Shown one piece after another: positions 1-38,618 of a DNA stretch of 38,618 nucleotides. The translations under genes and the position numbers were made by a program. The notes below the pieces were generated by a model, which saw nothing but the letters and a program-made list of their open reading frames with translations, was not told the DNA's origin and searched no databases. The stretch covers positions 1-38,618 of the forward strand of contig CAYVBI010000003.1 of NCBI GenBank assembly GCA_964448985.1. Reading direction: 5' to 3'. This stretch comes from an uncultured Dehalococcoidales bacterium. Its GTDB lineage: Bacteria > Chloroflexota > Dehalococcoidia > GIF9 > UBA5629. How positions within the stretch are numbered: the first letter of the stretch is position 1; the number at the start of each line of letters is the position of its first letter.

Positions 1-3
1 AAA

Positions 4-492
4 ATGTGGCTTATTATAGCAGCATTTTTAATAGCCTGCCTCATCACCGGCATAGCCTTTTTCTGCATCCGCCTACATAATCTCCGGCCCACTGAGATAA
101 TCCTTAGCGACACCAGACAGGCCGACGTCAGCGGCGACGTATATATAGGCGGCAGCGTAGCCCGCCCGGGCATTTATGCTGCTAAACCCGGCGATACGTT
201 GACAGCGCTTGTCTCCGCGGCGGGCGTCTCGGACAACGCGGATATCGGCGCCATCTCAATCCACGTGCCTGCAATAGGTGAGATCTCCCAATCCCAGAAG
301 GTCGACCTCAACCGCGCAGATAGCTGGCTGCTGCAGTCATTGCCCGGCATAGGCGAGGGCAAGGCCGCACAGATCGTCGATTACCGGATTGCAAACGGCC
401 CCTTCCGCAGTGTTGACGACCTGCTCAAAATCAAAGGCTTCGGCAAGTCCGTGGTCGATGGTGTAAGAGGTTTTGTCTCAATAGGGGAATGA
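4..492 (+). CDS. comEA: ComEA-family competence protein (DNA receptor)
   Basis: N-terminal hydrophobic helix (WLIIAAFLIACLITGIAFF). C-terminal helix-hairpin-helix signature LNRADSWLLQSLPGIGEGKAAQIVDYRIANGPFRSVDDLLKIKGFG. Lies directly upstream of comEC. The ATG at 4 is 3 nt from the window edge, so the true start could lie upstream. Confidence 0.8.
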   Translation: MWLIIAAFLIACLITGIAFFCIRLHNLRPTEIILSDTRQADVSGDVYIGGSVARPGIYAAKPGDTLTALVSAAGVSDNADIGAISIHVPAIGEISQSQKVDLNRADSWLLQSLPGIGEGKAAQIVDYRIANGPFRSVDDLLKIKGFGKSVVDGVRGFVSIGE

Positions 493-498
493 ACCGCA

Positions 499-2940
499 AT
501 GCCCCTGCTATACGTCAGCATCGCATGGCTTACCGGAATACTGGCCGGATCGATATTTAACCTGCCCGTCTGGCTGCTGGCGCTCCCCCTGCCCGTTTTA
601 CCGCTGGTCTTCCTGGTGCCCGGACGCCGAAGGTCGCTGGCATTGCTGGCTGTATGCCTGCTGGCCTTTCCCGCCGGCGCACTGGTCTATCAGTCGTCTC
701 AACAACCTCTCTCTAGCACTCAGGCGCAGTACTACAACGAAAAGGGCTCCGTATCGCTCGAAGGAGTCATAGACGACCAACCGGAGATCAGGGGTTCCTC
801 TGTACAGTTTAAATTTTCCGCAGGCAATATCATCATCGCCGATAACACTTCTCCTGTTAAGGGGGGTGTACTGGTCAGGTTACCTTTCTACCGCTCTTTC
901 CAGTACGGCGACATGCTTCAATTAAACGGCAAGCTGGAAAGCCCCCAGAATTTCGATGACTTCGATTATCGTGATTACCTTGCAAATAAGGGTATTTATT
1001 CCATCATGAACTACCCGGCGGCAAATATAATCGCTACAGATAAAGGATCGCTTCCGCTGGCCTGGATCTATAGCCTGCGCAACAGCCTGTCAAGCAGTCT
1101 GTCGCTTTGCCTGCCCGAGCCGCAGAGTTCGCTGGCCCGGGCAATACTGCTGGGATTGCGAGGGAGCCTGCCTTATGACCTTTTACAAACTTTTTATGTG
1201 ACCGGCACAACACACCTGATCGCTATCTCCGGCATGAATTTGACCATACTTCTGGGCACGGTACTCGCTTTAACCATCTGGATTTTCGGCAGAAAAAATA
1301 AAGCCTACTTCTGGATATCGCTGTCCTTCATCTGGCTTTACACGATATTAACCGGTATGCCGGCGACTATGGTCAGGGCAGCTATCATGGGCAGCATATT
1401 TCTGGTAGCGGAGCTTCTGGGAAGGCAGCGCAATGGCCTGGCAGCCCTGGTGCTGGCGGCTGCAGTTATGACCGTGGCAGAGCCCCGTGTCCTATGGGAT
1501 ATCAGCTTCCAGCTGAGCTTCCTGTCTATGCTGGGTCTTGTGCTTATGGCTCCCTATTTAATTGCCTTCGCCAGCCCGCGTGGGCCACCCCATCAAAGAA
1601 GTTACAGTCTCTGGCTGAAAACAATTATTATAATCAGCTTCGGGACGACGCTGGCCGCGGTGATAGCGACCTGGCCTCTGACGGCACTCAATTTTCACTC
1701 CTTTTCCATTGTCAGCGCACCCGCGACCTTCTTCGCTATGCCTTCGTTCCCGGGCATCATCATCACATCACTGCTCACTGCCGTAGCCGGCCTGGCCTGG
1801 CCGCCGCTGGGGGTGTTCCTCGGATGGATCTCCTGGCTGTTCTTATCTTATTTCCTGCTCGTGGTCCAGATATTCAGTTCGATACCCGTGGCGTATATAC
1901 GCGACATCGTGTTGCAGCCCTGGCAGGCTATAGCCTACTATATGGCGCTGGGCCTTATTATGGCCTGCTTCATATACAGGCAGCACGTCTGGAAACTAGT
2001 CAAATCATCGGGGGATAAAATTCGGCAGGCCGCCGGCGCCCTGAAGTCGATCAACTTCAAACCAATGACATATCCCGCGCTGGCTATACTTCTGGCAGGC
2101 AATATACTTGTATGGACCGCCGTTTCCACATTGCCGGACGATAAACTCCACGTCAGCGTACTTGATGTCGGCCAGGGCGAGTGCATTTTGATCAGGACCC
2201 CGGACGGCCAGAATATATTGATCGACGCCGGCCCCGATCCTGCCTCGGCTTGCATTCAACTTGGTAAAAAATTGCCCTTCTGGGACAGACAGATCGGTAT
2301 GCTTATACTTACACAGTTTCAATCCGACCATATAGCCGGCGCCCTTGAACTTCTAAAGCGATACAACGTCCGTTCTCTGAGCCTTCCTCCCTCCTCCAGT
2401 AAAGCCGTGTTGCCCGGGGAAATCGTTCAAGCTGCCAAAGATCGGGGAGTCGCTTTGTACACGCTGGCCTACGGCAAACAATTTAACACTGGCAATGACC
2501 TTCGCCTGACAGTGCTTAACCCCCCATGCGAACCCTTTAAGGGCACGGAAGATGACATCAATAATAATTCCACTGTAATCAGGGTTTCCTACAGAGAAGT
2601 TAGTTTCCTGCTGTGCTCCGATATCGGTATGGAGGCCGAACAGTACCTGGCCGGCAACAGGGCAGACCTGAAAAGCGACGTTCTCAAAGTTGCACACCAC
2701 GGAAGCAAAGGATCGAGCTCGGATGAGTTCCTGACCATCGTTGATCCCGCATCCGCCGTCATCTCAGCCGGTGCGATCAACCGGTTCGGGCATCCCCACC
2801 GTGAGACGTTTGAACGACTATCGGCTAAGGTGCCGCGGGGCAACATCTTTGTTACAGCCATTCACGGCAATATCGAGTATGTCACGGATGGGCACAGGCT
2901 CTGGGCCGTTACCGAGAAATCAACATCGTCTGTCCCCTGA
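499..2940 (+). CDS. comEC: ComEC/Rec2 DNA internalization channel with C-terminal metallo-beta-lactamase domain
   Basis: 813 aa with many TM helices. Competence-domain motif HLIAISGMNL. C-terminal MBL-like block HVSVLDVGQGECILIRTPDGQNILIDAGP ... SDHIAGA ... KVAHHGSKGSS. Starts 7 nt after the comEA stop. Confidence 0.9.
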   Translation: MPLLYVSIAWLTGILAGSIFNLPVWLLALPLPVLPLVFLVPGRRRSLALLAVCLLAFPAGALVYQSSQQPLSSTQAQYYNEKGSVSLEGVIDDQPEIRGSSVQFKFSAGNIIIADNTSPVKGGVLVRLPFYRSFQYGDMLQLNGKLESPQNFDDFDYRDYLANKGIYSIMNYPAANIIATDKGSLPLAWIYSLRNSLSSSLSLCLPEPQSSLARAILLGLRGSLPYDLLQTFYVTGTTHLIAISGMNLTILLGTVLALTIWIFGRKNKAYFWISLSFIWLYTILTGMPATMVRAAIMGSIFLVAELLGRQRNGLAALVLAAAVMTVAEPRVLWDISFQLSFLSMLGLVLMAPYLIAFASPRGPPHQRSYSLWLKTIIIISFGTTLAAVIATWPLTALNFHSFSIVSAPATFFAMPSFPGIIITSLLTAVAGLAWPPLGVFLGWISWLFLSYFLLVVQIFSSIPVAYIRDIVLQPWQAIAYYMALGLIMACFIYRQHVWKLVKSSGDKIRQAAGALKSINFKPMTYPALAILLAGNILVWTAVSTLPDDKLHVSVLDVGQGECILIRTPDGQNILIDAGPDPASACIQLGKKLPFWDRQIGMLILTQFQSDHIAGALELLKRYNVRSLSLPPSSSKAVLPGEIVQAAKDRGVALYTLAYGKQFNTGNDLRLTVLNPPCEPFKGTEDDINNNSTVIRVSYREVSFLLCSDIGMEAEQYLAGNRADLKSDVLKVAHHGSKGSSSDEFLTIVDPASAVISAGAINRFGHPHRETFERLSAKVPRGNIFVTAIHGNIEYVTDGHRLWAVTEKSTSSVP

Positions 2941-3053
2941 TATACACTATCCGTGGAATTCAAGTATAATTGCTACAAATATCAATTAATTTTTACGTAT
3001 ATTTCACCGCATTATTCATATCAGGGGCGGGGTAATATCGAGAGGAGTAATAA

Positions 3054-3686
3054 ATGAACGATAGAGTGGTCATTTTTATTGACGGAAGCAACCTTTACCA
3101 CTCGCTGAAAAATAATTTCAAACGCTTCGATCTCAACTTCGGCGAGTTCACCAAGAAGCTTTGCGGCAGCAGGCAACTCATACGAACCTACTACTACAAT
3201 GTCCTGCAGGAGTCCAGCCAGCGATCGGAAGGCTCCCGCGAGCAGCAGGAGTTTTTGGAGACGCTGCGTAAGACGCCCTACCTGGAATTGAGGTTGGGCA
3301 CTACCAAGCTTTCACAGGGTATACCGGTTGAACGCGGTATAGATGTGATGCTGGCCACCGACCTGCTGTACTTCGCCGCCAATAACACATATGACACGGC
3401 TGTGCTGGTCAGCGGGGATTCGGACTTCAACTACACGGTACAGGTCGTTAAAGATATGGGCAAGCACGTGGAAGTGGCTTATTTCGAGAACGCTGCATCG
3501 AGGGACCTGATAAATTTGGCTGACTTTTTACATCAGCTCGACGGCAAGTTTTTCACATCCCTCTGGACCACGGGACAACGCAAGTATCTCAGGAGAAAGC
3601 CGCGCTACAGGCGGCAGGTCGCTGTGGCCATCGCTAATTCCCCGGCGCCGGAAGATCAGGGAAACGCTCAACAAGATCTTCCCTGA
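3054..3686 (+). CDS. NYN/LabA-like (DUF88) predicted RNase-fold protein with basic C-terminal tail
   Basis: VVIFIDGSNLYHSLK at the N-terminus and VLVSGDSDF later match the acidic NYN/PIN-like signature. SD agaggag at 3041-3047. Confidence 0.7.
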   Translation: MNDRVVIFIDGSNLYHSLKNNFKRFDLNFGEFTKKLCGSRQLIRTYYYNVLQESSQRSEGSREQQEFLETLRKTPYLELRLGTTKLSQGIPVERGIDVMLATDLLYFAANNTYDTAVLVSGDSDFNYTVQVVKDMGKHVEVAYFENAASRDLINLADFLHQLDGKFFTSLWTTGQRKYLRRKPRYRRQVAVAIANSPAPEDQGNAQQDLP

Positions 3687-3915
3687 TTGCCGGACATTCG
3701 GAGTAAACCTGCTGGAGAGTGATCTCCTCCCCGTTCGCCCTCAGCGCATGCACATCCATCTGATATTCAACCAGCAGGTATTCCGGCTGCCTGGAAGCAT
3801 AATACGAGACGATATTTCCGATCTCCACCCGTGTCAAAATCGACCTCACTACTGGCGTCAGCTTCACCCCCATAATCTCCCGCGTCTCTTCGCAGGTGAC
3901 TACCTCTTTTTGCAT
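3634..3915 (-). CDS. hypothetical 93-aa protein, last gene of the gerW-like operon
   Basis: ATG preceded by ctggaggacc (strong SD). Its start overlaps the stop of the upstream DUF2953-like gene by 16 nt. I recognise no family. Its 3' end overlaps the convergent NYN gene by 53 nt. Confidence 0.45.
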   Translation of the reverse strand: MQKEVVTCEETREIMGVKLTPVVRSILTRVEIGNIVSYYASRQPEYLLVEYQMDVHALRANGEEITLQQVYSECPAIREDLVERFPDLPAPGN

Positions 3916-4493
3916 GGTCCTCCAGCAATGATCCGCCGCGCCTGTCGAAACTCAGGAGAGAGTGCGAAGTCCAGGCATAGTACCAGCACGTGGATGGGAC
4001 GCACCTGCAGGTCGCCGGAGACATCCCCCTCCAGAAACATGTCTTCCTCAAAAGCGGGCTGAATCAAGACTACGTCGTTAAACCTCTGGTTTAAATACAA
4101 AACGGGCGGTATCAGAAGCCCGGCCAGCATGCCGGTATAATAATCGTCTCCCAGGCTTACTCTTAAATCTGATTGAATAGACTGTACCTTCACCCGCCGG
4201 AATATATGTTTGATCAGCAGTTTGATCCTGTCTCCAAGGCCTTTGACCTGGACAGCTTCAACCACGCGGGATATCCGGTATGTGCCTTCTCTTTCAGCCA
4301 CAGGTCTGGCCGGTTTATCTCTCCGGGCGCGTCCTGTCGACAAATCCCACGAAAGAAGACCGAAAAGGAATTGAATACGCGCGTTGAAGACGGCGCCACC
4401 ATGGAAACTGGCCGACAGCCGGATCCCCAGCGGTAGTACCAGCAGCAGTAATATAATGGCAAGTACTGAAAGAGCGATGATGAGCAGGGCCAA
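3900..4493 (-). CDS. DUF2953/YtfI-like membrane protein
   Basis: N-terminal TM helix (ALLIIALSVLAIILLLLVLPLG). Lies immediately downstream of a YtfJ/GerW homologue, as in the Bacillus ytfI-ytfJ pair. Apparent TTG start 6 nt after the gerW-like stop. Confidence 0.5.
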   Translation of the reverse strand: MALLIIALSVLAIILLLLVLPLGIRLSASFHGGAVFNARIQFLFGLLSWDLSTGRARRDKPARPVAEREGTYRISRVVEAVQVKGLGDRIKLLIKHIFRRVKVQSIQSDLRVSLGDDYYTGMLAGLLIPPVLYLNQRFNDVVLIQPAFEEDMFLEGDVSGDLQVRPIHVLVLCLDFALSPEFRQARRIIAGGPCKKR

Positions 4494-4499
4494 CGGTTA

Positions 4500-4874
4500 C
4501 TACTCCCTCTTGCGTTCGCCCCACCTGTCAGCGATCTTCTCAACCACACCCGGGACCTTGTCACCCAGCTTCTCGAGAGCCGCGGCCACGCTGCTCTTGA
4601 TAGGCTCTATGCGCACCCCTTCCTTATCTATCACAATTATGGCGATAGGCCTCATGCCACCTGCGCCACCTGCACCGCCCTTGAGGCCGTCACCGCTTTG
4701 TTTGGCATCACTTTTTCCCGCCCCTCCAGCCGCGCCGAAACCGAAACCCATACTAAGCAACGGTATGAGAGTTGTTTCACCTACGGTGATCGGTTCACCG
4801 ATGACCGTCTTGCTGCTGAGAACCTTCTCGATCTGGCTGATGGTGGTCCTCACCATGTTTTCAACGTCTTCCAT
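4500..4874 (-). CDS. GerW/YtfJ-family sporulation/germination-associated protein
   Basis: VIGEPITVGETTLIPLLSMGFGFGAAGGAG ... GGAGGAGGMRPIAIIVIDKEGVRIEPI matches the Spore_YtfJ pattern (from memory). SD aggggg lies 8 nt upstream of the ATG. Confidence 0.75.
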   Translation of the reverse strand: MEDVENMVRTTISQIEKVLSSKTVIGEPITVGETTLIPLLSMGFGFGAAGGAGKSDAKQSGDGLKGGAGGAGGMRPIAIIVIDKEGVRIEPIKSSVAAALEKLGDKVPGVVEKIADRWGERKRE

Positions 4875-4964
4875 AATGGTACCCCCTGATCAACGGACTA
4901 TTATAATGTTGTATATTCTGTATTCTACATCAATCATAAACGGCAGGGCGAAACAGTATATCCC

Positions 4965-5660
4965 TCATTTCGTCGCGTGATATATCTCGAGATTGCCGAT
5001 ATCGATCCACTGCTCTTTAAATGGGTAAACCATCACGGTGTCGATGCCGACCAGGTGGGTAATAAAAAATCCCAGGTTATCCTTTACGGCTTGTTCGCAG
5101 AATGCGCTTATAATGGGAAATACCCTGGGCGGCAATATCCAGCAGGCCGTGGCCACAAGGCTGGTTTTAGGCGCGGCCGGCTTCTCCTCGAGCTCTATGA
5201 TCCTGTCGCCCTGGATCTTCACCACTCCATACTGCGTAGCTTTGGAAGGGTGGCCTACGTCATATACGGCCACGAGAACGTGCCGGCCATCGTATGCCGC
5301 TAAAAAGCTGGCCAGGTCAAACTCGAAATAATTGTCGGCGCCGAAAAGCAGCAGGTCCTCCGTTAAATTCTTCTGTTTTATCCAGTAGTTCAGCGAACCA
5401 ATGGCCCCCAGCTTCTCATCCTCCGACCTGACGTTCTCAACGCAGATAGTGATCTCCCGGTTCTGCCTCACGCTCCATTCCCGGAAATCAGGCTCAAACT
5501 TCATATTCACATTGACCAGTATTTCGATGCCGGGGGGTATCTTATCCACGATGTGATCGATCATAGGTTTGCCCTTATACGGTAAAAGGGCCTTGGCCCG
5601 GTTCATCGTCAACGGGTAAAGCCTGGTCCCGAAACCACTGGCGAGGATCAAACACTTCAT
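4965..5660 (-). CDS. sugar-phosphate nucleotidyltransferase (NTP_transferase family)
   Basis: MKCLILASGFGTRLYPLTMNRAKALLPYKGKPMIDHIV is the classic G-x-G-T-R-L nucleotide-binding loop. The track start at 5666 is TTG; the ATG at 5660 is preferred. Confidence 0.8.
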   Translation of the reverse strand: MKCLILASGFGTRLYPLTMNRAKALLPYKGKPMIDHIVDKIPPGIEILVNVNMKFEPDFREWSVRQNREITICVENVRSEDEKLGAIGSLNYWIKQKNLTEDLLLFGADNYFEFDLASFLAAYDGRHVLVAVYDVGHPSKATQYGVVKIQGDRIIELEEKPAAPKTSLVATACWILPPRVFPIISAFCEQAVKDNLGFFITHLVGIDTVMVYPFKEQWIDIGNLEIYHATK

Positions 5661-5779
5661 CTGCAAATAATTCCGTATCGCTGATCAAGCTTATATTGAA
5701 TTTGAATTTTACTCCACCCTATATCCGGTTATCAATTATAATTGTGTAAGCTGTTTACCAGGCCTGGTTTAAAAATTCC

Positions 5780-6550
5780 ATGAGTATTCCGATCAAACGT
5801 AACCGCCGCCTTGCCCTGATAGGGGAAGGAGAGATCGACCTTCAGGGAAAGCCTGTGAGGTATACGCTGAAGCAAAGTCAGCGAACCAGGGGGATCAGGC
5901 TCGAGGTCCGCAGCGAAACAGGTCTGACCGTGGTTGTTCCCAGGAAGTACACCCAGCAACAGGTCACGGATATACTGCGGCAAAAGTCCCGCTGGATACT
6001 CAAACACCTGCCGGACAGCAAAGAGGTTCAAATGCCACTTTTTACCCATGAGCTCGGCCAGGGCGATAAGCTGCATTTCATGGGCAGGCCGATCGAGATT
6101 AACATCAGTGCCGGAAAATCTGCAACATCCTCGGCTGTACTGGATGGCAATAAACTGCTGGTCTTAACCGGAGCGAGAGACGGCGCTATACCCGGAATTC
6201 TGGAGAAATGGTACCGGCAACAGGCTGCAAATGTCTTCAGGCAAAAGGCCGGCAGCTTCCAGAAGATTATGGGTTTACACTACAGCACCATCTTCATACG
6301 TGGGCAGAGAACACGCTGGGGCAGCTGCTCACCTGCCGGTAATCTGACACTCAACTGGAAATTGCTGATGGCGCCCGAAGAAATCATCGACTACGTTGTT
6401 ATTCACGAACTGGCGCACCTCAAACACATGAACCATTCGAATAAATTCTGGGATATAGTGGGGCAATATTGCCCGGGCTGGAGGGCACATCGCAAATGGC
6501 TTATAACACATGAAGATGAGCTCAAGGCGCGCGCTTCTTTTAAGCTATAA
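5780..6550 (+). CDS. YgjP-like (DUF45, M48-type) metal-dependent hydrolase
   Basis: RTRWGSCSPAGNLTLNWKLLMAPEEIIDYVVIHELAHLKHMNHSNKFW carries the HExxH zinc motif typical of DUF45/YgjP. Confidence 0.8.
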   Translation: MSIPIKRNRRLALIGEGEIDLQGKPVRYTLKQSQRTRGIRLEVRSETGLTVVVPRKYTQQQVTDILRQKSRWILKHLPDSKEVQMPLFTHELGQGDKLHFMGRPIEINISAGKSATSSAVLDGNKLLVLTGARDGAIPGILEKWYRQQAANVFRQKAGSFQKIMGLHYSTIFIRGQRTRWGSCSPAGNLTLNWKLLMAPEEIIDYVVIHELAHLKHMNHSNKFWDIVGQYCPGWRAHRKWLITHEDELKARASFKL

Positions 6551-6577
6551 TCTTCAATATCATCACTGGAGGTGTCC

Positions 6578-6916
6578 ATGAAAGTACATCATTACCGCGA
6601 AGTCGAAGCTGTGGAGGCCGCTGCCGGCGTGCGTATGCATGTTGTAGCGGGGCCGAAGGAGGGTGCTCCCAATTTCATTATGCGTGTCTTTGAGATCGAG
6701 CCGGGCAGCAACACGCCCTTCCATCAGCACGACTGGGAGCATGAGATTTTTATACTTGAAGGACCTGCGGCGGTCAAACATACGGATGGGGAGACGCCGC
6801 TCAAGCCGGGGCATGCCATTTTTATCCCGGCCAATGAAATGCACGGCATTCTCAATAAGGGAGACCGGACCGTCAAACTGATCTGCGTTATACCCAACGT
6901 AGATAAAAAGCAATAG
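6578..6916 (+). CDS. cupin-domain protein
   Basis: GSNTPFHQHDWEHEIFILEG ... GHAIFIPANEMHGILN matches the two cupin motifs. ggagg SD at 6568-6572 favours the ATG at 6578 over the track GTG at 6572. Confidence 0.7.
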   Translation: MKVHHYREVEAVEAAAGVRMHVVAGPKEGAPNFIMRVFEIEPGSNTPFHQHDWEHEIFILEGPAAVKHTDGETPLKPGHAIFIPANEMHGILNKGDRTVKLICVIPNVDKKQ

Positions 6917-7014
6917 CCTCTCTCCACATCCTTGATATTGTTTGACATGGGCTTTGAACAGGGTTTAACATATATCTTTGTTGTGTATTTGTTCACCTTT
7001 GAGAGAAATTGCTG

Positions 7015-7605
7015 ATGGCTTCGAAATCATCCCTCGATAATAAACCGCTGGAGATCAGATGGCATGGGCGTGGCGGTCAGGGTGCGATCACCGCTGCCAA
7101 GATTATTGCGGAGGCAGCGTATGCCAAAGGCTACAAGGGTGTAACCGCCGCTCCGTCCTTCGGGGCAGAGAGGCGCGGTGCGCCTGTCAGCGCTTCAACC
7201 AGGATATCCAGCGAACCGGTGCTGGTCGTATCGCAGGTCGAGCATCCAGCCATAGTAGTTGTGCTCGATCATACCCTGCTCAAGTACCCGGATGTCATCC
7301 AGGGCCTGGGCAAGAACGGGTGGCTGGTGGTAAATTCCCCTCTTTCGCCCAGGGAACTCGGGCTTAAAGGGGAGTTCAACATCGCGACCGCCGACGCTAC
7401 CAAAGTATGTCAGGACCTCGAGTTGATAGTAGCGGGGCTGGTAATTGTCAACACCGCCATATTGGGAGCACTGGTACGAGCTACGAAAATTGTGGATATT
7501 CCAACGCTGGAAAAGGTTGTGCGCGAACGTTTTTCCCGCAATACGGTGGACATCAATCTGGCAGCGATAAATAAGACTTACGAGATAACTAAAGTAGGCA
7601 AATAG
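7015..7605 (+). CDS. porG: 2-oxoacid (pyruvate-type):ferredoxin oxidoreductase gamma subunit
   Basis: IRWHGRGGQGAITAAKIIAEAAYAKGYKGVTAAPSFGAERRGAPV is the gamma-subunit signature. First gene in a gamma-delta-alpha-beta order. The 2-oxoacid substrate is not determinable from sequence alone. Confidence 0.85.
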   Translation: MASKSSLDNKPLEIRWHGRGGQGAITAAKIIAEAAYAKGYKGVTAAPSFGAERRGAPVSASTRISSEPVLVVSQVEHPAIVVVLDHTLLKYPDVIQGLGKNGWLVVNSPLSPRELGLKGEFNIATADATKVCQDLELIVAGLVIVNTAILGALVRATKIVDIPTLEKVVRERFSRNTVDINLAAINKTYEITKVGK

Positions 7606-7615
7606 GATATTCACC

Positions 7616-7912
7616 ATGGGTACCAGGGAATGTAACCACATCTGCGACGAATCATCGCCCGGCATCGGCGAGGCGGGCCGCACCGGCGAGTGGCGCACTC
7701 ACGTTCCGGTGATAGACGACAAGAGATGCACGGCTTCAAAATTGAATAAGCCGACCTGCTTCCTCTGCTGGCTCTATTGCCCCGAAGCAGTCATGACCAA
7801 GGCGATACCACCCACTATAGACCTGGAATACTGCAAGGGATGCGGCATCTGCGCACAGGTATGCCCGGTGCAGGCTATTACCCTGGTCCCCGAAGAAAAA
7901 AAACTGAGCTGA
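7616..7912 (+). CDS. porD: 2-oxoacid:ferredoxin oxidoreductase delta subunit (2x[4Fe-4S])
   Basis: Two ferredoxin motifs: CFLCWLYCPEAV and CKGCGICAQVCPVQAI. Lies between the gamma and alpha subunits. Confidence 0.85.
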   Translation: MGTRECNHICDESSPGIGEAGRTGEWRTHVPVIDDKRCTASKLNKPTCFLCWLYCPEAVMTKAIPPTIDLEYCKGCGICAQVCPVQAITLVPEEKKLS

Positions 7913-7918
7913 TATCAG

Positions 7919-9139
7919 ATGGCAGTACAGAGAAAATCAAACATGCATATCCTCGACGGCAACCAGGCAGCCGCGATAGCGGCCAAGATGAGCCGGGTAC
8001 AGGTAGTGGCCGCTTATCCCATTACTCCACAGACACCACTCACGGAAAAGCTCTCGCACTTCGTGGAGGATGGCCAGCTCAAGGCCGAGTATGTCGCCGT
8101 TGAAAGCGAGCACAGCGCCATGGCGGTATGCACCTCGGCCTCCACCGTGGGCGCACGCGCTTTCACTGCCACCAGCTCACACGGGCTGGCATACATGCAC
8201 GAGATGCTGCACTGGGCCGCCGGCGCTCGTCTTCCCATTGTCATGGCCTGTGTAAACCGCGCCATCGGGGCGCCCTGGAATGTTCTTAACGACCAGCAGG
8301 ATTCGATCTCGCAGCGTGATACGGGTTGGATCCAAATATACTGCCGCAACAACCAGGATATACTTGACACGATTATACAGGCATATCGCATAGCCGAGAG
8401 CGTTTATGTGCCCGTCATGGTCTGCTACGACGGATATATACTATCCCATACCGAGATGCCGGTCGATATACCCGAGCAGGTGGACGTGGACCGCTACCTG
8501 CCACCTTATAAACCTCACACTTCGCTGGACCCGGACAATCCCAAGAACTATAACCTGGTTACGCTGGCCAATCCACGAGTTGGTGTGGACGGCAAGCTCT
8601 GCCATGGCTATATGGAGCTCAGGTACCTGCTGCAGGAAGCTCTTCAGAACTCCAGGGAAACAATCCTGCAGGCAGGAAGGGAATTCAACGATATATTCGG
8701 ACGCGATTATGCATGTATGTTCTGGGAAGAGCGTAATGAGGATGCCGAGATCACGATCGTCGCCATGGGAAGCCTGGCCTCTGAAGCGATCGTGGCGGCG
8801 GACATGCTGAGAGAAGAAGGCATCAAGGTGGGCGTGTTGGGGTTGCGTGTATTCCGCCCCTTCCCCAAGCAGGATGTCGTACAGGCCCTGCGTAAATCAC
8901 GTCTGATCGTGGTTTTCGATAAAAATATCAGCTACGGCTCGGAAGGCGCTACCTGTTCGGAGATCAAATCGGCGCTTTATGGCACATATATCAACGCCGC
9001 CATCAGGAATTTCATCGTTGGATTGGGCGGCCGCGATGTCAAAGCCCGTGAGCTTGCTGAAGCTACCAAGAAAGCCATATCATCCCTGAAAGAGACGGTG
9101 ACCAATCCGGATTACCCCGAATGGATCTGCCAAATCTAA
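7919..9139 (+). CDS. porA: 2-oxoacid:ferredoxin oxidoreductase alpha subunit
   Basis: LDGNQAAAIAAKMSRVQVVAAYPITPQTPLTEKL ... ESEHSAMAVC is typical of the POR/VOR alpha N-terminal domain. Confidence 0.9.
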   Translation: MAVQRKSNMHILDGNQAAAIAAKMSRVQVVAAYPITPQTPLTEKLSHFVEDGQLKAEYVAVESEHSAMAVCTSASTVGARAFTATSSHGLAYMHEMLHWAAGARLPIVMACVNRAIGAPWNVLNDQQDSISQRDTGWIQIYCRNNQDILDTIIQAYRIAESVYVPVMVCYDGYILSHTEMPVDIPEQVDVDRYLPPYKPHTSLDPDNPKNYNLVTLANPRVGVDGKLCHGYMELRYLLQEALQNSRETILQAGREFNDIFGRDYACMFWEERNEDAEITIVAMGSLASEAIVAADMLREEGIKVGVLGLRVFRPFPKQDVVQALRKSRLIVVFDKNISYGSEGATCSEIKSALYGTYINAAIRNFIVGLGGRDVKARELAEATKKAISSLKETVTNPDYPEWICQI

Positions 9140-9151
9140 GGAAGAATTGAA

Positions 9152-10057
9152 TTGAAAACGAATGCCGTTAACCTGATTGAGAAAGAGTGGATCTTGCCGG
9201 GCAATCGCACCTGCCCGGGATGCGCTCTCTCCCTGGCATACAGGCACACCCTCAAGGCTCTTGAGGGACAGTGCATTGTCACTGTGCCTGCCAGCTGTGC
9301 AACCGTCATGCATGGTATGTACCCGATAACCGCTGTGAACGTACCCTGCGTTAATACGCCTTTCGCTTCCACCGGCGCTTCAGCTACCGGACTGGTGGCG
9401 GGGCTCAAGGCGCTGGGCAGGAAAGGAATAACCGTTCTGGCATTCGCCGGAGATGGCGGCACACATGATATCGGCATACAGTCGTTAAGTGGCGCGGCTG
9501 AGCGTCAATATGATTTCATGTATATCTGCTACGACAACGAAGGTTATATGAACACCGGCAACCAGCGTTCGGGTTCGACGCCGCTGGGCGCTGTGTCGGG
9601 GACCACACCGATTCTGGGCAAGCAGCAATATCAGAAAGACATGACGGCCATCATGGAGGCGCATGGACTACCCTACGTGGCCACCTGTTCAGCCTCCTAT
9701 CCGTTGGACCTTTACGAAAAGGTTAAAAAGGCAAAAACCATTGAAGGGACCAGGTTTATTCACATACACACACCTTGCCCGCCGGGATGGCTGTTCCCCT
9801 TTAGCGATACCATTAAGTTCGGCGAGATGGCGGTCGAGACCGGCCTTGTCGTCCTCTACGAGATCGAGGACGGCATCTTCAGGCTGACCTCCGCCAGCGA
9901 ATCACTGGCCCGCAAAGGGGGCAACCTGCAGCCTGTGCGCGAGTACTTCAAGTCTCAGGGCAGATTCAAGACCATAACCGAAGAGCAGATCGATGAGCTC
10001 CAGCAATGGGTCAATGCCCGCTGGAAGCAGTGCCTTAACAGGGCCACTAACCTTTAA
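9152..10057 (+). CDS. porB: 2-oxoacid:ferredoxin oxidoreductase beta subunit (TPP-binding)
   Basis: CPGCA near the N-terminus and the TPP motif FAGDGGTHDIGIQSLSGA ... YDNEGYMNTGNQ. TTG start with aaggaag SD 7 nt upstream. Confidence 0.9.
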   Translation: MKTNAVNLIEKEWILPGNRTCPGCALSLAYRHTLKALEGQCIVTVPASCATVMHGMYPITAVNVPCVNTPFASTGASATGLVAGLKALGRKGITVLAFAGDGGTHDIGIQSLSGAAERQYDFMYICYDNEGYMNTGNQRSGSTPLGAVSGTTPILGKQQYQKDMTAIMEAHGLPYVATCSASYPLDLYEKVKKAKTIEGTRFIHIHTPCPPGWLFPFSDTIKFGEMAVETGLVVLYEIEDGIFRLTSASESLARKGGNLQPVREYFKSQGRFKTITEEQIDELQQWVNARWKQCLNRATNL

Positions 10058-10118
10058 TCTCAACCAGCCGGTTGTTCAAGACACCAGCGCCCAACTATCG
10101 ATCCATATAAATCACTGC

Positions 10119-10148
10119 TTGACAAGCACCACCTCATCTTGATAGACT
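10119..10148 (+). promoter_or_regulatory. sigma70-like promoter for the Fe-S paralogue array
   Basis: TTGACA (10119-10124), 18-nt spacer, TAGACT (10143-10148). Lies about 60 nt upstream of the ATG at 10207 and 60 nt after the porB stop. Confidence 0.45.
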
Positions 10149-10206
10149 GCATGCAAATATCCTGCACACAAATTATTTGGTGCAAAAGTATATTAAGAGG
10201 TGTGAG

Positions 10207-11259
10207 ATGGTTGATCCGGTCTATGGGAAATTGGCGGGCGCCCTTAATGCTCGTTCGACTGCTTTCCCCGCCGTCAAATGTGATGAATTCTACGACCTTG
10301 TAGGATTCCTCTTCACTCCGGAAGAGGCCACCATCTTTGTGGCTATGCCGCTGGGGCTGAGCCGTGTTGAAGAGATTGCTGTAAACATGCCCTCCGAGGA
10401 CTTGAAAAAGCTGGAGGGACAGCTTGATGTCATGGCTGACAAGGGGCTGATACATATCCGCGAGAGGGAAGGGGTAAAGCTGTACGAGGCCCTGCCCTTT
10501 GTACCGGGCATCACCGAATTTCAACTCATGAGAGGAATAGTCGATGACAGGCACAAGAAGATCGCCACGTTATTGAAAGACTATTCGAAAGCTATGATCA
10601 GGACCATGCTGTCGGCCGATGCTCCTCCCCTCGAATCCTCGGCGCCCGGCCGCAAGGTGCAGGTGGACCAGGATATCGACAATAAGAGCACGATTGTGCC
10701 CTTCCATGAACTGAAAGAGTTGCTGTTGAAGACGGAGTATATCTCCGTGGGAACATGCATCTGCAGACACCAGGGCGCGTTGCTGGGCAGACCCTCGTCC
10801 AAGCCGGTCAATAACTGCATGGTGCTGGGTGAGTCGGCAAAATTTGCAGCGGAAAGGGGATTCACAACACGTCTGACCAAGGAAGAGGCCATCAAGCGCA
10901 TCGAGGAAGCGGAGGAAGCGGGCCTCATTCACACATTCGCCAACAGCCCTGACAGGTTCACTAACCTGCTGTGCAACTGCTATAAGGACCTGTGTCTGAT
11001 CACCCGCATGACGAGCAAATCTCCCGCACCCAGCTCAGCCGTGAACGCCAGGTACCTGGTCACGATAAAGGCAGATGACTGCACCGGCTGCGAGGCCTGT
11101 GTACCGAGGTGCCAGATGGATGCTCTCAAGATGGTTGAAGGCAGACTACTACGGGACGAGATACGCTGTATCGGCTGCGGCATATGCATGTGGGTTTGCC
11201 CCACCGATGCGCTCGTTCTGGAGCCCAGGCCGGCCAGCAGAATTCCCCTGCGCGGCTGA
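10207..11259 (+). CDS. Cys-rich Fe-S protein, paralogue 1 (C-terminal 2x[4Fe-4S] ferredoxin domain)
   Basis: CTGCEACVPRC and CIGCGICMWVCP ferredoxin motifs, plus upstream CICRHQG...NCMVLG...CNCYKDLC. Start moved to the ATG at 10207 (SD aagagg at 10195-10200), which makes the N-terminus MVDPVYGKL collinear with the other two copies. Confidence 0.8.
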   Translation: MVDPVYGKLAGALNARSTAFPAVKCDEFYDLVGFLFTPEEATIFVAMPLGLSRVEEIAVNMPSEDLKKLEGQLDVMADKGLIHIREREGVKLYEALPFVPGITEFQLMRGIVDDRHKKIATLLKDYSKAMIRTMLSADAPPLESSAPGRKVQVDQDIDNKSTIVPFHELKELLLKTEYISVGTCICRHQGALLGRPSSKPVNNCMVLGESAKFAAERGFTTRLTKEEAIKRIEEAEEAGLIHTFANSPDRFTNLLCNCYKDLCLITRMTSKSPAPSSAVNARYLVTIKADDCTGCEACVPRCQMDALKMVEGRLLRDEIRCIGCGICMWVCPTDALVLEPRPASRIPLRG

Positions 11260-11289
11260 CCACGTTAATAATAATCATGGAGGATGATA

Positions 11290-12345
11290 ATGGTTGATGC
11301 TATTTACGACAAGCTGGCCGCCGCACTGAATGCGCGCGGGACGACCGTGCCTTCGGTTATTTGCCAGGAATACTACGACCTGGTCCAGTTTCTGTTCACG
11401 CCCGAGGAGGCTGCAATAGCCTGCGCCATGCCCATAGAGTATGCGACAGCGGAAGAGATAGCGGCGAATCTCGGGACGAAGGACATCAGGAAATTGGCGA
11501 CACAGCTCGATGGCATGGGTGATAAGGGCCTGATCCATATCAAGGAAACCGGCGGTAAAAAACTCTACGAGGGGTTGCCTTTCGTGCCCGGCCTGATTGA
11601 GTTCCAACTCATGAAAGGGATTGTCGACGATCGCAGCAAACAATGGGCCGCCCTTTTAGCCGCTTATTCCAAGGCTGTTAAGAGAGAATTCATGTCGGGC
11701 AAGCCCATTAAAATTGAAAAATCGGCTCCCGGCAGAACAGTTGCTGTAGGTAAGGAAGTCCGGCAACTCGCCTGTGTAATCCCCTACAAGGAGATGAAAC
11801 AACTGATCCTCGATACCGAGCATATCGCGGCCGGCACCTGCGTCTGCAGGCACCAGGGCAACCTGCTGGGCAAACCGAGCTCCGAACCCATGGGGAACTG
11901 CATGGTCTTCGGGGAGTCGGCGCTATTCTCGATCGAACGCGGTTTCACCAAACAACTGTCCAAGGATGCAGCCCTGAAGATACTGGACGAGGCTGAGGAA
12001 GCCGGCCTGGTCCATAATTATGTCAACAATCCCGGCCAATTCACCAATCTGTTGTGCAACTGCTGCGGGTGCCACTGCTTTATCCTGAGGGGCGCCAAGA
12101 ACGCCCCGGCTCCCAGCCAGATGGTCAATCCCCGATATCTGGTACATGTTAATGACAAGGAATGCACCGGCTGCGAGGCCTGTATCGAACGGTGCTGGAT
12201 GAAAGCCCTGAAAATGGAAAACGGCAAGCTCGTGCGTGAAGAGATACGCTGTATAGGATGCGGCATTTGCATGTGGGCCTGCCCCACCGATGCGCTCTAT
12301 CTCGAACCGAGGGAAGCCGGCAAGGCGCCGCTCCAAAAGTGTTGA
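11290..12345 (+). CDS. Cys-rich Fe-S protein, paralogue 2
   Basis: Collinear with paralogue 1 and identical at well over half of positions by eye. Motifs CVCRHQG, NCMVFG, CNCCGCHC, CTGCEACIERC, CIGCGICMWACP. SD ggagg at 11279-11283. Confidence 0.8.
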   Translation: MVDAIYDKLAAALNARGTTVPSVICQEYYDLVQFLFTPEEAAIACAMPIEYATAEEIAANLGTKDIRKLATQLDGMGDKGLIHIKETGGKKLYEGLPFVPGLIEFQLMKGIVDDRSKQWAALLAAYSKAVKREFMSGKPIKIEKSAPGRTVAVGKEVRQLACVIPYKEMKQLILDTEHIAAGTCVCRHQGNLLGKPSSEPMGNCMVFGESALFSIERGFTKQLSKDAALKILDEAEEAGLVHNYVNNPGQFTNLLCNCCGCHCFILRGAKNAPAPSQMVNPRYLVHVNDKECTGCEACIERCWMKALKMENGKLVREEIRCIGCGICMWACPTDALYLEPREAGKAPLQKC

Positions 12346-12375
12346 TACGCATCAACAAAATTATAGGAGGAGATA

Positions 12376-13428
12376 ATGGTTGAACCTGTCTACGAAAAAT
12401 TGATACCCGTACTCAATTCACGCAGCACTTTTCTGGTCCCCTGTATCAAGTGCGACGAGTTTTTTAACATGGTTGCTTATATGTACAGCCCCGTCGAGGC
12501 AGAGATCGCCTGCGCCATGCCCTACGAATTCGCTACAGCCCGTGAGATTTCAGCCGATATCCCGGGCAGCCATCCTGAGAAGATCGCCGAACACCTGGAG
12601 ACCATGGCAAACAAGGCGCTGATACATTCGAAAAAAGAAAACGGAGAGACGCTCTACGAGCTCCTGCCGCTTTTCCCGGGCGCCATGGAGCTTCAATTCT
12701 GGCGCGATGACAAGGAGTATCTGGGAAAGCTGGATGTCCTGCTCGGCCAATACCTGGTAGCGATGTGGGGCCTTCGGAAATCCGGCGCCCCGATCGTAAC
12801 CGATACCACGTCTACCACCAGAAAAGTAACTGTCGGGCAGGAGATCATGAGCCGGTCCACCATTATTCCCTACTTGGAGATGAAAGAGCTGATCAAGCAG
12901 AGTGAGTATATCGGTGTTGCGCTCTGCCATTGCCGCCAACTTGGTGAACAATGGGGCAGGCCATGCTCCAAACCCATGGATAACTGCATGATATTAGGAT
13001 CGTCCGCTCAATTCACCATCGAAAAGGGATTAACCAAACGTCTTAATGTCGAGCAAGCACTTCATATACTGGATGAAGCAGAAAAGGCCGGGCTGATACA
13101 TCAATACGCCGATACGCCCGATCACTATTCCAATATTCTGTGCAACTGTTGCTCATGTCATTGTATAGCGCTCAAGGGCTATAAAAAGTCTCCGGTCCCC
13201 AGCCAGGCTGTCATAGCACGTTACCTGGTCAAGATCGACGATGAAGCCTGCACAACTTGCGAGGCCTGTCTGGAAAGGTGCCAGATGGATGCATTGAAAA
13301 TGGACGGAGGCAAGCTCACGAGGGACGAATCGCGCTGTATTGGCTGCGGGCTATGTATGTACGTCTGCCCCGCTGAGGCATTGTCCCTGGAGAAGAGGCC
13401 TGCTGGCAAAATACCTCTGAGAACATGA
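12376..13428 (+). CDS. Cys-rich Fe-S protein, paralogue 3
   Basis: Same architecture: CHCRQLG, NCMILG, CNCCSCHC, CTTCEACLERC, CIGCGLCMYVCP. SD aggagg at 12366-12371. Confidence 0.8.
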   Translation: MVEPVYEKLIPVLNSRSTFLVPCIKCDEFFNMVAYMYSPVEAEIACAMPYEFATAREISADIPGSHPEKIAEHLETMANKALIHSKKENGETLYELLPLFPGAMELQFWRDDKEYLGKLDVLLGQYLVAMWGLRKSGAPIVTDTTSTTRKVTVGQEIMSRSTIIPYLEMKELIKQSEYIGVALCHCRQLGEQWGRPCSKPMDNCMILGSSAQFTIEKGLTKRLNVEQALHILDEAEKAGLIHQYADTPDHYSNILCNCCSCHCIALKGYKKSPVPSQAVIARYLVKIDDEACTTCEACLERCQMDALKMDGGKLTRDESRCIGCGLCMYVCPAEALSLEKRPAGKIPLRT

Positions 13429-13438
13429 AGACCGAAAT

Positions 13439-14068
13439 CTAATCCTTCTCTTTATCCCGTTTTGCAGCGCGCTCGCGCGCCCAGCGATGTATCTCATCCA
13501 GGGCCGGCGGCGCCACCATGAATACGTCGATATCCTGGGGGAACTGGACTAAATGCCCTTCTCGAATGAAAAGCAGGGCTACATCACCGGGTTTTAGCGT
13601 CTCATCGATGGTCTTGCCGATAAACTGGTAGCGTTTCCGGGAAGCTTCTCCGTAGGCTTCGTAAACCTGTTTGGCCACTTTTTCGCTGATAAGTCCGATC
13701 ATCATGCAACGTTCCCAGTCCATGGTCTCCTCGAGCAACTCGCTGACCTCGATACACTTTAGGGAAGCGGACTCCGCGCAGCGGTTGGTTATCATCCCAT
13801 GACTTTTAGGATGAAGTTCCTTCAGCATCTCTAAACCGCCTTCACCCTCCTCACTGACCGTTTCATGATAGATCAACGTCACATGCCCCAATTTAGCTTC
13901 GAGCTTTGCCACCATCTCATCGACCTGCTGCCAGTATTTCTCATAAAGCTCGAGATATTCCGCCGGTGAGTTTTTACCCGCATAAACCAGGGGCACCTGC
14001 AAGATCTTTCTGCTATCCTTGAAGCTGTCCACTTCAGGTTTTTCTACTTTACCCAGTTCCTGTGACAT
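13439..14068 (-). CDS. hypothetical 209-aa cytoplasmic protein
   Basis: Long ORF with SD gaggag 7 nt upstream of the ATG. No TM segment and no family I recognise. Lys/Asp/Glu-rich C-terminus. Confidence 0.55.
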   Translation of the reverse strand: MSQELGKVEKPEVDSFKDSRKILQVPLVYAGKNSPAEYLELYEKYWQQVDEMVAKLEAKLGHVTLIYHETVSEEGEGGLEMLKELHPKSHGMITNRCAESASLKCIEVSELLEETMDWERCMMIGLISEKVAKQVYEAYGEASRKRYQFIGKTIDETLKPGDVALLFIREGHLVQFPQDIDVFMVAPPALDEIHRWARERAAKRDKEKD

Positions 14069-14237
14069 GATTACACTCCTCTCTCTGTCTGCTGATGTAT
14101 CATCTCCCGTGATCCAATTACATGCTTAACGACATGCCCTGACCTCTATCAATAGTACAAAAATTATACTACAATATAAGACGCCTTTTGAGGAAGCGGG
14201 CTTTCGGGATTCTATAATCGAGCATCGGAGGGACCAT

Positions 14238-15446
14238 ATGGATTTCGACCTTGGTGATAAGACGGATCAACTGCGCAAGGAGATACGTAAATTTGCCCTT
14301 GCTGAGGTAGAGGGAAAACCCTATCACACCGCCATGCTTGAGGAAGAGAGCGCGGACGAGGACTGGGAATTTTCACTTTCCATATCCAAGAAGCTTGCAC
14401 AAAAAAAATGGCTTTGTATGAACTGGCCGGAACAATACGGCGGCATGGGCGCGTCTTACTGGGAACAATTCGTATACTCTGAAGAGGCAGGCTATTATGA
14501 GATCCCCGGCACCAGCATGGGCATATCCGGTACAGGCATCAACGGACCCAGCCTTATGCTGTTCGGCAGCGAAGAGCAAAAACAGAAATACCTGCCGCTG
14601 ATAGCCTCGGGGGATCCCGATGGGATATGGTGCACCGCTTACAGTGAACCTGATTCTGGCTCCGACTATAATAAGATCAAGACCATCGCGATCAGGTCGG
14701 GAGACGACTATATTATCAACGGGCAGAAAGTGTGGACGAGTTGCGCCCACCGCGCTCGCTGGTGCTGGCTGGCATGTAAAACCGATCCAACGTCAAACAA
14801 GATCCACAAAAGCATGAGTATTATCATCGTAGATATGAAGAGCCCGGGCATTACTACCAGGCCTCTCATCAATCTATCCGGTATTCACAGTTTCAACGAG
14901 GTCTTTTTCGACAATGTAAGGGTGCCGGCTTCAAACCTGGTGGGGGAAGAGAATAAGGGCTTTTATATGTTGATCCCCGCCCTGGCAATCGAGAGGCTCT
15001 CTCTGGCGCCCCACGTTTTAGGTGTTGGACGCCGCATTCTGGAATTGCTTGTCCGCTATGCCAAAGATACCAACCATCAAGGTAGACCTATGTCTACCGA
15101 TCCGGTGGTGCGCCATAAGCTGGCCGAGCGCGCCTTAGAGCTTGAAACGCTGCGCCTATTCGGTTTGGAGATCATGTGGAAAATGAGCACGGGTAAAATG
15201 CCGGGCTACGAGGCTGCCAGGAACAAACTCATCTGCAATATCGTCACCGACAACATGGCTAAAACCGGGCTCGATATCCTGGGCGCATATTCTCAGGTAA
15301 GCCCCGATTCCAGGTGGGCCAGACTGCACGGACGTTGCCAGAATTTGTACATGGTCAATATGGGGTGGTTCAGCGCTGCCGGGACCATGGAAATACAAAA
15401 GAATGTTATCGGACAATTCAAACTCGGCCTGCCGCGCGCCTATTAA
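14238..15446 (+). CDS. acyl-CoA dehydrogenase family protein
   Basis: WCTAYSEPDSGSD... QKVWTS ... and a C-terminal helical domain ending GTMEIQKNVIG match ACAD signatures. SD ggaggg. Confidence 0.85.
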   Translation: MDFDLGDKTDQLRKEIRKFALAEVEGKPYHTAMLEEESADEDWEFSLSISKKLAQKKWLCMNWPEQYGGMGASYWEQFVYSEEAGYYEIPGTSMGISGTGINGPSLMLFGSEEQKQKYLPLIASGDPDGIWCTAYSEPDSGSDYNKIKTIAIRSGDDYIINGQKVWTSCAHRARWCWLACKTDPTSNKIHKSMSIIIVDMKSPGITTRPLINLSGIHSFNEVFFDNVRVPASNLVGEENKGFYMLIPALAIERLSLAPHVLGVGRRILELLVRYAKDTNHQGRPMSTDPVVRHKLAERALELETLRLFGLEIMWKMSTGKMPGYEAARNKLICNIVTDNMAKTGLDILGAYSQVSPDSRWARLHGRCQNLYMVNMGWFSAAGTMEIQKNVIGQFKLGLPRAY

Positions 15447-15513
15447 AACGATATATAACGCCTTAACAATGGGGCGCTTACAGGTCTGAGCGGATCCTCT
15501 TCGTTATATTCTG

Positions 15514-16422
15514 CTACCAGCCTCCGCTGGCTCCTCCGCCTCCGGACATGCCACCACCTCCGCCTCCGAAACCGCCTCCCGACCCGCCGCCAAAGCCTCC
15601 CCAGAAACCACCCCCTGTCTTGTGCCAATCGGTTGATTTTCCTGCTTCTTTAAGCTTCTGGTAATTGCGGGACAGCAGGCTATCTGTCCCCAGGCCTAGC
15701 CCGGCGAATATCAGGGGCATGACTATTAATGCGGCTATTCCTCCGATTGAAAGCCCCATAATTACACCCGCTATGGCGCCCCAGATGCCACCCATCCAGA
15801 CGCTCTTGCTGCGCGCCATGAAACCCGACAGGTAGATCGTAATTATGGACAAGATGAAAAAGGCGAAGACAAAATCGCCGAACATCGATTTCACCGGATT
15901 TTCCTCGAGCGGCGCAGGGGGTGTGCCGTCCCTGACATATTTCTCAATTGAAGCGACACCAGCCTTGATGCCACCCTCGTAATCGTTATTCTTGAACAGC
16001 GGTAACACATCTTCATCGCGTATCCTACCCGCGCGGCCGTCCGTGATCACCGGCTCAAGTCCGTATCCGACCTCGATACGCATCTTGCGATCATCCAGGG
16101 CTACCAGGAAAAGCACGCCGTTGTTTTTATCCTTCTGCCCTATCTTCCACTGCTCGAACAGCCTGTTGGCATAGTCCTCTATGCTGTCCCCTTCCAGGCT
16201 TTTTATAGTCGCCACAAAGACCTGCGCGGTTGTATCTTTCTCAAGCTGGGCTAATTTGGATTCAAGCTCAGCTTTCGCCTGCTGCGACAGTAAGCCCGCG
16301 TCATCGTTAACATAGCCGGTAAGATTCGGAAAATTCTGTGCCGATACCGGTATGCTGCCGGCGGGCAGCATCATAACAGCCAGACAGACTGTGCCTAACA
16401 GGAAGGTCAGCAGGCGCCGCAC
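15514..16422 (-). CDS. TPM-domain (YgcG-like) membrane protein with Gly-rich C-terminal tail
   Basis: Signal peptide, then YVNDDAGLLS...QVFVATIKSLEG...GVLFLVALDDRKMRIEVGYGLE (TPM/phosphatase fold), TM helices and a GGGFWGGFGGGSGGGFGGGGGG tail. The GTG start shares 1 nt with the lemA stop. Confidence 0.8.
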   Translation of the reverse strand: MRRLLTFLLGTVCLAVMMLPAGSIPVSAQNFPNLTGYVNDDAGLLSQQAKAELESKLAQLEKDTTAQVFVATIKSLEGDSIEDYANRLFEQWKIGQKDKNNGVLFLVALDDRKMRIEVGYGLEPVITDGRAGRIRDEDVLPLFKNNDYEGGIKAGVASIEKYVRDGTPPAPLEENPVKSMFGDFVFAFFILSIITIYLSGFMARSKSVWMGGIWGAIAGVIMGLSIGGIAALIVMPLIFAGLGLGTDSLLSRNYQKLKEAGKSTDWHKTGGGFWGGFGGGSGGGFGGGGGGMSGGGGASGGW

Positions 16423-16997
16423 TAAAACTCCACTTTCGGCGGAGTATCGGAACCGGTGACGGACTGGAAGTATTGCTTTTCACTGAATCCGAACATGCCG
16501 GCCAGCATATTAGTGGGGAAAGTCTTAATCTGCGTGTTATATTCCCGCGTCAGGTCGTTGAATCGCCTTCGCTCCACGCTGATGCGGTTCTCCGTACCTG
16601 CCAGTTCGTCCATCAACTGAGTAACGTTCTGGCTGGACTTGAGGTCAGGGTAATTCTCCATAACGGCAAGCAGGCGGCCAAGTGCGGTTTCAACCTCGCC
16701 GGCCGCAGCAGCCTTATCATTGACTGTTTGAGCAGCCCCGTACTTGGTTCTCGCATCGGCTATGGCCAGGAAAATGGCCTGTTCCTGTGTCATCATGCCC
16801 TTGACAGAGTTCACAAGGTTCGGGATAAGGTCATAACGTCGCTGGTACTGTGTCTCAACCTGCGACCACTGGGCGTCTACGGCCTGTGATTTGGTCACCA
16901 GGCCGTTATACATACCGACCAGGGAGACTGCAATGATTATGGCTCCGAGTACTATGACACCTACGGCAGCCAGAACACATCCCCAGGTAGACTTCAT
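16422..16997 (-). CDS. lemA: LemA family protein
   Basis: N-terminal TM helix, then MYNGLV...VDAQWSQVETQYQRRYDLIPNLV...ENYPDLKS...ENRISVERRRFN. Start moved to the ATG at 16997 (SD aaggaggg), not the track GTG at 17027. Confidence 0.85.
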   Translation of the reverse strand: MKSTWGCVLAAVGVIVLGAIIIAVSLVGMYNGLVTKSQAVDAQWSQVETQYQRRYDLIPNLVNSVKGMMTQEQAIFLAIADARTKYGAAQTVNDKAAAAGEVETALGRLLAVMENYPDLKSSQNVTQLMDELAGTENRISVERRRFNDLTREYNTQIKTFPTNMLAGMFGFSEKQYFQSVTGSDTPPKVEF

Positions 16998-17154
16998 ATC
17001 AATACCCTCCTTAATCAGTCTGAACACGCTGAATTTTTGCTATGGCAATTCTACAACAGGACTACTGTATCAACAAATTATACTTGTGCCGCTTGTTTTA
17101 GCCAGCTAACGCAGCGTATAATCAGGCACAATTAATCAGAGGGGGTATCATATC

Positions 17155-17604
17155 ATGGCCGTTAATAAGGAGCTTGCAGCGCCATGCGGCCTGTATTGCG
17201 GGGTCTGTGGAATCCACATAGCGAGCAGGGACAACAATGATAAATTCAAAGAGAAGCTGGCTCCGATTTACGGCGCCAAACCCGAAGACATAGTATGCGA
17301 CGGCTGCCTCTCTCAGCGCGTCTTTGGATACTGCCGGATCTGCCCGATCAAGTCGTGCTGCTTTGACAAAAATATAGAAGGATGCCACCAGTGTAACGAG
17401 TTCCCCTGCCGATTCATCGATAATTTCCCCGTTCCCGTCGGCAAGAAGGTCATCTTGCGATGCGTCCCCAGATGGCGGGAAATCGGCACTGAACGGTGGA
17501 TACAGGAGGAACAGAAGCGCTATAATTGCCCTCATTGCGGCGCTGCGACCTTCCGTGGAGCCAAGCGTTGCCGCAGCTGCAAGGAGCCGATCGACCTCGA
17601 CTAA
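17155..17604 (+). CDS. DUF3795-like Cys-rich protein
   Basis: CGLYCGVCGI ... CDGC ... CRICPIKSCC ... CHQCNEFPC ... CPHCG...CRSC pattern. Confidence 0.65.
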   Translation: MAVNKELAAPCGLYCGVCGIHIASRDNNDKFKEKLAPIYGAKPEDIVCDGCLSQRVFGYCRICPIKSCCFDKNIEGCHQCNEFPCRFIDNFPVPVGKKVILRCVPRWREIGTERWIQEEQKRYNCPHCGAATFRGAKRCRSCKEPIDLD

Positions 17605-17614
17605 AACACCTGAA

Positions 17615-18754
17615 ATGCTTAGAGTAACTTTAGCCCTCATCCTAATTATGCTGGCGGCGGCCTGTTCCATGCCTCAGCCGCAGTCACCACCACAAGCCGA
17701 ACCGGAGACGGTTAAGATCGGGGCCTTACTGGGATTAAGCGGCGACATTGCAACGTCCTACGGTCAAGCTCAAAAAAAGGGAGTAGACCTGGCCGTAAGC
17801 GAGGTCAACGTTAGCAACTATCTCGGCACAGGCAAACGGCTCACGATTGTCGTTGCAGATGCCGGACCCGGGGCAGACACGGCAGTCTCCGCCATAACCA
17901 GATTGATCGAAGCTGACAACGTCTCGGCCATTATTGGCCCTACACTGTCTTCACAGGCTTTCAAGGCTGACCCGGTAGCGCAGGATCACAGTATCCCGGT
18001 GATAGCCGTAAGCAACACAGTTCCGGGTATAACACAAATGGGCGATTATATATTCCGCTGCAGCCTCCCCGAATCAACGGTCATCGGAGGCACCATAAAA
18101 GCTGCTGCCAGTCAGCTGCGCGTGGTGAAAGTCGCCTACCTGTGGGGAAAGGACGATGACTATACCATAGCCGGATACCAGGCCTTTAAGGATGCCGTAG
18201 TGAAGAACGGTCTGAAAGTAATGACGGACGAGACATTCAACCGTGGCGATACAGACTTTAAGCCCCAGCTTGAAAGGATCATAGCAAAAAGCCCCGATGC
18301 AATACTCGTTTCCGCGCTGGCCAAAGAAGCTGCGGCCATCATAGTACAGGCGCGGTCCCTCGGCTACACCGGTATCATAATCGGCGGCAATGGATTCAAT
18401 TCGACCGACGTCATCAAACAGGCTGGAAGCTATGCCGAGGGAGTGATGGCGGGTACTGCATGGAATATCGCCAGCATCAACCCCAGGAACCTGGAATTTA
18501 TCTCGGCCTATCAGAAAGCTTACGGAATCAAGCCGGACCAGTTTGCCGCTCAGGCTTATACAGGCACCTGGCTGCTGGCCAACGCCATACGGACCGCGGG
18601 CAGTTCTGAACCTCTGGCTATACGGGACGCGCTGGCCGGTATATCCAATTTTACTACCCCTATGGGATCTTTTAGCTTCACGTCGGACAGGGAACCTGTT
18701 CACCCCGCCGTAGTGCAAATCGTAAAAAACGGTAGATTCACAATCTTTAAATAG
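17615..18754 (+). CDS. ABC-type solute-binding lipoprotein (type I PBP, LivJ/branched-chain amino-acid-like)
   Basis: Lipoprotein signal MLRVTLALILIMLAAAC, then VKIGALLGLSGDIATSYGQAQKKGVDLAVSEVN, typical of Leu/Ile/Val-binding family proteins. The track start at 17555 would overlap the upstream gene. Confidence 0.8.
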   Translation: MLRVTLALILIMLAAACSMPQPQSPPQAEPETVKIGALLGLSGDIATSYGQAQKKGVDLAVSEVNVSNYLGTGKRLTIVVADAGPGADTAVSAITRLIEADNVSAIIGPTLSSQAFKADPVAQDHSIPVIAVSNTVPGITQMGDYIFRCSLPESTVIGGTIKAAASQLRVVKVAYLWGKDDDYTIAGYQAFKDAVVKNGLKVMTDETFNRGDTDFKPQLERIIAKSPDAILVSALAKEAAAIIVQARSLGYTGIIIGGNGFNSTDVIKQAGSYAEGVMAGTAWNIASINPRNLEFISAYQKAYGIKPDQFAAQAYTGTWLLANAIRTAGSSEPLAIRDALAGISNFTTPMGSFSFTSDREPVHPAVVQIVKNGRFTIFK

Positions 18755-18801
18755 TCATCTCTTACAGGGATTCCGGACGATAACATCAATTTCAAGGCCT
18801 G

Positions 18802-18810
18802 TGTTATAAT
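18802..18810 (+). promoter_or_regulatory. extended -10 element (TGtTATAAT) upstream of the DUF47 gene
   Basis: tgttataat ends 12 nt before the ATG at 18823, and there is no SD in between. Confidence 0.35.
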
Positions 18811-18822
18811 CGCTCCGTTAAA

Positions 18823-19455
18823 ATGTTTAAATTAAACCTGATGCCGAGAGGCGACAAGTTCTTCGATCTCTTTGAGGTCAGTTCAAAGAACATGGTCAAA
18901 GCAGCCGAAAGTCTGAAGGACCTGATATACAGCTGGGACTGCATCGACCAGAAACTGGAAGAGATGGACAGAATCGAGCATCAGGGTGATACCATAACTC
19001 ATGAGATTATGTTTCAGCTCAACCGTTCCTTCATAACACCTTTCGACAGGGAGGATATCGGCATGCTGGCTCACTCTCTGGACGATGTCACCGACCTCAT
19101 CCAGGCAACGGCCGATACCATGGTTCTCTACAAGGTCAGGGAACCCGGTAAGCGGGCACGTGAGCTTGCAGATATCCTGGTCCAGATTACTACCGAGGTG
19201 GAACATGTGATGCCCAGCCTCAGGCGTCATAATGCCAACCTTGAGAAAATCCTCAACAGCTGCGTGGAGATAAACAGGCTGGAAAACGTGGCGGACAAGA
19301 TTTATCGCACGGCGCTGAAGGAGTTGTTTGAGGATTCAAACGATATCGCAGATATCATTAAATGGCGCGAAATATACGAACACATGGAAAGCGCCACCGA
19401 TATGTGCGAAGATGTCGCCAACGTACTTGAAGGCGTAGCGCTGAAACACGCCTGA
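18823..19455 (+). CDS. DUF47 (PhoU-like, YkaA/TIGR00153-type) protein
   Basis: MFKLNLMPRGDKFFDLFEVSSKNMVKAAESL... and an all-helical repeat ending EHMESATDMCEDVANVLEGVALKH. Confidence 0.75.
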   Translation: MFKLNLMPRGDKFFDLFEVSSKNMVKAAESLKDLIYSWDCIDQKLEEMDRIEHQGDTITHEIMFQLNRSFITPFDREDIGMLAHSLDDVTDLIQATADTMVLYKVREPGKRARELADILVQITTEVEHVMPSLRRHNANLEKILNSCVEINRLENVADKIYRTALKELFEDSNDIADIIKWREIYEHMESATDMCEDVANVLEGVALKHA

Positions 19456-19520
19456 ACTCTCTGCCGGGCTACCCCGGTCCACAATGATTACAGACAGCTT
19501 TATATAGAGGATGAGGAAAT

Positions 19521-20093
19521 ATGACCATTAAAGAACTCGTTCAAAAAAACCGCAGTTACCGCCGCTATTATCAGGACGTTGCGGTCTCCCTCGATACCCT
19601 TAAAGAACTGGTTGACCTGGGAAGACTATCTGCATCTGCCATGAACCTGCAACCTCTTAAATATATATTATCCAATGATCCGGCCAGGAATGCCGTTATC
19701 TTCGCAAACATCGGATGGGCAGGCTACCTGAAGGACTGGAGTGGGCCCCCCGAGGGGGAGAGGCCTTCGGCCTACATCGTCATGCTGGGAGACACGGAGA
19801 TCAGCAAAAATGTGGTATGGGACCACGGGATCGCCGCACAGAGCATTCTGCTTGGCGCCACGGAAAGAGGGCTGGGTGGATGCATGATAGCCACGATACG
19901 CAAGACCGACCTGGCACAGGCGCTTAATATCAGCTCACGATATGAGATACTGCTGGTTATCGCCATTGGAAAACCCAGGGAGCAGGTCGTGATCGATCCG
20001 CTGGTTCAGGACGGCGACGTGAAATACTGGCGGGACAGCCAGGCCATACATCACGTGCCCAAGCGCGCGCTGAAAGATATCATTATCGGCTAA
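19521..20093 (+). CDS. nitroreductase family protein
   Basis: KNRSYRRY... LSASAMNLQPLKYI ... GIAAQSILLGATERGLGGCMI. Confidence 0.8.
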   Translation: MTIKELVQKNRSYRRYYQDVAVSLDTLKELVDLGRLSASAMNLQPLKYILSNDPARNAVIFANIGWAGYLKDWSGPPEGERPSAYIVMLGDTEISKNVVWDHGIAAQSILLGATERGLGGCMIATIRKTDLAQALNISSRYEILLVIAIGKPREQVVIDPLVQDGDVKYWRDSQAIHHVPKRALKDIIIG

Positions 20094-20114
20094 TCCTGCG
20101 TCTGATAAAACGGC

Positions 20115-20558
20115 TTAAATGGTAGTTCTTTTAACCAGCATCAACCGGTTACCTTCCGCTTCACTGTAGCTGTAATCAACCCGGTCCATCATCTTCTTCA
20201 TCATGTATATACCCAGGCCGCCCGCTTTACGGTCCTCAAGCCGGCTGTCCACTTCCGGCAGCGGGACGGAGCCGGGATCAAATTTATTACCGTGATCCCT
20301 GATAGTAACAATGATATCGTCGCCGTTCAGCGCACACGAAATCTGGAAAAAACCGCCCTTGCCGCCGTAGGCATGCTTGACCACGTTGGTACTCGCTTCA
20401 TCAACAGCTGTCTCTATAGCAAAAATATATTCGTCCAACTTCCGCTGCTGCAACCAGTTAACCGCAAATTCTACAATCCCCGGTATATCTTCCAGGACTG
20501 CACTCTCTATGGTGAGTGTGTCTTCATCCATGCCTGCCGTCTGCTGTTTATTGTCCAT
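20115..20558 (-). CDS. RsbW/SpoIIAB-like anti-sigma-factor serine kinase domain protein (HATPase_c_2)
   Basis: AVDEASTNVVKHAY (N-box-like) ... IRDHGNKFDP ... GGLGIYMMKKMMD (G-boxes). Single-domain protein of 147 aa. Confidence 0.7.
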   Translation of the reverse strand: MDNKQQTAGMDEDTLTIESAVLEDIPGIVEFAVNWLQQRKLDEYIFAIETAVDEASTNVVKHAYGGKGGFFQISCALNGDDIIVTIRDHGNKFDPGSVPLPEVDSRLEDRKAGGLGIYMMKKMMDRVDYSYSEAEGNRLMLVKRTTI

Positions 20559-20588
20559 TATGTATTTACCTGAGATCAGTTTGGACCA

Positions 20589-21521
20589 TCACGCTACGGC
20601 CGTTGTAGCAGGTGAGACTACAATTTCACTTCCGCTGATCTTGCTTTCAAGGCTGGACTTGATAGAGTTAATCACCTTTTGCACTTCGCACATTTTCCTG
20701 TCGCCGTCGAACTCCAGAAAGATCTCAACATAAACATTGGCCCCCGATCGTCTTGAACGTATCCCGTGAATGGCCTCATATTCTTCAAAATAATGTGCCA
20801 GCTCCCTGAGGATAACGATCTGGAGAGACTCTTCCAATGCTCGGTCCAGCAGGTCGTAGACAGACATCGTGCTGATGTTGTATATGGACTGGACGATGAA
20901 AAGTCCGATGATGACAGAGCCAACCGGGTCTACATAGCTGGCCCACGGCTGATCATTAAATAGCGCGCTCAGCACCAGTGAAATTATAACCAGTACGGAC
21001 GCAATGGTTTTAAAACGGTACATGCGCCAGAGCGACTCCAGTACCGGAGAATATTCCTCTTTGGTCAGGTGGTAATCGTGCCGCCACAGCCAGACGCTGG
21101 TTAACAGCGCCACGGCCGAGAACACGATGGCAAGGTCAACACCACCCGCATGCAGTTCCACCGGGTGTTGAAACCTCTCGATGGTATGCCCGATCACGAT
21201 TATCAGCGATATGACAAGCACCACCGCCACGATAAGCCCGGAGACGCTTTCCAGCTTACCGTAACCATAGTTATACCCCTCTGTCTTGCCGCGGTTGACC
21301 TTCCTGATGCTGAGGTAAGATAGAAATACCGCGGTAACCAGACCTATATTCTTAAGGATCTCCGATTCAAGGGTCAGTGAATTGGCTATGACTGCGGCAA
21401 TTATGCCGGTGATAAGCCCGAATATCCCCAACAGCAGGCCCAAAAGAATGGATTTTTCCTTGGCCTTACTATGGTCAACCGGCTTTGTTCCCTTATCTTT
21501 CGTCATTGCTTCCCTTTGCAT
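20589..21521 (-). CDS. cation diffusion facilitator (CDF) family transporter
   Basis: About six TM helices followed by a cytoplasmic alpha/beta domain (IHGIRSRRSGANVYVEIFLEFDGD). The start could instead be the second ATG, 5 codons in. Confidence 0.7.
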   Translation of the reverse strand: MQREAMTKDKGTKPVDHSKAKEKSILLGLLLGIFGLITGIIAAVIANSLTLESEILKNIGLVTAVFLSYLSIRKVNRGKTEGYNYGYGKLESVSGLIVAVVLVISLIIVIGHTIERFQHPVELHAGGVDLAIVFSAVALLTSVWLWRHDYHLTKEEYSPVLESLWRMYRFKTIASVLVIISLVLSALFNDQPWASYVDPVGSVIIGLFIVQSIYNISTMSVYDLLDRALEESLQIVILRELAHYFEEYEAIHGIRSRRSGANVYVEIFLEFDGDRKMCEVQKVINSIKSSLESKISGSEIVVSPATTAVA

Positions 21522-21679
21522 GTACGTTCCGTATTGTCGGCATAAGCCAGATTATTTTGGCATGATTTAACTATTTATTCAAAGAAAAGTAAAAATTGCA
21601 TCTACCGTATTCCCAAAACAATGAAGGGGCGCTATAATAGAACTAATATATCCGGATAATAGATCGTATATAATGCGAT

Positions 21680-22396
21680 ATGTTGTTTAAGCTGAAACGG
21701 CGATACTCTTTACTGACTATATCACTGATGGTATCGTTGTTGTTATTAGTTGGCACTTCCTGTAGCGTAGATGACTTACCGCAGCCGGTAGACAACCCAG
21801 CTAATCCTCCGGTCGCAGACAACATTACCTGTGTCATACTTGACATCTCGTCTTTCGTTGCGCAACCTAAAACTATAATACTGGGCGAGCAGACAGTCCT
21901 TTCCTGGAAAACAGTCGCCGCTACTTCTCTTTCAATCGATCCAGGCATTGGAAGTATCAGCGTGGACAGCAAAAGTATCTCCATATCACCAAAGGCAACC
22001 ACGCTGTATACGTTAAGAGCGTCCGACGGATGCTATGAGGTATCTCAAAAATTTCTGGTAATCGTCAAGACAGCAGACGGAACGATCGTCTGGCCCAGCA
22101 TCAGTACCGATAATACTACGATCGAACCGATATATGAAGGCTGGAGCCATTATCCGAACAAATTTGTTGAATGGGAAATAACCGATCGCAACAAGGATAC
22201 CAACAGTGACATTTATAATTGCTGGCACCAGGGACGCATTAACAATAAGCATGCTGAATGGACGATGACGGAAGTCACCGTCAATGGTAAAGTGATAGCG
22301 AGTAATATCTTACCCTCAGGACAACAGATATACGTCACCAGCACGGATTGCCAGCAATTGCCGGAACTTAAATGGAAGTGGAAGGCTTATAAGTAA
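21680..22396 (+). CDS. secreted or lipid-anchored hypothetical protein with Ig-like beta-sandwich motif
   Basis: Signal sequence MLFKLKRRYSLLTISLMVSLLLLVGTSCS. The segment IILGEQTVLSWKTVAATSLSIDPGIGSISVD...TTLYTLRASDG resembles widespread Ig-like surface repeats. A TATAAT at 21669-21674 lies only 5 nt before the ATG. Confidence 0.55.
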   Translation: MLFKLKRRYSLLTISLMVSLLLLVGTSCSVDDLPQPVDNPANPPVADNITCVILDISSFVAQPKTIILGEQTVLSWKTVAATSLSIDPGIGSISVDSKSISISPKATTLYTLRASDGCYEVSQKFLVIVKTADGTIVWPSISTDNTTIEPIYEGWSHYPNKFVEWEITDRNKDTNSDIYNCWHQGRINNKHAEWTMTEVTVNGKVIASNILPSGQQIYVTSTDCQQLPELKWKWKAYK

Positions 22397-22441
22397 TTCA
22401 CTATCAGTCCGTATTAATACAGAGGATGTTGGATAAGGTTA

Positions 22442-23815
22442 ATGAATACCATCTGGAATAAAATCGCCGCTATTGCTATTTTAATCTGTATTTCAGCTCT
22501 TTCCCTGTCCTGCTTTATCTTTGAGCGCGCCGTCGATCACTATAAAGCAGCTAATGAATTATACACTGAAAAGCAGTGGGATAAGGCTATCGCCGAGTAT
22601 ACAAAGGCGATCAGCATGGATTCAAACCAGCCTTTCTTTTACATCAACAGGGCTTTAACCTATAACCAGATAGGTGAATATGATCTTGCTATCGCGGATT
22701 GCACCAGGGCTATAAACAAGAAGAGTACCATCGCATTAGCCTATACCACGCGCGCCTCTGCCTATAATGAAAAAGGCCAATATCAACTGGCGCTGGCTGA
22801 TTCACTGAAGGCCATTGAGTTGAATCCCAAGATTGCCTTGGGTTACATCAATAAGGGCTGGGCGCTCTACGGCCTGGGCGAGTTCAAGGAATCGATACTC
22901 GCCTGTACCGACGGTATCGCCGCCGAGCCGACCAGGGCCATGGCCTATATATTCAGGGCTATGAACCATAACGAGATGGGCAACTACGAAAATGCGATGG
23001 CCGATTGTAATAAAGCTATTGAACTCGATCCCACGCTGCCGCTGGCATACGTCAACCGGGCCTGGGTGTACAACCAGACCGCTGTTTATGAAAAGGCTAT
23101 TGAGGACTGCAACACGGCGATAAGTCTGGATCCCAGGATTGCCACGGCTTACGTGAACCATGCCTGGGCACAGACAGCCAGGGGCAATTACGACCTCGCC
23201 ATAGATGACTGCAATACCGCCATTAAGCTTAATCCAAACCTGCCGGGCGCATATACTCAACGCGCCTGGGCTTACTTTGAGAAATATCCTTACGATTTCA
23301 CTAAAAACTGGTGGCAGATGGGTATGGATGACTGCAATAAGGCCATCGAACTGAATCCCAAATCCGCCCTGGCTTACAACATGCGGGCACGCGGATATAT
23401 TTTAAAGGAAGAATACCGCCTTGCCATTGCAGATGCTACGAAATCTCAGTATCTGAGTTCCGAATTTGCGCTTCCTGACATCACGCGCGCCTGGGCCTTT
23501 AATAATCTGCGTCTATGGGACCTGGCCATAGAGGACTGTGATTCCGCCATAGCCAAAAATCCCAAGCTGTCAGCGGCCTGGGCAAACCGTGCCTGGGCTT
23601 ACAACGGTAAGGGCTTGTACGATAAAGCGCTGGCCGATATAAACGAGGCCATACGGCTTCAATACGATTTTGCCTGGGCCTATTTTACCCGGGCCATAAT
23701 ACATAAGAACCTGCACAATTATGACCAGGCGAAATCCGACATTGAGCTTTGCCTGCAATATACGACTGACCCCAAGCTCATCGAGGCCGCCAGAGCGCTC
23801 TACGCCACACTTTGA
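22442..23815 (+). CDS. TPR-repeat protein with N-terminal membrane anchor or signal
   Basis: N-terminal IAAIAILICISALSLSC, then about 12 consecutive 34-aa units of the form A..D...AI.L.P....AY..RA.AY. Confidence 0.85.
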   Translation: MNTIWNKIAAIAILICISALSLSCFIFERAVDHYKAANELYTEKQWDKAIAEYTKAISMDSNQPFFYINRALTYNQIGEYDLAIADCTRAINKKSTIALAYTTRASAYNEKGQYQLALADSLKAIELNPKIALGYINKGWALYGLGEFKESILACTDGIAAEPTRAMAYIFRAMNHNEMGNYENAMADCNKAIELDPTLPLAYVNRAWVYNQTAVYEKAIEDCNTAISLDPRIATAYVNHAWAQTARGNYDLAIDDCNTAIKLNPNLPGAYTQRAWAYFEKYPYDFTKNWWQMGMDDCNKAIELNPKSALAYNMRARGYILKEEYRLAIADATKSQYLSSEFALPDITRAWAFNNLRLWDLAIEDCDSAIAKNPKLSAAWANRAWAYNGKGLYDKALADINEAIRLQYDFAWAYFTRAIIHKNLHNYDQAKSDIELCLQYTTDPKLIEAARALYATL

Positions 23816-23847
23816 CTTCGAAGGTATCAAGGTCTTATGATAACAAC

Positions 23848-25689
23848 ATGAACTCACTGGCAATGCGATTGACCAACCTTTTTTTATGTCTGGCTTTGCT
23901 GCTTTCTATAGGCTGCGCCGCTGCTCCTGCCACACCTGATGTAATACCGGCGATTTCGCAGTCAACCCCGGCGGCACACACAAGAAAGCTGCAGACACCG
24001 CCTTACGAAGGCGGAGGTGCGGTCATTTTCGTCCTCGATCAGGTCAATGATGATAAACTCATCGATGCCGTGGACCAGATCATTCGTGTATTCGCGGAAA
24101 ACGATGTATCCCTTGATATTGCTGTAAAACCCCCCGCCAAGAGTTACGGCCTGAATGAAAACATCCAGGAACTGACCTACTTCTCAGATGCCGGTATCAT
24201 CGATGCAAGCATTGACGGTCATTCCGTTACGTGGCTGGATGCTCAGGTCTCACCAACCGGCGATGAATACAAAGTATTTACAGCCGGCCTTGTATTAATA
24301 CGTGATCAACTTAAATATATATTCGGCTCACCGGTTTATACCTGCTTGCTGCCGGCTACGGCTATCAATGAGGCCAACTACAAGGCATTGCAGGATAGCG
24401 GCTTCAAGGTTATCAGTTACAGTGGTTCGGATGTCCTCAAGCCTTCGACCAAACCGGTGAACTGGTCGGGTCAGATAGATGCCGGAGGCCTTTATCGTTT
24501 GCCTGTAGTTGGCAAGGTCGACCTCTCGCAAAAATCCGATACATCCACTCTATTGTACGATGCGGTTAAACAAAATATTAATAGCTACGGAGTTGCCGTT
24601 ATCGAATTACCCGTGACATCGGTATTGGACGTAAATAATAAGACTGATCCTGCAAAACTGCTACAGCTGTCAGACCTCGTTAAGTCCTACAGAGAGCTTG
24701 GAGATATCACTACGCTGGAGAACTGGTACCAGTATGTCACCGGCTGCCCCCCGGATACTATCGGTGTCAAGCGGCCGCTTCCGCCTTACAACGGAGGACC
24801 CGTAATCATTTTCAGGCTGGACGATGTTGCCAAGGGCTACCGTGAAGAGGTGGCGCAGGAAATAATAAAGCTTTTCCAGAGAAACGGCGTGCCATTGGAT
24901 TGCGGAGTGGTCTCCAATGTTGACGGCACCGAATCATATGAGATGCCCTGGTTAAAACAATACGTTGATGATAATGTGGTGGGTATCAGTGTTCACGGAT
25001 ATGACTGGACTTTTTATCAACTGGATATCAAACAAAACTACCTTACGCATCTTGAGGAAAATCCGTGCATAAACGTGTACGCCGCCAAGGCTGAGGCAGA
25101 AAAAGCCAAGGTATCCTATGAAGAATTAAAATTCAAGTTGATACAGGCGCGCTGTAAATTCTTAAAATACTTCGGCATCAATCCCGTATCTTTCACAGTT
25201 CCTACAGATTTTTACGATGAACTCGGATATAAAGCGATACAGGATGCCGGATATAAAGTGTTTTCGGTGCACAGATCGGTTGAACCCTGTCCGTCGTCAT
25301 TGCAGCCGGTTGATTACAACTGCCACACTGATCTGGACAATGGCATGTACCGGATCCCCACGGCAACCGACATGTGCGGCTGGTACAACTGCAAGTGGAC
25401 CGATATTATCGATCTGGACAAGCCCATGAAACAGAAAGGCTACTGCATCTATGTAGACGCCTGGGGCGAATCAATAGAGTATAACGACAGTGGAATCACT
25501 ATCTGCACCACGATGAATGCGTTGGGAGTGGTCGCCATTGGACTCCATCCCGATTGTTTTGTCGATAAATACGGTAAGCCGGACATGGCCAAGATTGAAA
25601 AAGTGGATGCCATTATCAAATGGTGTAAGTCTTTTGCGACGATAATGACTTTCGAGCAATGGTACCGCTACAAAACCGGCGATAAATAG
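23848..25689 (+). CDS. lipoprotein with two tandem divergent NodB/DUF2334-like (polysaccharide deacetylase-like) domains
   Basis: Lipobox LLLSIGC. Domain A begins TPPYEGGGAVIFVLDQV and ends TLENWYQYVTG. Domain B begins LPPYNGGPVIIFRLDDV and ends TFEQWYRYKTG. The RLDDV and VHGY motifs resemble NodB/DUF2334 motifs. The family assignment is tentative. Confidence 0.5.
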   Translation: MNSLAMRLTNLFLCLALLLSIGCAAAPATPDVIPAISQSTPAAHTRKLQTPPYEGGGAVIFVLDQVNDDKLIDAVDQIIRVFAENDVSLDIAVKPPAKSYGLNENIQELTYFSDAGIIDASIDGHSVTWLDAQVSPTGDEYKVFTAGLVLIRDQLKYIFGSPVYTCLLPATAINEANYKALQDSGFKVISYSGSDVLKPSTKPVNWSGQIDAGGLYRLPVVGKVDLSQKSDTSTLLYDAVKQNINSYGVAVIELPVTSVLDVNNKTDPAKLLQLSDLVKSYRELGDITTLENWYQYVTGCPPDTIGVKRPLPPYNGGPVIIFRLDDVAKGYREEVAQEIIKLFQRNGVPLDCGVVSNVDGTESYEMPWLKQYVDDNVVGISVHGYDWTFYQLDIKQNYLTHLEENPCINVYAAKAEAEKAKVSYEELKFKLIQARCKFLKYFGINPVSFTVPTDFYDELGYKAIQDAGYKVFSVHRSVEPCPSSLQPVDYNCHTDLDNGMYRIPTATDMCGWYNCKWTDIIDLDKPMKQKGYCIYVDAWGESIEYNDSGITICTTMNALGVVAIGLHPDCFVDKYGKPDMAKIEKVDAIIKWCKSFATIMTFEQWYRYKTGDK

Positions 25690-25713
25690 CCTTTATCAAT
25701 ATAACTGCGACTG

Positions 25714-26682
25714 CTACTTTCGGTTTTTATACCAGTCTATATATTTCTGCAGACCTGATTCCAGACCTGTAACGGGTCTATACGCAAGCAGCCTTTCAGC
25801 TTTGGTCGTGTCGGCTATCCGATTAAATACCTCGATCTCCAACGACCTGCGACGGTCATAATTAACATATGATGTTTTTATTTTTCCCTTTAGATTGAGG
25901 GAGGTCAACACCATATCCGCCAGCATATTGATAGATACATCTTTTCCTGTGCCGAAGTTTAACACCTGGTTAATACCTTCATCCTTGATGCCGGCCAGCA
26001 GCGACATATGAATGGTGTCTTCTATATATGTAAAATCACGTGTCTGGTTCCCATCCCCATAGATAATGATTTCCTGTCCCGCTAAAGCCCTGTTAACAAA
26101 GCGGGACAATACAAAACGACCATCCTGGCGCGGCCCATATGCATTGAAATAACGTAGCGCTGTGTACTCAAGGCCAAATTTCTGATAATACGCCATACAG
26201 AAATGTTCGCCCATCAACTTGGTCAAGGCATAGGTGGATTTGGGATTAAACGGCCCTTCCTCGACCATAGGTTTAGTTGAATCGCCATAAACCTCCGAAG
26301 AAGACGCAAATACAAAGCGTTTGATCTTATTCTTAGCCGCCAGTGAAATGACATTGGCCGTGCCAATTACTTCAACATTGAGCAGGTTGACCGGTTCATC
26401 CTGCGTTTCCTCCACGCCCACTACTGCCGCAAGGTGGAAAATCATGTCCTGGCCCTTAAATAATGGCCCAATAGCCCGGATATCTGTGACGTCCAGCCGA
26501 TGTATCGACAGATTCTTGCGCCTCTCAAGGCTTTCTATCTTGTTGCCGCACAGCATGGTATCGATAACAGACACACGGGCCCCAAGGTCAATCAGTTTTT
26601 CCACAAGGTGCGATCCAATAAATCCTGCTCCCCCTGTTACCAGGACACGCAGTCCCTTATACTTCTCAAAAATATCACTCAT
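25714..26682 (-). CDS. NAD-dependent nucleotide-sugar epimerase/dehydratase (extended SDR)
   Basis: RVLVTGGAGFIGSHLVEKL Rossmann motif, SSSEVYG and catalytic YALTK (YxxxK). Confidence 0.85.
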   Translation of the reverse strand: MSDIFEKYKGLRVLVTGGAGFIGSHLVEKLIDLGARVSVIDTMLCGNKIESLERRKNLSIHRLDVTDIRAIGPLFKGQDMIFHLAAVVGVEETQDEPVNLLNVEVIGTANVISLAAKNKIKRFVFASSSEVYGDSTKPMVEEGPFNPKSTYALTKLMGEHFCMAYYQKFGLEYTALRYFNAYGPRQDGRFVLSRFVNRALAGQEIIIYGDGNQTRDFTYIEDTIHMSLLAGIKDEGINQVLNFGTGKDVSINMLADMVLTSLNLKGKIKTSYVNYDRRRSLEIEVFNRIADTTKAERLLAYRPVTGLESGLQKYIDWYKNRK

Positions 26683-26745
26683 TATATTGATCTTGAAACT
26701 GTTTTTTATCCGCGTAACTACCTGAGCCGAACGATGCGGGATCAG

Positions 26746-28278
26746 TTAATTACCTGTCTTCATTCCCTTGGAAGGCTTGGCCTGTAATTCAAGCAAAGCG
26801 CCTGAGGGCGAAGGTTGCTGGCTATTTGGAGCGTCACCGATCCTGGAAACCCTCTCACGCTTGAGATAGGTGCCACCGGCTACGATTATATCTATCAGAG
26901 CCTTGATCATTGTATAATCAAGAAACTGCTTATATCCGATAATGAAAAGAGGTGAATACAGCGCCAGTTTGAGATCATCATCGGCCACCAGTATAGCAAT
27001 TATGGACAGCAGCAACTGCAACATGGCAAAGAGGGCGAAGGCCAGCACCAGAGTCATCCATTCGCCATCGATTATCATTATGACCGAAGTTACCATAACA
27101 AGCAGGCTGGCAAACGGCACCAGTGTCATGGATAACAGCATGTACGGAAACGTAAGCTTGCTCATAATTCCAAACCTTGGATTAAAGAAGGCGTCTCGAT
27201 GTTTCCAGAAATTTTGAAAATCACCACGGAACCAGCTCAGGCGCTGGCGATAGACGTCGCGTAAAGTCTCCGGGGCTTCCGTGTAACATACTGCCTCGTT
27301 ACTACCGTGCAGTATCTGGTGCGATTTAAGCATCTTGATCGTTATGTCGAAATCCTCGAGCAGATAGTCGGGATCATAGTATCCCGCTTCCTCGAGAGCT
27401 GTCTTACGAAAAGCGCTGAAAGCGCCTGACGCCACAGTTAGTGAACCGAAATTCTCAAAGGCTCTCCTGACGATTTGAATCTGTACGATGTATTCCAGCG
27501 CCTGCAGCTTGGTCAGTAAATTATTACGGTTAAATACTTTCAGGTTCCCTGCTACGCCCGCCACCTGTGGATCCTCAAAGCCCCTGACCATCTCGGTTAT
27601 GGCGGCGCGTGAGATCATGCTGTCTGCATCCACGGTCATTACGATTTCACCCGAGCATATAGCAATACCCGTATTCAGTGCGGCGAATTTCCCGCCATTG
27701 ACACGCCGTACCACCTTAACACCGCGCCGACTGAATTCACTGGCCACGGAGTAAGTATTGTCCTTTGACCCATCGTCGACCACAATGATCTCTTTATTGG
27801 CATAATCAGCTTCGATAAGGGTTTCCAGTGTCCTTGCCAGCACTTTTTCCTCGTTATATGCGGGTACAATGATGCTGACACGCGGTTTATAGGAGCTTGG
27901 CTGGAATACCTCTTTTTTCTGTTTTATTTTATGGAAAATCGCCAGGGGTACGGTCAGGAAATTGATCAGCATGGTAAATATCAAAGAAACCAGGAGCACA
28001 TATATCAGGGCCGAAGGGACCACATCCCACAGGGTTACCACGAAGATTATGAATATAATTGTAAAGATCACAAGCAGTGACGTGAGATTCTGCCACTGGC
28101 TTGGCTTTGACTCCCTGGACTGTTTGCCTTTCACCAGCCTGGACAGAAAATGGAATATCACGATGATAGCCAGCGCGCCCAGCGCAATCCAAACTGATTC
28201 GACGGGCATAAAATAAAATATGCCCATGAGCAATATCAAAAATAGGGCTGCGACAATAAAAACGGCAATGTTTTTCAT
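26746..28278 (-). CDS. membrane-embedded processive family-2 glycosyltransferase (PgaC/NodC/cellulose-synthase-like synthase)
   Basis: TM helices at both the N- and C-terminus flank a GT-A domain: VSIIVPAYNEE, VVDDGSKD, VDADS (DxD), LLEDFD (ED) and YRQRLSWFRG (Q-R-x-x-W variant). Confidence 0.8.
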   Translation of the reverse strand: MKNIAVFIVAALFLILLMGIFYFMPVESVWIALGALAIIVIFHFLSRLVKGKQSRESKPSQWQNLTSLLVIFTIIFIIFVVTLWDVVPSALIYVLLVSLIFTMLINFLTVPLAIFHKIKQKKEVFQPSSYKPRVSIIVPAYNEEKVLARTLETLIEADYANKEIIVVDDGSKDNTYSVASEFSRRGVKVVRRVNGGKFAALNTGIAICSGEIVMTVDADSMISRAAITEMVRGFEDPQVAGVAGNLKVFNRNNLLTKLQALEYIVQIQIVRRAFENFGSLTVASGAFSAFRKTALEEAGYYDPDYLLEDFDITIKMLKSHQILHGSNEAVCYTEAPETLRDVYRQRLSWFRGDFQNFWKHRDAFFNPRFGIMSKLTFPYMLLSMTLVPFASLLVMVTSVIMIIDGEWMTLVLAFALFAMLQLLLSIIAILVADDDLKLALYSPLFIIGYKQFLDYTMIKALIDIIVAGGTYLKRERVSRIGDAPNSQQPSPSGALLELQAKPSKGMKTGN

Positions 28279-28338
28279 TTTACTCAGCTGTTATGGGCCG
28301 CGATGCGCGGAGTATACCAACCAGACTATTAGAGACAA

Positions 28339-30630
28339 TCACGTCAGTTTTCGCAGGTCCTGCTGCTCGATAATGTCTATTTTTTGTTGCATAGCAAACT
28401 GTTTGGCTTGTGTGCTTATCTCCGAAAAACCCAGGAAAACCTTGTTGCGGATACCTGCATCAAAGGCCGCGGCATCGAACTTCGACAATTCATCCAGGCC
28501 AAGCGGCTGACCGGTTTCGCTGCCGATGCCGATCGCAATCGTAGGTACCACTATCTTATCATCACGCCTGGCAAAAATATCGAAAATATGTTCGATACCT
28601 GATTTGCCGAGAATCAGTGCCCTCTCATATACTTCATACCCCTTATTGCGAAGGAACCTCACGATGATGCCACGCGCATTGGCCGCCACCGAACCGGAAT
28701 GGTTTGCTCCCGCTTCCACCCTGCTCTGCATTCCGATATTGGAACGGTCGAGGTGAGTGATATCTGCAACCACCGTCGCCAGAGTTTTAGCTTCAAATGC
28801 TCTGATCATTTGCCGGCCGGCGAAATTCAATGCCTCCTGCCCAAGCTTGGGAATGGCTATCACCACTTTATAGTTTATCCCGATATCATAAGCCCGTGTA
28901 TCGAACCTGAAAAGCGATTCAAGCCCAACTTCCGGTTCCCCCGATGGTGCAACAAGTATACCTATACCGAGATTGATCTTGGTGATAATATCGTCCCTGA
29001 TGGCAAGCACATCCACGGTATGCACTGCACCCGAACGTCCCGTCAGCTGAGCCAGCTCGTGGACCTGATAGCCCTGGTGTTTCAGGAAATCGACAAGCTG
29101 CGTCTTAGGTTTAAGCTGGAATTCCAGCCACCCCTTTTTATCGGGGCTGAACTGGTACGAATATGCCTCAACTTCTTTCAGCTCTTCGGAAGCCCATATT
29201 TTACGTGTCTTCATATTGCGCCATTTCACGACCGGTACAGTAAAGACCTCAGTGCAATCCTGGCACCTGTAATGGATGCCGACATTGCGGTAATCGGTGC
29301 CGATCAATCTTAAATCCTTTCGGCACTTCGGGCAGACGTACCTGCTATCCTGTTTAAAATCCTTGTCAAGCCCCACGTATCCACAGGAAAAATGCTCGAC
29401 AAGTTGTCCTTTAATTATGTTGGACGAGTCACAGCGCGGGCACCTTTCAATAGGAACAAGTTGAAATAGCCCGTCAGGGTCAACATAAAATTTTTCATAC
29501 GATTGCTTGAGCAATATGCCATTATCGGCGAGAGATTCGAGAATGTTTAGCGTGTCAATCTCGGAAGTATCAAGCAGGCTGCTAACTGTCGGATAAGCGA
29601 ATCCCATTTTATAACTGAAATCGACCACAGGGTTGATATCAGGAAGTTTACCGCTTACCAGCGCATCTACAAGCTTGACGACTCTCGCGTCCTCGAGAAC
29701 TGCCGCACCAGCATCTTCCTGAGCAGGCTGCGCCTTGGCCACGTAAGCAGATTGTTGTGCCGGAGGATTAATCACGATGGGTGAGGGCTGCTTTTTTATA
29801 TCGCGCCCAAGCGGAGGTACCACTATGGGTGCTTGCTCCCGCATCTGAGGCGGCGCTGCCGGCCTGGGTACTATCACGACCGGCTGCTCCAACGACTCCG
29901 GTGTCTGGTAAACCTGTGCTGCAGGCATAGGCGGGGCCGGCTGTACATATGCCTGTGGTTGCACATATGGCTGTTGTACAGGTGGCGCCTGTGGCTGCGG
30001 AGGAGCTTCGTACTGCTGGGGCTCTGGCCGAGGCCTGATGATTATCCTTTCCTGTCCCGAAGCCGCCTGTGGTTGGGCATCCATTTCAGGTCTGACCGGT
30101 GCAGGCTGTGGCTGGCTGTATACCGGCCCGCGGGCAGCAGGCTCCGGTGCACGTACCGGCGCACCCGCTTCCTTCTCCTTGGGCCTTGACCTGGTCGGAG
30201 GTCTAACAACTGTTTCCCGGGCAGCGGGCGCCGCCTGCTTCGCAGCCGCCTCTTCAGCGGCGCCCTCAGTGCCGGGCCGTCTCAGCAATGCTTTGATGCG
30301 CGCCAGCAACTCCCTCGGGCTGATGGGTTTGCGTAAATAAAGGTCAAAACCCAGTTCCTCAACACGAGACCATGCATCCGAGTCCGGAATGGTTCCGAGA
30401 AGAACAATCAATGCGCTCTGCTGTTGCCTGATCTTGAGACACGCTTCATAACCGCTGACATCGGACAGCTCATCGTCAATTATTATGACATCGTAATTGG
30501 TTTTGTCCATCATCACCAGACCGTCAAGACACCCCGACGTTCCGTTTGCATCAAGGCCGCTCTGTTGCAGGATCTCGACGTTCTTCTCTTTTAAGACGGA
30601 ATCGCTTGAAAGAAAGAGAATCTGACTCAT
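28339..30630 (-). CDS. atypical response regulator: REC + long Pro/Gln/Ala-rich linker + multi-Cys zinc-ribbon region + two tandem degenerate Mrr/PD-(D/E)xK-like domains
   Basis: REC domain at residues 1-118 (acceptor D52 in VIIIDDE, T80, K101-P). Linker at about residues 120-305. Cys motifs CPRC...C...CPKC...CQDC at residues 397-459. Repeat units at about 509-615 and 650-760 share FL..GY.V.E.A..G.SG..H..D..A.RDD......IGI. SD gaggga lies 6 nt before the ATG. Confidence 0.75.
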   Translation of the reverse strand: MSQILFLSSDSVLKEKNVEILQQSGLDANGTSGCLDGLVMMDKTNYDVIIIDDELSDVSGYEACLKIRQQQSALIVLLGTIPDSDAWSRVEELGFDLYLRKPISPRELLARIKALLRRPGTEGAAEEAAAKQAAPAARETVVRPPTRSRPKEKEAGAPVRAPEPAARGPVYSQPQPAPVRPEMDAQPQAASGQERIIIRPRPEPQQYEAPPQPQAPPVQQPYVQPQAYVQPAPPMPAAQVYQTPESLEQPVVIVPRPAAPPQMREQAPIVVPPLGRDIKKQPSPIVINPPAQQSAYVAKAQPAQEDAGAAVLEDARVVKLVDALVSGKLPDINPVVDFSYKMGFAYPTVSSLLDTSEIDTLNILESLADNGILLKQSYEKFYVDPDGLFQLVPIERCPRCDSSNIIKGQLVEHFSCGYVGLDKDFKQDSRYVCPKCRKDLRLIGTDYRNVGIHYRCQDCTEVFTVPVVKWRNMKTRKIWASEELKEVEAYSYQFSPDKKGWLEFQLKPKTQLVDFLKHQGYQVHELAQLTGRSGAVHTVDVLAIRDDIITKINLGIGILVAPSGEPEVGLESLFRFDTRAYDIGINYKVVIAIPKLGQEALNFAGRQMIRAFEAKTLATVVADITHLDRSNIGMQSRVEAGANHSGSVAANARGIIVRFLRNKGYEVYERALILGKSGIEHIFDIFARRDDKIVVPTIAIGIGSETGQPLGLDELSKFDAAAFDAGIRNKVFLGFSEISTQAKQFAMQQKIDIIEQQDLRKLT
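28351..29106 (-). repeat. internal protein-level duplication (two ~105-aa nuclease-fold-like units)
   Basis: Unit A (28786-29106): LVDFLKHQGYQVHELAQLTGRSGAVHTVDVLAIRDD...LGIGI...GLESLFRFDTRAYDIGI. Unit B (28351-28683): IVRFLRNKGYEVYERALILGKSGIEHIFDIFARRDD...AIGIG...GLDELSKFDAAAFDAGI. Confidence 0.75.
29716..30273 (-). repeat. coding low-complexity Pro/Gln/Ala-rich linker
   Basis: Examples: QPQPAPVRPEMDAQPQAA, PQPQAPPVQQPYVQPQAYVQPAPPMPAAQVYQ, VPRPAAPPQ. In frame within the 763-aa ORF, with no regular DNA period. Confidence 0.85.
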
Positions 30631-30676
30631 ATCCGGTCCCTCACGTTAATAAAACTCATATTTTTATTCTCAACTT

Positions 30677-31426
30677 TTATATATACTCGACCGCATTTTG
30701 GGCGATTTTATAACCGTTCTCTTCCTGGACAATTATTGCCGGGTTATCGGGATTATCCTCAAGTTTTTCACGCAGGTGACGAATATACTGCTGCAGATTT
30801 GTTACGCAATCCACATATTCTATTCCCCAAATCTTGGTGAGTATATCGTCTTCTGAGATCATCTTACCTTCATGTGAAACAAGATACTTCAGAAGGTTTA
30901 ATTCGGTAGTTGAGAGCTTAACCTGCTCCCCATCTTTCTGAACCGTACCTGCTGATACGTCCATCCTGATTTTCTTTACCGCAGGTATGGCCCTAGCACC
31001 AGCCGCCGGTGCATCTTTGATGTCCGCCTTCTTTTTAGCAACCCCTCTTTTACCGCGATGCCTGAATACGGCCTTAACACGAGCAAGGAGCTCATTATGA
31101 TTAAAAGGTTTGACAATATAATCATCCGCACCCATCTCCAGGCCCCTGACTTTATCCGTCTCATCGCCCCTTATAGTGAGTATAACGATGGGTACGTCGC
31201 TGTGGTTGCGTATTTCCTTCAATACCTTCATGCCGTCCATGTCGGGCAACCCAAGATCAAGAATGATCATATCAGGCGCCTCAGACTTCATTAAAGAAAG
31301 TCCGTCTGCACCCTTCACTGCCGGTATTATCCTGACTTCCGGCATGTGCATCTCAAATATCAGGTTTGTCACTTCCCTGATATCAGCATTGTCCTCAATG
31401 AGCAGGATTTTCAATTGTCCCTGCAT
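30677..31426 (-). CDS. OmpR-family response regulator (REC + winged-helix) with extended Lys/Ala-rich linker
   Basis: KILLIEDN, MIILDLGLPDMDG (acceptor Asp), VKPF. C-terminal LSTTELNLLKYL...IWG...YIRHLREKLE winged helix. SD ggagtg. Confidence 0.9.
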   Translation of the reverse strand: MQGQLKILLIEDNADIREVTNLIFEMHMPEVRIIPAVKGADGLSLMKSEAPDMIILDLGLPDMDGMKVLKEIRNHSDVPIVILTIRGDETDKVRGLEMGADDYIVKPFNHNELLARVKAVFRHRGKRGVAKKKADIKDAPAAGARAIPAVKKIRMDVSAGTVQKDGEQVKLSTTELNLLKYLVSHEGKMISEDDILTKIWGIEYVDCVTNLQQYIRHLREKLEDNPDNPAIIVQEENGYKIAQNAVEYI

Positions 31427-31443
31427 ACGACTATCACTCCACG

Positions 31444-32676
31444 CTATTTTTCATGTATCGGTAATGCGAACGAGAAGGTGCTGCCCTTCCCTACATCGCT
31501 CTGCACCCAAATTGCACCACCGTGCAGTTCCACGATTTGTTTGCTGATGGCCAGCCCCAATCCCAATCCGGGTATTCCCGACCTGTCCGAAGACGGGTGG
31601 TAATAGGGGACAAACAGCTTCCTTTTCTCTTCGTTTGGTATGCCTGGCCCTGTATCCTGTACATTGATAACCAGCCTGTTTCCATCCTTAGCAGCCTTGA
31701 GGAAGATCTGCCCGCCTTCCGGTGTAAATTTAATTGCATTGGATAAAAGGTTCAGCAAAACCTGTTCAATACGTTGATCATCGGCATTTATCTTAATATA
31801 CGGTTCCACTTCTAAACTCAGCGTCTGCTTCTTTTGTCTGGCCAGTGATAATACCTGGTCAGCAACCTCAGCGGCCAACATCGAGAAGTCGAAGTCCTTC
31901 TTTGCGATCCCATATGACTCATCCTTATTCTTGGACAGGTTAATCAATTCATTCAGGCGGTTTTGCAGGCTCGACGCGCTACGCGAAATATTCTGCGCCA
32001 ACTTAAGCAAAATCTCCTCATGCTGCCTGTCCAGCTCCTCAATCAACAGGCCTGTGGAAGCTATGATCGCGGTAAGAGGTGTCTTCAATTCATGGCTCAG
32101 AGCACTTAAAAACAGATGCGTATGTGTAATCTCATCCTGTTGCTTGGCGATTTCATTATCTGTGGGCCCGCTGGTGACTCTGCGACAGACTTCCGAGATG
32201 CTTGAGCTGACGGCTGCCATTAATTTCAGCTCGTTGACCGTAAAGATATCGGTACTGGCAGATAATCCTCCAATAATACCCAGCAACTGTCCCCCCAATA
32301 TCACCGGAGAAGCAATAAATGATTGATATCCATTTTGTACGGCTGATTCCCAGCGATAATTGGCATCGTTTGCCATATTGTTGCAGAATAGCGGTTTGCG
32401 TGTTTGCGCCACTACTCCAATCATGTCGTTGCCCACGGTCGTAGCCTCAAGTTCCTTGATAATTTGATCGGGTAAACTATGCTGAATCACCAGTGTCAGC
32501 GTTTTGTTGCCGGGGCTGTACTTCTGCACCCAGCAAACATCAAGATCAATTACATTCCCGAGCTCCCAGAGCACACCGTCCAGTATCTCCCTTTCGGACA
32601 AAGAACTGGATACTATATCAGAGATATCAGAGAGAACGTATAGGTACTTATTCTTTTGTTGGCTCTGCTGTTGCAT
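31444..32676 (-). CDS. cytoplasmic GAF-domain sensor histidine kinase
   Basis: No TM helix. N-terminal GAF-like region of about 170 aa. H-box [16 protein letters not shown]-box [10 protein letters not shown]-boxes VQDTGPGI and [18 protein letters not shown]. Confidence 0.9.
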
Positions 32677-32789
32677 ACTAACTCAGCTTCCATTATAACT
32701 AAATTCATCAATATGTCAATCCTGAAGGCCGAAAAATGTCCTCTCGCCTGCCGACGTAACGATGATATTAAGGCCACGCTAATCGCCTT

Positions 32790-32818
32790 TTGACATGGTT
32801 CCATCTCACGGTTAAACT
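32790..32818 (+). promoter_or_regulatory. sigma70-like promoter of the UDP-sugar dehydrogenase gene
   Basis: TTGACA (32790-32795), 17-nt spacer, TAAACT (32813-32818). Lies 48 nt upstream of the ATG at 32866. Confidence 0.55.
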
Positions 32819-32834
32819 ATGCTAATCTGATTGA

Positions 32835-32853
32835 ATGGTAAATCAATTACCAT
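32835..32853. promoter_or_regulatory. 7-5-7 inverted repeat (atggtaa-atcaa-ttaccat) between the -10 element and the SD
   Basis: Perfect 7-bp arms read directly from the sequence. Candidate operator or 5'-UTR hairpin. Confidence 0.3.
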
Positions 32854-32865
32854 GGGTGAGGTAAA

Positions 32866-34200
32866 ATGACACGACCACAATTAACTGTTAACGATCTGAG
32901 AAACCTGGAGAGCAGTATCCGAGATAAATCGGCTGATATAGGGGTTGTGGGATTGGGGTATGTGGGGTTGCCCCTGGCGCTGGCCTTTGCTGAAGCAGGA
33001 TTCAATGTGACCGGTGTTGATGCAGATAAGGGACGTGTCAATAAGATTATCCGGGGCACGTCTTACCTGCTGGATATTGAATCGGCTCGTCTAAAAAAAG
33101 CTGTTGCCAAAGGACGGTTAAAAGCTACCACCAGTCAATCAGCACTGCGCAGAGTAGATACGATCATTATCTGTGTTCCTACTCCACTTACCAAGACCAA
33201 GGAGCCCGATCTGACGTATATCGTCAGCGCTACCAATGATATCGCCCGTTTCCTGCGTCTGGGTCATCTGGTTATTTTGGAGAGCACGACTTACCCGGGC
33301 ACTACGCGGGAGATTGTGTTGCCGCTACTGGAATCCACCGGCCTCAAGGTGGGTGTGGACTACTTCCTGACCTTTTCGCCCGAACGTATCGATCCGGGCA
33401 GCCGGAAGTTTACTATCAGGAACACACCCAAGATTGTCGGGGGCATGGAACCTACGTCTACCAAACTCGCCGCACTGCTGTACGGACACGTATCCGACAA
33501 GGTCCTCGAAGTATCCACACCGGAAGTGGCCGAGATGGATAAAGTCTTCGAGAATGTATTCCGCAGCGTCAATATCGCTCTGGTAAACGAGCTCGCCAAG
33601 CTTTGCGAAAAGATGAACATAAACGTGTGGGAAGTAATCAAGGCGGCATCCTCCAAACCATTCGGTTACATGCCGTTTTATCCGGGCCCCGGGGTGGGCG
33701 GCCATTGTATTCCTCTTGATCCATACTATCTCGCCAGCAAAGCCAGAGAGTATTTTTTTCACACCAGGTTTATCGAACTGGCTGCCGAAATAAATGAAAC
33801 GATGCCTGAATACATCGTCGAGCAAATCGTGGCTGCGCTTAACACAAGGAGTAAAAGCGTAAAAGGGGCCAAAATACTCATTCTGGGCGTGGCCTACAAG
33901 AAAGATATTGAGGACATCAGAGAGTCACCCGCATTAAGAGTTATCGAACTGCTTATCGAGAAGAAAGCCGCGCTCCATTACCATGATCCTTACATCCCTG
34001 ATTTTAAAGAGGGAAACCATAAGCTCCGGTCGATCAAGCTTACCAAGAAAGTATTTAGCAACTATGATTGCGTGGTAATACTGACCGATCACAGCTGCTA
34101 TGACCTGAAAGCTTTAGCAAAGGAAGCTAAGCTGATATTCGATACACGCGGATGCACCGTCGGCATCAACTCCGCAAATATCATCCGTCTGGGCGAATAG
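32866..34200 (+). CDS. nucleotide-sugar 6-dehydrogenase (UDP-GlcNAc/ManNAc/Glc dehydrogenase family)
   Basis: IGVVGLGYVGLPLALAFAEAGFNVTGVD Rossmann motif and catalytic-Cys motif GPGVGGHCIPLDPYY. Substrate not resolvable. Confidence 0.85.
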   Translation: MTRPQLTVNDLRNLESSIRDKSADIGVVGLGYVGLPLALAFAEAGFNVTGVDADKGRVNKIIRGTSYLLDIESARLKKAVAKGRLKATTSQSALRRVDTIIICVPTPLTKTKEPDLTYIVSATNDIARFLRLGHLVILESTTYPGTTREIVLPLLESTGLKVGVDYFLTFSPERIDPGSRKFTIRNTPKIVGGMEPTSTKLAALLYGHVSDKVLEVSTPEVAEMDKVFENVFRSVNIALVNELAKLCEKMNINVWEVIKAASSKPFGYMPFYPGPGVGGHCIPLDPYYLASKAREYFFHTRFIELAAEINETMPEYIVEQIVAALNTRSKSVKGAKILILGVAYKKDIEDIRESPALRVIELLIEKKAALHYHDPYIPDFKEGNHKLRSIKLTKKVFSNYDCVVILTDHSCYDLKALAKEAKLIFDTRGCTVGINSANIIRLGE

Positions 34201-34330
34201 CGCGTATCTCCCTGTTAATAACGTCCGCATCGGTTTGCCGCGCACGAGGGATTGAGGAAATCTATCGTCATATGCCTGTCATATCCCGCAAATAGCTCCC
34301 GGCAACGCCCGGGCACATGTGATATTTTCG

Positions 34331-35152
34331 TTATCGTTGCGAGATTTTCCTTATCTTGCCGTCTATTATCGACTGCACCAATCCGGGGAAGAGCCTTTTC
34401 ATAAAATATGTATACTTTGTGCCTGACCCCGGCAGAATAAGGAACTGCCCCCTGCCCATACCAGCGATTACATCCCTGGCAACATCGATCGGTTTAATAA
34501 TGGAAGCGGATGAGGAAATGGCTTTGGTCTCCTCAGGCTTGATCTTATTGGCCCTGTCGAGCATCGGTGTATCGACATCCGGGGGACACAGCACGGAAAC
34601 GGAGATGTTGTACCGCTTCAATTCACTTCTTAAAGCTTCGGAGAAGCCTATCACCGCAAACTTAGATGCGCTGTAGGCGCTCAAGCCGAAAACTCCTATA
34701 TAACCGGCAACGGAGGACACATTAATAATGTATCCGCCACGCTTCTTCATATAGGGCAGCAGAATCGCAACGGTATTCCAGGTCCCGTTCAAGTTGATGT
34801 GAACAATTTCATCGAATTTAGTGTAGGAAATATCTTCAAAGCGTTGGGGATAGGAAACACCTGCGCTGTTAATTAGAATATCCGGGCTGCCGAAATCGAC
34901 GGCCACCTTGCTAAGTAGATTTTCGGCCTGTGCATGTTGCGAAACATCAAGCCGGACCGCCAGGAAACGTTGTTTCTGCGATACCCTGTTCCGTTCGATT
35001 TTCGTCAACGCCTTATCGAGTTGCTCCTGGCCCCGGGCGAAGATCACCACGTCGGCGTCCCTGGCGGCCATTTGTTCCGCGCAGGCCAGGCCTATGCCGC
35101 TCGATCCTCCCGTAATGAATGCGATTTTCCCCGCAAAGTCTTTAAACTTCAT
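34331..35152 (-). CDS. classical short-chain dehydrogenase/reductase (SDR)
   Basis: IAFITGGSSGIG (TGxxxGxG), NSAG, catalytic S...YSASK. Last gene in the same-strand series after the 2-KPCC-like gene. Confidence 0.85.
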   Translation of the reverse strand: MKFKDFAGKIAFITGGSSGIGLACAEQMAARDADVVIFARGQEQLDKALTKIERNRVSQKQRFLAVRLDVSQHAQAENLLSKVAVDFGSPDILINSAGVSYPQRFEDISYTKFDEIVHINLNGTWNTVAILLPYMKKRGGYIINVSSVAGYIGVFGLSAYSASKFAVIGFSEALRSELKRYNISVSVLCPPDVDTPMLDRANKIKPEETKAISSSASIIKPIDVARDVIAGMGRGQFLILPGSGTKYTYFMKRLFPGLVQSIIDGKIRKISQR

Positions 35153-35252
35153 TATAAATCAGCAACCCCCGTGCTTTAAGGTGTGCAATTTTCAAACAAC
35201 CCCGATGCTCAGCTATATTAGCCGCTCGATATACTCATGTAAAGCGCGGGCC

Positions 35253-36749
35253 CTAACCCAGGTCCACCAGATTCTTCATACCGGAGCGCAATCGTGAGAG
35301 CTGGATAAAATGCGTGGGATTGATGAAGAGCTCTGTGAGATTGGCTATATCATCGATAGTCGCACCTTTCTTCAGCAGGTACAGCAGGTACTGGAATGAG
35401 TCCTTACCGCCATAGCCCACGTGCTGTGCGCCCAGGAATTTACGGGTCTTTGCATCATAGATAATCTTCTGGAACCCGGACAGGTCCGGCCATTGGTGAG
35501 CGAATTCCATGGTCCCCTCGGCCAGGGGTAAAGGCAGCCAGTTCTTGTAGCCCTGTATGGGCATCCTGGCTACAAAGACCTGCCCGACCTTCTCTTTGGC
35601 CTCTTTCTCGGTCATGCCCACCCAGGTGGTCTCGTAGAATGTATGCAACGTATCTGCAAATAGCTCGGTCTCGAATTCTGCGGGAGCTCCGAGTATATTC
35701 TTGGCCGCCATCATGCCGCCCTGCCTGGCCTTCCACATCTCCATGACGCCGCCTGTGATATCGCCACTGGCGTATATCCCGGGTACGTTGGTTGCCATGT
35801 GTTTGTCAATGATTATCTCTTTCTTGGGACCGGTTTTAACACCGACCGGAGTGACAATCTCCGAGCGCGGCGCGCATCCTGTTCCCAGATACACAAGATC
35901 TGCCTTAATTACCTTCTCCACACCGTCTTTCCCCTTGACCGTCACGGATTTGACCGAGCCGCTACCGTTTATAGAGACCAGCGTGGTCTCGTCAAGCACC
36001 GGCAGGCCCCTGATCTTCATCATGCGAAGAGTATATTCCCTTACATCATCGTCGATGGGGAACTGGCTGAGAGCCGGCATCATCTCGACCACGGTAGTGT
36101 TGCAGCCGACCGCGTTGAAAAAGGCAGCCCAGGGCAGCCCGCTCTTGGAGGCGCCCACCACTACAACATCTTTGGGCTCGTAATCCAGCTCAAGAAAATC
36201 TGCGTAAGTATATACGCCCTTGAGTTTAGTTCCAGGCACGGGGGGCACAGAGGGCCCGGCGCCAGCCGCCACGATGATGTTCTTTGTTTTAAACTCGCCC
36301 TTACCCTGAACTGAGACAGTGTGCGCATCAAGAACGGAGGCACGCTGGTTGAGCAAAAACTGTAGTTTAAGCTGCTCCTTGCTCTGGTGGAACATAAAAT
36401 CAAATACATACTCCCGGCCTATATGGTAGTCCCTCAGTATTGGTAATATTTCAACCTTACCATTTTTCCCGGGGAACTTGGGCCAGTATTCTTTCTTGTC
36501 CCAGATTCTCGCCTTGTCCAGCTCAACGGCTATCTCGTAAAGATAGTGGTGCAGCACGCAGGCGTTTTTACAGCATTTACCGCCCAGGTGGTTGTCAGCC
36601 TCGATGGTAAGCTGGTTGCCGCCCATGGCGCGGAAGTACGAGGAACCGAACCTTCCTGAAGCTCCGCCGCCGATAAAAATGGCGTCCCATTCCCGGGTGG
36701 TTGAATCATAATTGTCATACGGCCTTCGGCTATCGTAAAAAGTTGTCAT
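35253..36749 (-). CDS. FAD-dependent pyridine-nucleotide-disulfide oxidoreductase, 2-ketopropyl-CoM oxidoreductase/carboxylase (2-KPCC)-like
   Basis: DAIFIGGGASGRFG FAD motif. Redox pair C59-CKNA-C64. Second Rossmann motif VVVVGASKSG. C-terminal ELFINPTHFIQLSRLRSG has F-x4-H where canonical members carry H-x4-E. SD aggagag. Confidence 0.7.
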   Translation of the reverse strand: MTTFYDSRRPYDNYDSTTREWDAIFIGGGASGRFGSSYFRAMGGNQLTIEADNHLGGKCCKNACVLHHYLYEIAVELDKARIWDKKEYWPKFPGKNGKVEILPILRDYHIGREYVFDFMFHQSKEQLKLQFLLNQRASVLDAHTVSVQGKGEFKTKNIIVAAGAGPSVPPVPGTKLKGVYTYADFLELDYEPKDVVVVGASKSGLPWAAFFNAVGCNTTVVEMMPALSQFPIDDDVREYTLRMMKIRGLPVLDETTLVSINGSGSVKSVTVKGKDGVEKVIKADLVYLGTGCAPRSEIVTPVGVKTGPKKEIIIDKHMATNVPGIYASGDITGGVMEMWKARQGGMMAAKNILGAPAEFETELFADTLHTFYETTWVGMTEKEAKEKVGQVFVARMPIQGYKNWLPLPLAEGTMEFAHQWPDLSGFQKIIYDAKTRKFLGAQHVGYGGKDSFQYLLYLLKKGATIDDIANLTELFINPTHFIQLSRLRSGMKNLVDLG

Positions 36750-36781
36750 TCTATCTCTCCTGCATCCTAATTTATTAAGGC

Positions 36782-36997
36782 TCAGTCTTTTAATACGTGC
36801 GTAACCGTACGTATACAGTCAAGCCTGTTACAGGTTGTCTCTATCTTCTCGAAATTGCGGAAAGCCAGCCCGAAGTTGTCAGCGCTCAGCTTAACTTTGC
36901 AGACAAAGCATTTGAGCTTGCCGGCAACCAGGTTGTCCCAGATTCCCAGGTATTGCAGGTGGTCCTTAAGTTCGCCCTGATAAGATTGTAGACGCAT
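36782..36997 (-). CDS. 71-aa 4-Cys (CxxC...CxxxxC) small protein
   Basis: Strong SD aggagg 6 nt before the ATG. Cys residues at 30, 33, 56 and 61 (CFVC...CNRLDC). Sits between the LarA-like and 2-KPCC-like genes with 38- and 32-nt gaps. Confidence 0.55.
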   Translation of the reverse strand: MRLQSYQGELKDHLQYLGIWDNLVAGKLKCFVCKVKLSADNFGLAFRNFEKIETTCNRLDCIRTVTHVLKD

Positions 36998-37035
36998 TTT
37001 ACGCCTCCTGATTAATATAATGACTGGAAATTATT

Positions 37036-38490
37036 TTACTTTACGTAAAACCTGGGCCTGACTCTGGTCCAGAAGGACGGACAGGCCATGACCCGGGGAT
37101 TCTTGCCGACGATTTTTTCGGCAATTTTCATTGCGTCCGCAAAATTCCTGGCAGGCGTGCAGCCGACGTCGCGCACCGAGCCGGGCCCTCCGGTACCGCT
37201 GACCTGCACCTGCGCCAGGGGATTGTCCATGCCCGGCACGCCGGCCATGATGATTTTATTGGCATGGTTTAGCGCATACTCACTCTCATACATCAGCCAG
37301 AAGCCGTGCACCGGCGCATATGCATAGGCGTGCCTGTATTTAAAGATGAGGTCCTCGCGGTGCATAAACTCCTCCTGGTAAATAGACAGTTCCTGCATGG
37401 AAAAACAGTTCCGGTAAAGGTCGAGTATTTCTGCATATGAAGGATGCGACCTCTCGTCTATGGTCCCGTCGCAGTGTGCCAGTGCTATGACTACTCCGCC
37501 CTCCCTCAACAGGGGCTTGTTGACCCACATGCGTACCGGGGCACATGCTGCGGCGAGCGCTATCAGTGGATTACTGGTCTCGCCGTACAGCGAGTAGCGG
37601 GGCACGCCGTATATAAGCACATCGGCCTGAGGCACCTCCATGTGATAGATGCTTTCGGCAAATTTCCAGGTAGGCTCGTTGATCTCAGGCGAATAACCTG
37701 CAAAAATACCGGCCGGTGCGCCACCGGCAGTGGGTACGACATCTACGTAAAATACACGTTTGCCGGTATGTTTTTCGATCTGGGCCATGACTGCTTCCTT
37801 GTGAGAGCGGTACATCATGGTATGCTGATTGCCGTGGCAGGAATCAGGATGGCCGACAACAGGAAAACCGTGTGTCGAAGTCATGCTGCGCGTGCTGGGG
37901 TAACCGATTATCACGCCTGTCCCAGTCATGCCGCCCCAGTTCGAAACGACGACTGTGCCGGTATATATAAAGAGTTCGGAATCTTCCAGCGCCCTGTTGT
38001 ACTCCACATAATCGCCCATGGCAGATGTGCCCATATATACAAGGTTATCCGCATCATGGCAGTCATGGTTTATGACCCTTGAGGCGCTGCCGGAGGGTGC
38101 AAACCTGTCATATATGGCCGGGCCCAGGTAAGCCCTTAACTGAGGATCGGTCCATTTGCAGTGATTGCCGCTGCCGCACAGCAAATATATATTTTCTTCC
38201 TTCACACCAGCCTTTAGCAGCTCTTCAATGAGAATAGGGATAATCATCTGCCGCGGCTTCCCGGGCCGGGAGGGATCATCAAAACCGATGGTGACTTTGC
38301 CGTTACGCGCCTTTTTGGCCAGATCAGCCAGAGGTGGAGCACCGATCGGCTTTGCAATGGCCTCCCGTATGACTTTTTCGGGATCCTTTAAGGCCGGGGG
38401 ATTGGGTATCTCTCCGACTACTGTGTCTTCCGGCACCTCAATGTCAATCTTCCTGTCCCAATAGTCTGCCTGGATCGTTTTATTACTCAC
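37036..38490 (-). CDS. LarA-like (lactate racemase N-terminal domain / DUF2088) protein
   Basis: AIAKPIGAPPLADLA...KVTIGFDDPSRPGKP...LLCGSGNHCKWT...VINHD follows the LarA_N pattern (PIGS..L, D.TRP, ATG.HR, NHD). Start moved to the GTG at 38490, which has aaggagg 6 nt upstream; the track TTG at 38508 lies inside that SD. Confidence 0.65.
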   Translation of the reverse strand: MSNKTIQADYWDRKIDIEVPEDTVVGEIPNPPALKDPEKVIREAIAKPIGAPPLADLAKKARNGKVTIGFDDPSRPGKPRQMIIPILIEELLKAGVKEENIYLLCGSGNHCKWTDPQLRAYLGPAIYDRFAPSGSASRVINHDCHDADNLVYMGTSAMGDYVEYNRALEDSELFIYTGTVVVSNWGGMTGTGVIIGYPSTRSMTSTHGFPVVGHPDSCHGNQHTMMYRSHKEAVMAQIEKHTGKRVFYVDVVPTAGGAPAGIFAGYSPEINEPTWKFAESIYHMEVPQADVLIYGVPRYSLYGETSNPLIALAAACAPVRMWVNKPLLREGGVVIALAHCDGTIDERSHPSYAEILDLYRNCFSMQELSIYQEEFMHREDLIFKYRHAYAYAPVHGFWLMYESEYALNHANKIIMAGVPGMDNPLAQVQVSGTGGPGSVRDVGCTPARNFADAMKIAEKIVGKNPRVMACPSFWTRVRPRFYVK

Positions 38491-38618
38491 CGGTATCCTC
38501 CTTAACAATCAAGATCGATCGGTATTAATCTCCCGATCAGATTCAATGGCGGTCTCATAATATCACAGCAATAACACCAAACCAAACCACTTAATTAATA
38601 TCCCTGGCATTAGACAAA

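Follow-up and report, generated by a model that had tools for sequence, protein, structure and literature searches.

Three tandem genes for multi-cluster Fe-S proteins of an uncharacterised family downstream of a 2-oxoacid:ferredoxin oxidoreductase in an uncultured Dehalococcoidia bacterium

Introduction

Downstream of the genes for a POR/VOR-type 2-oxoacid:ferredoxin oxidoreductase, an uncultured Dehalococcoidia bacterium carries three consecutive genes for related cysteine-rich proteins, here called the trio. The locus raises the question of what these proteins do, why there are three of them, and whether they serve the oxidoreductase. The window, i.e., the whole stretch of DNA analysed, is 38,618 nt long. 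An earlier note, made from its sequence alone, had taken the trio for a triplication beside POR, yielding dedicated electron carriers or redox sensors. The features considered are collected in Table 1.

Table 1. Location of the trio, its domains and upstream signals, and the neighbouring oxidoreductase genes in the window
Feature	Position	Strand	Description	Basis
Oxidoreductase	7009-10057	+	four-subunit POR/VOR-type 2-oxoacid:ferredoxin oxidoreductase (gamma, delta, alpha, beta)	profile models
porG	7009-7605	+		profile models
porD	7616-7912	+		profile models
porA	7919-9139	+		profile models
porB	9152-10057	+		profile models
Putative trio promoter	10119-10148	+	TTGACA (10119), N18 spacer ending TG, TAGACT (10148)	
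Operator-like repeats	10148-10185	+	TGCATGCAAAT (10148-10158), TGCACACAAAT (10163-10173), inverted half TTTGGTGCA (10177-10185)	
Copy 1	10207-11259	+	350 aa, 15 Cys	ORF, P1 orthogroup
Copy 2	11290-12345	+	351 aa, 20 Cys	ORF
Copy 2, winged-helix module (aa 22-97)	11353-11580	+	TrmB/MarR-like, acidic	Foldseek, weak Pfam matches
Copy 2, Cys-rich alpha/beta middle domain (aa 160-284)	11767-12141	+	invariant C184, C186, C204, C256, C258, C263	
Copy 2, 2x[4Fe-4S] ferredoxin domain (aa 285-345)	12142-12324	+		Pfam Fer4, structural matches
Copy 3	12376-13428	+	350 aa, 20 Cys	ORF

Results and Discussion

Gene organisation and expression signals

The trio genes are collinear, and the earlier description of them as three Shine-Dalgarno-supported genes of 350, 351 and 350 codons, separated by spacers of exactly 30 nt between copies 1 and 2 and between copies 2 and 3, agrees with the ORFs, the Shine-Dalgarno sites and the alignment. 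The sites read AAGAGGTG for copy 1, GGAGGA for copy 2 and AGGAGGAG for copy 3, and each lies 5-7 nt upstream of the ATG. The alignment is collinear throughout, with identities to copy 1 of 59% for copy 2 and 50% for copy 3. The dN/dS values range from 0.07 to 0.08 (0.078 for copy 1, compared with a congener, and 0.073 for copy 2), and in the phylogenetic tree the copies fall into three distinct orthogroups with 99-100% support. Owing to these low ratios and the well-supported orthogroups, the three copies are real and maintained genes under strong purifying selection.

The oxidoreductase ends 149 nt upstream of the trio. Subfamily models score above their cut-offs for its gamma and delta subunits, while none of the models specific for pyruvate or 2-ketoisovalerate as a substrate reaches its cut-off with any of the four subunits. 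A promoter of the trio's own, proposed earlier just after porB, is borne out by its match to the consensus (10 of 12 positions) and by its conservation in 12/12 orthologous loci compared, irrespective of the upstream neighbour (porB, SDR or divergent MarR gene); promoter-like matches over the whole region number 8 against 7.2 expected, i.e., are not above chance. Since porB and the trio are separated in sister genomes by an SDR gene or by a MarR gene in divergent orientation, the trio is, by this comparison of gene order, a transcription unit separate from the oxidoreductase.

The operator-like repeats of the trio promoter are also kept across the orthologous loci, and their motif has no other tandem occurrence in the genome. 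In sister genomes the divergent MarR gene is flanked by motifs resembling them, and so is the orthologue of this MarR gene that the source genome carries. We infer that the MarR protein binds at the trio repeats. A MarR-type ligand-responsive repressor would then govern the trio unit, an arrangement typical of substrate-specific catabolic genes.

Domain architecture

Each copy consists of an acidic module with a winged-helix fold, a long helix, a cysteine-rich alpha/beta domain and, at the C-terminus, a 2x[4Fe-4S] ferredoxin domain of clostridial type, and this collinear three-part architecture with six invariant Cys is found in all three. The AlphaFold2 model of copy 2 covers the whole protein with a mean pLDDT of 90.7 and a pTM of 0.87.

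The ferredoxin domain has the ligands C292/295/298/302 and C321/324/327/331 in all three copies (CxxCxxCxxxC and CxxCxxCxxxCP) and scores 30-47 bits with PF00037 (Fer4; cut-off 21.1), which places it in the Fer4 clan of ferredoxins. Its best structural matches, with the copy 2 model, are PorD and the oxalate oxidoreductase delta subunit (rmsd 1.1-1.3 A), and both CxxCxxCxxxC motifs of the C-terminal 60 aa are shared with OFOR delta subunits and other embedded clostridial ferredoxin domains. OFOR delta subunits, however, stand alone and are ca. 80-100 aa long, compared with 350 aa in the trio. The shared part amounts to 17% of a trio protein, and the other 285 aa have no counterpart; the TIGR02179 (PorD_KorD) score, 25-29 bits, falls short of the cut-off (60). 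Likeness to RnfB is confined to the ferredoxin domain too: TIGR01944 scores 30-36 bits on that part (cut-off 68.7), the N-terminal Fe-S domain of RnfB was not detected in the trio proteins, and no membrane anchor is seen on reading their sequences. The best sequence matches in PDB are the polyferredoxins MvhB and FwdF (E 6e-20 to 2e-15), in which the single trio ferredoxin domain aligns several times with separate repeated units; the trio proteins have one such domain, not 6-8 in tandem, and their N-terminal 285 aa are unmatched. Automatic annotation names members of the family '4Fe-4S binding protein', 'RnfB' or 'PreA'.

Outside the ferredoxin domain nothing is recognised by Pfam or NCBIfam, there being no Pfam match in aa 1-280, and the first 285 aa have no relative in PDB by sequence or by fold. 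The middle domain alone found no PDB relative either by profile (best E 0.92) or, modelled separately, by Foldseek (best E 0.88, TM 0.19), and the whole copy 2 model gave nothing but local ferredoxin and winged-helix matches. Longer members of the family (420-445 aa) were scanned for informative domain fusions and none was found, and a literature search yielded nothing relevant. The earlier view that they belong to no characterised family thus holds, and profile and structure searches of the N-terminal region lead to no known enzyme family, the one resemblance there being that to the TrmB/MarR winged-helix fold. This consists of local Foldseek matches of the copy 2 model to MarR/ArsR/TrmBL2-type proteins and of weak profile matches among 67 members (TrmB in 30/67, MarR_2 in 18/67), nearly all below the Pfam cut-offs.

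The winged-helix fold shared with TrmB/MarR/ArsR-type regulators brings up the reading of the trio as redox- or metal-sensing transcription factors, with the winged helix on DNA and the clusters reporting on the ferredoxin pool or on a metal. The operator-like repeats in the trio's own promoter would suit it, as would the co-transcription of one subfamily with hypB-hypA. In contrast to those regulators, the module is joined to ca. 250 aa of Fe-S domains and is acidic (median pI 5.0 and net charge -4 family-wide, -5 to -7 for the trio), and the equivalent of the recognition helix is acidic to neutral (median charge -1); the basic DNA-binding surface or recognition helix expected of MarR/TrmB factors is lacking. 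Because of this acidity a DNA-binding role is unlikely, and we reject the trio as DNA-binding regulators, including the redox sensors suggested earlier, on the same ground. Moreover, the middle domain is matched as many as nine times in a single genome, the genes stand in tandem arrays, separate MarR or TetR genes adjoin family members and suit the repeats better, and we know of no Fe-S regulator with a 2x[4Fe-4S] ferredoxin domain. The sensor role is, overall, very improbable.

Cysteine ligands of the middle domain

The Cys layout (C184-x-C186, C204, C256...C263, followed by CxxCxxCxxxC and CxxCxxCxxxCP) matches the C-x-C, lone Cys, dense Cys cluster and terminal 2x[4Fe-4S] domain of the earlier description. 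The N-terminal ca. 180 aa are not Cys-free as it had them, since all three copies contain C25, a residue that does not vary within the close clade; copy 2 has in addition C45 and C162, and copy 3 C23 and C46.

The surplus of Cys noted earlier as sufficient for a further cluster resolves into a six-Cys core and four auxiliary ligand positions. The core residues C184, C186, C204, C256, C258 and C263, which include two CxC motifs, are ca. 100% conserved in 455 members. The auxiliary positions C197, C259, C261 and H/C262 are retained or lost as a set: positions 259 and 261 are both present in 364 of the 455 members, both absent in 60 and mixed in 31. The trio spans this range, with copy 1 having the core and no auxiliary ligand (S197, Y259, D261, L262; 0/4), copy 2 three of four (C259, C261 and H262, with S197) and copy 3 the full set (C197, C259, C261, H262). 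The cluster types considered here for the trio proteins are deduced from ligand counts alone.

Six-Cys metal centres occur in ferredoxin:thioredoxin reductase (a cluster plus a disulfide), the double-cubane cluster protein, the nitrogenase P-cluster and the acetyl-CoA synthase A-cluster. The trio domain shares with them six Cys ligands and CxC motifs, an analogy by ligand count only; no solved structure was found to resemble it in sequence or fold, and PDB fold and profile searches revealed none to the FTR catalytic subunit or the HdrB CCG domain. Because the core domain lacks a relative in sequence or fold and its six Cys are invariant, the middle domain may harbour a cluster or an active site not described before; the six-Cys site could also be purely electron-transferring.

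Family distribution and gene neighbourhoods

The non-ferredoxin 280 aa are matched by 1579 clusters at 50% identity, and members are found in Dehalococcoidia, Thermodesulfobacteriota, Syntrophomonadaceae, Pelotomaculum and Smithella; this is a large, uncharacterised family of strict anaerobes. Related genomes retain one, two or three of the trio orthogroups, so the supposed triplication beside POR was not a local event, and a recent one is ruled out by the tree with its three old orthogroups. Elsewhere in the family the neighbours are genes for acyl-CoA synthetase, acyl-CoA dehydrogenase, enoyl-CoA hydratase, SDR, MFS, TetR and MarR proteins and, in one subfamily, for the nickel chaperones HypA/HypB.

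The linkage to POR stands for a part of the family. The oxidoreductase lies directly upstream of trio orthologues in 12/12 close loci with enough flank, and the copy 2 orthogroup is the one found in every POR-linked locus. Apart from a few other branches, only close orthologues (71% identity or more) keep the linkage, i.e., it is clade-specific: a survey of 80 related loci found no POR/VOR-type oxidoreductase in the examined flanks of 63, although many flanks are short and these absences are therefore soft. The trio proteins may possibly accept POR-derived electrons.

This gene order underlies the reading of the trio as dedicated carriers or adaptors without catalysis of their own, which would accept electrons that the neighbouring oxidoreductase releases and pass them on to three partner enzymes. 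Candidate partners are the acyl-CoA dehydrogenase encoded downstream at 14238-15446 and the 209-aa protein encoded at 13439-14068. The carrier reading is favoured by the likeness of the ferredoxin domain to oxidoreductase delta subunits, by the constant upstream position of the oxidoreductase in close orthologues, by the acyl-CoA dehydrogenase gene kept downstream in 7 of these loci, and by the age and distinctness of the three orthogroups. However, the oxidoreductase already owns a delta subunit, most family members have no such enzyme nearby (with the same reservation on flank length), and the trio promoter is separate. Moreover, a conserved 280-aa non-ferredoxin part with an invariant six-Cys site exceeds the needs of a wire, and Dehalococcoides mccartyi has a 193-aa protein that consists of the middle domain by itself. 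We regard the trio as rather unlikely to be mere carriers.

The HypA/HypB neighbours suggest another role of the middle domain, that of a nickel-containing Fe-S centre or a metallocentre-assembly scaffold loaded by HypA/HypB or CooC-type chaperones. A cassette of hypB, hypA and the family gene, with ca. 22-nt spacing, is present in 4/5 sampled loci of one subfamily whose other neighbours are unrelated, and hypA adjoins a family gene in 6/80 genome loci from several phyla. One genome (G029) has the cassette alongside a separate canonical hypA-hypB-hypF cluster. The source genome has one HypA, which falls in the family-linked HypA clade and not with the hypF-linked copy. Another family copy of the source genome, and of a congener, adjoins a gene for a CooC-like ATPase bearing a CxC motif, and in two more genomes such a gene lies next to or near a family copy; the two CxC motifs of the six-Cys core fit this role as well. 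On the other hand, the trio in this window has no chaperone gene nearby, the hints of nickel, a cluster metal in CODH and ACS, come from gene neighbourhoods of other subfamilies, and hypA adjacency occurs in just 2 of ca. 25 class-sample genomes with both genes. In almost every genome of the class that encodes HypA there is also a [NiFe]-hydrogenase, so that HypA needs no new client; that HypA/HypB exist solely for the trio family is ruled out by the same observation. CooC-like ATPases are common, which makes their adjacency only mildly above chance, and the client of the chaperones could be another neighbour. A nickel centre or scaffold is accordingly improbable, if less so than the sensor role.

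Proposed function and significance

The reading that we prefer, at an even chance, is that the trio are soluble, ferredoxin-fed multi-cluster Fe-S redox proteins with the middle domain as the working site. Free ferredoxin, or the adjacent POR/VOR-type oxidoreductase without an intermediary, would supply low-potential electrons to the ferredoxin domain; these would pass via the auxiliary cluster where a copy has one, and arrive at the six-Cys centre, which would reduce a small substrate or serve a partner enzyme; the winged helix would bind a partner or ligand, not DNA. Were this path and this role of the winged helix correct, it would follow that each paralogue has its own potential and its own partner or substrate.

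A bolder form, to which we assign a low probability, is that the middle domain is a metallocluster site of a new type, in which the six Cys hold a nickel-containing or otherwise non-canonical Fe-S centre, loaded by HypA/HypB or CooC and supplied with electrons by the auxiliary cluster and the ferredoxin domain. If so, this would make the family a novel Ni-Fe-S enzyme class of anaerobes, in which copies 3, 2 and 1 would represent forms whose auxiliary cluster is complete, partial and missing, respectively. The natural series that the copies form in their auxiliary ligands makes the trio a ready-made set for spectroscopy. The family is multi-copy in Dehalococcoidia and is also found in syntrophs and sulfate reducers, organisms in which low-potential electron flow is poorly mapped.

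Gene organization and control of the trio

The three paralogous Fe-S protein genes (copies 1, 2, and 3) lie head to tail with two intergenic spacers of 30 nt each, and their starts are preceded by the Shine-Dalgarno sites AAGAGGTG, GGAGGA, and AGGAGGAG, respectively. Copies 2 and 3 are 59% and 50% identical to copy 1 and align with it without rearrangement; the ORFs and the alignment agree with the earlier note, which described three collinear genes of 350, 351, and 350 codons with supported starts. Directly upstream lies a four-subunit 2-oxoacid:ferredoxin oxidoreductase. Its gamma and delta subunits score over the cut-offs of their subfamily models, none of the four subunits reaches that of a substrate-specific model (pyruvate, 2-ketoisovalerate), and therefore POR/VOR-type is the safe name for the enzyme, previously called POR.

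Features of the trio locus and its surroundings
Feature	Position	Strand	Remarks
Cupin gene	6572-6916	+	small, single-domain; just upstream of the promoter-like site
Promoter-like site of the oxidoreductase	6942-6971		
Oxidoreductase genes	7009-10057		gamma-delta-alpha-beta
Trio promoter	10119-10148	+	TTGACA, 18 nt, TAGACT; extended -10 TG
Operator-like repeats	10148, 10163, 10177-10185		TGCATGCAAAT, TGCACACAAAT, inverted half; 3' of the -10 element
Copy 1	10207-11259	+	350 aa
Copy 2	11290-12345	+	351 aa
Copy 3	12376-13428	+	350 aa
Gene of 209-aa protein	13439-14068	-	convergent with the copy 3 end; no Pfam/NCBIfam match
Gene of 763-aa protein	28339-30630	-	response-regulator receiver, TackOD1 output domain, Mrr-type restriction endonuclease domain

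The cupin gene is missing at the equivalent position in one compared locus (L008), and the gene of the 209-aa protein is also found just downstream of family genes, i.e., homologues of the trio, in 12 related loci. Genes coding for an OmpR-type regulator and a GAF histidine kinase adjoin that of the 763-aa protein.

The promoter proposed earlier for the trio itself stands, with a 10/12 consensus match and conservation in all 12 orthologous loci compared; across the region, consensus promoter matches are no more frequent than expected by chance. In the oxidoreductase-linked clade an SDR gene or a divergent MarR gene may lie between porB and the trio, and the first family gene is always preceded by the same promoter with the repeats; the trio is a unit separate from the oxidoreductase even in this clade. 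The operator-like repeats are conserved in orthologous loci, and in the trio's own genome the motif occurs in tandem only at the trio promoter. Sister genomes have a MarR gene divergent at the trio-type promoter, and the side of this gene carries the motif as well. The own-genome MarR, 81% identical to that of the sister genomes, is split over two contig ends (end of C339, start of C426) and preceded by TTGTATACAGAT...TTGTGC, resembling the trio repeats. This pattern suggests that the trio is under MarR control, with the repeats as a putative operator. Contig C426 also carries, after the split MarR gene, a remnant similar to the C-terminal tail of the family copy of contig C285.

According to a maximum-likelihood tree, copies 1–3 represent three well-supported orthogroups older than the divergence of the compared genomes. 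No oxidoreductase-linked locus lacks the copy-2 type; types 1 and 3 are present in some and absent from others, and related genomes thus hold one, two, or three genes. Against a congener, copy 1 has a dN/dS of 0.078 and copy 2 one of 0.073.

Architecture of the family proteins

Pfam and NCBIfam recognize only the last 60 aa, the canonical 2x[4Fe-4S] ferredoxin domain noticed before; through this segment alone the proteins belong to the ferredoxin-domain superfamily, and they fail both the PorD and the RnfB models. A confident AlphaFold2 model (51 homologues; mean pLDDT 90.7, pTM 0.87) predicts a winged helix (ca. aa 25–95), a long helix (aa 114–135), a poorly ordered linker, an alpha/beta domain (ca. 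aa 160–280), and the ferredoxin domain. A Foldseek search of the PDB with the full-length model gave no global match, only local ones: the ferredoxin domain resembles the delta subunits of POR and oxalate oxidoreductase (rmsd 1.1–1.3 Å), and the N-terminus resembles MarR/ArsR/TrmBL2-type winged helices, with weak profile matches to TrmB (30/67) and MarR_2 (18/67) among 67 diverse members. The family could accordingly be imagined to comprise redox-sensing regulators, which we regard as improbable: the MarR/TrmB fold is shared but their basic surface is missing, the winged helix being acidic (family-wide median pI 5.0 and net charge -4; -5 to -7 in the trio), which speaks against DNA binding, and its recognition-helix equivalent neutral to acidic. 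The N-terminal domain had been taken for Cys-free, wrongly, as C25 occurs in each of the three copies and never varies in the close clade.

The middle domain, modelled alone from 48 sequences (pLDDT 83.6), has no fold relative in the PDB (best E 0.88, TM 0.19) and none among PDB sequences, every sequence and fold comparison made being negative. With nothing recognized outside the ferredoxin domain, the proteins are, as stated earlier, not assignable to a characterized family. The invariant non-ferredoxin cysteines of the 67 diverse members are C184, C186, C204, C256, C258, and C263, which are ca. 100% Cys in a phylogenetically biased sample of 455 members. Four further positions, C197, C259, C261, and 262 (His or Cys), co-vary; all four are present in 309 of the 455, jointly lost in about 50–60, and partial in the rest, while 259 and 261 are both present in 364, both absent in 60, and mixed in 31. 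Despite the sampling bias, complete loss is seen both for the copy-1 orthogroup (S-Y-D-L/R) and for a Thermodesulfobacteriota group (CNCDRWHC). Within the trio the set is full in copy 3, short of C197 in copy 2, and entirely missing from copy 1. We read the middle domain as a putative invariant six-Cys core site with an optional four-ligand auxiliary site.

Distribution and genomic neighbourhoods

A search with just the first 280 aa yields 1579 clusters at 50% identity (E up to 0.001). Their proteins are nearly all 340–440 aa long and are labelled in named sources only as '4Fe-4S binding protein', 'RnfB', 'PreA', or 'ferredoxin'. The genome records are mainly of Dehalococcoidia; other hosts are Thermodesulfobacteriota, Smithella, Syntrophomonadaceae, Pelotomaculum, Clostridiales, Actinobacteria, and Leptospiraceae. 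The middle domain occurs in 42 of 151 Dehalococcoidia genomes, with a maximum of nine matches in a genome, and the own genome (a fragmentary assembly, 64% complete) has seven full-length copies. Dehalococcoides mccartyi has a stand-alone middle domain of 193 aa annotated as 'hypothetical' or 'ferredoxin-like'; in the D. mccartyi-type locus L099 (3871-4452) its gene lies between those of formate-tetrahydrofolate ligase and aspartyl-tRNA synthetase, and the protein has C197 and lacks the C204 equivalent.

In a survey of 80 phylogenetically non-independent loci from species-representative genomes, the oxidoreductase lay directly upstream in 12/12 close orthologues (at least 71% identity) whose flanks were long enough. 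It was also near the family gene in five more distant ones and absent from the fetched flanks, many of them short, of the remaining 63. The linkage to POR/VOR genes raised earlier thus holds for close orthologues and these five loci and not for the other flanks. Recurrent neighbours elsewhere are genes of acyl-CoA synthetase, acyl-CoA dehydrogenase, enoyl-CoA hydratase, SDR, MFS, TetR, and MarR. It is plausible that the adjoining oxidoreductase is the electron donor of the trio; the family does not require it, and that its members are pure electron carriers dedicated to this enzyme seems unlikely.

Another distant own-genome copy, in region 5931-11214 of contig C41, has a CoA-ester radical or reductive setting: around it are three genes like those of family III CoA-transferases, one like that of nitronate monooxygenase, and two for ATPases whose sequences, judged by eye, are of the BcrAD/BadFG activase type.

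In one subfamily the gene forms a hypB-hypA-family gene cassette, found in 4/5 sampled metagenome loci, whose other neighbours are unrelated, and in several genome loci. Examples, with spacing of about 13–22 nt, are L058 (1717-3832; convergent with a 668-aa CODH/prismane-family gene), L095-L098 (about 3970-6100), L100, and L102. Genome G029 has both the cassette and a canonical hypA-hypB-hypF cluster, and in a small tree the sole own-genome HypA falls into the family-linked clade and not with the hypF-linked G029 copy. Behind another family copy, the own genome and a congener have a CooC-like ATPase with a CxC motif; it is adjacent to or near a family gene in two more genomes, only mildly above chance. 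In the own-genome region 3841-5974 (minus strand) of contig C108, the ATPase after a distant family copy is of CooC/MinD type and has an N-terminal Cys motif besides CxC; tblastn found no CODH in this 64%-complete genome. These neighbourhoods bear on a nickel-containing or assembly-related centre, which we consider quite doubtful: nearly all HypA-bearing genomes also have a [NiFe]-hydrogenase, and hypA adjoins the family gene in only 2 of ca. 25 genomes of the class sample with both genes.

Proposed function

We rate the family as one of modular Fe-S redox proteins whose core domain is undescribed. The best reading, to which we give an even chance, is that its members are ferredoxin-fed redox proteins with the six-Cys centre as the working site. 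The C-terminal 2x[4Fe-4S] domain would take up the electrons, which would then cross the auxiliary site where present and end at the six-Cys centre; the winged helix would serve in recognition of a partner or ligand, and the paralogues would have different potentials and different partners or substrates.

Follow-up and report, generated by a model that had tools for sequence, protein, structure and literature searches.

A Dehalococcoidia response regulator with a reduced TackOD1 domain and two Mrr-like units, encoded beside a GT2 glycosyltransferase

The window (the whole 38,618-nucleotide stretch of Dehalococcoidales DNA analyzed here) encodes a response regulator made of four parts: a receiver (REC), a linker rich in proline, alanine, and glutamine, a TackOD1 domain consisting of a winged helix and a zinc module, and two Mrr-like units that lack the nuclease motif (pseudo-Mrr units). 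We propose, with a probability that we put at roughly 45%, that this protein is a phosphorylation-controlled, non-catalytic regulator or adaptor that acts at the protein level on the exopolysaccharide synthase encoded next to it. The proposal draws on the architecture of the protein, its apparent catalytic inactivity, the pairing of its gene with a GT2 glycosyltransferase gene, the fusion of the same module to pilus ATPases, the location of relatives in pilus loci, the acidity of the winged helix, and the OmpR-type neighbor. The regulator gene lies on the minus strand at 28339..30630 and codes for 763 aa plus a stop codon from an ATG start; an initial annotation of this DNA had given the same open reading frame without its strand. 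A database protein (P0001), likewise of 763 aa, is 100% identical across the queried residues 305-763 of the regulator. A full-text literature search found no paper characterizing a protein of this kind, in agreement with the initial annotation, which knew of no characterized bacterial regulator with this combination. We conclude that the regulator is a real, conserved, and uncharacterized bacterial signaling protein.

The receiver occupies residues 1-118 (30277..30630, minus strand), as the initial annotation had it. Pfam Response_reg (PF00072) matches residues 13-113 with 45.2 bits (cut-off 30.2; E 1.2e-11), and in a comparison by family profile residues 1-122 align to PmrA-type receivers (E 1.7e-18). 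We counted the conservation of the receiver over 85 full-length homologues. The acceptor D52 at the end of beta-3 is kept in 80 of 82, K101, which closes beta-5 and precedes the likewise conserved P102, in 82 of 84, and a threonine or serine at position 80 in 72/84; S8, S/N9, D10, and G79 are further conserved positions. The N-terminus reads MSQILFLSSDS, and the metal-binding acidic pair D-D that follows beta-1 in PmrA aligns to S9-D10, so that only the second acidic residue is retained. This substitution, which the annotation had pointed out, is found family-wide and is not peculiar to the window protein. The usual T/S column at the end of beta-4 aligns to G79, with T80 one residue later.

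By composition, residues 119-309 (29704..30276, minus strand) form a low-complexity linker of 191 aa (P 22%, A 18%, Q 13%), close to the initial estimate of about 185 residues. Homologues that are full-length and match each of the three Pfam families are between 615 and 803 aa long, which implies that linker length varies widely. Trans_reg_C has no match in the regulator, and NCBIfam matches are restricted to the receiver (at most residues 1-132); identification as an OmpR/PhoB-type DNA-binding regulator was rejected because the C-terminal Trans_reg_C winged helix is absent. The main rival to our proposal is nonetheless that the protein is a transcription factor for the regulator-GT2 operon, in which the winged helix, the basic zinc module, or both bind an operator and the phosphorylated receiver activates or represses the operon. 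We regard this as possible but on the whole unlikely. Classical DNA-binding response regulators have short linkers, and a variable linker of 191 aa is unlike these.

Pfam bears out the annotation's suggestion that the Cys-rich region may be related to TackOD1: PF18551 matches residues 316-493 with 109.6 bits (cut-off 32; E 1.8e-31), over profile positions 9-187 of 188. The "helical segment" that had been placed before the Cys module is present and can be described more precisely as a winged helix (residues 310-395; 29446..29703, minus strand; model m02a4313d4766, pLDDT 96.9), which Foldseek matches weakly to the winged helices of Z-alpha, DsrD, and MarR. This fold speaks for a transcription factor, with Foldseek probabilities of 0.8-0.9 to DNA-binding winged helices (Z-alpha, the MarR family, Phr, Stf76), as does the pI of the zinc module (about 9). 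The winged helix also supplies points against DNA binding. It is acidic (pI about 4.2 in the window protein; median 5.3 in a family of stand-alone relatives described below), and in the family alignment no basic residue of helix 3 is conserved, nor any basic or polar residue on the surface of that helix. The stand-alone proteins as a whole are slightly acidic (median pI 6.2).

The zinc-binding beta module (residues 396-480; 29191..29445, minus strand), assigned from PF18551 and its invariant Cys and His residues, has the pattern C397-P-R-C400, x15, C416, x16, C433-P-K-C436, x19, C456-Q-D-C459. The spacings and position of this pattern (residues 397-459, nt 29254-29442) are exactly those first reported; what had been overlooked is H413, which places the lone C416 in an HxxC motif whose residues are invariant in the family alignment (H113 and C116 in alignment numbering). 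The predicted zinc ligands are C397/C400, H413/C416, C433/C436, and C456/C459, and in some homologues C400 and C459 are missing together. The module ends in a basic, Trp-containing strand, KWRNMKTRKIW. TackOD1 was described with 11 conserved Cys residues in five CxxC motifs and one HxxC, and its function was called obscure (Galperin 2018, PMC5847659). The window protein has only seven Cys and one His (three CxxC, one HxxC); motifs 1 and 6 of the six in the stand-alone and archaeal consensus are missing and motifs 2-5 are kept, so that two nested zinc sites are expected instead of three. To judge from its sequence, the window domain is a reduced variant of the archaeal one.

The archaeal REC-(wHTH)-TackOD1 regulators (PF18551; PMC5847659; arCOG06883 in PMC4858521) share with our regulator the receiver and the winged-helix/Cys-rich zinc module, with 29-39% identity over the zinc region in tblastn matches to Nitrosotalea/Nitrosopumilaceae proteins. 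The window protein differs from them in being bacterial, in its smaller set of zinc motifs, in its long linker, and in the two C-terminal pseudo-Mrr units, which are missing from the thaumarchaeal proteins of about 305 aa. In those papers covered by our literature search that mention TackOD1 or arCOG06883 (PMC5847659, PMC4858521), the terms "Mrr," "restriction endonuclease," and "glycosyltransferase" appear nowhere in the text.

Pseudo-Mrr unit 1 spans residues 506-626 (28753..29115, minus strand) and unit 2 residues 648-763 (28342..28689, minus strand). The two paralogous repeats noticed at first are indeed related: residues 543-648 (approximately) and 655-760 are 38% identical over 108 aa (E 9e-22), a similarity that, as sequence comparisons go, is far beyond chance. 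Pfam Mrr_cat (PF04471; cut-off 21) matches residues 655-762 in unit 2 with 34.7 bits when the whole protein is searched and 28.5 bits when the unit is searched by itself; unit 1 by itself stays under the cut-off (16.2 bits, E 0.012). An AlphaFold model (mean pLDDT 81) gives both units the order alpha-beta-beta-beta-alpha-beta-alpha-beta, and Foldseek finds PD-(D/E)xK proteins in the PDB, including AF1548 (E 6e-6), EndoMS/NucS, MspJI, the nuclease domains of Can2/Cdn1, and Rpb5; both results agree with the nuclease-like fold suggested in the initial annotation. Profile searches assigned the C-terminal half of the regulator to TackOD1 and Mrr_cat only, and to no well-characterized output domain family of known function.

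The alpha2-beta4-alpha3 region of unit 2 aligns to residues 226-265 of E. coli Mrr in hhalign, and ungapped extension of this match places the (D/E/Q)xK position opposite the VQAK of Mrr. Here unit 1 reads LGIGIL, following the motif GRSGAVHTVD, and unit 2 reads AIGIGS, following GKSGIEHIFD. The catalytic Q-x-K of EcoKMrr is thus replaced by G-I-G or I-G-S, and the alignments contain no conserved lysine in the third strand of either unit or of the stand-alone family. As the (D/E/Q)xK motif is absent, the annotation's reading of the IGI sequence as probably non-catalytic is reasonable. An active, phosphorylation-gated Mrr-type nuclease, such as a restriction or defense enzyme, might be argued for from the Mrr_cat score above the Pfam cut-off, from the retained strand-2 Asp that corresponds to Mrr D203 (in the Dehalococcoidia family D540 does not vary and D684 hardly varies), and from the name "restriction endonuclease" that NCBI gives to some homologues. 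We consider it very improbable in view of the lost motif, the polysaccharide synthase gene as conserved neighbor, and the lack of methyltransferase or defense genes nearby. PADLOC defense-protein models match neither the regulator nor the window GT2 nor a stand-alone relative, and by this measure the regulator is not a defense system. On the sequence evidence it should not be classed as a nuclease.

The regulator shares with EcoKMrr and the other type IV restriction endonucleases of the Mrr_cat family a winged helix followed by a PD-(D/E)xK fold. This order mirrors a DNA-binding enzyme and so favors the transcription factor, in which the pseudo-Mrr pair could clamp DNA as a pseudo-dimer or could provide an oligomerization or ligand domain. 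The regulator departs from EcoKMrr in the zinc module inserted between the two folds, in the duplication of the nuclease-fold unit, and in a genomic context of polysaccharide synthesis instead of restriction. Reuse of the nuclease fold without catalysis is also seen in the Rpb5 N-terminal domain and the ERCC1 central domain, which are unrelated to the regulator in sequence, context, and partner.

The most informative feature of the locus, which the initial annotation missed, is the pairing with a GT2 gene. The gene begins 60 nt downstream of the regulator (26746..28278, minus strand) and encodes a processive-type glycosyltransferase of 510 aa that, from its hydrophobic segments, is a multi-pass membrane protein. 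It matches Glycos_transf_2, Glyco_trans_2_3, and Chitin_synth_2 in Pfam. Its best NCBIfam match is PgaC/IcaA (TIGR03937), at 204 bits against a cut-off of 422.3, and we did not accept it as the poly-beta-1,6-GlcNAc synthase equivalog. The protein is far from rare: a search with the regulator yielded 153 clusters at 90% identity, and the species genomes of Dehalococcoidia/Chloroflexota that contain the family number 59. The GT2 gene follows on the same strand 8-200 nt downstream in 47 of these, and in two further cases the gene calls overlap. The pairing extends to relatives only 39-42% identical to the window regulator, and the two genes are 8-33 nt apart in the distant clade and, in most members of the near clade, 41-63 nt apart. 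In the distant clade every neighbor except the GT2 is lost. Exceptions are L023, without a GT2, and L028, with a different one. Much of the Dehalococcoidia count may reflect inherited synteny instead of independent events.

The window GT2 subfamily (37-51% identity) also adjoins TackOD1 genes in Thaumarchaeota, Methanosuratincola, and two other metagenomic lineages. In Ca. Methanosuratincola, a stand-alone TackOD1 gene and the GT2 gene stand 21 nt apart as a two-gene unit, with unrelated genes on either side, and at loci L088 and L090 a stand-alone member lies directly upstream of a window-type GT2. The two genes are adjacent in two Thaumarchaeota, in two different gene orders, and no more than 2 of the 21 thaumarchaeal loci that we retrieved have a window-type GT2 within 8 kb. 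The flanks examined for the stand-alone members of WOR-3 (L081) and L087 contain no GT2.

Position directly upstream of a likely target is usual for local regulators, and the winged-helix fold, the Mrr ancestry, and this placement before a co-regulated gene would fit a transcription factor equally well. In the distant clade, where no other regulator is nearby, phased TTTAT tracts make up a strongly conserved non-coding element ahead of the regulator gene, and this element could be the regulator's own operator; a search for this element in the window found it absent. The window operon already includes a DNA-binding regulator, an OmpR-type protein of 249 aa (Response_reg plus Trans_reg_C; 30677..31426, minus strand) encoded 46 nt upstream of our regulator and kept in relatives of at least about 49% identity, which also counts against a second transcription factor.

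The core of the regulator (winged helix, zinc module, and one pseudo-Mrr unit; about 330 aa, no receiver) forms a large family, with 2,483 clusters at 50% identity, and the sampled members adjoin either a window-type GT2 gene or type IV pilus ATPase genes. TackOD1 is joined to an N-terminal REC in the regulator, and most relatives have no receiver. The stand-alone proteins (about 315-350 aa; WOR-3 bacteria, Thermoproteota, Ca. Methanosuratincola) are annotated as "Thaumarchaeal output domain-containing protein" or "restriction endonuclease." They share with the regulator the three-part output, conserved Cys residues, the G-x-S-G loop, and the helix-2 Asp, and differ in having neither receiver nor linker, one pseudo-Mrr unit, and three zinc sites. 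We conclude that the TackOD1 Pfam domain is only half of the conserved unit, the third part of which is a catalytically dead Mrr-like domain. The output of the regulator would then be a receiver-fused, duplicated-domain version of an ancient module.

Some stand-alone members lie directly upstream of KaiC-like, T2SSE, and T2SSF genes, a pilus context that agrees with PMC4858521. The tandem pseudo-Mrr module recurs at the N-terminal end of PilB/GspE-like ATPases, whose domain order, confirmed with Pfam, is Mrr-like x2, MshEN, T2SSE; there the whole two-unit module is homologous to and colinear with that of the regulator (33% identity over 248 aa, E 6e-38). These ATPases are metagenomic (one relative is named Chloroflexota) and uncharacterized, and they carry the module on a pilus or secretion ATPase instead of REC-TackOD1. 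Fused to an ATPase, the module cannot act there as a stand-alone transcription factor, and this reuse argues against that role in the regulator as well. The ancient module thus appears to accompany two surface-polymer machines in archaea and Chloroflexota, the GT2 synthase family and type IV pilus ATPases. It may, more tentatively, represent an unrecognized class of protein-level regulators or adaptors for these machines in a role like that of c-di-GMP receptors, with the window protein as its two-component-controlled version; as a general proposition this is somewhat doubtful.

Elsewhere in bacteria, c-di-GMP receptors control both exopolysaccharide synthases and type IV pilus machines. The association of the family with the same two machine types would suit a small-molecule sensor, a functional counterpart of PilZ, PgaD, and MshEN in which a nucleotide, nucleotide-sugar, or cyclic-nucleotide signal, bound in what were once the active-site clefts of the pseudo-Mrr units, is combined with phosphorylation to govern how much surface polymer is made. 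Candidate cleft features are the invariant G-x-S-G loop, a Gly-x-Gly strand, and conserved Asp residues. Apart from Cys residues, only G-x-S-G and the helix-2 Asp are invariant when the stand-alone family is compared with the window protein, unit 1 is rich in invariant small and acidic residues around the lost active site (including E525, G531, S533, G534, D540, G555, G557, D577, and D582 in the family), and the GT2 has no PilZ domain in Pfam. We nevertheless think a sensor improbable: no known nucleotide-binding motif is matched, the Foldseek matches to Can2/Cdn1 are to nuclease domains and not to the ligand-binding CARF domains, and a protein interface would explain the conserved residues equally well.

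Our preferred reading, protein-level control of the synthase, would operate as follows. A soluble GAF-HisKA-HATPase histidine kinase of 410 aa encoded two genes upstream (31444..32676, minus strand; Pfam, synteny) is the candidate phosphodonor for D52, a transfer that we infer because of the adjacency of the genes and the conserved receiver residues. The long, flexible linker ties the receiver to the winged helix, the predicted two-zinc module, and the dead Mrr-like pair. This output may act on the membrane-embedded, PgaC-like GT2, docking on its cytosolic face or binding a ligand or partner there, and so switch polymer synthesis on or off, while the OmpR-type regulator of the same operon would carry the transcriptional branch of the same signal.

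Synthase-dependent exopolysaccharide GT2s have dedicated regulators, namely PgaD with c-di-GMP for PgaC, the PilZ domain of BcsA, and Alg44. Our model would follow the logic of these systems, in which polymer synthesis is controlled by a cytosolic module that receives the signal and is encoded along with the processive membrane enzyme; these proteins have no sequence or fold relationship to the regulator, whose input would be His-Asp phosphotransfer instead of c-di-GMP and whose contact with the synthase is putative. TackOD1 is among the few widespread archaeal two-component output domains without an assigned function (PMC5847659), and our evidence gives it concrete candidate targets in a specific GT2 synthase family and, for other members, type IV pilus ATPases. 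If the protein-level model is true, it shows how Dehalococcoidia and TACK archaea, which are environmentally important and hard to culture, switch on exopolysaccharide and pilus production, and it provides a further case in which the scaffold of a restriction enzyme has been turned to signaling. If the transcription factor model is true, the family provides a new group of DNA-binding output domains.

The window locus also resembles pga in its combination of a GT2, a deacetylase-like lipoprotein, and a TPR protein. A DUF2334/polysaccharide-deacetylase-like protein (23812..25689, plus strand; Pfam DUF2334, 27.2 bits) has a lipoprotein-type N-terminus (LLSIGC) and weak similarity to 641/648-aa proteins encoded beside thaumarchaeal GT2 genes; we propose a PgaB-like role for it. 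A TPR-repeat protein, assigned from Pfam and its lipoprotein-type N-terminal sequence, is encoded at 22442..23815 (plus strand). The last gene of the co-directional cluster (25714..26682, minus strand) encodes an NAD-dependent sugar epimerase/dehydratase, identified by profile matches and synteny. Upstream of the kinase gene, a promoter scan found a perfect TTGACA-16-TATAAT (32719-32692, minus strand), and divergent from that gene lies one for a UDP-ManNAc/UDP-GlcNAc dehydrogenase-like nucleotide-sugar dehydrogenase (32866..34200, plus strand; TIGR03026, 448.7 bits), which is conserved in closer relatives.

The minus-strand open reading frame at 28339..30630 encodes a 763-aa response regulator, and all of the elements that the initial annotation had listed were found in it. 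Pfam placed Response_reg at residues 13-113 (E 1.2e-11), and with a family profile residues 1-122 aligned with PmrA-type receivers (E 1.7e-18). In the 85 full-length homologues that we checked, the acceptor D52 is kept in 80/82, K101-P102 in 82/84, and T/S80 in 72/84; the S-S/N-D-P stretch after β1 is likewise conserved. The D-D pair of PmrA aligns with S9-D10, which leaves just the second of the two acidic residues, and the receiver is atypical. Judged from these residues, it is probably still phosphorylatable. The linker described as rich in Pro, Gln, and Ala (residues 119-309) is 22% Pro, 18% Ala, and 13% Gln.

Residues 316-493 were assigned to TackOD1 by Pfam (109.6 bits; cut-off 32), and the relationship that had been suggested was therefore right. 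The Cys module also reads exactly as claimed (C397PRC, x15, C416, x16, C433PKC, x19, C456QDC; nt 29254-29442), and H413 completes an HxxC motif. An AlphaFold model of residues 310-500, built with 60 sequences, was very confident (pLDDT 96.9, pTM 0.79) and consists of a winged helix followed by an all-β Zn module. A Foldseek search of the PDB with this TackOD1-only model returned nothing at E ≤ 1e-3. The winged helix alone weakly matched Z-alpha, DsrD, and MarR-type winged helices, and we disregarded matches to the Zn regions of YPEL5, cereblon, and MCM, which had Foldseek probabilities below 0.15. As modeled, the Zn module is without a solved counterpart. Archaeal and stand-alone relatives (the latter lack a receiver) carry six CxxC/HxxC motifs, whereas in the window protein motifs 1 and 6 are lost and motifs 2 to 5 remain. 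The protein is a response regulator that belongs to TackOD1 as a reduced-Zn form. C400 and C459 are lost jointly in some homologues (CPRDD...CQDDG), which suggests that the Zn sites are nested, with motif 1 paired with 6, 2 with 5, and 3 with 4. Two zinc ions would be expected in the window protein.

The two C-terminal repeats are paralogous (38% identity over 108 aa, E 9e-22). Pfam detected Mrr_cat at residues 655-762 (34.7 bits; cut-off 21), and when the units were scored in isolation unit 2 exceeded the cut-off (28.5 bits) and unit 1 did not (16.2 bits). In a model of residues 301-763 (mean pLDDT 81.4), each repeat has the order α-β-β-β-α-β-α-β, and the proposed nuclease fold was borne out by Foldseek, which retrieved the PD-(D/E)xK proteins AF1548 (E 6e-6), EndoMS/NucS, MspJI, the nuclease domains of Can2/Cdn1, and Rpb5. 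In sequence searches of the PDB, a profile of residues 301-763 gave a best E of about 1, and a repeat-unit profile gave a single chance match. Strand 3 of E. coli Mrr contains VQAK, whereas the Q-x-K position is occupied by LGIGIL in unit 1 and by AIGIGS in unit 2. We located this position by aligning the repeat profile with E. coli Mrr in hhalign, which gave a match of only 40 columns (probability 1.9%, E 0.025) that we used solely for placing the missing QxK and whose placement is supported by the fold evidence. A conserved Lys is absent from strand 3 both in the Dehalococcoidia family and in the wider family. The repeats are therefore degenerate, as had been suspected: Mrr-like in fold, without the catalytic motif, and not nucleases. 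In spite of the fold, it is highly improbable that the regulator is an active nuclease. That the former active-site cleft senses a ligand is doubtful, and such a role would be compatible with regulation at the protein level. A defense-system reading was dropped after PADLOC returned no matches.

At 90% identity, the protein collection yielded 153 clusters. Almost all of them are REC-TackOD1-Mrr_cat, and the named members were called Dehalococcoidia. When one genome was scanned for each species, the full output was found in 59 genomes, all labeled Dehalococcoidia or Chloroflexota save one Thermotogaceae, and the Zn region alone was matched in 21 Thaumarchaeota. The exception (L021, CAZMHO010000044.1, "uncultured Thermotogaceae bacterium") carries the entire Dehalococcoidia-type cluster at 46-85% identity (kinase, OmpR-type regulator, regulator, GT2, epimerase, DUF2334, and TPR), and its label is probably a binning or labeling error rather than a genuine occurrence outside Chloroflexota.

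When 1.84 billion representatives were searched with a profile, 2,483 clusters matched at E ≤ 1e-3, of which 227 reached E ≤ 1e-30. Of the 150 best representatives, 141 were newly returned, and we sorted these with local HMMs. More than half (75/141) were receiver-less wH-Zn-Mrr proteins of about 315-350 aa, where wH is the winged helix and Mrr a pseudo-Mrr unit. The remainder were Zn-Mrr with the winged helix under threshold (14), Mrr-Mrr (14), Mrr-Mrr(-Mrr)-MshEN(-T2SSE) (7), wH-Zn-Mrr-Mrr (6), wH-Zn (5), REC-wH-Zn-Mrr-Mrr (5, one with a third Mrr), REC-wH-Zn-Mrr (4), REC-wH-Zn (4), and other rare or single forms (7). The stand-alone members that carry a name belong to WOR-3 bacteria, Thermoproteota, and Ca. 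Methanosuratincola. Their precomputed Pfam annotation includes TackOD1 but not Mrr_cat, which indicates that the ancestral module includes the C-terminal pseudo-nuclease and that annotation has missed it. The Cys ligands, one Asp of helix 2, and a G-x-S-G loop equivalent to the GxGDGG of Mrr are invariant across the stand-alone family.

The tandem pseudo-Mrr region of the window protein is homologous to and colinear with the N terminus of PilB/GspE-like ATPases (33% over 248 aa, E 6e-38), a relative of which carries the name Chloroflexota. Pilus ATPases thus reuse the module that forms the C-terminal part of the regulator. Two and sometimes three pseudo-Mrr units precede MshEN-T2SSE in these fusions (P0158, P0169, P0184, P0193, and P0240, and locus L095 at 6001-9768, which appears fragmented). 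The fusions account for the JGI name "general secretion pathway protein E" on some fragments of the regulator family. In the literature searched, we found no description of a pseudo-Mrr-MshEN-T2SSE architecture.

In the window, the regulator gene is one of five minus-strand genes separated by gaps of 17-63 nt, which encode a soluble GAF-HisKA-HATPase kinase (31444..32676), an OmpR-type regulator, the regulator, GT2 (a 510-aa, multi-pass glycosyltransferase, 26746..28278), and a sugar epimerase/dehydratase. A perfect match to a sigma-70-type promoter lies upstream of the kinase gene. The best NCBIfam match of GT2 is PgaC/IcaA, with a score under the equivalog cut-off, and a DUF2334/deacetylase-like lipoprotein, a TPR lipoprotein, and a nucleotide-sugar dehydrogenase are encoded nearby. 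The locus has the look of a pga-like cluster for synthase-dependent exopolysaccharide production: the TPR and DUF2334 proteins and GT2 resemble the pga system (PgaA-TPR, PgaB, PgaC), in a host that we assume to lack an outer membrane. The TPR and DUF2334/deacetylase-like proteins (22442-25689, plus strand) have lipoprotein-type N-terminal signals (..SLSC.. and ..LLSIGC..).

A GT2 homologue lies directly downstream of the regulator gene, on the same strand, in 47/59 genomes. The gap is 8-33 nt in a distant clade whose regulators are just 39-42% identical to the window protein and 41-63 nt in most of the near clade, with overlapping called ORFs at two loci. Among the exceptions, L023 is without GT2, and L028 has a different GT2 alongside a dehydrogenase. 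Only relatives whose identity is about 49% or higher retain the kinase and OmpR-type regulator, and only the closest clade retains the remaining window neighbors. In the distant Dehalococcoidales clade, a strongly conserved noncoding element lies upstream of the regulator-GT2 operon, about 40-110 nt before the regulator start codon (L035, L036 [about 7430-7500], L039, L040, L042, L045, L046, L049, L051, L052, L054, and L055). In it, about five TTTAT/TTTAA tracts recur with a phase of 10.5-11 bp, and a −10-like hexamer, TAATAT, forms its end.

The subfamily of the window GT2 (37-51% identity) also adjoins TackOD1 proteins in archaea and other lineages, so this operon pairing is conserved across bacteria and archaea. 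In Ca. Methanosuratincola, a TackOD1 gene and GT2, separated by 21 nt, form a two-gene unit flanked by unrelated genes, and the subfamily likewise adjoins TackOD1 genes at L088 and L090. In two Thaumarchaeota (L061, 7374-11711; L063, 3882-8294), a REC-wHTH-TackOD1 regulator, a GT2 that is 43-45% identical to the window enzyme, and a DUF2334-like protein of about 645 aa are encoded together in two gene orders, with the DUF2334-like protein after GT2 in both. At most of the other thaumarchaeal TackOD1 loci, GT2 is absent and a kinase gene lies close by, usually together with a gene for a receiver. The stand-alone contexts come from nine loci, seven of them informative and two on contigs too short for judging context. 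For other stand-alone members, the genes immediately downstream are KaiC-like, T2SSE, and T2SSF, in agreement with the reported link between arCOG06883, an archaeal group with TackOD1, and type IV pilus loci (PMC4858521). The flanks of two sampled members showed neither a GT2 nor a pilus context. KaiC/ArlH-like ATPase genes (PF06745) recur beside stand-alone genes in both contexts (L088, 8139-10667; L089, 6080-6790; L092, 5204-5932), and this ATPase could be a third partner.

We tentatively favor the interpretation, with a probability of roughly 0.45, that the regulator is a protein-level regulator or adaptor of the GT2 synthase: the GAF kinase would phosphorylate D52, and the output would act on the synthase. 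We prefer it because other proteins have the tandem pseudo-Mrr module as an integral part of an ATPase, because the winged helix has an acidic pI (~4.2; family median 5.3) and its helix 3 lacks a conserved basic residue, because the operon already encodes a classical DNA-binding regulator, and because the two-gene cassette travels as one unit from lineage to lineage. A less likely alternative, but one with genuine support, is that the regulator is a transcription factor, as its winged-helix fold, Mrr ancestry, and basic Zn module would suggest, and its gene sits upstream of the likely target. The conserved phased TTTAT tracts of the distant clade, which may be a promoter plus operator, also fit a transcription factor, but a search of the window for this element gave no matches. 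The GT2 synthase would be a specific, testable target for this uncharacterized response-regulator output.

The two papers that we found to mention TackOD1 or arCOG06883 by name in the literature searched (PMC5847659 and PMC4858521) assign no function and do not mention the link to a GT2 synthase, the pseudo-Mrr hidden in the core module, or the sharing of the module with pilus ATPases. We found no functional study of TackOD1, of the REC-TackOD1-pseudo-Mrr architecture, or of the PilB-type fusion.

Elsewhere in the window, the plus strand begins with genes for DNA-uptake competence, ComEA-like (HHH_3, 4-492) and ComEC-like (DUF4131-Competence-Lactamase_B, 499-2940). Three paralogous ORFs in tandem, each roughly 350-360 aa long (10177-11259, 11284-12345, and 12376-13428, plus strand), have a C-terminal 4Fe-4S ferredoxin-type region as their sole Pfam region, and their N-terminal ~280 aa had no family assignment at E ≤ 1e-5. 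Upstream of them lie genes for pyruvate:ferredoxin-oxidoreductase-like subunits (7919-10057).

Follow-up and report, generated by a model that had tools for sequence, protein, structure and literature searches.

Four consecutive minus-strand genes at the end of the 38,618-nucleotide stretch that we analyzed (the window) appear to be the enzyme-encoding half of a conserved catabolic module, in which a TauA/SsuA-type importer is divergent from genes for a LarA-like nickel enzyme, a four-cysteine mini-protein, a 2-KPCC-type flavoprotein, and, in part of the loci, an SDR. The LarA-like/2-KPCC-like pair recurs beside sulfonate importers in several anaerobic phyla, and this pattern suggests an oxygen-independent pathway that has yet to be described. 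We tentatively read the module, with confidence a little short of even, as an O2-independent variant of the CoM-type thioether reductive carboxylation of aerobic alkene oxidizers, in which a nickel enzyme would replace the epoxide-dependent steps.

We checked the gene layout against the open reading frames of the window. The genes encode a LarA-like nickel-pincer nucleotide (NPN) enzyme (positions 37036 to 38490, 484 aa), a mini-protein with a CxxC…Cx4C pattern (36782 to 36997, 71 aa), a FAD/disulfide oxidoreductase (35253 to 36749, 498 aa), and a classical SDR (34331 to 35152, 273 aa). The intergenic gaps are exactly 38, 32, and 100 nt, as the preliminary description had stated, and its domain calls for the three larger proteins were correct (Lar_N, 2.3e-34; closest solved structure, 2-KPCC; adh_short, 3.4e-56). 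The mechanically called LarA-like frame runs from a TTG at 38508 (37036 to 38508, minus strand). Because an AAGGAGG Shine-Dalgarno site lies 6 nt 5' of a GTG at 38490 and homologues are 484 to 485 aa long, this GTG, chosen earlier as well, is most likely the start. Ribosome-binding sites also precede the mini-protein gene (AGGAGG) and the flavoprotein gene (AGGAGA), and the SDR gene has only a weak one. The three gaps contain no terminator-like sites; one promoter-like match lies in the 100-nt gap preceding the SDR gene, in a region where the match count equals the shuffle expectation. Positions 38491 to 38618 are the beginning of a divergent intergenic region, which in a 98%-identical contig runs on to an opposite-strand TauA/SsuA-type ABC importer.

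The flavoprotein is of the 2-KPCC type, as first proposed. It aligns end to end with 2-KPCC (XecC, PDB 1mo9, from Xanthobacter autotrophicus Py2; 43 to 47% identity to canonical-clade homologues) at an E value of 1.4e-124. The next disulfide oxidoreductase (DSOR) reached 2.9e-29, and lipoamide dehydrogenase and MerA stood at about 1e-29 and 1e-28; by these E values, the protein groups with neither. It retains the redox-active CxxNAC motif (C59xxxxC64), R33-F34, R342, and F475…H480, equivalent to the 2-KPCC Cys pair, R56/F57, R365, and the F501/H506 dyad and conserved in every subclade, and it shares the C terminus "FxNPTHFIQLSR." Replacements relative to 2-KPCC are H84→K61, H137→F116 followed by an invariant D117, and "VRS" to "VVEM," and by its sequence the protein is a member of a distinct "Lys/Asp" subclade in which the His137 position is Phe or Tyr adjoining the invariant Asp. 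Because two of the replaced residues, His84 and His137, are those in contact with the oxo group in 2-KPCC, a different chemistry is possible at that end. In the DSOR family, a Glu ending the β2 strand of the dinucleotide fold predicts NADH use. The flavoprotein has a Glu where the NADPH site has an Arg and is predicted to use NADH, which would balance NAD-linked alcohol oxidation.

To our knowledge, 2-KPCC is the only known CO2-fixing disulfide-reductase flavoenzyme. Its Arg56/Arg365 were reportedly described as sulfonate binders by Nocek et al. in 2002; another paper on Arg365 describes an anion pocket formed together with His506. We infer CoM as the thiol from two features, the conserved arginines and the type of importer. 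All clades carry a Phe/His dyad where ordinary disulfide reductases have His/Glu, which argues for carbanion/CO2 chemistry; in 2-KPCC, the Phe/His pair prevents protonation and marks out the CO2/anion site (PMC8358701).

The LarA-like protein scored well under the cutoff of every NCBIfam LarA equivalog (e.g., 172 versus 740 bits), and its best solved relatives, 9q2u and 9q3j, belong to the single-His LarA subfamily (3e-53 by sequence, 1e-92 by profile). Shared with that subfamily are the catalytic His, an Asn at the second-His site, and the Asp, Arg/Lys, and Ni-His cofactor residues (D71/D72, R75, H110, K112, and H207 are conserved). N184 occupies the position of the racemases' second catalytic His, which is Asn in 24/37 homologues and His in none. 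The alignment is otherwise divergent, and unlike in the subfamily, the NPN-tethering Lys (Lys184 equivalent) is deleted, leaving a two-residue gap and Thr191. Because both the second catalytic His and the tethering Lys are missing, a true racemase role is unlikely, and the residues present identify an NPN enzyme that is not a two-base racemase. The single-His proteins LarASp and LarABw showed no lactate racemase activity, and either unidirectional catalysis or another function has been proposed for them; their gene context is glycolytic or carbohydrate related (PMC12611868), whereas here the context is a KPCC-like flavoprotein and a sulfonate importer. On another protein scaffold, NPN is capable of intermolecular hydride shuttling (PMC13524815).

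The 71-aa open reading frame is a real gene, based on its identical length and position in 20 loci, a dN/dS of 0.02 to 0.10 against nine orthologues, and four Cys that are invariant across 34 family representatives. The family is small (36 representatives), and the protein is not universal among the loci. No Pfam family scored over the cutoff; Foldseek searches with an AF2 model (pLDDT 85.8) returned Zn-finger and ribbon proteins, none significant. The mini-protein is probably a small zinc-ribbon-like partner protein, and it may partner the flavoprotein, in a structural or a redox role.

The gene arrangement exceeds chance. The LarA–mini–KPCC order is kept in 17/17 species-level Dehalococcoidia genomes, wherever the contig permits, so the genes are syntenic in relatives. 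The KPCC-like gene adjoins the LarA-like gene in 33/35 dereplicated loci with sequence on both sides (18/18, 13/15, and 2/2 by group); the 18 are those with two-sided sequence among 31 dereplicated Dehalococcoidia-type loci. Lineages bearing the pair include Dehalococcoidia, Deltaproteobacteria/Syntrophorhabdales, Clostridia, and unplaced genomes, and the partner flavoproteins share as little as 36 to 38% identity with one another. The four genes form a conserved cluster, with the SDR gene outside its core: the SDR gene lies downstream of the flavoprotein gene in 17/31 Dehalococcoidia-type loci (with gaps down to 10 to 17 nt in L016 and L011) and is missing from L005, L006, L020, L023, and L176. 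Epoxyalkane:CoM transferase (EaCoMT), absent from the window according to the preliminary description, was found in 0/72 LarA-linked loci. Conversely, canonical clusters and a 62 to 64% clade carry EaCoMT-like genes together with HPCDH-like SDRs and, one distant exception aside, lack LarA, so that LarA-like genes and EaCoMT exclude each other.

We identified further neighbors in a contig (L123) with 98.06% nucleotide identity to window positions 27041 to 38618. Upstream of its LarA-like gene are genes for an SsuA-like binding protein, permease, and ATPase, an MFS transporter, a 3-hydroxyacyl-CoA dehydrogenase-like protein (HADH), RsbRD_N, and DsrM, and a second contig (L009) has the same layout. 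Relatives thus carry, just past the window end, the divergent importer, the MFS and HADH-like genes, and dsrMK; these most informative neighbors were out of reach of a description confined to the window. The importer binding protein scored 156.6 to 189.9 bits against SsuA_fam, with TauA (2.7e-15) and SsuA as best PDB matches and CmpA/NrtA at only 2e-4. The importer lies within 3 kb of the pair in 20/31 and 14/37 loci, many of the contigs ending early. In two loci (L090/L168), a ComF homologue (TIGR03287, 506 bits) takes the importer's place; ComF is CoM synthase (PMC12068725). Genes that handle β-keto acids recur near the pair (BKACE, HADH with MFS, and AtoE-like transporters). A four-subunit PFOR and dsrMK close by bear out the anaerobic setting suggested earlier; the host is a strict anaerobe. 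CoM biosynthesis genes and larBCE were found neither in the window nor within ±10 kb of the Dehalococcoidia loci; larB and larC adjoin the pair in L090 and L094.

In the reading that we favor, the importer would take up a small sulfonate, either CoM itself as carrier or a CoM-type conjugate. The single-His NPN enzyme would then act on a hydroxylated substrate by "hidden redox" hydride borrowing and so make or activate a hydroxy- or oxo-alkyl thioether, standing in for the EaCoMT and stereospecific HPCDH reactions; we know of no LarA-type enzyme that forms C-S bonds. Where encoded, the SDR would oxidize the hydroxyl and yield NADH. The flavoprotein would cleave the β-oxo thioether with NADH and the Cys59/Cys64 pair, and, because the Phe/His dyad excludes protons, CO2 would trap the enolate, and the resulting β-keto acid would pass to the neighboring β-keto-acid enzymes.

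The preliminary description proposed instead a LarA-like racemase or epimerase acting on (R)/(S)-hydroxyalkyl thioethers or hydroxy acids, so that one stereospecific SDR could channel both enantiomers into the reductive carboxylase. LarA family membership fits this proposal, as do the frequent adjoining SDR, the other SDRs in L088, L092, L100, and L104, and the need of classical clusters for two HPCDH-like SDRs where LarA-linked loci have one or none. We nevertheless consider it improbable: the second catalytic His is present in none of the 37 homologues, the closest solved relatives showed no racemization of lactate, the SDR is outside the conserved core, and the origin of the thioether without EaCoMT is left unexplained. 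By sequence, the window SDR is also not HPCDH-like. S-HPCDH (4gh5), the top match for the SDR of classical-type clusters, is not among the 60 matches listed for the window SDR, whose nearest NCBIfam model is PRK06181 (188 bits, under the 215 cutoff). Far less plausible still, to the point of being nearly negligible, is a chance adjacency of housekeeping genes in which the flavoprotein is an ordinary lipoamide dehydrogenase, MerA, or glutathione reductase type and the small frame is spurious. Source annotations do name flavoprotein homologues "dihydrolipoamide dehydrogenase," and lipoamide_DH is the top NCBIfam match by E value, yet at 178 bits against a cutoff of 409. The 2-KPCC match (against 3e-29 for lipoamide dehydrogenase), the Phe/His dyad, the 33/35 adjacency across phyla, and the dN/dS of the mini-protein gene contradict this reading.

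A stronger contender, though in our judgment still unlikely, is dissimilation of an organosulfonate (CoM or another C2/C3 sulfonate) for sulfite respiration, with the ABC system importing the growth substrate. The flavoprotein would then carry out no carboxylation and only liberate or reduce disulfides or thioethers of the CoM type; the LarA-like enzyme would interconvert thiol, alcohol, and aldehyde by hidden redox (e.g., CoM to isethionate via sulfoacetaldehyde); and another enzyme would free sulfite for reduction by Dsr. The TauA/SsuA-type binding protein agrees with this, and dsrM/K(JOP) lies within 10 kb in 14/31 Dehalococcoidia-type loci, including L123. Indeed, dsrMK beside the Dehalococcoidia module suits sulfite respiration at least as well as the reading that we favor. 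The L090/L168 pair, moreover, sits among an IslA/HpsG-type sulfonate glycyl-radical enzyme (7kq3, 1e-243; NF048011, 1109 bits), a SauS-like sulfoacetaldehyde dehydrogenase, and the ComF homologue. However, the dsr proximity is lineage specific (1/37 loci in the 60 to 75% group), and neither the window nor the Dehalococcoidia flanks contain a desulfonating enzyme. The proton-excluding dyad is retained in all clades, and the recurrent BKACE, HADH, and AtoE-like genes are left unexplained.

Compared with anaerobic C2/C3-sulfonate respiration (TauABC/TRAP import, sulfoacetaldehyde enzymes, IslA/HpsG, and Dsr), the Dehalococcoidia module shares the TauA/SsuA-like importer and adjoining dsrMK, and the L090 pair shares the flanking sulfonate and ComF-like genes, whereas the window locus lacks a known desulfonating enzyme. 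We found no link in the literature between either core enzyme and described sulfonate pathways. With aliphatic epoxide carboxylation (EaCoMT, R-/S-HPCDH, 2-KPCC, and CoM biosynthesis), the module that we favor as its O2-independent variant has in common a 2-KPCC-type terminal enzyme, a frequent SDR, and possibly a CoM-supplying component. The monooxygenase step of that pathway is not possible in an anaerobic host, and EaCoMT and HPCDH orthologues, which adjoin the 2-KPCC gene there, give way to an added NPN enzyme. Both also encode, close to the flavoprotein, a small protein rich in Cys, which in canonical clusters is an FmdB-type Zn ribbon and in this module the 4-Cys mini-protein. In place of xcb biosynthesis genes, LarA-linked loci have the importer or a ComF homologue.

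ORF calling placed the LarA-like, mini-protein, flavoprotein, and SDR genes consecutively on the minus strand, with gaps of 38, 32, and 100 nt, exactly as in the preliminary description. The LarA-like open reading frame spans 37036-38508, with the GTG at 38490 as its most likely start codon, based on an AAGGAGG 6 nt upstream and on the length of its homologues (484-485 aa). It is followed by a 71-aa protein with four cysteines (36782-36997), a flavoprotein of the class I pyridine-nucleotide disulfide oxidoreductase (DSOR) family (35253-36749), and a classical SDR (34331-35152). Shine-Dalgarno sequences are good before the mini-protein and flavoprotein genes and weaker before the SDR gene. A consensus scan for promoters and terminators found no terminator-like sites in the three intergenic gaps; promoter and terminator counts equaled shuffle expectation, so the scan says nothing firm on co-transcription. 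Rfam and tRNA scans of the window gave no matches, and an exact-sequence look-up of the flavoprotein returned no record.

The flavoprotein matched carboxylating 2-oxopropyl-CoM reductase from Xanthobacter (2-KPCC; PDB structure 1mo9) at 1.4e-124 (420 bits), against 2.9e-29 (105 bits) for the best other DSOR. Lipoamide dehydrogenase, MerA, and glutathione reductase reached E values of about 3e-29 at best, which upholds the 2-KPCC-type identity proposed earlier over a placement with lipoamide dehydrogenase or mercuric reductase. The redox pair Cys82-x4-Cys87 is kept as C59-CKNA-C64 and is invariant in 14 close homologues. The Phe501/His506 dyad, which is His/Glu in other DSORs, is kept as F475-INPT-H480 and is conserved in all subclades, and the equivalents of Arg56 and Arg365 (R33 and R342) are invariant. 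Common to all subclades, in Xanthobacter numbering, are the interchange Cys pair, 'GRFG' (Arg56/Phe57), '(K)AR' (Arg365), and 'F-x-N-x-x-H-F-I-Q-L' (Phe501/His506). Phe501 of 2-KPCC keeps protons from the enolate, and His506 together with Arg365 defines the CO2/anion site (PMC8358701).

Other parts of the site differ. The His84/His137 pair, kept as H/H in the canonical clade, is K61 and F116 in the window protein, the latter followed by an invariant D117. Three changes are invariant among the homologues that form the window clade (P0001-P0016): [ST]CPH[NQ]AC becomes KC[CP]KNAC (His84 to Lys), His137 becomes Phe or Tyr followed by an invariant Asp, and the NADPH-type Arg after beta2 (canonical 'V[VL]RS/T') is replaced by Glu ('VVEMM'). 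In the DSOR family, Glu versus Arg after beta2 distinguishes NADH from NADPH sites, and the Glu in the dinucleotide site suggests that the flavoprotein uses NADH. Nocek and colleagues (2002) are said to have found that Arg56 and Arg365 of 2-KPCC hold the CoM sulfonate, and Kofoed and colleagues (2011) reportedly found that His137 and His84 contact the substrate oxo group via water. If these roles are right, the thiol end of the substrate would be conserved and the alkyl end would not. We file the flavoprotein, by its sequence and most signature residues, in the 2-KPCC family, as a new subclade rather than an orthologue because three features were not found: the His84/His137 pair, the NADPH site, and a context with epoxyalkane:CoM transferase (EaCoMT) and hydroxypropyl-CoM dehydrogenase (HPCDH). 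At one homologous locus (L088), the flavoprotein adjoining LarA (3963-5510) has lost the second redox Cys (KCPKEGA), and a divergent second KPCC-like paralogue (ECHVCRC; 2341-3864) lies just upstream; the presence of both suggests a heterodimer or a division of labor.

The LarA-like protein carries a Lar_N domain (2e-34, Pfam) and does not reach the curated LarA equivalog cut-offs (NF052592, the best, 172 versus 740 bits; Ni_dep_LarA, 101 versus 460). Its nearest solved relatives are the single-histidine proteins 9q2u and 9q3j (3e-53 by sequence, 1e-92 by profile). These solved proteins showed no lactate racemase activity and have no assigned substrate (PMC12611868). We compared residues by profile alignment to L. 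plantarum LarA (LarA Lp) and by column counts across 37 homologues of 40-92% identity. The residues that bind the nickel-pincer nucleotide (NPN), Asp72, Arg75, His108, and His200 of LarA Lp, are kept as D71/D72, R75, H110, and H207 and are invariant or nearly so in the homologues. The second catalytic His used in two-base racemization (His174 of LarA Lp) is N184, in a column that holds Asn in 24 of the 37 homologues, Tyr in 6, Gly in 3, Ser in 2, and His in none. The NPN-tethering Lys184 is absent, owing to a two-residue deletion that leaves Thr191 in the aligned position. Judged by these residues, this predicted NPN enzyme is unable to work as a two-base racemase. Searches for larB, larC, and larE found none in the window, nor in the 10 kb on either side in the Dehalococcoidia loci; larB and larC adjoin LarA homologues in L090/L168 and L094. 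The L094 locus, with a 42%-identical LarA homologue, has larB, larC, a further unassigned ORF between them, a TAXI-TRAP system, and no flavoprotein, so the LarA/flavoprotein linkage is a property of one LarA subclade (at least 48% identity).

The 71-aa ORF is, by all comparative signs, a real gene, based on its unchanged size and place in 20 loci, its dN/dS of 0.02-0.10, and its family of invariant cysteines. That family has 36 representatives in 1.8 billion, all with CxxC-x22-C-x4-C. No Pfam family scored above cut-off, and the only match was sub-threshold, to DraIII. A confident AlphaFold model was obtained (pLDDT 85.8), and a fold search with it gave nothing significant (best E = 0.35), the best non-significant matches being zinc-finger and zinc-ribbon proteins. 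In many canonical 2-KPCC clusters (L027, L034, L056, L061, L066, L072, L076, L077, and L082), the EaCoMT and KPCC genes flank or adjoin a small gene for an FmdB-type CxxC...CxxC zinc ribbon; it has a similar position to the mini-protein gene but belongs to another sequence family. For the SDR, family and solved-structure comparisons gave no close characterized relative. It is not HPCDH-like, as 4gh5, which we take to be S-HPCDH, is absent among the 60 matches listed; for the SDR of classical-type clusters, 4gh5 is the best match (2e-62). The SDR gene follows the flavoprotein gene in 17 of the 31 dereplicated loci of the Dehalococcoidia-type identity group and is absent, for example, from L005, L006, L020, and L023.

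We counted linkage over 72 dereplicated LarA-like loci with at least 48% identity to the window protein, in three identity groups. Where a locus had room on both sides, a 2-KPCC-like gene adjoined the LarA-like gene in 18/18, 13/15, and 2/2 cases, and these partner flavoproteins are only 36-52% identical to that of the window. The LarA–mini-protein–flavoprotein order is kept in Dehalococcoidia wherever the contig allows. An SsuA-like gene lies within 3 kb in 20 of 31 Dehalococcoidia-type loci and 14 of 37 loci in the 60-75% group, many contigs ending early. The absence of EaCoMT noted in the window holds more widely, with no EaCoMT-like gene at any of the 72 LarA-linked loci. Most canonical loci do have EaCoMT, as does every locus of a 62-64% clade. 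HPCDH-like SDRs accompany EaCoMT-like genes both in the canonical 2-KPCC loci (43-47% identity; Actinomycetes and Proteobacteria) and in the 62-64% clade (including Ca. Dadabacteria), and LarA occurs in neither set except for one distant case, L080.

The pair recurs in several gene orders: IclR–(BKACE)–SDR–flavoprotein–LarA–SsuABC in Syntrophorhabdales-type Deltaproteobacteria (L092/L093 and many of L096-L175); two AtoE-like transporters–SsuABC–flavoprotein–LarA–sigma54 activator in a Clostridia MAG (L176); and, in unplaced lineages, two flavoproteins–LarA–SsuABC–SDR (L088/L089) and ComF-like–flavoprotein–LarA–SsuA-like–LarB–LarC (L090/L091/L168). Genes related to beta-keto acids lie near the pair as BKACE (L090, L092, L098, L100, L104, L105, L109, L116, L124, L143, and L168), as a 3-hydroxyacyl-CoA dehydrogenase-like gene (HADH) with MFS (L009, L103, and L123), or as AtoE-like genes (L176).

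At L090 (also L168 and L091), a bacterial homologue of methanogenesis marker 16/CoM synthase ComF (6145-7401; TIGR03287, 506 bits, cut-off 364) immediately precedes the KPCC-like and LarA-like genes, after which come genes for an orphan SsuA-like protein, LarB, LarC, and an ArsM-like methyltransferase; the ComF homologue is a possible sign that a bacterium makes or breaks down CoM. L090 also encodes an IslA/HpsG-type sulfonate glycyl-radical enzyme (17088-19580; 7kq3 1e-243, NF048011 1109 bits), a SauS-like acylating sulfoacetaldehyde dehydrogenase (4355-5767; 562 bits, cut-off 600), and BKACE (112-972), which by their predicted functions form a C2/C3-sulfonate island around the pair. In Ca. 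Dadabacteria (L002-L004, L007, and L025), 62-64% 'Lys/Asp-type' KPCC genes sit in classical-looking clusters (EaCoMT-like, FmdB-type Zn ribbon, S-HPCDH-like SDR) that additionally include CoA transferases, an ADP-forming acyl-CoA synthetase, PLP enzymes, a decarboxylase, and a second DSOR, and may form a CoM pathway equipped with CoM biosynthesis genes of its own. L001 (9713-17007) has a 72%-identical KPCC and the mini-protein without LarA, and downstream HPCDH-like SDRs, a class III aminotransferase, a DctPQM TRAP system, and an SsuABC-like importer; the layout resembles a version of the module in which an amine enters.

ComEA/ComEC, a four-subunit PFOR, and two-component systems in the window show, as far as predicted genes can, a bacterium with anaerobic traits. 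In a scan of species-representative genomes, the flavoprotein occurred in 17 Dehalococcoidia/Chloroflexota MAGs at 85-97% identity, and a 1.2-Mb metagenome contig (L123) is 98.06% identical to window positions 27041-38618. We read the flank beyond the window end from L009 and the 98%-identical L123. Past that end, L123 encodes a divergent ABC importer (binding protein, permease, and ATPase), MFS, HADH, an RsbRD_N protein, and dsrM, and L009 has the same layout beyond its LarA-like gene. The importer binding protein scored 156.6 bits against its nearest family, aliphatic-sulfonate TIGR01728, below the cut-off of 163.5, and among solved structures is nearest to TauA (2.7e-15) and SsuA. A bicarbonate/nitrate importer feeding a carboxylase is disfavored, as CmpA/NrtA matched at only ~2e-4 and TauA/SsuA were best. 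L005 and L023 hold dsrMKJOP in the corresponding flank. In these two SDR-less loci (11676-20573), downstream of the flavoprotein gene come a MerR regulator, two radical-SAM, AhbA/B-like, and siroheme/heme biosynthesis genes, and with the upstream dsrMKJOP the region looks like a sulfite-respiration neighborhood. Elsewhere in the window, three tandem ~350-aa paralogues downstream of the PFOR genes (10177-13428) each end in a 2x[4Fe-4S] domain, have no Pfam match in the N-terminal domain, and are 29-30% identical to a 361-aa protein beside HADH/MFS/SsuABC/LarA/KPCC in L103. A large response regulator (28339-30630), conserved in syntenic Dehalococcoidia loci, combines a long Pro/Gln-rich linker, a TackOD1 output domain, and a C-terminal Mrr_cat nuclease-like domain.

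We tentatively propose, with somewhat less than even confidence, that the module carries out CoM-type thioether reductive carboxylation without oxygen, based on the kept carboxylation signature, the near-constant pairing with an NPN enzyme other than a two-base racemase, the presence of a sulfonate-type importer or a ComF homologue, the lack of EaCoMT, and the recurrent SDRs and beta-keto-acid genes. The NPN enzyme would make or activate a hydroxy- or oxo-alkyl thioether by transient hydride abstraction, replacing EaCoMT and the stereospecific dehydrogenases. Where present, the SDR would oxidize the alcohol and yield NADH. The flavoprotein would consume NADH and use Cys59 to break the C-S bond; CO2 uptake by the resulting enolate would then give a beta-keto acid. 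Overall, the conversion would be redox-neutral and thus suited to an anaerobe. The hydride chemistry is not far-fetched, since the same nickel cofactor has recently been found to shuttle hydride between molecules when carried by a different scaffold (PMC13524815). The most novel proposal for the single-His LarA-like protein, and an improbable one, is that it is no isomerase but a nickel-pincer 'hydrogen-borrowing' C-S bond former or exchanger, joining CoM to an alcohol, diol, or hydroxy acid to give hydroxy/oxo-alkyl-CoM and water. If true, this would be the first non-racemase reaction on the LarA scaffold and the first CoM-dependent pathway in anaerobic bacteria, with CoM scavenged by a TauA/SsuA-type importer or made with the bacterial ComF homologue. 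It would give strict anaerobes an epoxide-free entry to CoM-dependent reductive carboxylation via an NADH-linked 2-KPCC variant.

The module might instead serve sulfonate dissimilation for sulfite respiration, which we consider unlikely. dsrMK adjoins the module in 14 of 31 Dehalococcoidia loci, and the L090 locus has the IslA/HpsG-type enzyme, the SauS-like dehydrogenase, and the ComF homologue. However, the dsr adjacency is lineage specific (1/37 in the 60-75% group), the flavoprotein keeps the proton-excluding Phe/His dyad, and the window locus has no known desulfonating enzyme: IslA/HpsG, Xsc, SuyAB, and CuyA were all missing from the window and the L009/L123 flanks, and one was found only in the L090/L091 version. 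We set aside, on chemical grounds, a direct reductive desulfonation in which the flavoprotein would turn a beta-oxo sulfonate into an enolate and sulfite, as thiolate attack on the sulfonate sulfur is implausible.

The preliminary description had, as speculation, joined a LarA-like racemase or epimerase to a single dehydrogenase. This model fares poorly and seems to us very improbable: N184 replaces the second catalytic His, the SDR is non-core (17/31 loci) and not HPCDH-like, with 4gh5 not among the 60 matches listed, and the origin of the thioether is left unexplained. Chance adjacency, or an ordinary lipoamide dehydrogenase, is contradicted by the strength of the 2-KPCC match (1.4e-124) with its kept Phe/His dyad, by adjacency of the pair across loci (18/18, 13/15, and 2/2), and by the mini-protein dN/dS (0.02-0.10).

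To our knowledge, 2-KPCC has been studied only in aerobic alkene/epoxide degraders. Strict anaerobes of several lineages (Dehalococcoidia, Syntrophorhabdales-type Deltaproteobacteria, and Clostridia) widely possess divergent relatives in which the carboxylation signature is intact. Nearly all of these relatives have as partner a LarA subfamily that had no assigned substrate in a 2025 structural study, and the pairing gives that subfamily a concrete biochemical context. This conserved cross-phylum two-enzyme module points to a role in anaerobes that an 'aerobic' family of CO2-fixing flavoenzymes would share with an orphan subfamily of nickel enzymes. It hints that anoxic sediments and aquifers host a new route for fixing CO2 or cleaving C-S bonds, raises the possibility that anaerobic bacteria use CoM, either scavenged or made via the ComF homologue, and offers a candidate organosulfur function for the poorly understood dsr-carrying Dehalococcoidia. 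Our literature search found no relevant paper linking 2-KPCC with LarA, Dehalococcoidia with 2-oxopropyl-CoM, or NPN enzymes with 2-KPCC, sulfonates, or CoM, and 2-KPCC is described as the sole carboxylating member of the DSOR family (PMC8358701).

Compared with the aliphatic epoxide carboxylation cluster, which has EaCoMT and an R-/S-HPCDH pair, the window cluster has no EaCoMT and one SDR that is not HPCDH-like. The LarA-like protein resembles the single-His LarA subfamily but differs from it in genomic context and in the loss of the Lys that tethers NPN. Relative to the 2-KPCC family, the flavoprotein lacks His84/His137 and the NADPH-type Arg but keeps the Cys pair, the Phe/His dyad, and both Arg residues.

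Follow-up and report, generated by a model that had tools for sequence, protein, structure and literature searches.

The window (the whole 38,618-nucleotide stretch of DNA that was analyzed) carries on its minus strand a four-gene operon that reads, in order, as a LarA-like NPN enzyme, a 71-aa protein with four cysteines (Cys4), a flavoprotein of the disulfide oxidoreductase (DSOR) fold, and an SDR, an order that is fixed in the window lineage (Table 1). The DSOR gene is an intact open reading frame that begins with ATG, 7 nt before which lies a Shine-Dalgarno sequence (GGAGAG), and its product contains the Pfam domains Pyr_redox_2, Pyr_redox, and Pyr_redox_dim. Across 17 species genomes of Dehalococcoidia it is 85–97% conserved, with dN/dS values against orthologues of 0.02–0.04 (about 0.03); together with the retention of the operon in these 17 genomes, this marks it as a functional gene. 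The host is a strict anaerobe of the Dehalococcoidia, and the sister branch to which the DSOR belongs occurs in bacteria of oxygen-free sediments. A scan of the window for tRNAs returned none, and matches to promoters and terminators in positions 34000–38618 were no more frequent than in shuffled sequence.

Table 1. Features of the operon and of the DSOR it encodes, in window coordinates (Xa, Xanthobacter 2-KPCC)
Feature	Position	Strand	Basis
LarA-like (Lar_N) putative nickel-pincer-nucleotide enzyme, first operon gene	37036..38508	(-)	Pfam Lar_N 2.3e-34
71-aa Cys4 protein (CFVC...CNRLDC), between LarA-like gene and DSOR	36782..36997	(-)	AGGAGG ribosome-binding site
Gene for 498-aa flavoprotein assigned to the 2-KPCC family (K84-type sister clade)	35253..36749	(-)	ORF, Pfam, PDB, AF2, dN/dS
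FAD-binding GxGxxG motif IFIGGGASG, residues 24-32	36654..36680	(-)	translation
Arg33, equivalent to Xa Arg56	36651..36653	(-)	alignment
Redox motif C59-C60-K61-N-A-C64	36558..36575	(-)	translation and alignment
F116-D-F-M119-F120-H121 block; Phe116 replaces Xa His137	36387..36404	(-)	gap-free alignment anchored by QSKEQL
V220-V-E222-M223-M224, end of second Rossmann beta-strand	36078..36092	(-)	alignment
Arg342 in MEMWKAR, equivalent to Xa Arg365 (CoM sulfonate/anion pocket)	35724..35726	(-)	alignment
2-KPCC-type insertion, residues about 405-424, LPLPLAEGTMEFAHQWPDLS	35478..35537	(-)	alignment
F475-I-N-P-T-H480, Phe/His dyad replacing the DSOR His-x4-Glu	35310..35327	(-)	alignment
C-terminal tail FIQLSRLRSGMKNLVDLG, specific to the 2-KPCC family	35256..35309	(-)	alignment
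Classical SDR, 273 aa, last operon gene	34331..35152	(-)	adh_short 3.4e-56

Among the partners of the DSOR, the Cys4 protein was found at all 17 genome loci and all 13 metagenome loci of the window lineage (66–100% identity) and has a homologue at 51% identity in locus L024; it has no match in Pfam or NCBIfam. The SDR follows the DSOR at 13 of the 17 genome loci and 11 of the 13 metagenome loci, and in sister species a class-III aminotransferase occupies its place. Next to the operon, the window lineage has a sulfonate ABC transporter of the SsuA type (156.6 bits at L002). EaCoMT-like, HPCDH-like, CoM-biosynthesis, MMP16, and larBCE genes were absent from the window and from the 10 kb around the DSOR at the 17 orthologous loci, and no Meth_synt_2 gene was found in the window or in L001–L017. 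The Xa 2-KPCC operon combines EaCoMT with R- and S-HPCDH, whereas the window combines a LarA-like enzyme, a Cys4 mini-protein, and an SDR that is not HPCDH-like (neither 2CFC nor 4GH5 is among its best 60 PDB matches); the gene context is not that of an epoxide-carboxylase operon.

The LarA-like protein has as its best PDB match LarA_Sp (9Q2U, E = 3e-53, about 31% identity), which together with LarA_Bw (9Q3J) represents a single-histidine LarA subfamily (PMC12611868). It resembles these two in its Lar_N fold, a conserved Asp, one catalytic His (His116 in GNHCK, compare Lp His108), and an Asn, in SNWGG, at the position of the second catalytic His (Lp His174); the alignment has a gap at the NPN-tethering Lys (Lp Lys184, LarA_Sp Lys195). 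The gene contexts differ, being carbohydrate-related for LarA_Sp and LarA_Bw and made up of sulfonate and DSOR genes here. Orthologues with 46–63% identity adjoin F-x4-H DSORs in other lineages, and the pairing of a DSOR with a LarA-like gene recurs in three divergent DSOR subclades.

Searched against the PDB with phmmer, the window DSOR aligned with Xanthobacter 2-KPCC (1MO9) at 45% identity (420 bits, E = 1.4e-124), while the best DSOR other than 2-KPCC reached only about 105 bits, and lipoamide dehydrogenases and glutathione reductases shared 22–28% identity with it. Pfam and an AF2 model (pLDDT 92) agree on the fold of a class I DSOR, with one domain each for FAD, NAD(P), and dimerization, and in Foldseek the model superimposes on 2-KPCC (1MO9, 7MGO) with a TM-score of 0.94 and an rmsd of 1.7 Å, against 0.83 and 3.3 Å for lipoamide dehydrogenase. 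Lipoamide dehydrogenase and glutathione reductase are built on the same three domains, with Rossmann motifs for FAD and NAD(P) and a CxxxxC center, but have Tyr and Ser/Ala where the window DSOR has Arg33 and Arg342 and are without its extra insertion and C-terminal tail. These comparisons support the assignment of the protein, as modeled and aligned, to the DSOR-fold flavoproteins of the 2-KPCC family—2-KPCC itself being described as the only disulfide oxidoreductase that carboxylates (PMC8358701). An earlier note, made from the DNA alone, had called the N- and C-terminal stretches very close to XecC and had suggested a family tree; the two stretches are indeed similar and membership of the 2-KPCC family holds, but overall identity stops at the 45% given above, and in a neighbor-joining tree the protein branches as sister to the canonical 2-KPCC clade, not within it. 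By alignment and tree it is thus a member of a separate sister clade and not an XecC orthologue. The three F-x4-H clades share only 36–50% identity with one another, and of the positions conserved to at least 95% in canonical 2-KPCC, 12 are systematically changed in the window clade, three of these in the ketone pocket.

The central observation of the earlier note—a 2-KPCC-type F-x4-H substitution in place of the DSOR acid/base dyad—was borne out by alignment. The segment ELFINPTHFIQLSRL holds F475 (nt 35325-35327) and H480 (nt 35310-35312), which coincide exactly with Xa F501 and H506 in the phmmer alignment to 1MO9, and the block around the dyad (ELF[I/L]NPTHFIQLSRLR.G.KNLV.L) is about 84% identical to Xanthobacter 2-KPCC. 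A bare F-x4-H pattern occurs four times in the window protein and is not significant alone; it is meaningful here because of its aligned position rather than its mere presence. The sole H-x4-E instance in the protein is H67..E72, just past the redox cysteines, with none in the C-terminal interface segment. Both dyad residues are nearly invariant across the F-x4-H family, the Phe essentially so in all three clades. In 2-KPCC, F501 blocks protonation, and the F501H change brings back DSOR-like behavior (PMC8358701).

Other motifs named in that note (IFIGGGASG and C59-C-K-N-A-C64) likewise translate exactly where it had placed them, as do F475 and H480, and the CoM-sulfonate arginines and the family-specific insertion that it had singled out for checking are present. 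G27, G29, and G32 of the FAD motif are invariant, and C59 and C64 align without gaps with Xa C82 and C87, giving the CxxxxC redox pair. At the position of Arg33, each of the three F-x4-H clades has Arg in at least 97% of its sequences, and the lipoamide dehydrogenase outgroup has Tyr; the Xa counterpart, Arg56, is reportedly a CoM sulfonate ligand in 2-KPCC, as described by Nocek in 2002. Met119 matches Xa Met140, and Met338, within MEMWKAR, matches Xa Met361, the methionines that flank the thioether. With R33, R342, M119, and M338 all conserved, the alignment predicts a CoM site. Arg365 and His506 of 2-KPCC form an anion pocket for carboxylate (PMC8358701). The insertion (Xa about 425–445) is found in all F-x4-H clades and is a gap in the lipoamide dehydrogenase outgroup, and the C-terminal tail (FIQLSRLR in 2-KPCC) is likewise present in the window protein and not in that outgroup.

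The ketone side of the pocket, by contrast with the conserved CoM side, departs from canonical 2-KPCC. The His84/His137 pair, invariant in 78 of 78 canonical sequences, is Lys61/Phe116 in the window DSOR. The entire sister clade, which we call K84-type after the Lys at Xa position 84, has a fixed Lys there and always Phe or Tyr at 137. Work by Kofoed et al. in 2011 is said to have described His137/His84 as a catalytic pair of 2-KPCC, important for redox-dependent reactions. Phe120 replaces Xa Asn141, and both H137 and N141, invariant in all 78 canonical sequences, were never found in the window clade. Xa Phe77 becomes an invariant His, and the second Cys of the redox motif, Cys60, replaces Xa Pro83; this extra Cys correlates with a LarA-like neighbor gene. 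The oxyanion/ketone side is rebuilt, with Lys61, Phe116, Asp117, Phe120, and His54 set against canonical His84, His137, and Asn141, and the keto-moiety is therefore probably not acetone. A further difference lies at the end of the second Rossmann beta-strand, where the VVEMM of the window DSOR equals that of the NAD-dependent lipoamide dehydrogenase outgroup whereas canonical 2-KPCC has L-V/S-R; the NADPH-type Xa Arg245 becomes M223, preceded by the acidic E222. From this motif, the coenzyme is probably NADH rather than NADPH. The N-terminal extension of Xa 2-KPCC is about 23 residues longer than that of the window protein.

Seven K84-type relatives, P0007–P0012 and P0016 (loci L025–L030 and L051), fall in the same sister clade at 49–64% identity to the window DSOR. 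They share with it Lys84, Phe/Tyr137, Asp138, MEMWKAR, and the NADH-type motif, and differ in having Pro at position 83 where it has Cys. Their surroundings are also unlike those of the window: the DSOR adjoins a gene of the MetE family (EaCoMT-like) and a pair of HPCDH-like SDRs, L025–L028 carry CoA-transferase and aldehyde dehydrogenase genes in addition, and no LarA-like gene lies near the DSOR at any of the seven loci. The PALP, decarboxylase, and aminotransferase genes of L025–L028 were considered as Xcb CoM-biosynthesis genes and rejected, as they do not match the XcbB–E families (PMC9457059). SsuA-family transporters lie beside the clusters at L024, L029, L033, L036, and many metagenome loci as well, and none was found at canonical 2-KPCC loci; SsuA-type binding proteins are no proof of CoM transport. 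Genes for beta-keto-acid cleavage enzymes (BKACE) occur near L031, L035, L047 (in the 88% orthologue lineage), L080, L086, and L096, a loose association in that they lie several kb away and at a minority of loci. A rule suggested by clusters A–F, namely two SDRs without LarA or one SDR with a LarA-type racemase, failed at L035, which has LarA with two or three SDRs, and at L031 and L036, both without an SDR.

The reading that we favor, with confidence that is evenly balanced, is that the window DSOR would be an NADH-dependent, CoM-linked reductive C–S-cleaving carboxylase acting on a keto-thioether. The NADH step of the mechanism below derives from VVEMM and the remaining steps from homology. 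The enzyme would be a homodimer of the 2-KPCC family in which NADH reduces FAD and then the C59/C64 disulfide; an ethanesulfonate-thioether, CoM-S-CH2-C(=O)-R or a close analogue, would then bind, held at the sulfonate by Arg33 and Arg342 and flanked at the sulfur by Met119 and Met338. Attack by Cys59 on the thioether sulfur would give a Cys59-S-S-CoM mixed disulfide and an enolate, and, with Phe475 withholding a proton, the enolate would capture CO2 near His480 and Arg342 to yield a beta-keto acid, after which Cys64 would set CoM free. The LarA-like nickel-pincer enzyme and the SDR may prepare the keto-thioether, the adjacent SsuA-type transporter may import CoM or a sulfonate substrate, and the beta-keto-acid cleavage enzymes near related clusters may consume the product. 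Because the second catalytic pair, Arg245, and the operon context all differ from canonical 2-KPCC, CO2 fixation by the window DSOR is plausible and no stronger, and the substrate is probably not 2-ketopropyl-CoM.

Several observations bear on this carboxylase model. The loss of the His84/His137 pair and the change of Pro83 to Cys speak against it, as do the strictly anaerobic host without an obvious source of epoxides and the absence of EaCoMT-like, HPCDH-like, CoM-biosynthesis, MMP16, and larBCE genes from the window and from the 10 kb around the 17 orthologues. A link to CoM is favored by the EaCoMT-like and HPCDH-like operons of the K84-clade relatives, the MMP16 homologue at L031, and the SsuA transporters, and a beta-keto-acid product by the BKACE genes near related loci.

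An alternative that we consider unlikely, yet a serious contender, is CoM salvage or catabolism, in which no CO2 would be fixed: the DSOR would reduce CoM homodisulfide or mixed disulfides, or dealkylate CoM thioethers with protonation, releasing free CoM taken up from methanogen necromass, and the LarA-like enzyme, SDR, aminotransferase, and MMP16 would interconvert CoM, sulfoacetaldehyde, and isethionate on the way to sulfite lyases. Locus L031 fits this, with an MMP16/ComF-like gene (a CoM synthase homologue, 506 bits against a 364-bit cut-off) immediately before the DSOR gene on its upstream side, a LarA-like gene adjoined by larB and larC, and SauS-like and isethionate-sulfite-lyase-like genes nearby, the latter for a glycyl radical enzyme (5YMR, E = 3e-199); in the window lineage itself, however, no isethionate lyase or MMP16 gene was found near the DSOR. 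Locus L024, which joins a DSOR to a class-III aminotransferase, IsfD-like SDRs, and a TRAP transporter, points the same way, as do sulfonate ABC importers that go with LarA-type clusters and not with canonical ones, and loss of the enolate-stabilizing His pair with gain of the cationic Lys61 could make a second sulfonate site. Against salvage stands the invariant Phe at the acid/base position: an enzyme that simply reduces disulfides should have kept the His–Glu dyad, and the F501H change restores DSOR-like behavior in 2-KPCC (PMC8358701); the K84-clade relatives, moreover, sit in EaCoMT-like/HPCDH-like operons, and BKACE neighbors indicate beta-keto acids.

We regard it as quite improbable that the enzyme is a true XecC equivalent, converting 2-ketopropyl-CoM and CO2 to acetoacetate in, for example, the anaerobic metabolism of acetone, isopropanol, or propanediol, with Lys61 in place of the water bound by His84/His137. 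The CoM-binding and dyad residues are all conserved, and P0016, which at 49% identity shares the FDFMFH and K84 signature, has as neighbors an EaCoMT-like gene and a pair of SDRs; for the first SDR, the best match in the PDB is S-HPCDH (4GH5). The window, on the other hand, has an SDR that is not HPCDH-like and a LarA-like partner instead of an EaCoMT-like gene, the 12 changed positions include three in the ketone pocket, and a BKACE step would be futile if the product were acetoacetate. The idea that the protein is simply a dihydrolipoamide dehydrogenase (E3) or a disulfide reductase of the glutathione type, as suggested by the JGI name "dihydrolipoamide dehydrogenase" of cluster representatives and by the generic Pyr_redox_2 and Pyr_redox_dim architecture, is refuted by alignment and can practically be dismissed: the protein scores 177.8 bits against a 408.8-bit cut-off for the lipoamide dehydrogenase equivalog and 129.7 against 480 for the glutathione reductase model, falls below every NCBIfam DSOR cut-off, lacks the C-terminal His-x4-Glu, is only 22–28% identical to these enzymes—so that, as the earlier note had anticipated, identity to 2-KPCC is the higher—and has no E1 or E2 genes adjacent. 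That the DSOR might reductively desulfonate sulfopyruvate or sulfoacetol was also considered and rejected, because the Arg33/Arg342 site lies, by homology, a CoM-length from Cys59; we know of no precedent for thiolate attack on a sulfonate sulfur, which likewise counts against it.

To return to the proposed reductive carboxylase, at least two further enzyme clades of anaerobes retain the Phe/His "carboxylase" dyad together with the CoM-binding residues; in these clades the ketone pocket is rebuilt, the coenzyme is probably NADH, and the LarA-like partner is fixed. If the proposed activity is true, DSORs would cover a wider range of C–S cleavage and CO2 fixation reactions, a function could be assigned to an orphan LarA subfamily, and the role of CoM in anaerobic bacteria would become directly testable through a defined four-gene operon. 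More tentatively, and below even confidence, the LarA-like Ni enzyme and the F-x4-H flavoprotein may together form an undescribed CoM-linked pathway of strict anaerobes (Dehalococcoidia, Clostridia, Desulfobacterota-like), in which a hydride-borrowing Ni enzyme would make or isomerize a CoM thioether that the 2-KPCC-type enzyme would then cleave reductively, fixing CO2 into a beta-keto acid; a search of the literature returned nothing on this DSOR clade or on a DSOR–LarA module. Such a pathway, if true, would provide a second, oxygen-independent family of DSOR carboxylases and give CoM its first role in anaerobic bacteria. The established role of CoM in bacteria is confined to aerobic alkene/epoxide metabolism, and CoM biosynthesis genes have been seen in anaerobic bacteria without an assigned use (bioRxiv 10.1101/2021.03.22.436540).

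The DSOR ORF is intact, with an ATG start and GGAGAG 7 nt upstream, and its translation bears out the motifs that the earlier note had read from it: IFIGGGASG at residues 24-32, the redox pair C59-C-K-N-A-C64 (nt 36558-36575), and F475 (nt 35325-35327) and H480 (nt 35310-35312) near the C-terminus. Because the bare F-x4-H pattern occurs four times within the protein, the evidence for the Phe/His dyad is positional rather than statistical. Aligned to Xanthobacter 2-KPCC, the CO2-fixing DSOR, F475/H480 fall on F501/H506, C59/C64 on C82/C87, M119/M338 on M140/M361, and R33/R342 on the CoM-sulfonate arginines R56/R365; in that enzyme, F501 is responsible for proton exclusion, and H506 and R365 form an anion pocket (PMC8358701). 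Among all PDB sequences, the best phmmer match was 2-KPCC itself (1MO9; E=1.4e-124, 420 bits, residues 14-497), compared with 105 bits for the second-ranked DSOR, a lipoamide dehydrogenase. None of the NCBIfam DSOR equivalogs reached its cut-off (lipoamide dehydrogenase model, 177.8 vs 408.8). Foldseek with an AlphaFold2 model built from a 36-sequence alignment (pLDDT 92, pTM 0.90) likewise placed 2-KPCC first (TM 0.94, rmsd 1.6-1.7 A, 44% identity, E about 1e-60), ahead of lipoamide dehydrogenases and glutathione reductases (TM 0.78-0.84, rmsd about 3.2 A, 20-24% identity). The protein also carries the 2-KPCC-specific insertion and a C-terminal FIQLSRLR tail, both lacking from the lipoamide dehydrogenase outgroup, which retains the HPTL[AS]E dyad; the only H-x4-E of the window protein is N-terminal (H67..E72). 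Both refuting outcomes named in the earlier note, a conventional H-x4-E dyad aligned elsewhere and identity to 2-KPCC no higher than to generic DSORs, failed to appear; the window protein is a member of the 2-KPCC family.

Coordinates of genes in the window and in loci of its relatives
Sequence	Feature	Position	Strand	Description
Window	Oxidoreductase subunits	7009-10057		2-oxoacid:ferredoxin oxidoreductase
Window	Three tandem paralogous ORFs	10177-13428	+	~350 aa each; directly following the oxidoreductase subunits
Window	Response regulator	28339-30630	-	763 aa
Window	SDR	34331-35152	-	generic classical SDR
Window	DSOR	35253-36749	-	498 aa
Window	71-aa protein	36782-36997	-	four Cys, CFVC...CNRLDC; strong ribosome-binding site
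Window	LarA-like protein	37036-38508	-	Lar_N domain
L031	CoM synthase neighbourhood	6145-7401 and 17088-19199		bacterial MMP16 (CoM synthase ComF) homologue, 2-KPCC-like DSOR, LarA/LarB/LarC, SauS-like dehydrogenase, glycyl radical enzyme
L033 (= L034, L052)	Tandem F-x4-H DSOR genes	2341-5510		second 50% identical to window protein, charge-transfer Cys87 replaced by Ala (CPKEGA)
L047	88% orthologue of window gene	6620-11881		SDR replaced by class-III aminotransferase, PanE/ApbA-type reductase and BKACE; amino-acid permeases

Relatives drawn from 5.8 billion proteins fell into three groups: a tight, metagenome-only clade (58-94% identity to the window protein), the canonical 2-KPCC clade (41-47%), and a third clade (35-38%). 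The DSOR family tree that had been called for (neighbor joining, MAFFT alignment of 118 sequences) showed that all three retain R56, R365, and F501..H506, with differing redox motifs—C-P-H84-[NQE]-A-C in the canonical clade, C-[CPT]-K-N-A-C in the window clade, and C-H-V-C-R-C in the third. The canonical H137-x-x-M-N141 is [FY]137-D-x-M-[FY]141 in the window clade, and at 12 positions, including H84K, H137F/Y, N141F/Y, F77H, and R245M, the residue that at least 95% of 78 canonical sequences share never occurs in the window clade; the window protein is therefore not an XecC orthologue. The His137/His84 pair was reportedly ascribed a catalytic role in 2-KPCC by Kofoed et al. in 2011. R245M lies within TTVVEMMP, the same as the NAD-type motif of outgroup lipoamide dehydrogenases, in place of Xanthobacter LVRTEP, which suggests use of NADH rather than NADPH.

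When each GTDB species was represented by a single genome, 17 carried the gene (85-97% identity), every one a Dehalococcoidia/Chloroflexota MAG; against eight of these, dN/dS was 0.02-0.04 wherever dS was unsaturated. The four-gene operon is conserved: LarA-like gene, 71-aa ORF, and DSOR keep their order in 17/17 loci, followed by the SDR in 13. The nearest solved relative of the LarA-like protein is LarA_Sp (9Q2U, E=3e-53), from an orphan LarA subfamily, recently described, whose members have one catalytic His (PMC12611868); His116 is retained, the second His is Asn, and the NPN-tethering Lys is missing. R- and S-HPCDH, epoxide-pathway partners of canonical 2-KPCC, were absent from the best 60 PDB matches of the SDR. 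The Cys4 protein encoded between LarA-like gene and DSOR, which matched no Pfam or NCBIfam family, is encoded at every one of the Dehalococcoidia loci and also, with 51% identity, at the more distant locus L024. Just beyond the window end, upstream and divergent, lie ABC transporter genes whose binding protein scored 156.6 bits against the SsuA aliphatic-sulfonate family, below the 163.5-bit cut-off.

The DSOR and LarA-like module recurs in three divergent DSOR subclades, associated with sulfonate and CoM genes. An independent metagenome scan returned 78 loci.

Neighbours of F-x4-H DSORs in metagenome loci, by redox motif
Type	Loci	LarA-like neighbour	Other neighbours
Canonical C-P-H	about 34	0	EaCoMT-like in 12; SsuA-like none; BKACE none
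Window type C-C-K-N-A-C	13	11/11 with enough flank	71-aa ORF 13/13
Third clade	13	9/9 with enough flank	SsuA-like in 5
C-C-K-H-N-C	1	1	none detected
C-P-K-N-A-C	1	0	EaCoMT-like and HPCDH-like

Every LarA-associated F-x4-H DSOR has an extra Cys in its redox motif (C-C-K-N-A-C, C-C-K-H-N-C, or C-H-V-C-R-C; the window, L031, L033, L036, and L078-L088), and every EaCoMT-associated one has Pro83 after the first Cys; the one exception seen, L024, has C-C-K-N-A-C but no LarA-like gene within 10 kb. That locus (72% identity) encodes the 71-aa ORF, DSOR, SDR, class-III aminotransferase, TRAP transporter, and SDR, with an SsuABC-like transporter further along. L025-L028 (63%) carry aldehyde dehydrogenase, CoA-transferase, acyl-CoA synthetase, SDR, MEDS regulator, a MetE-family protein (EaCoMT belongs to this family), DSOR, and SDR; L029/L030 (49%) carry two SDRs, the first with S-HPCDH 4GH5 as top PDB match, a MetE-family protein, DSOR, and two SsuABC-like systems. 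At L031/L032 (45%, C-C-K-H-N-C), a homologue of MMP16, the CoM synthase of Methanosarcina (PMC12068725), lies directly upstream of the DSOR (506 bits vs a 364-bit cut-off), followed by LarA-like, binding protein, LarB, and LarC genes, with an isethionate-sulfite-lyase-like glycyl radical enzyme (5YMR, E=3e-199) and SauS-like and BKACE genes nearby. L033/L034 combine a third-clade DSOR, a K84-like DSOR without C87, a LarA-like gene (60% to the window's), SsuABC, and SDR; the tandem arrangement with this loss of C87 suggests a heterodimer or non-redox subunit. Searching from the LarA-like side, relatives at 54-63% in L035 and L036 (a Clostridia MAG) likewise adjoin F-x4-H DSORs, and a 42% relative (L037) has larBCE and no DSOR. 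BKACE genes lie near six LarA-type clusters, including L047, where the aminotransferase swap raises the possibility of an amine as keto-thioether precursor.

We give an even chance to a carboxylating model in which the window enzyme would bind CoM or a close ethanesulfonate thiol, use NADH, cleave a keto-thioether, and carboxylate the resulting enolate; the LarA-like enzyme, with SDR or aminotransferase, would prepare the substrate, and BKACE would consume the beta-keto-acid product. The main argument is that an essentially invariant Phe occupies the acid/base position in clades sharing only 36-50% identity, which points to selection for proton exclusion and thus to carbanion/CO2 chemistry, as opposed to plain reduction of a disulfide. 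The same invariance argues against the main rival, CoM salvage or catabolism through disulfide or thioether reduction without carboxylation, which the MMP16, isethionate-lyase, and taurine-type gene contexts favor and which we consider unlikely. Less probable still is the same function as XecC. The Cys pair, Phe/His dyad, and CoM-site residues are kept, and the His pair and NADPH arginine are replaced. An ordinary E3 or glutathione reductase, fold relatives at far lower scores, is scarcely credible. The DSOR-LarA module may represent a new pathway; our literature search, with most subscription journals outside it, yielded no paper on the window clade, a Dehalococcoidia 2-KPCC homologue, or this module.

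The window further encodes ComEA/ComEC, 2-oxoacid:ferredoxin oxidoreductase subunits, ferredoxin-domain proteins, acyl-CoA dehydrogenase, and two-component systems, together a gene complement characteristic of anaerobic bacteria. G+C is ~0.53 up to 20 kb, drops to ~0.48 at 20-34 kb, a region of cell-envelope polysaccharide and two-component genes, and rises again over the DSOR operon. The only Pfam match of the three tandem ORFs is a C-terminal two-cluster ferredoxin domain, the N-terminal ~280 aa being without match. The response regulator, which adjoins an OmpR-type regulator and a GAF histidine kinase, combines a receiver, a Pro/Gln/Ala-rich linker of ~200 aa, a TackOD1 output domain, and a Mrr_cat-like C-terminus.
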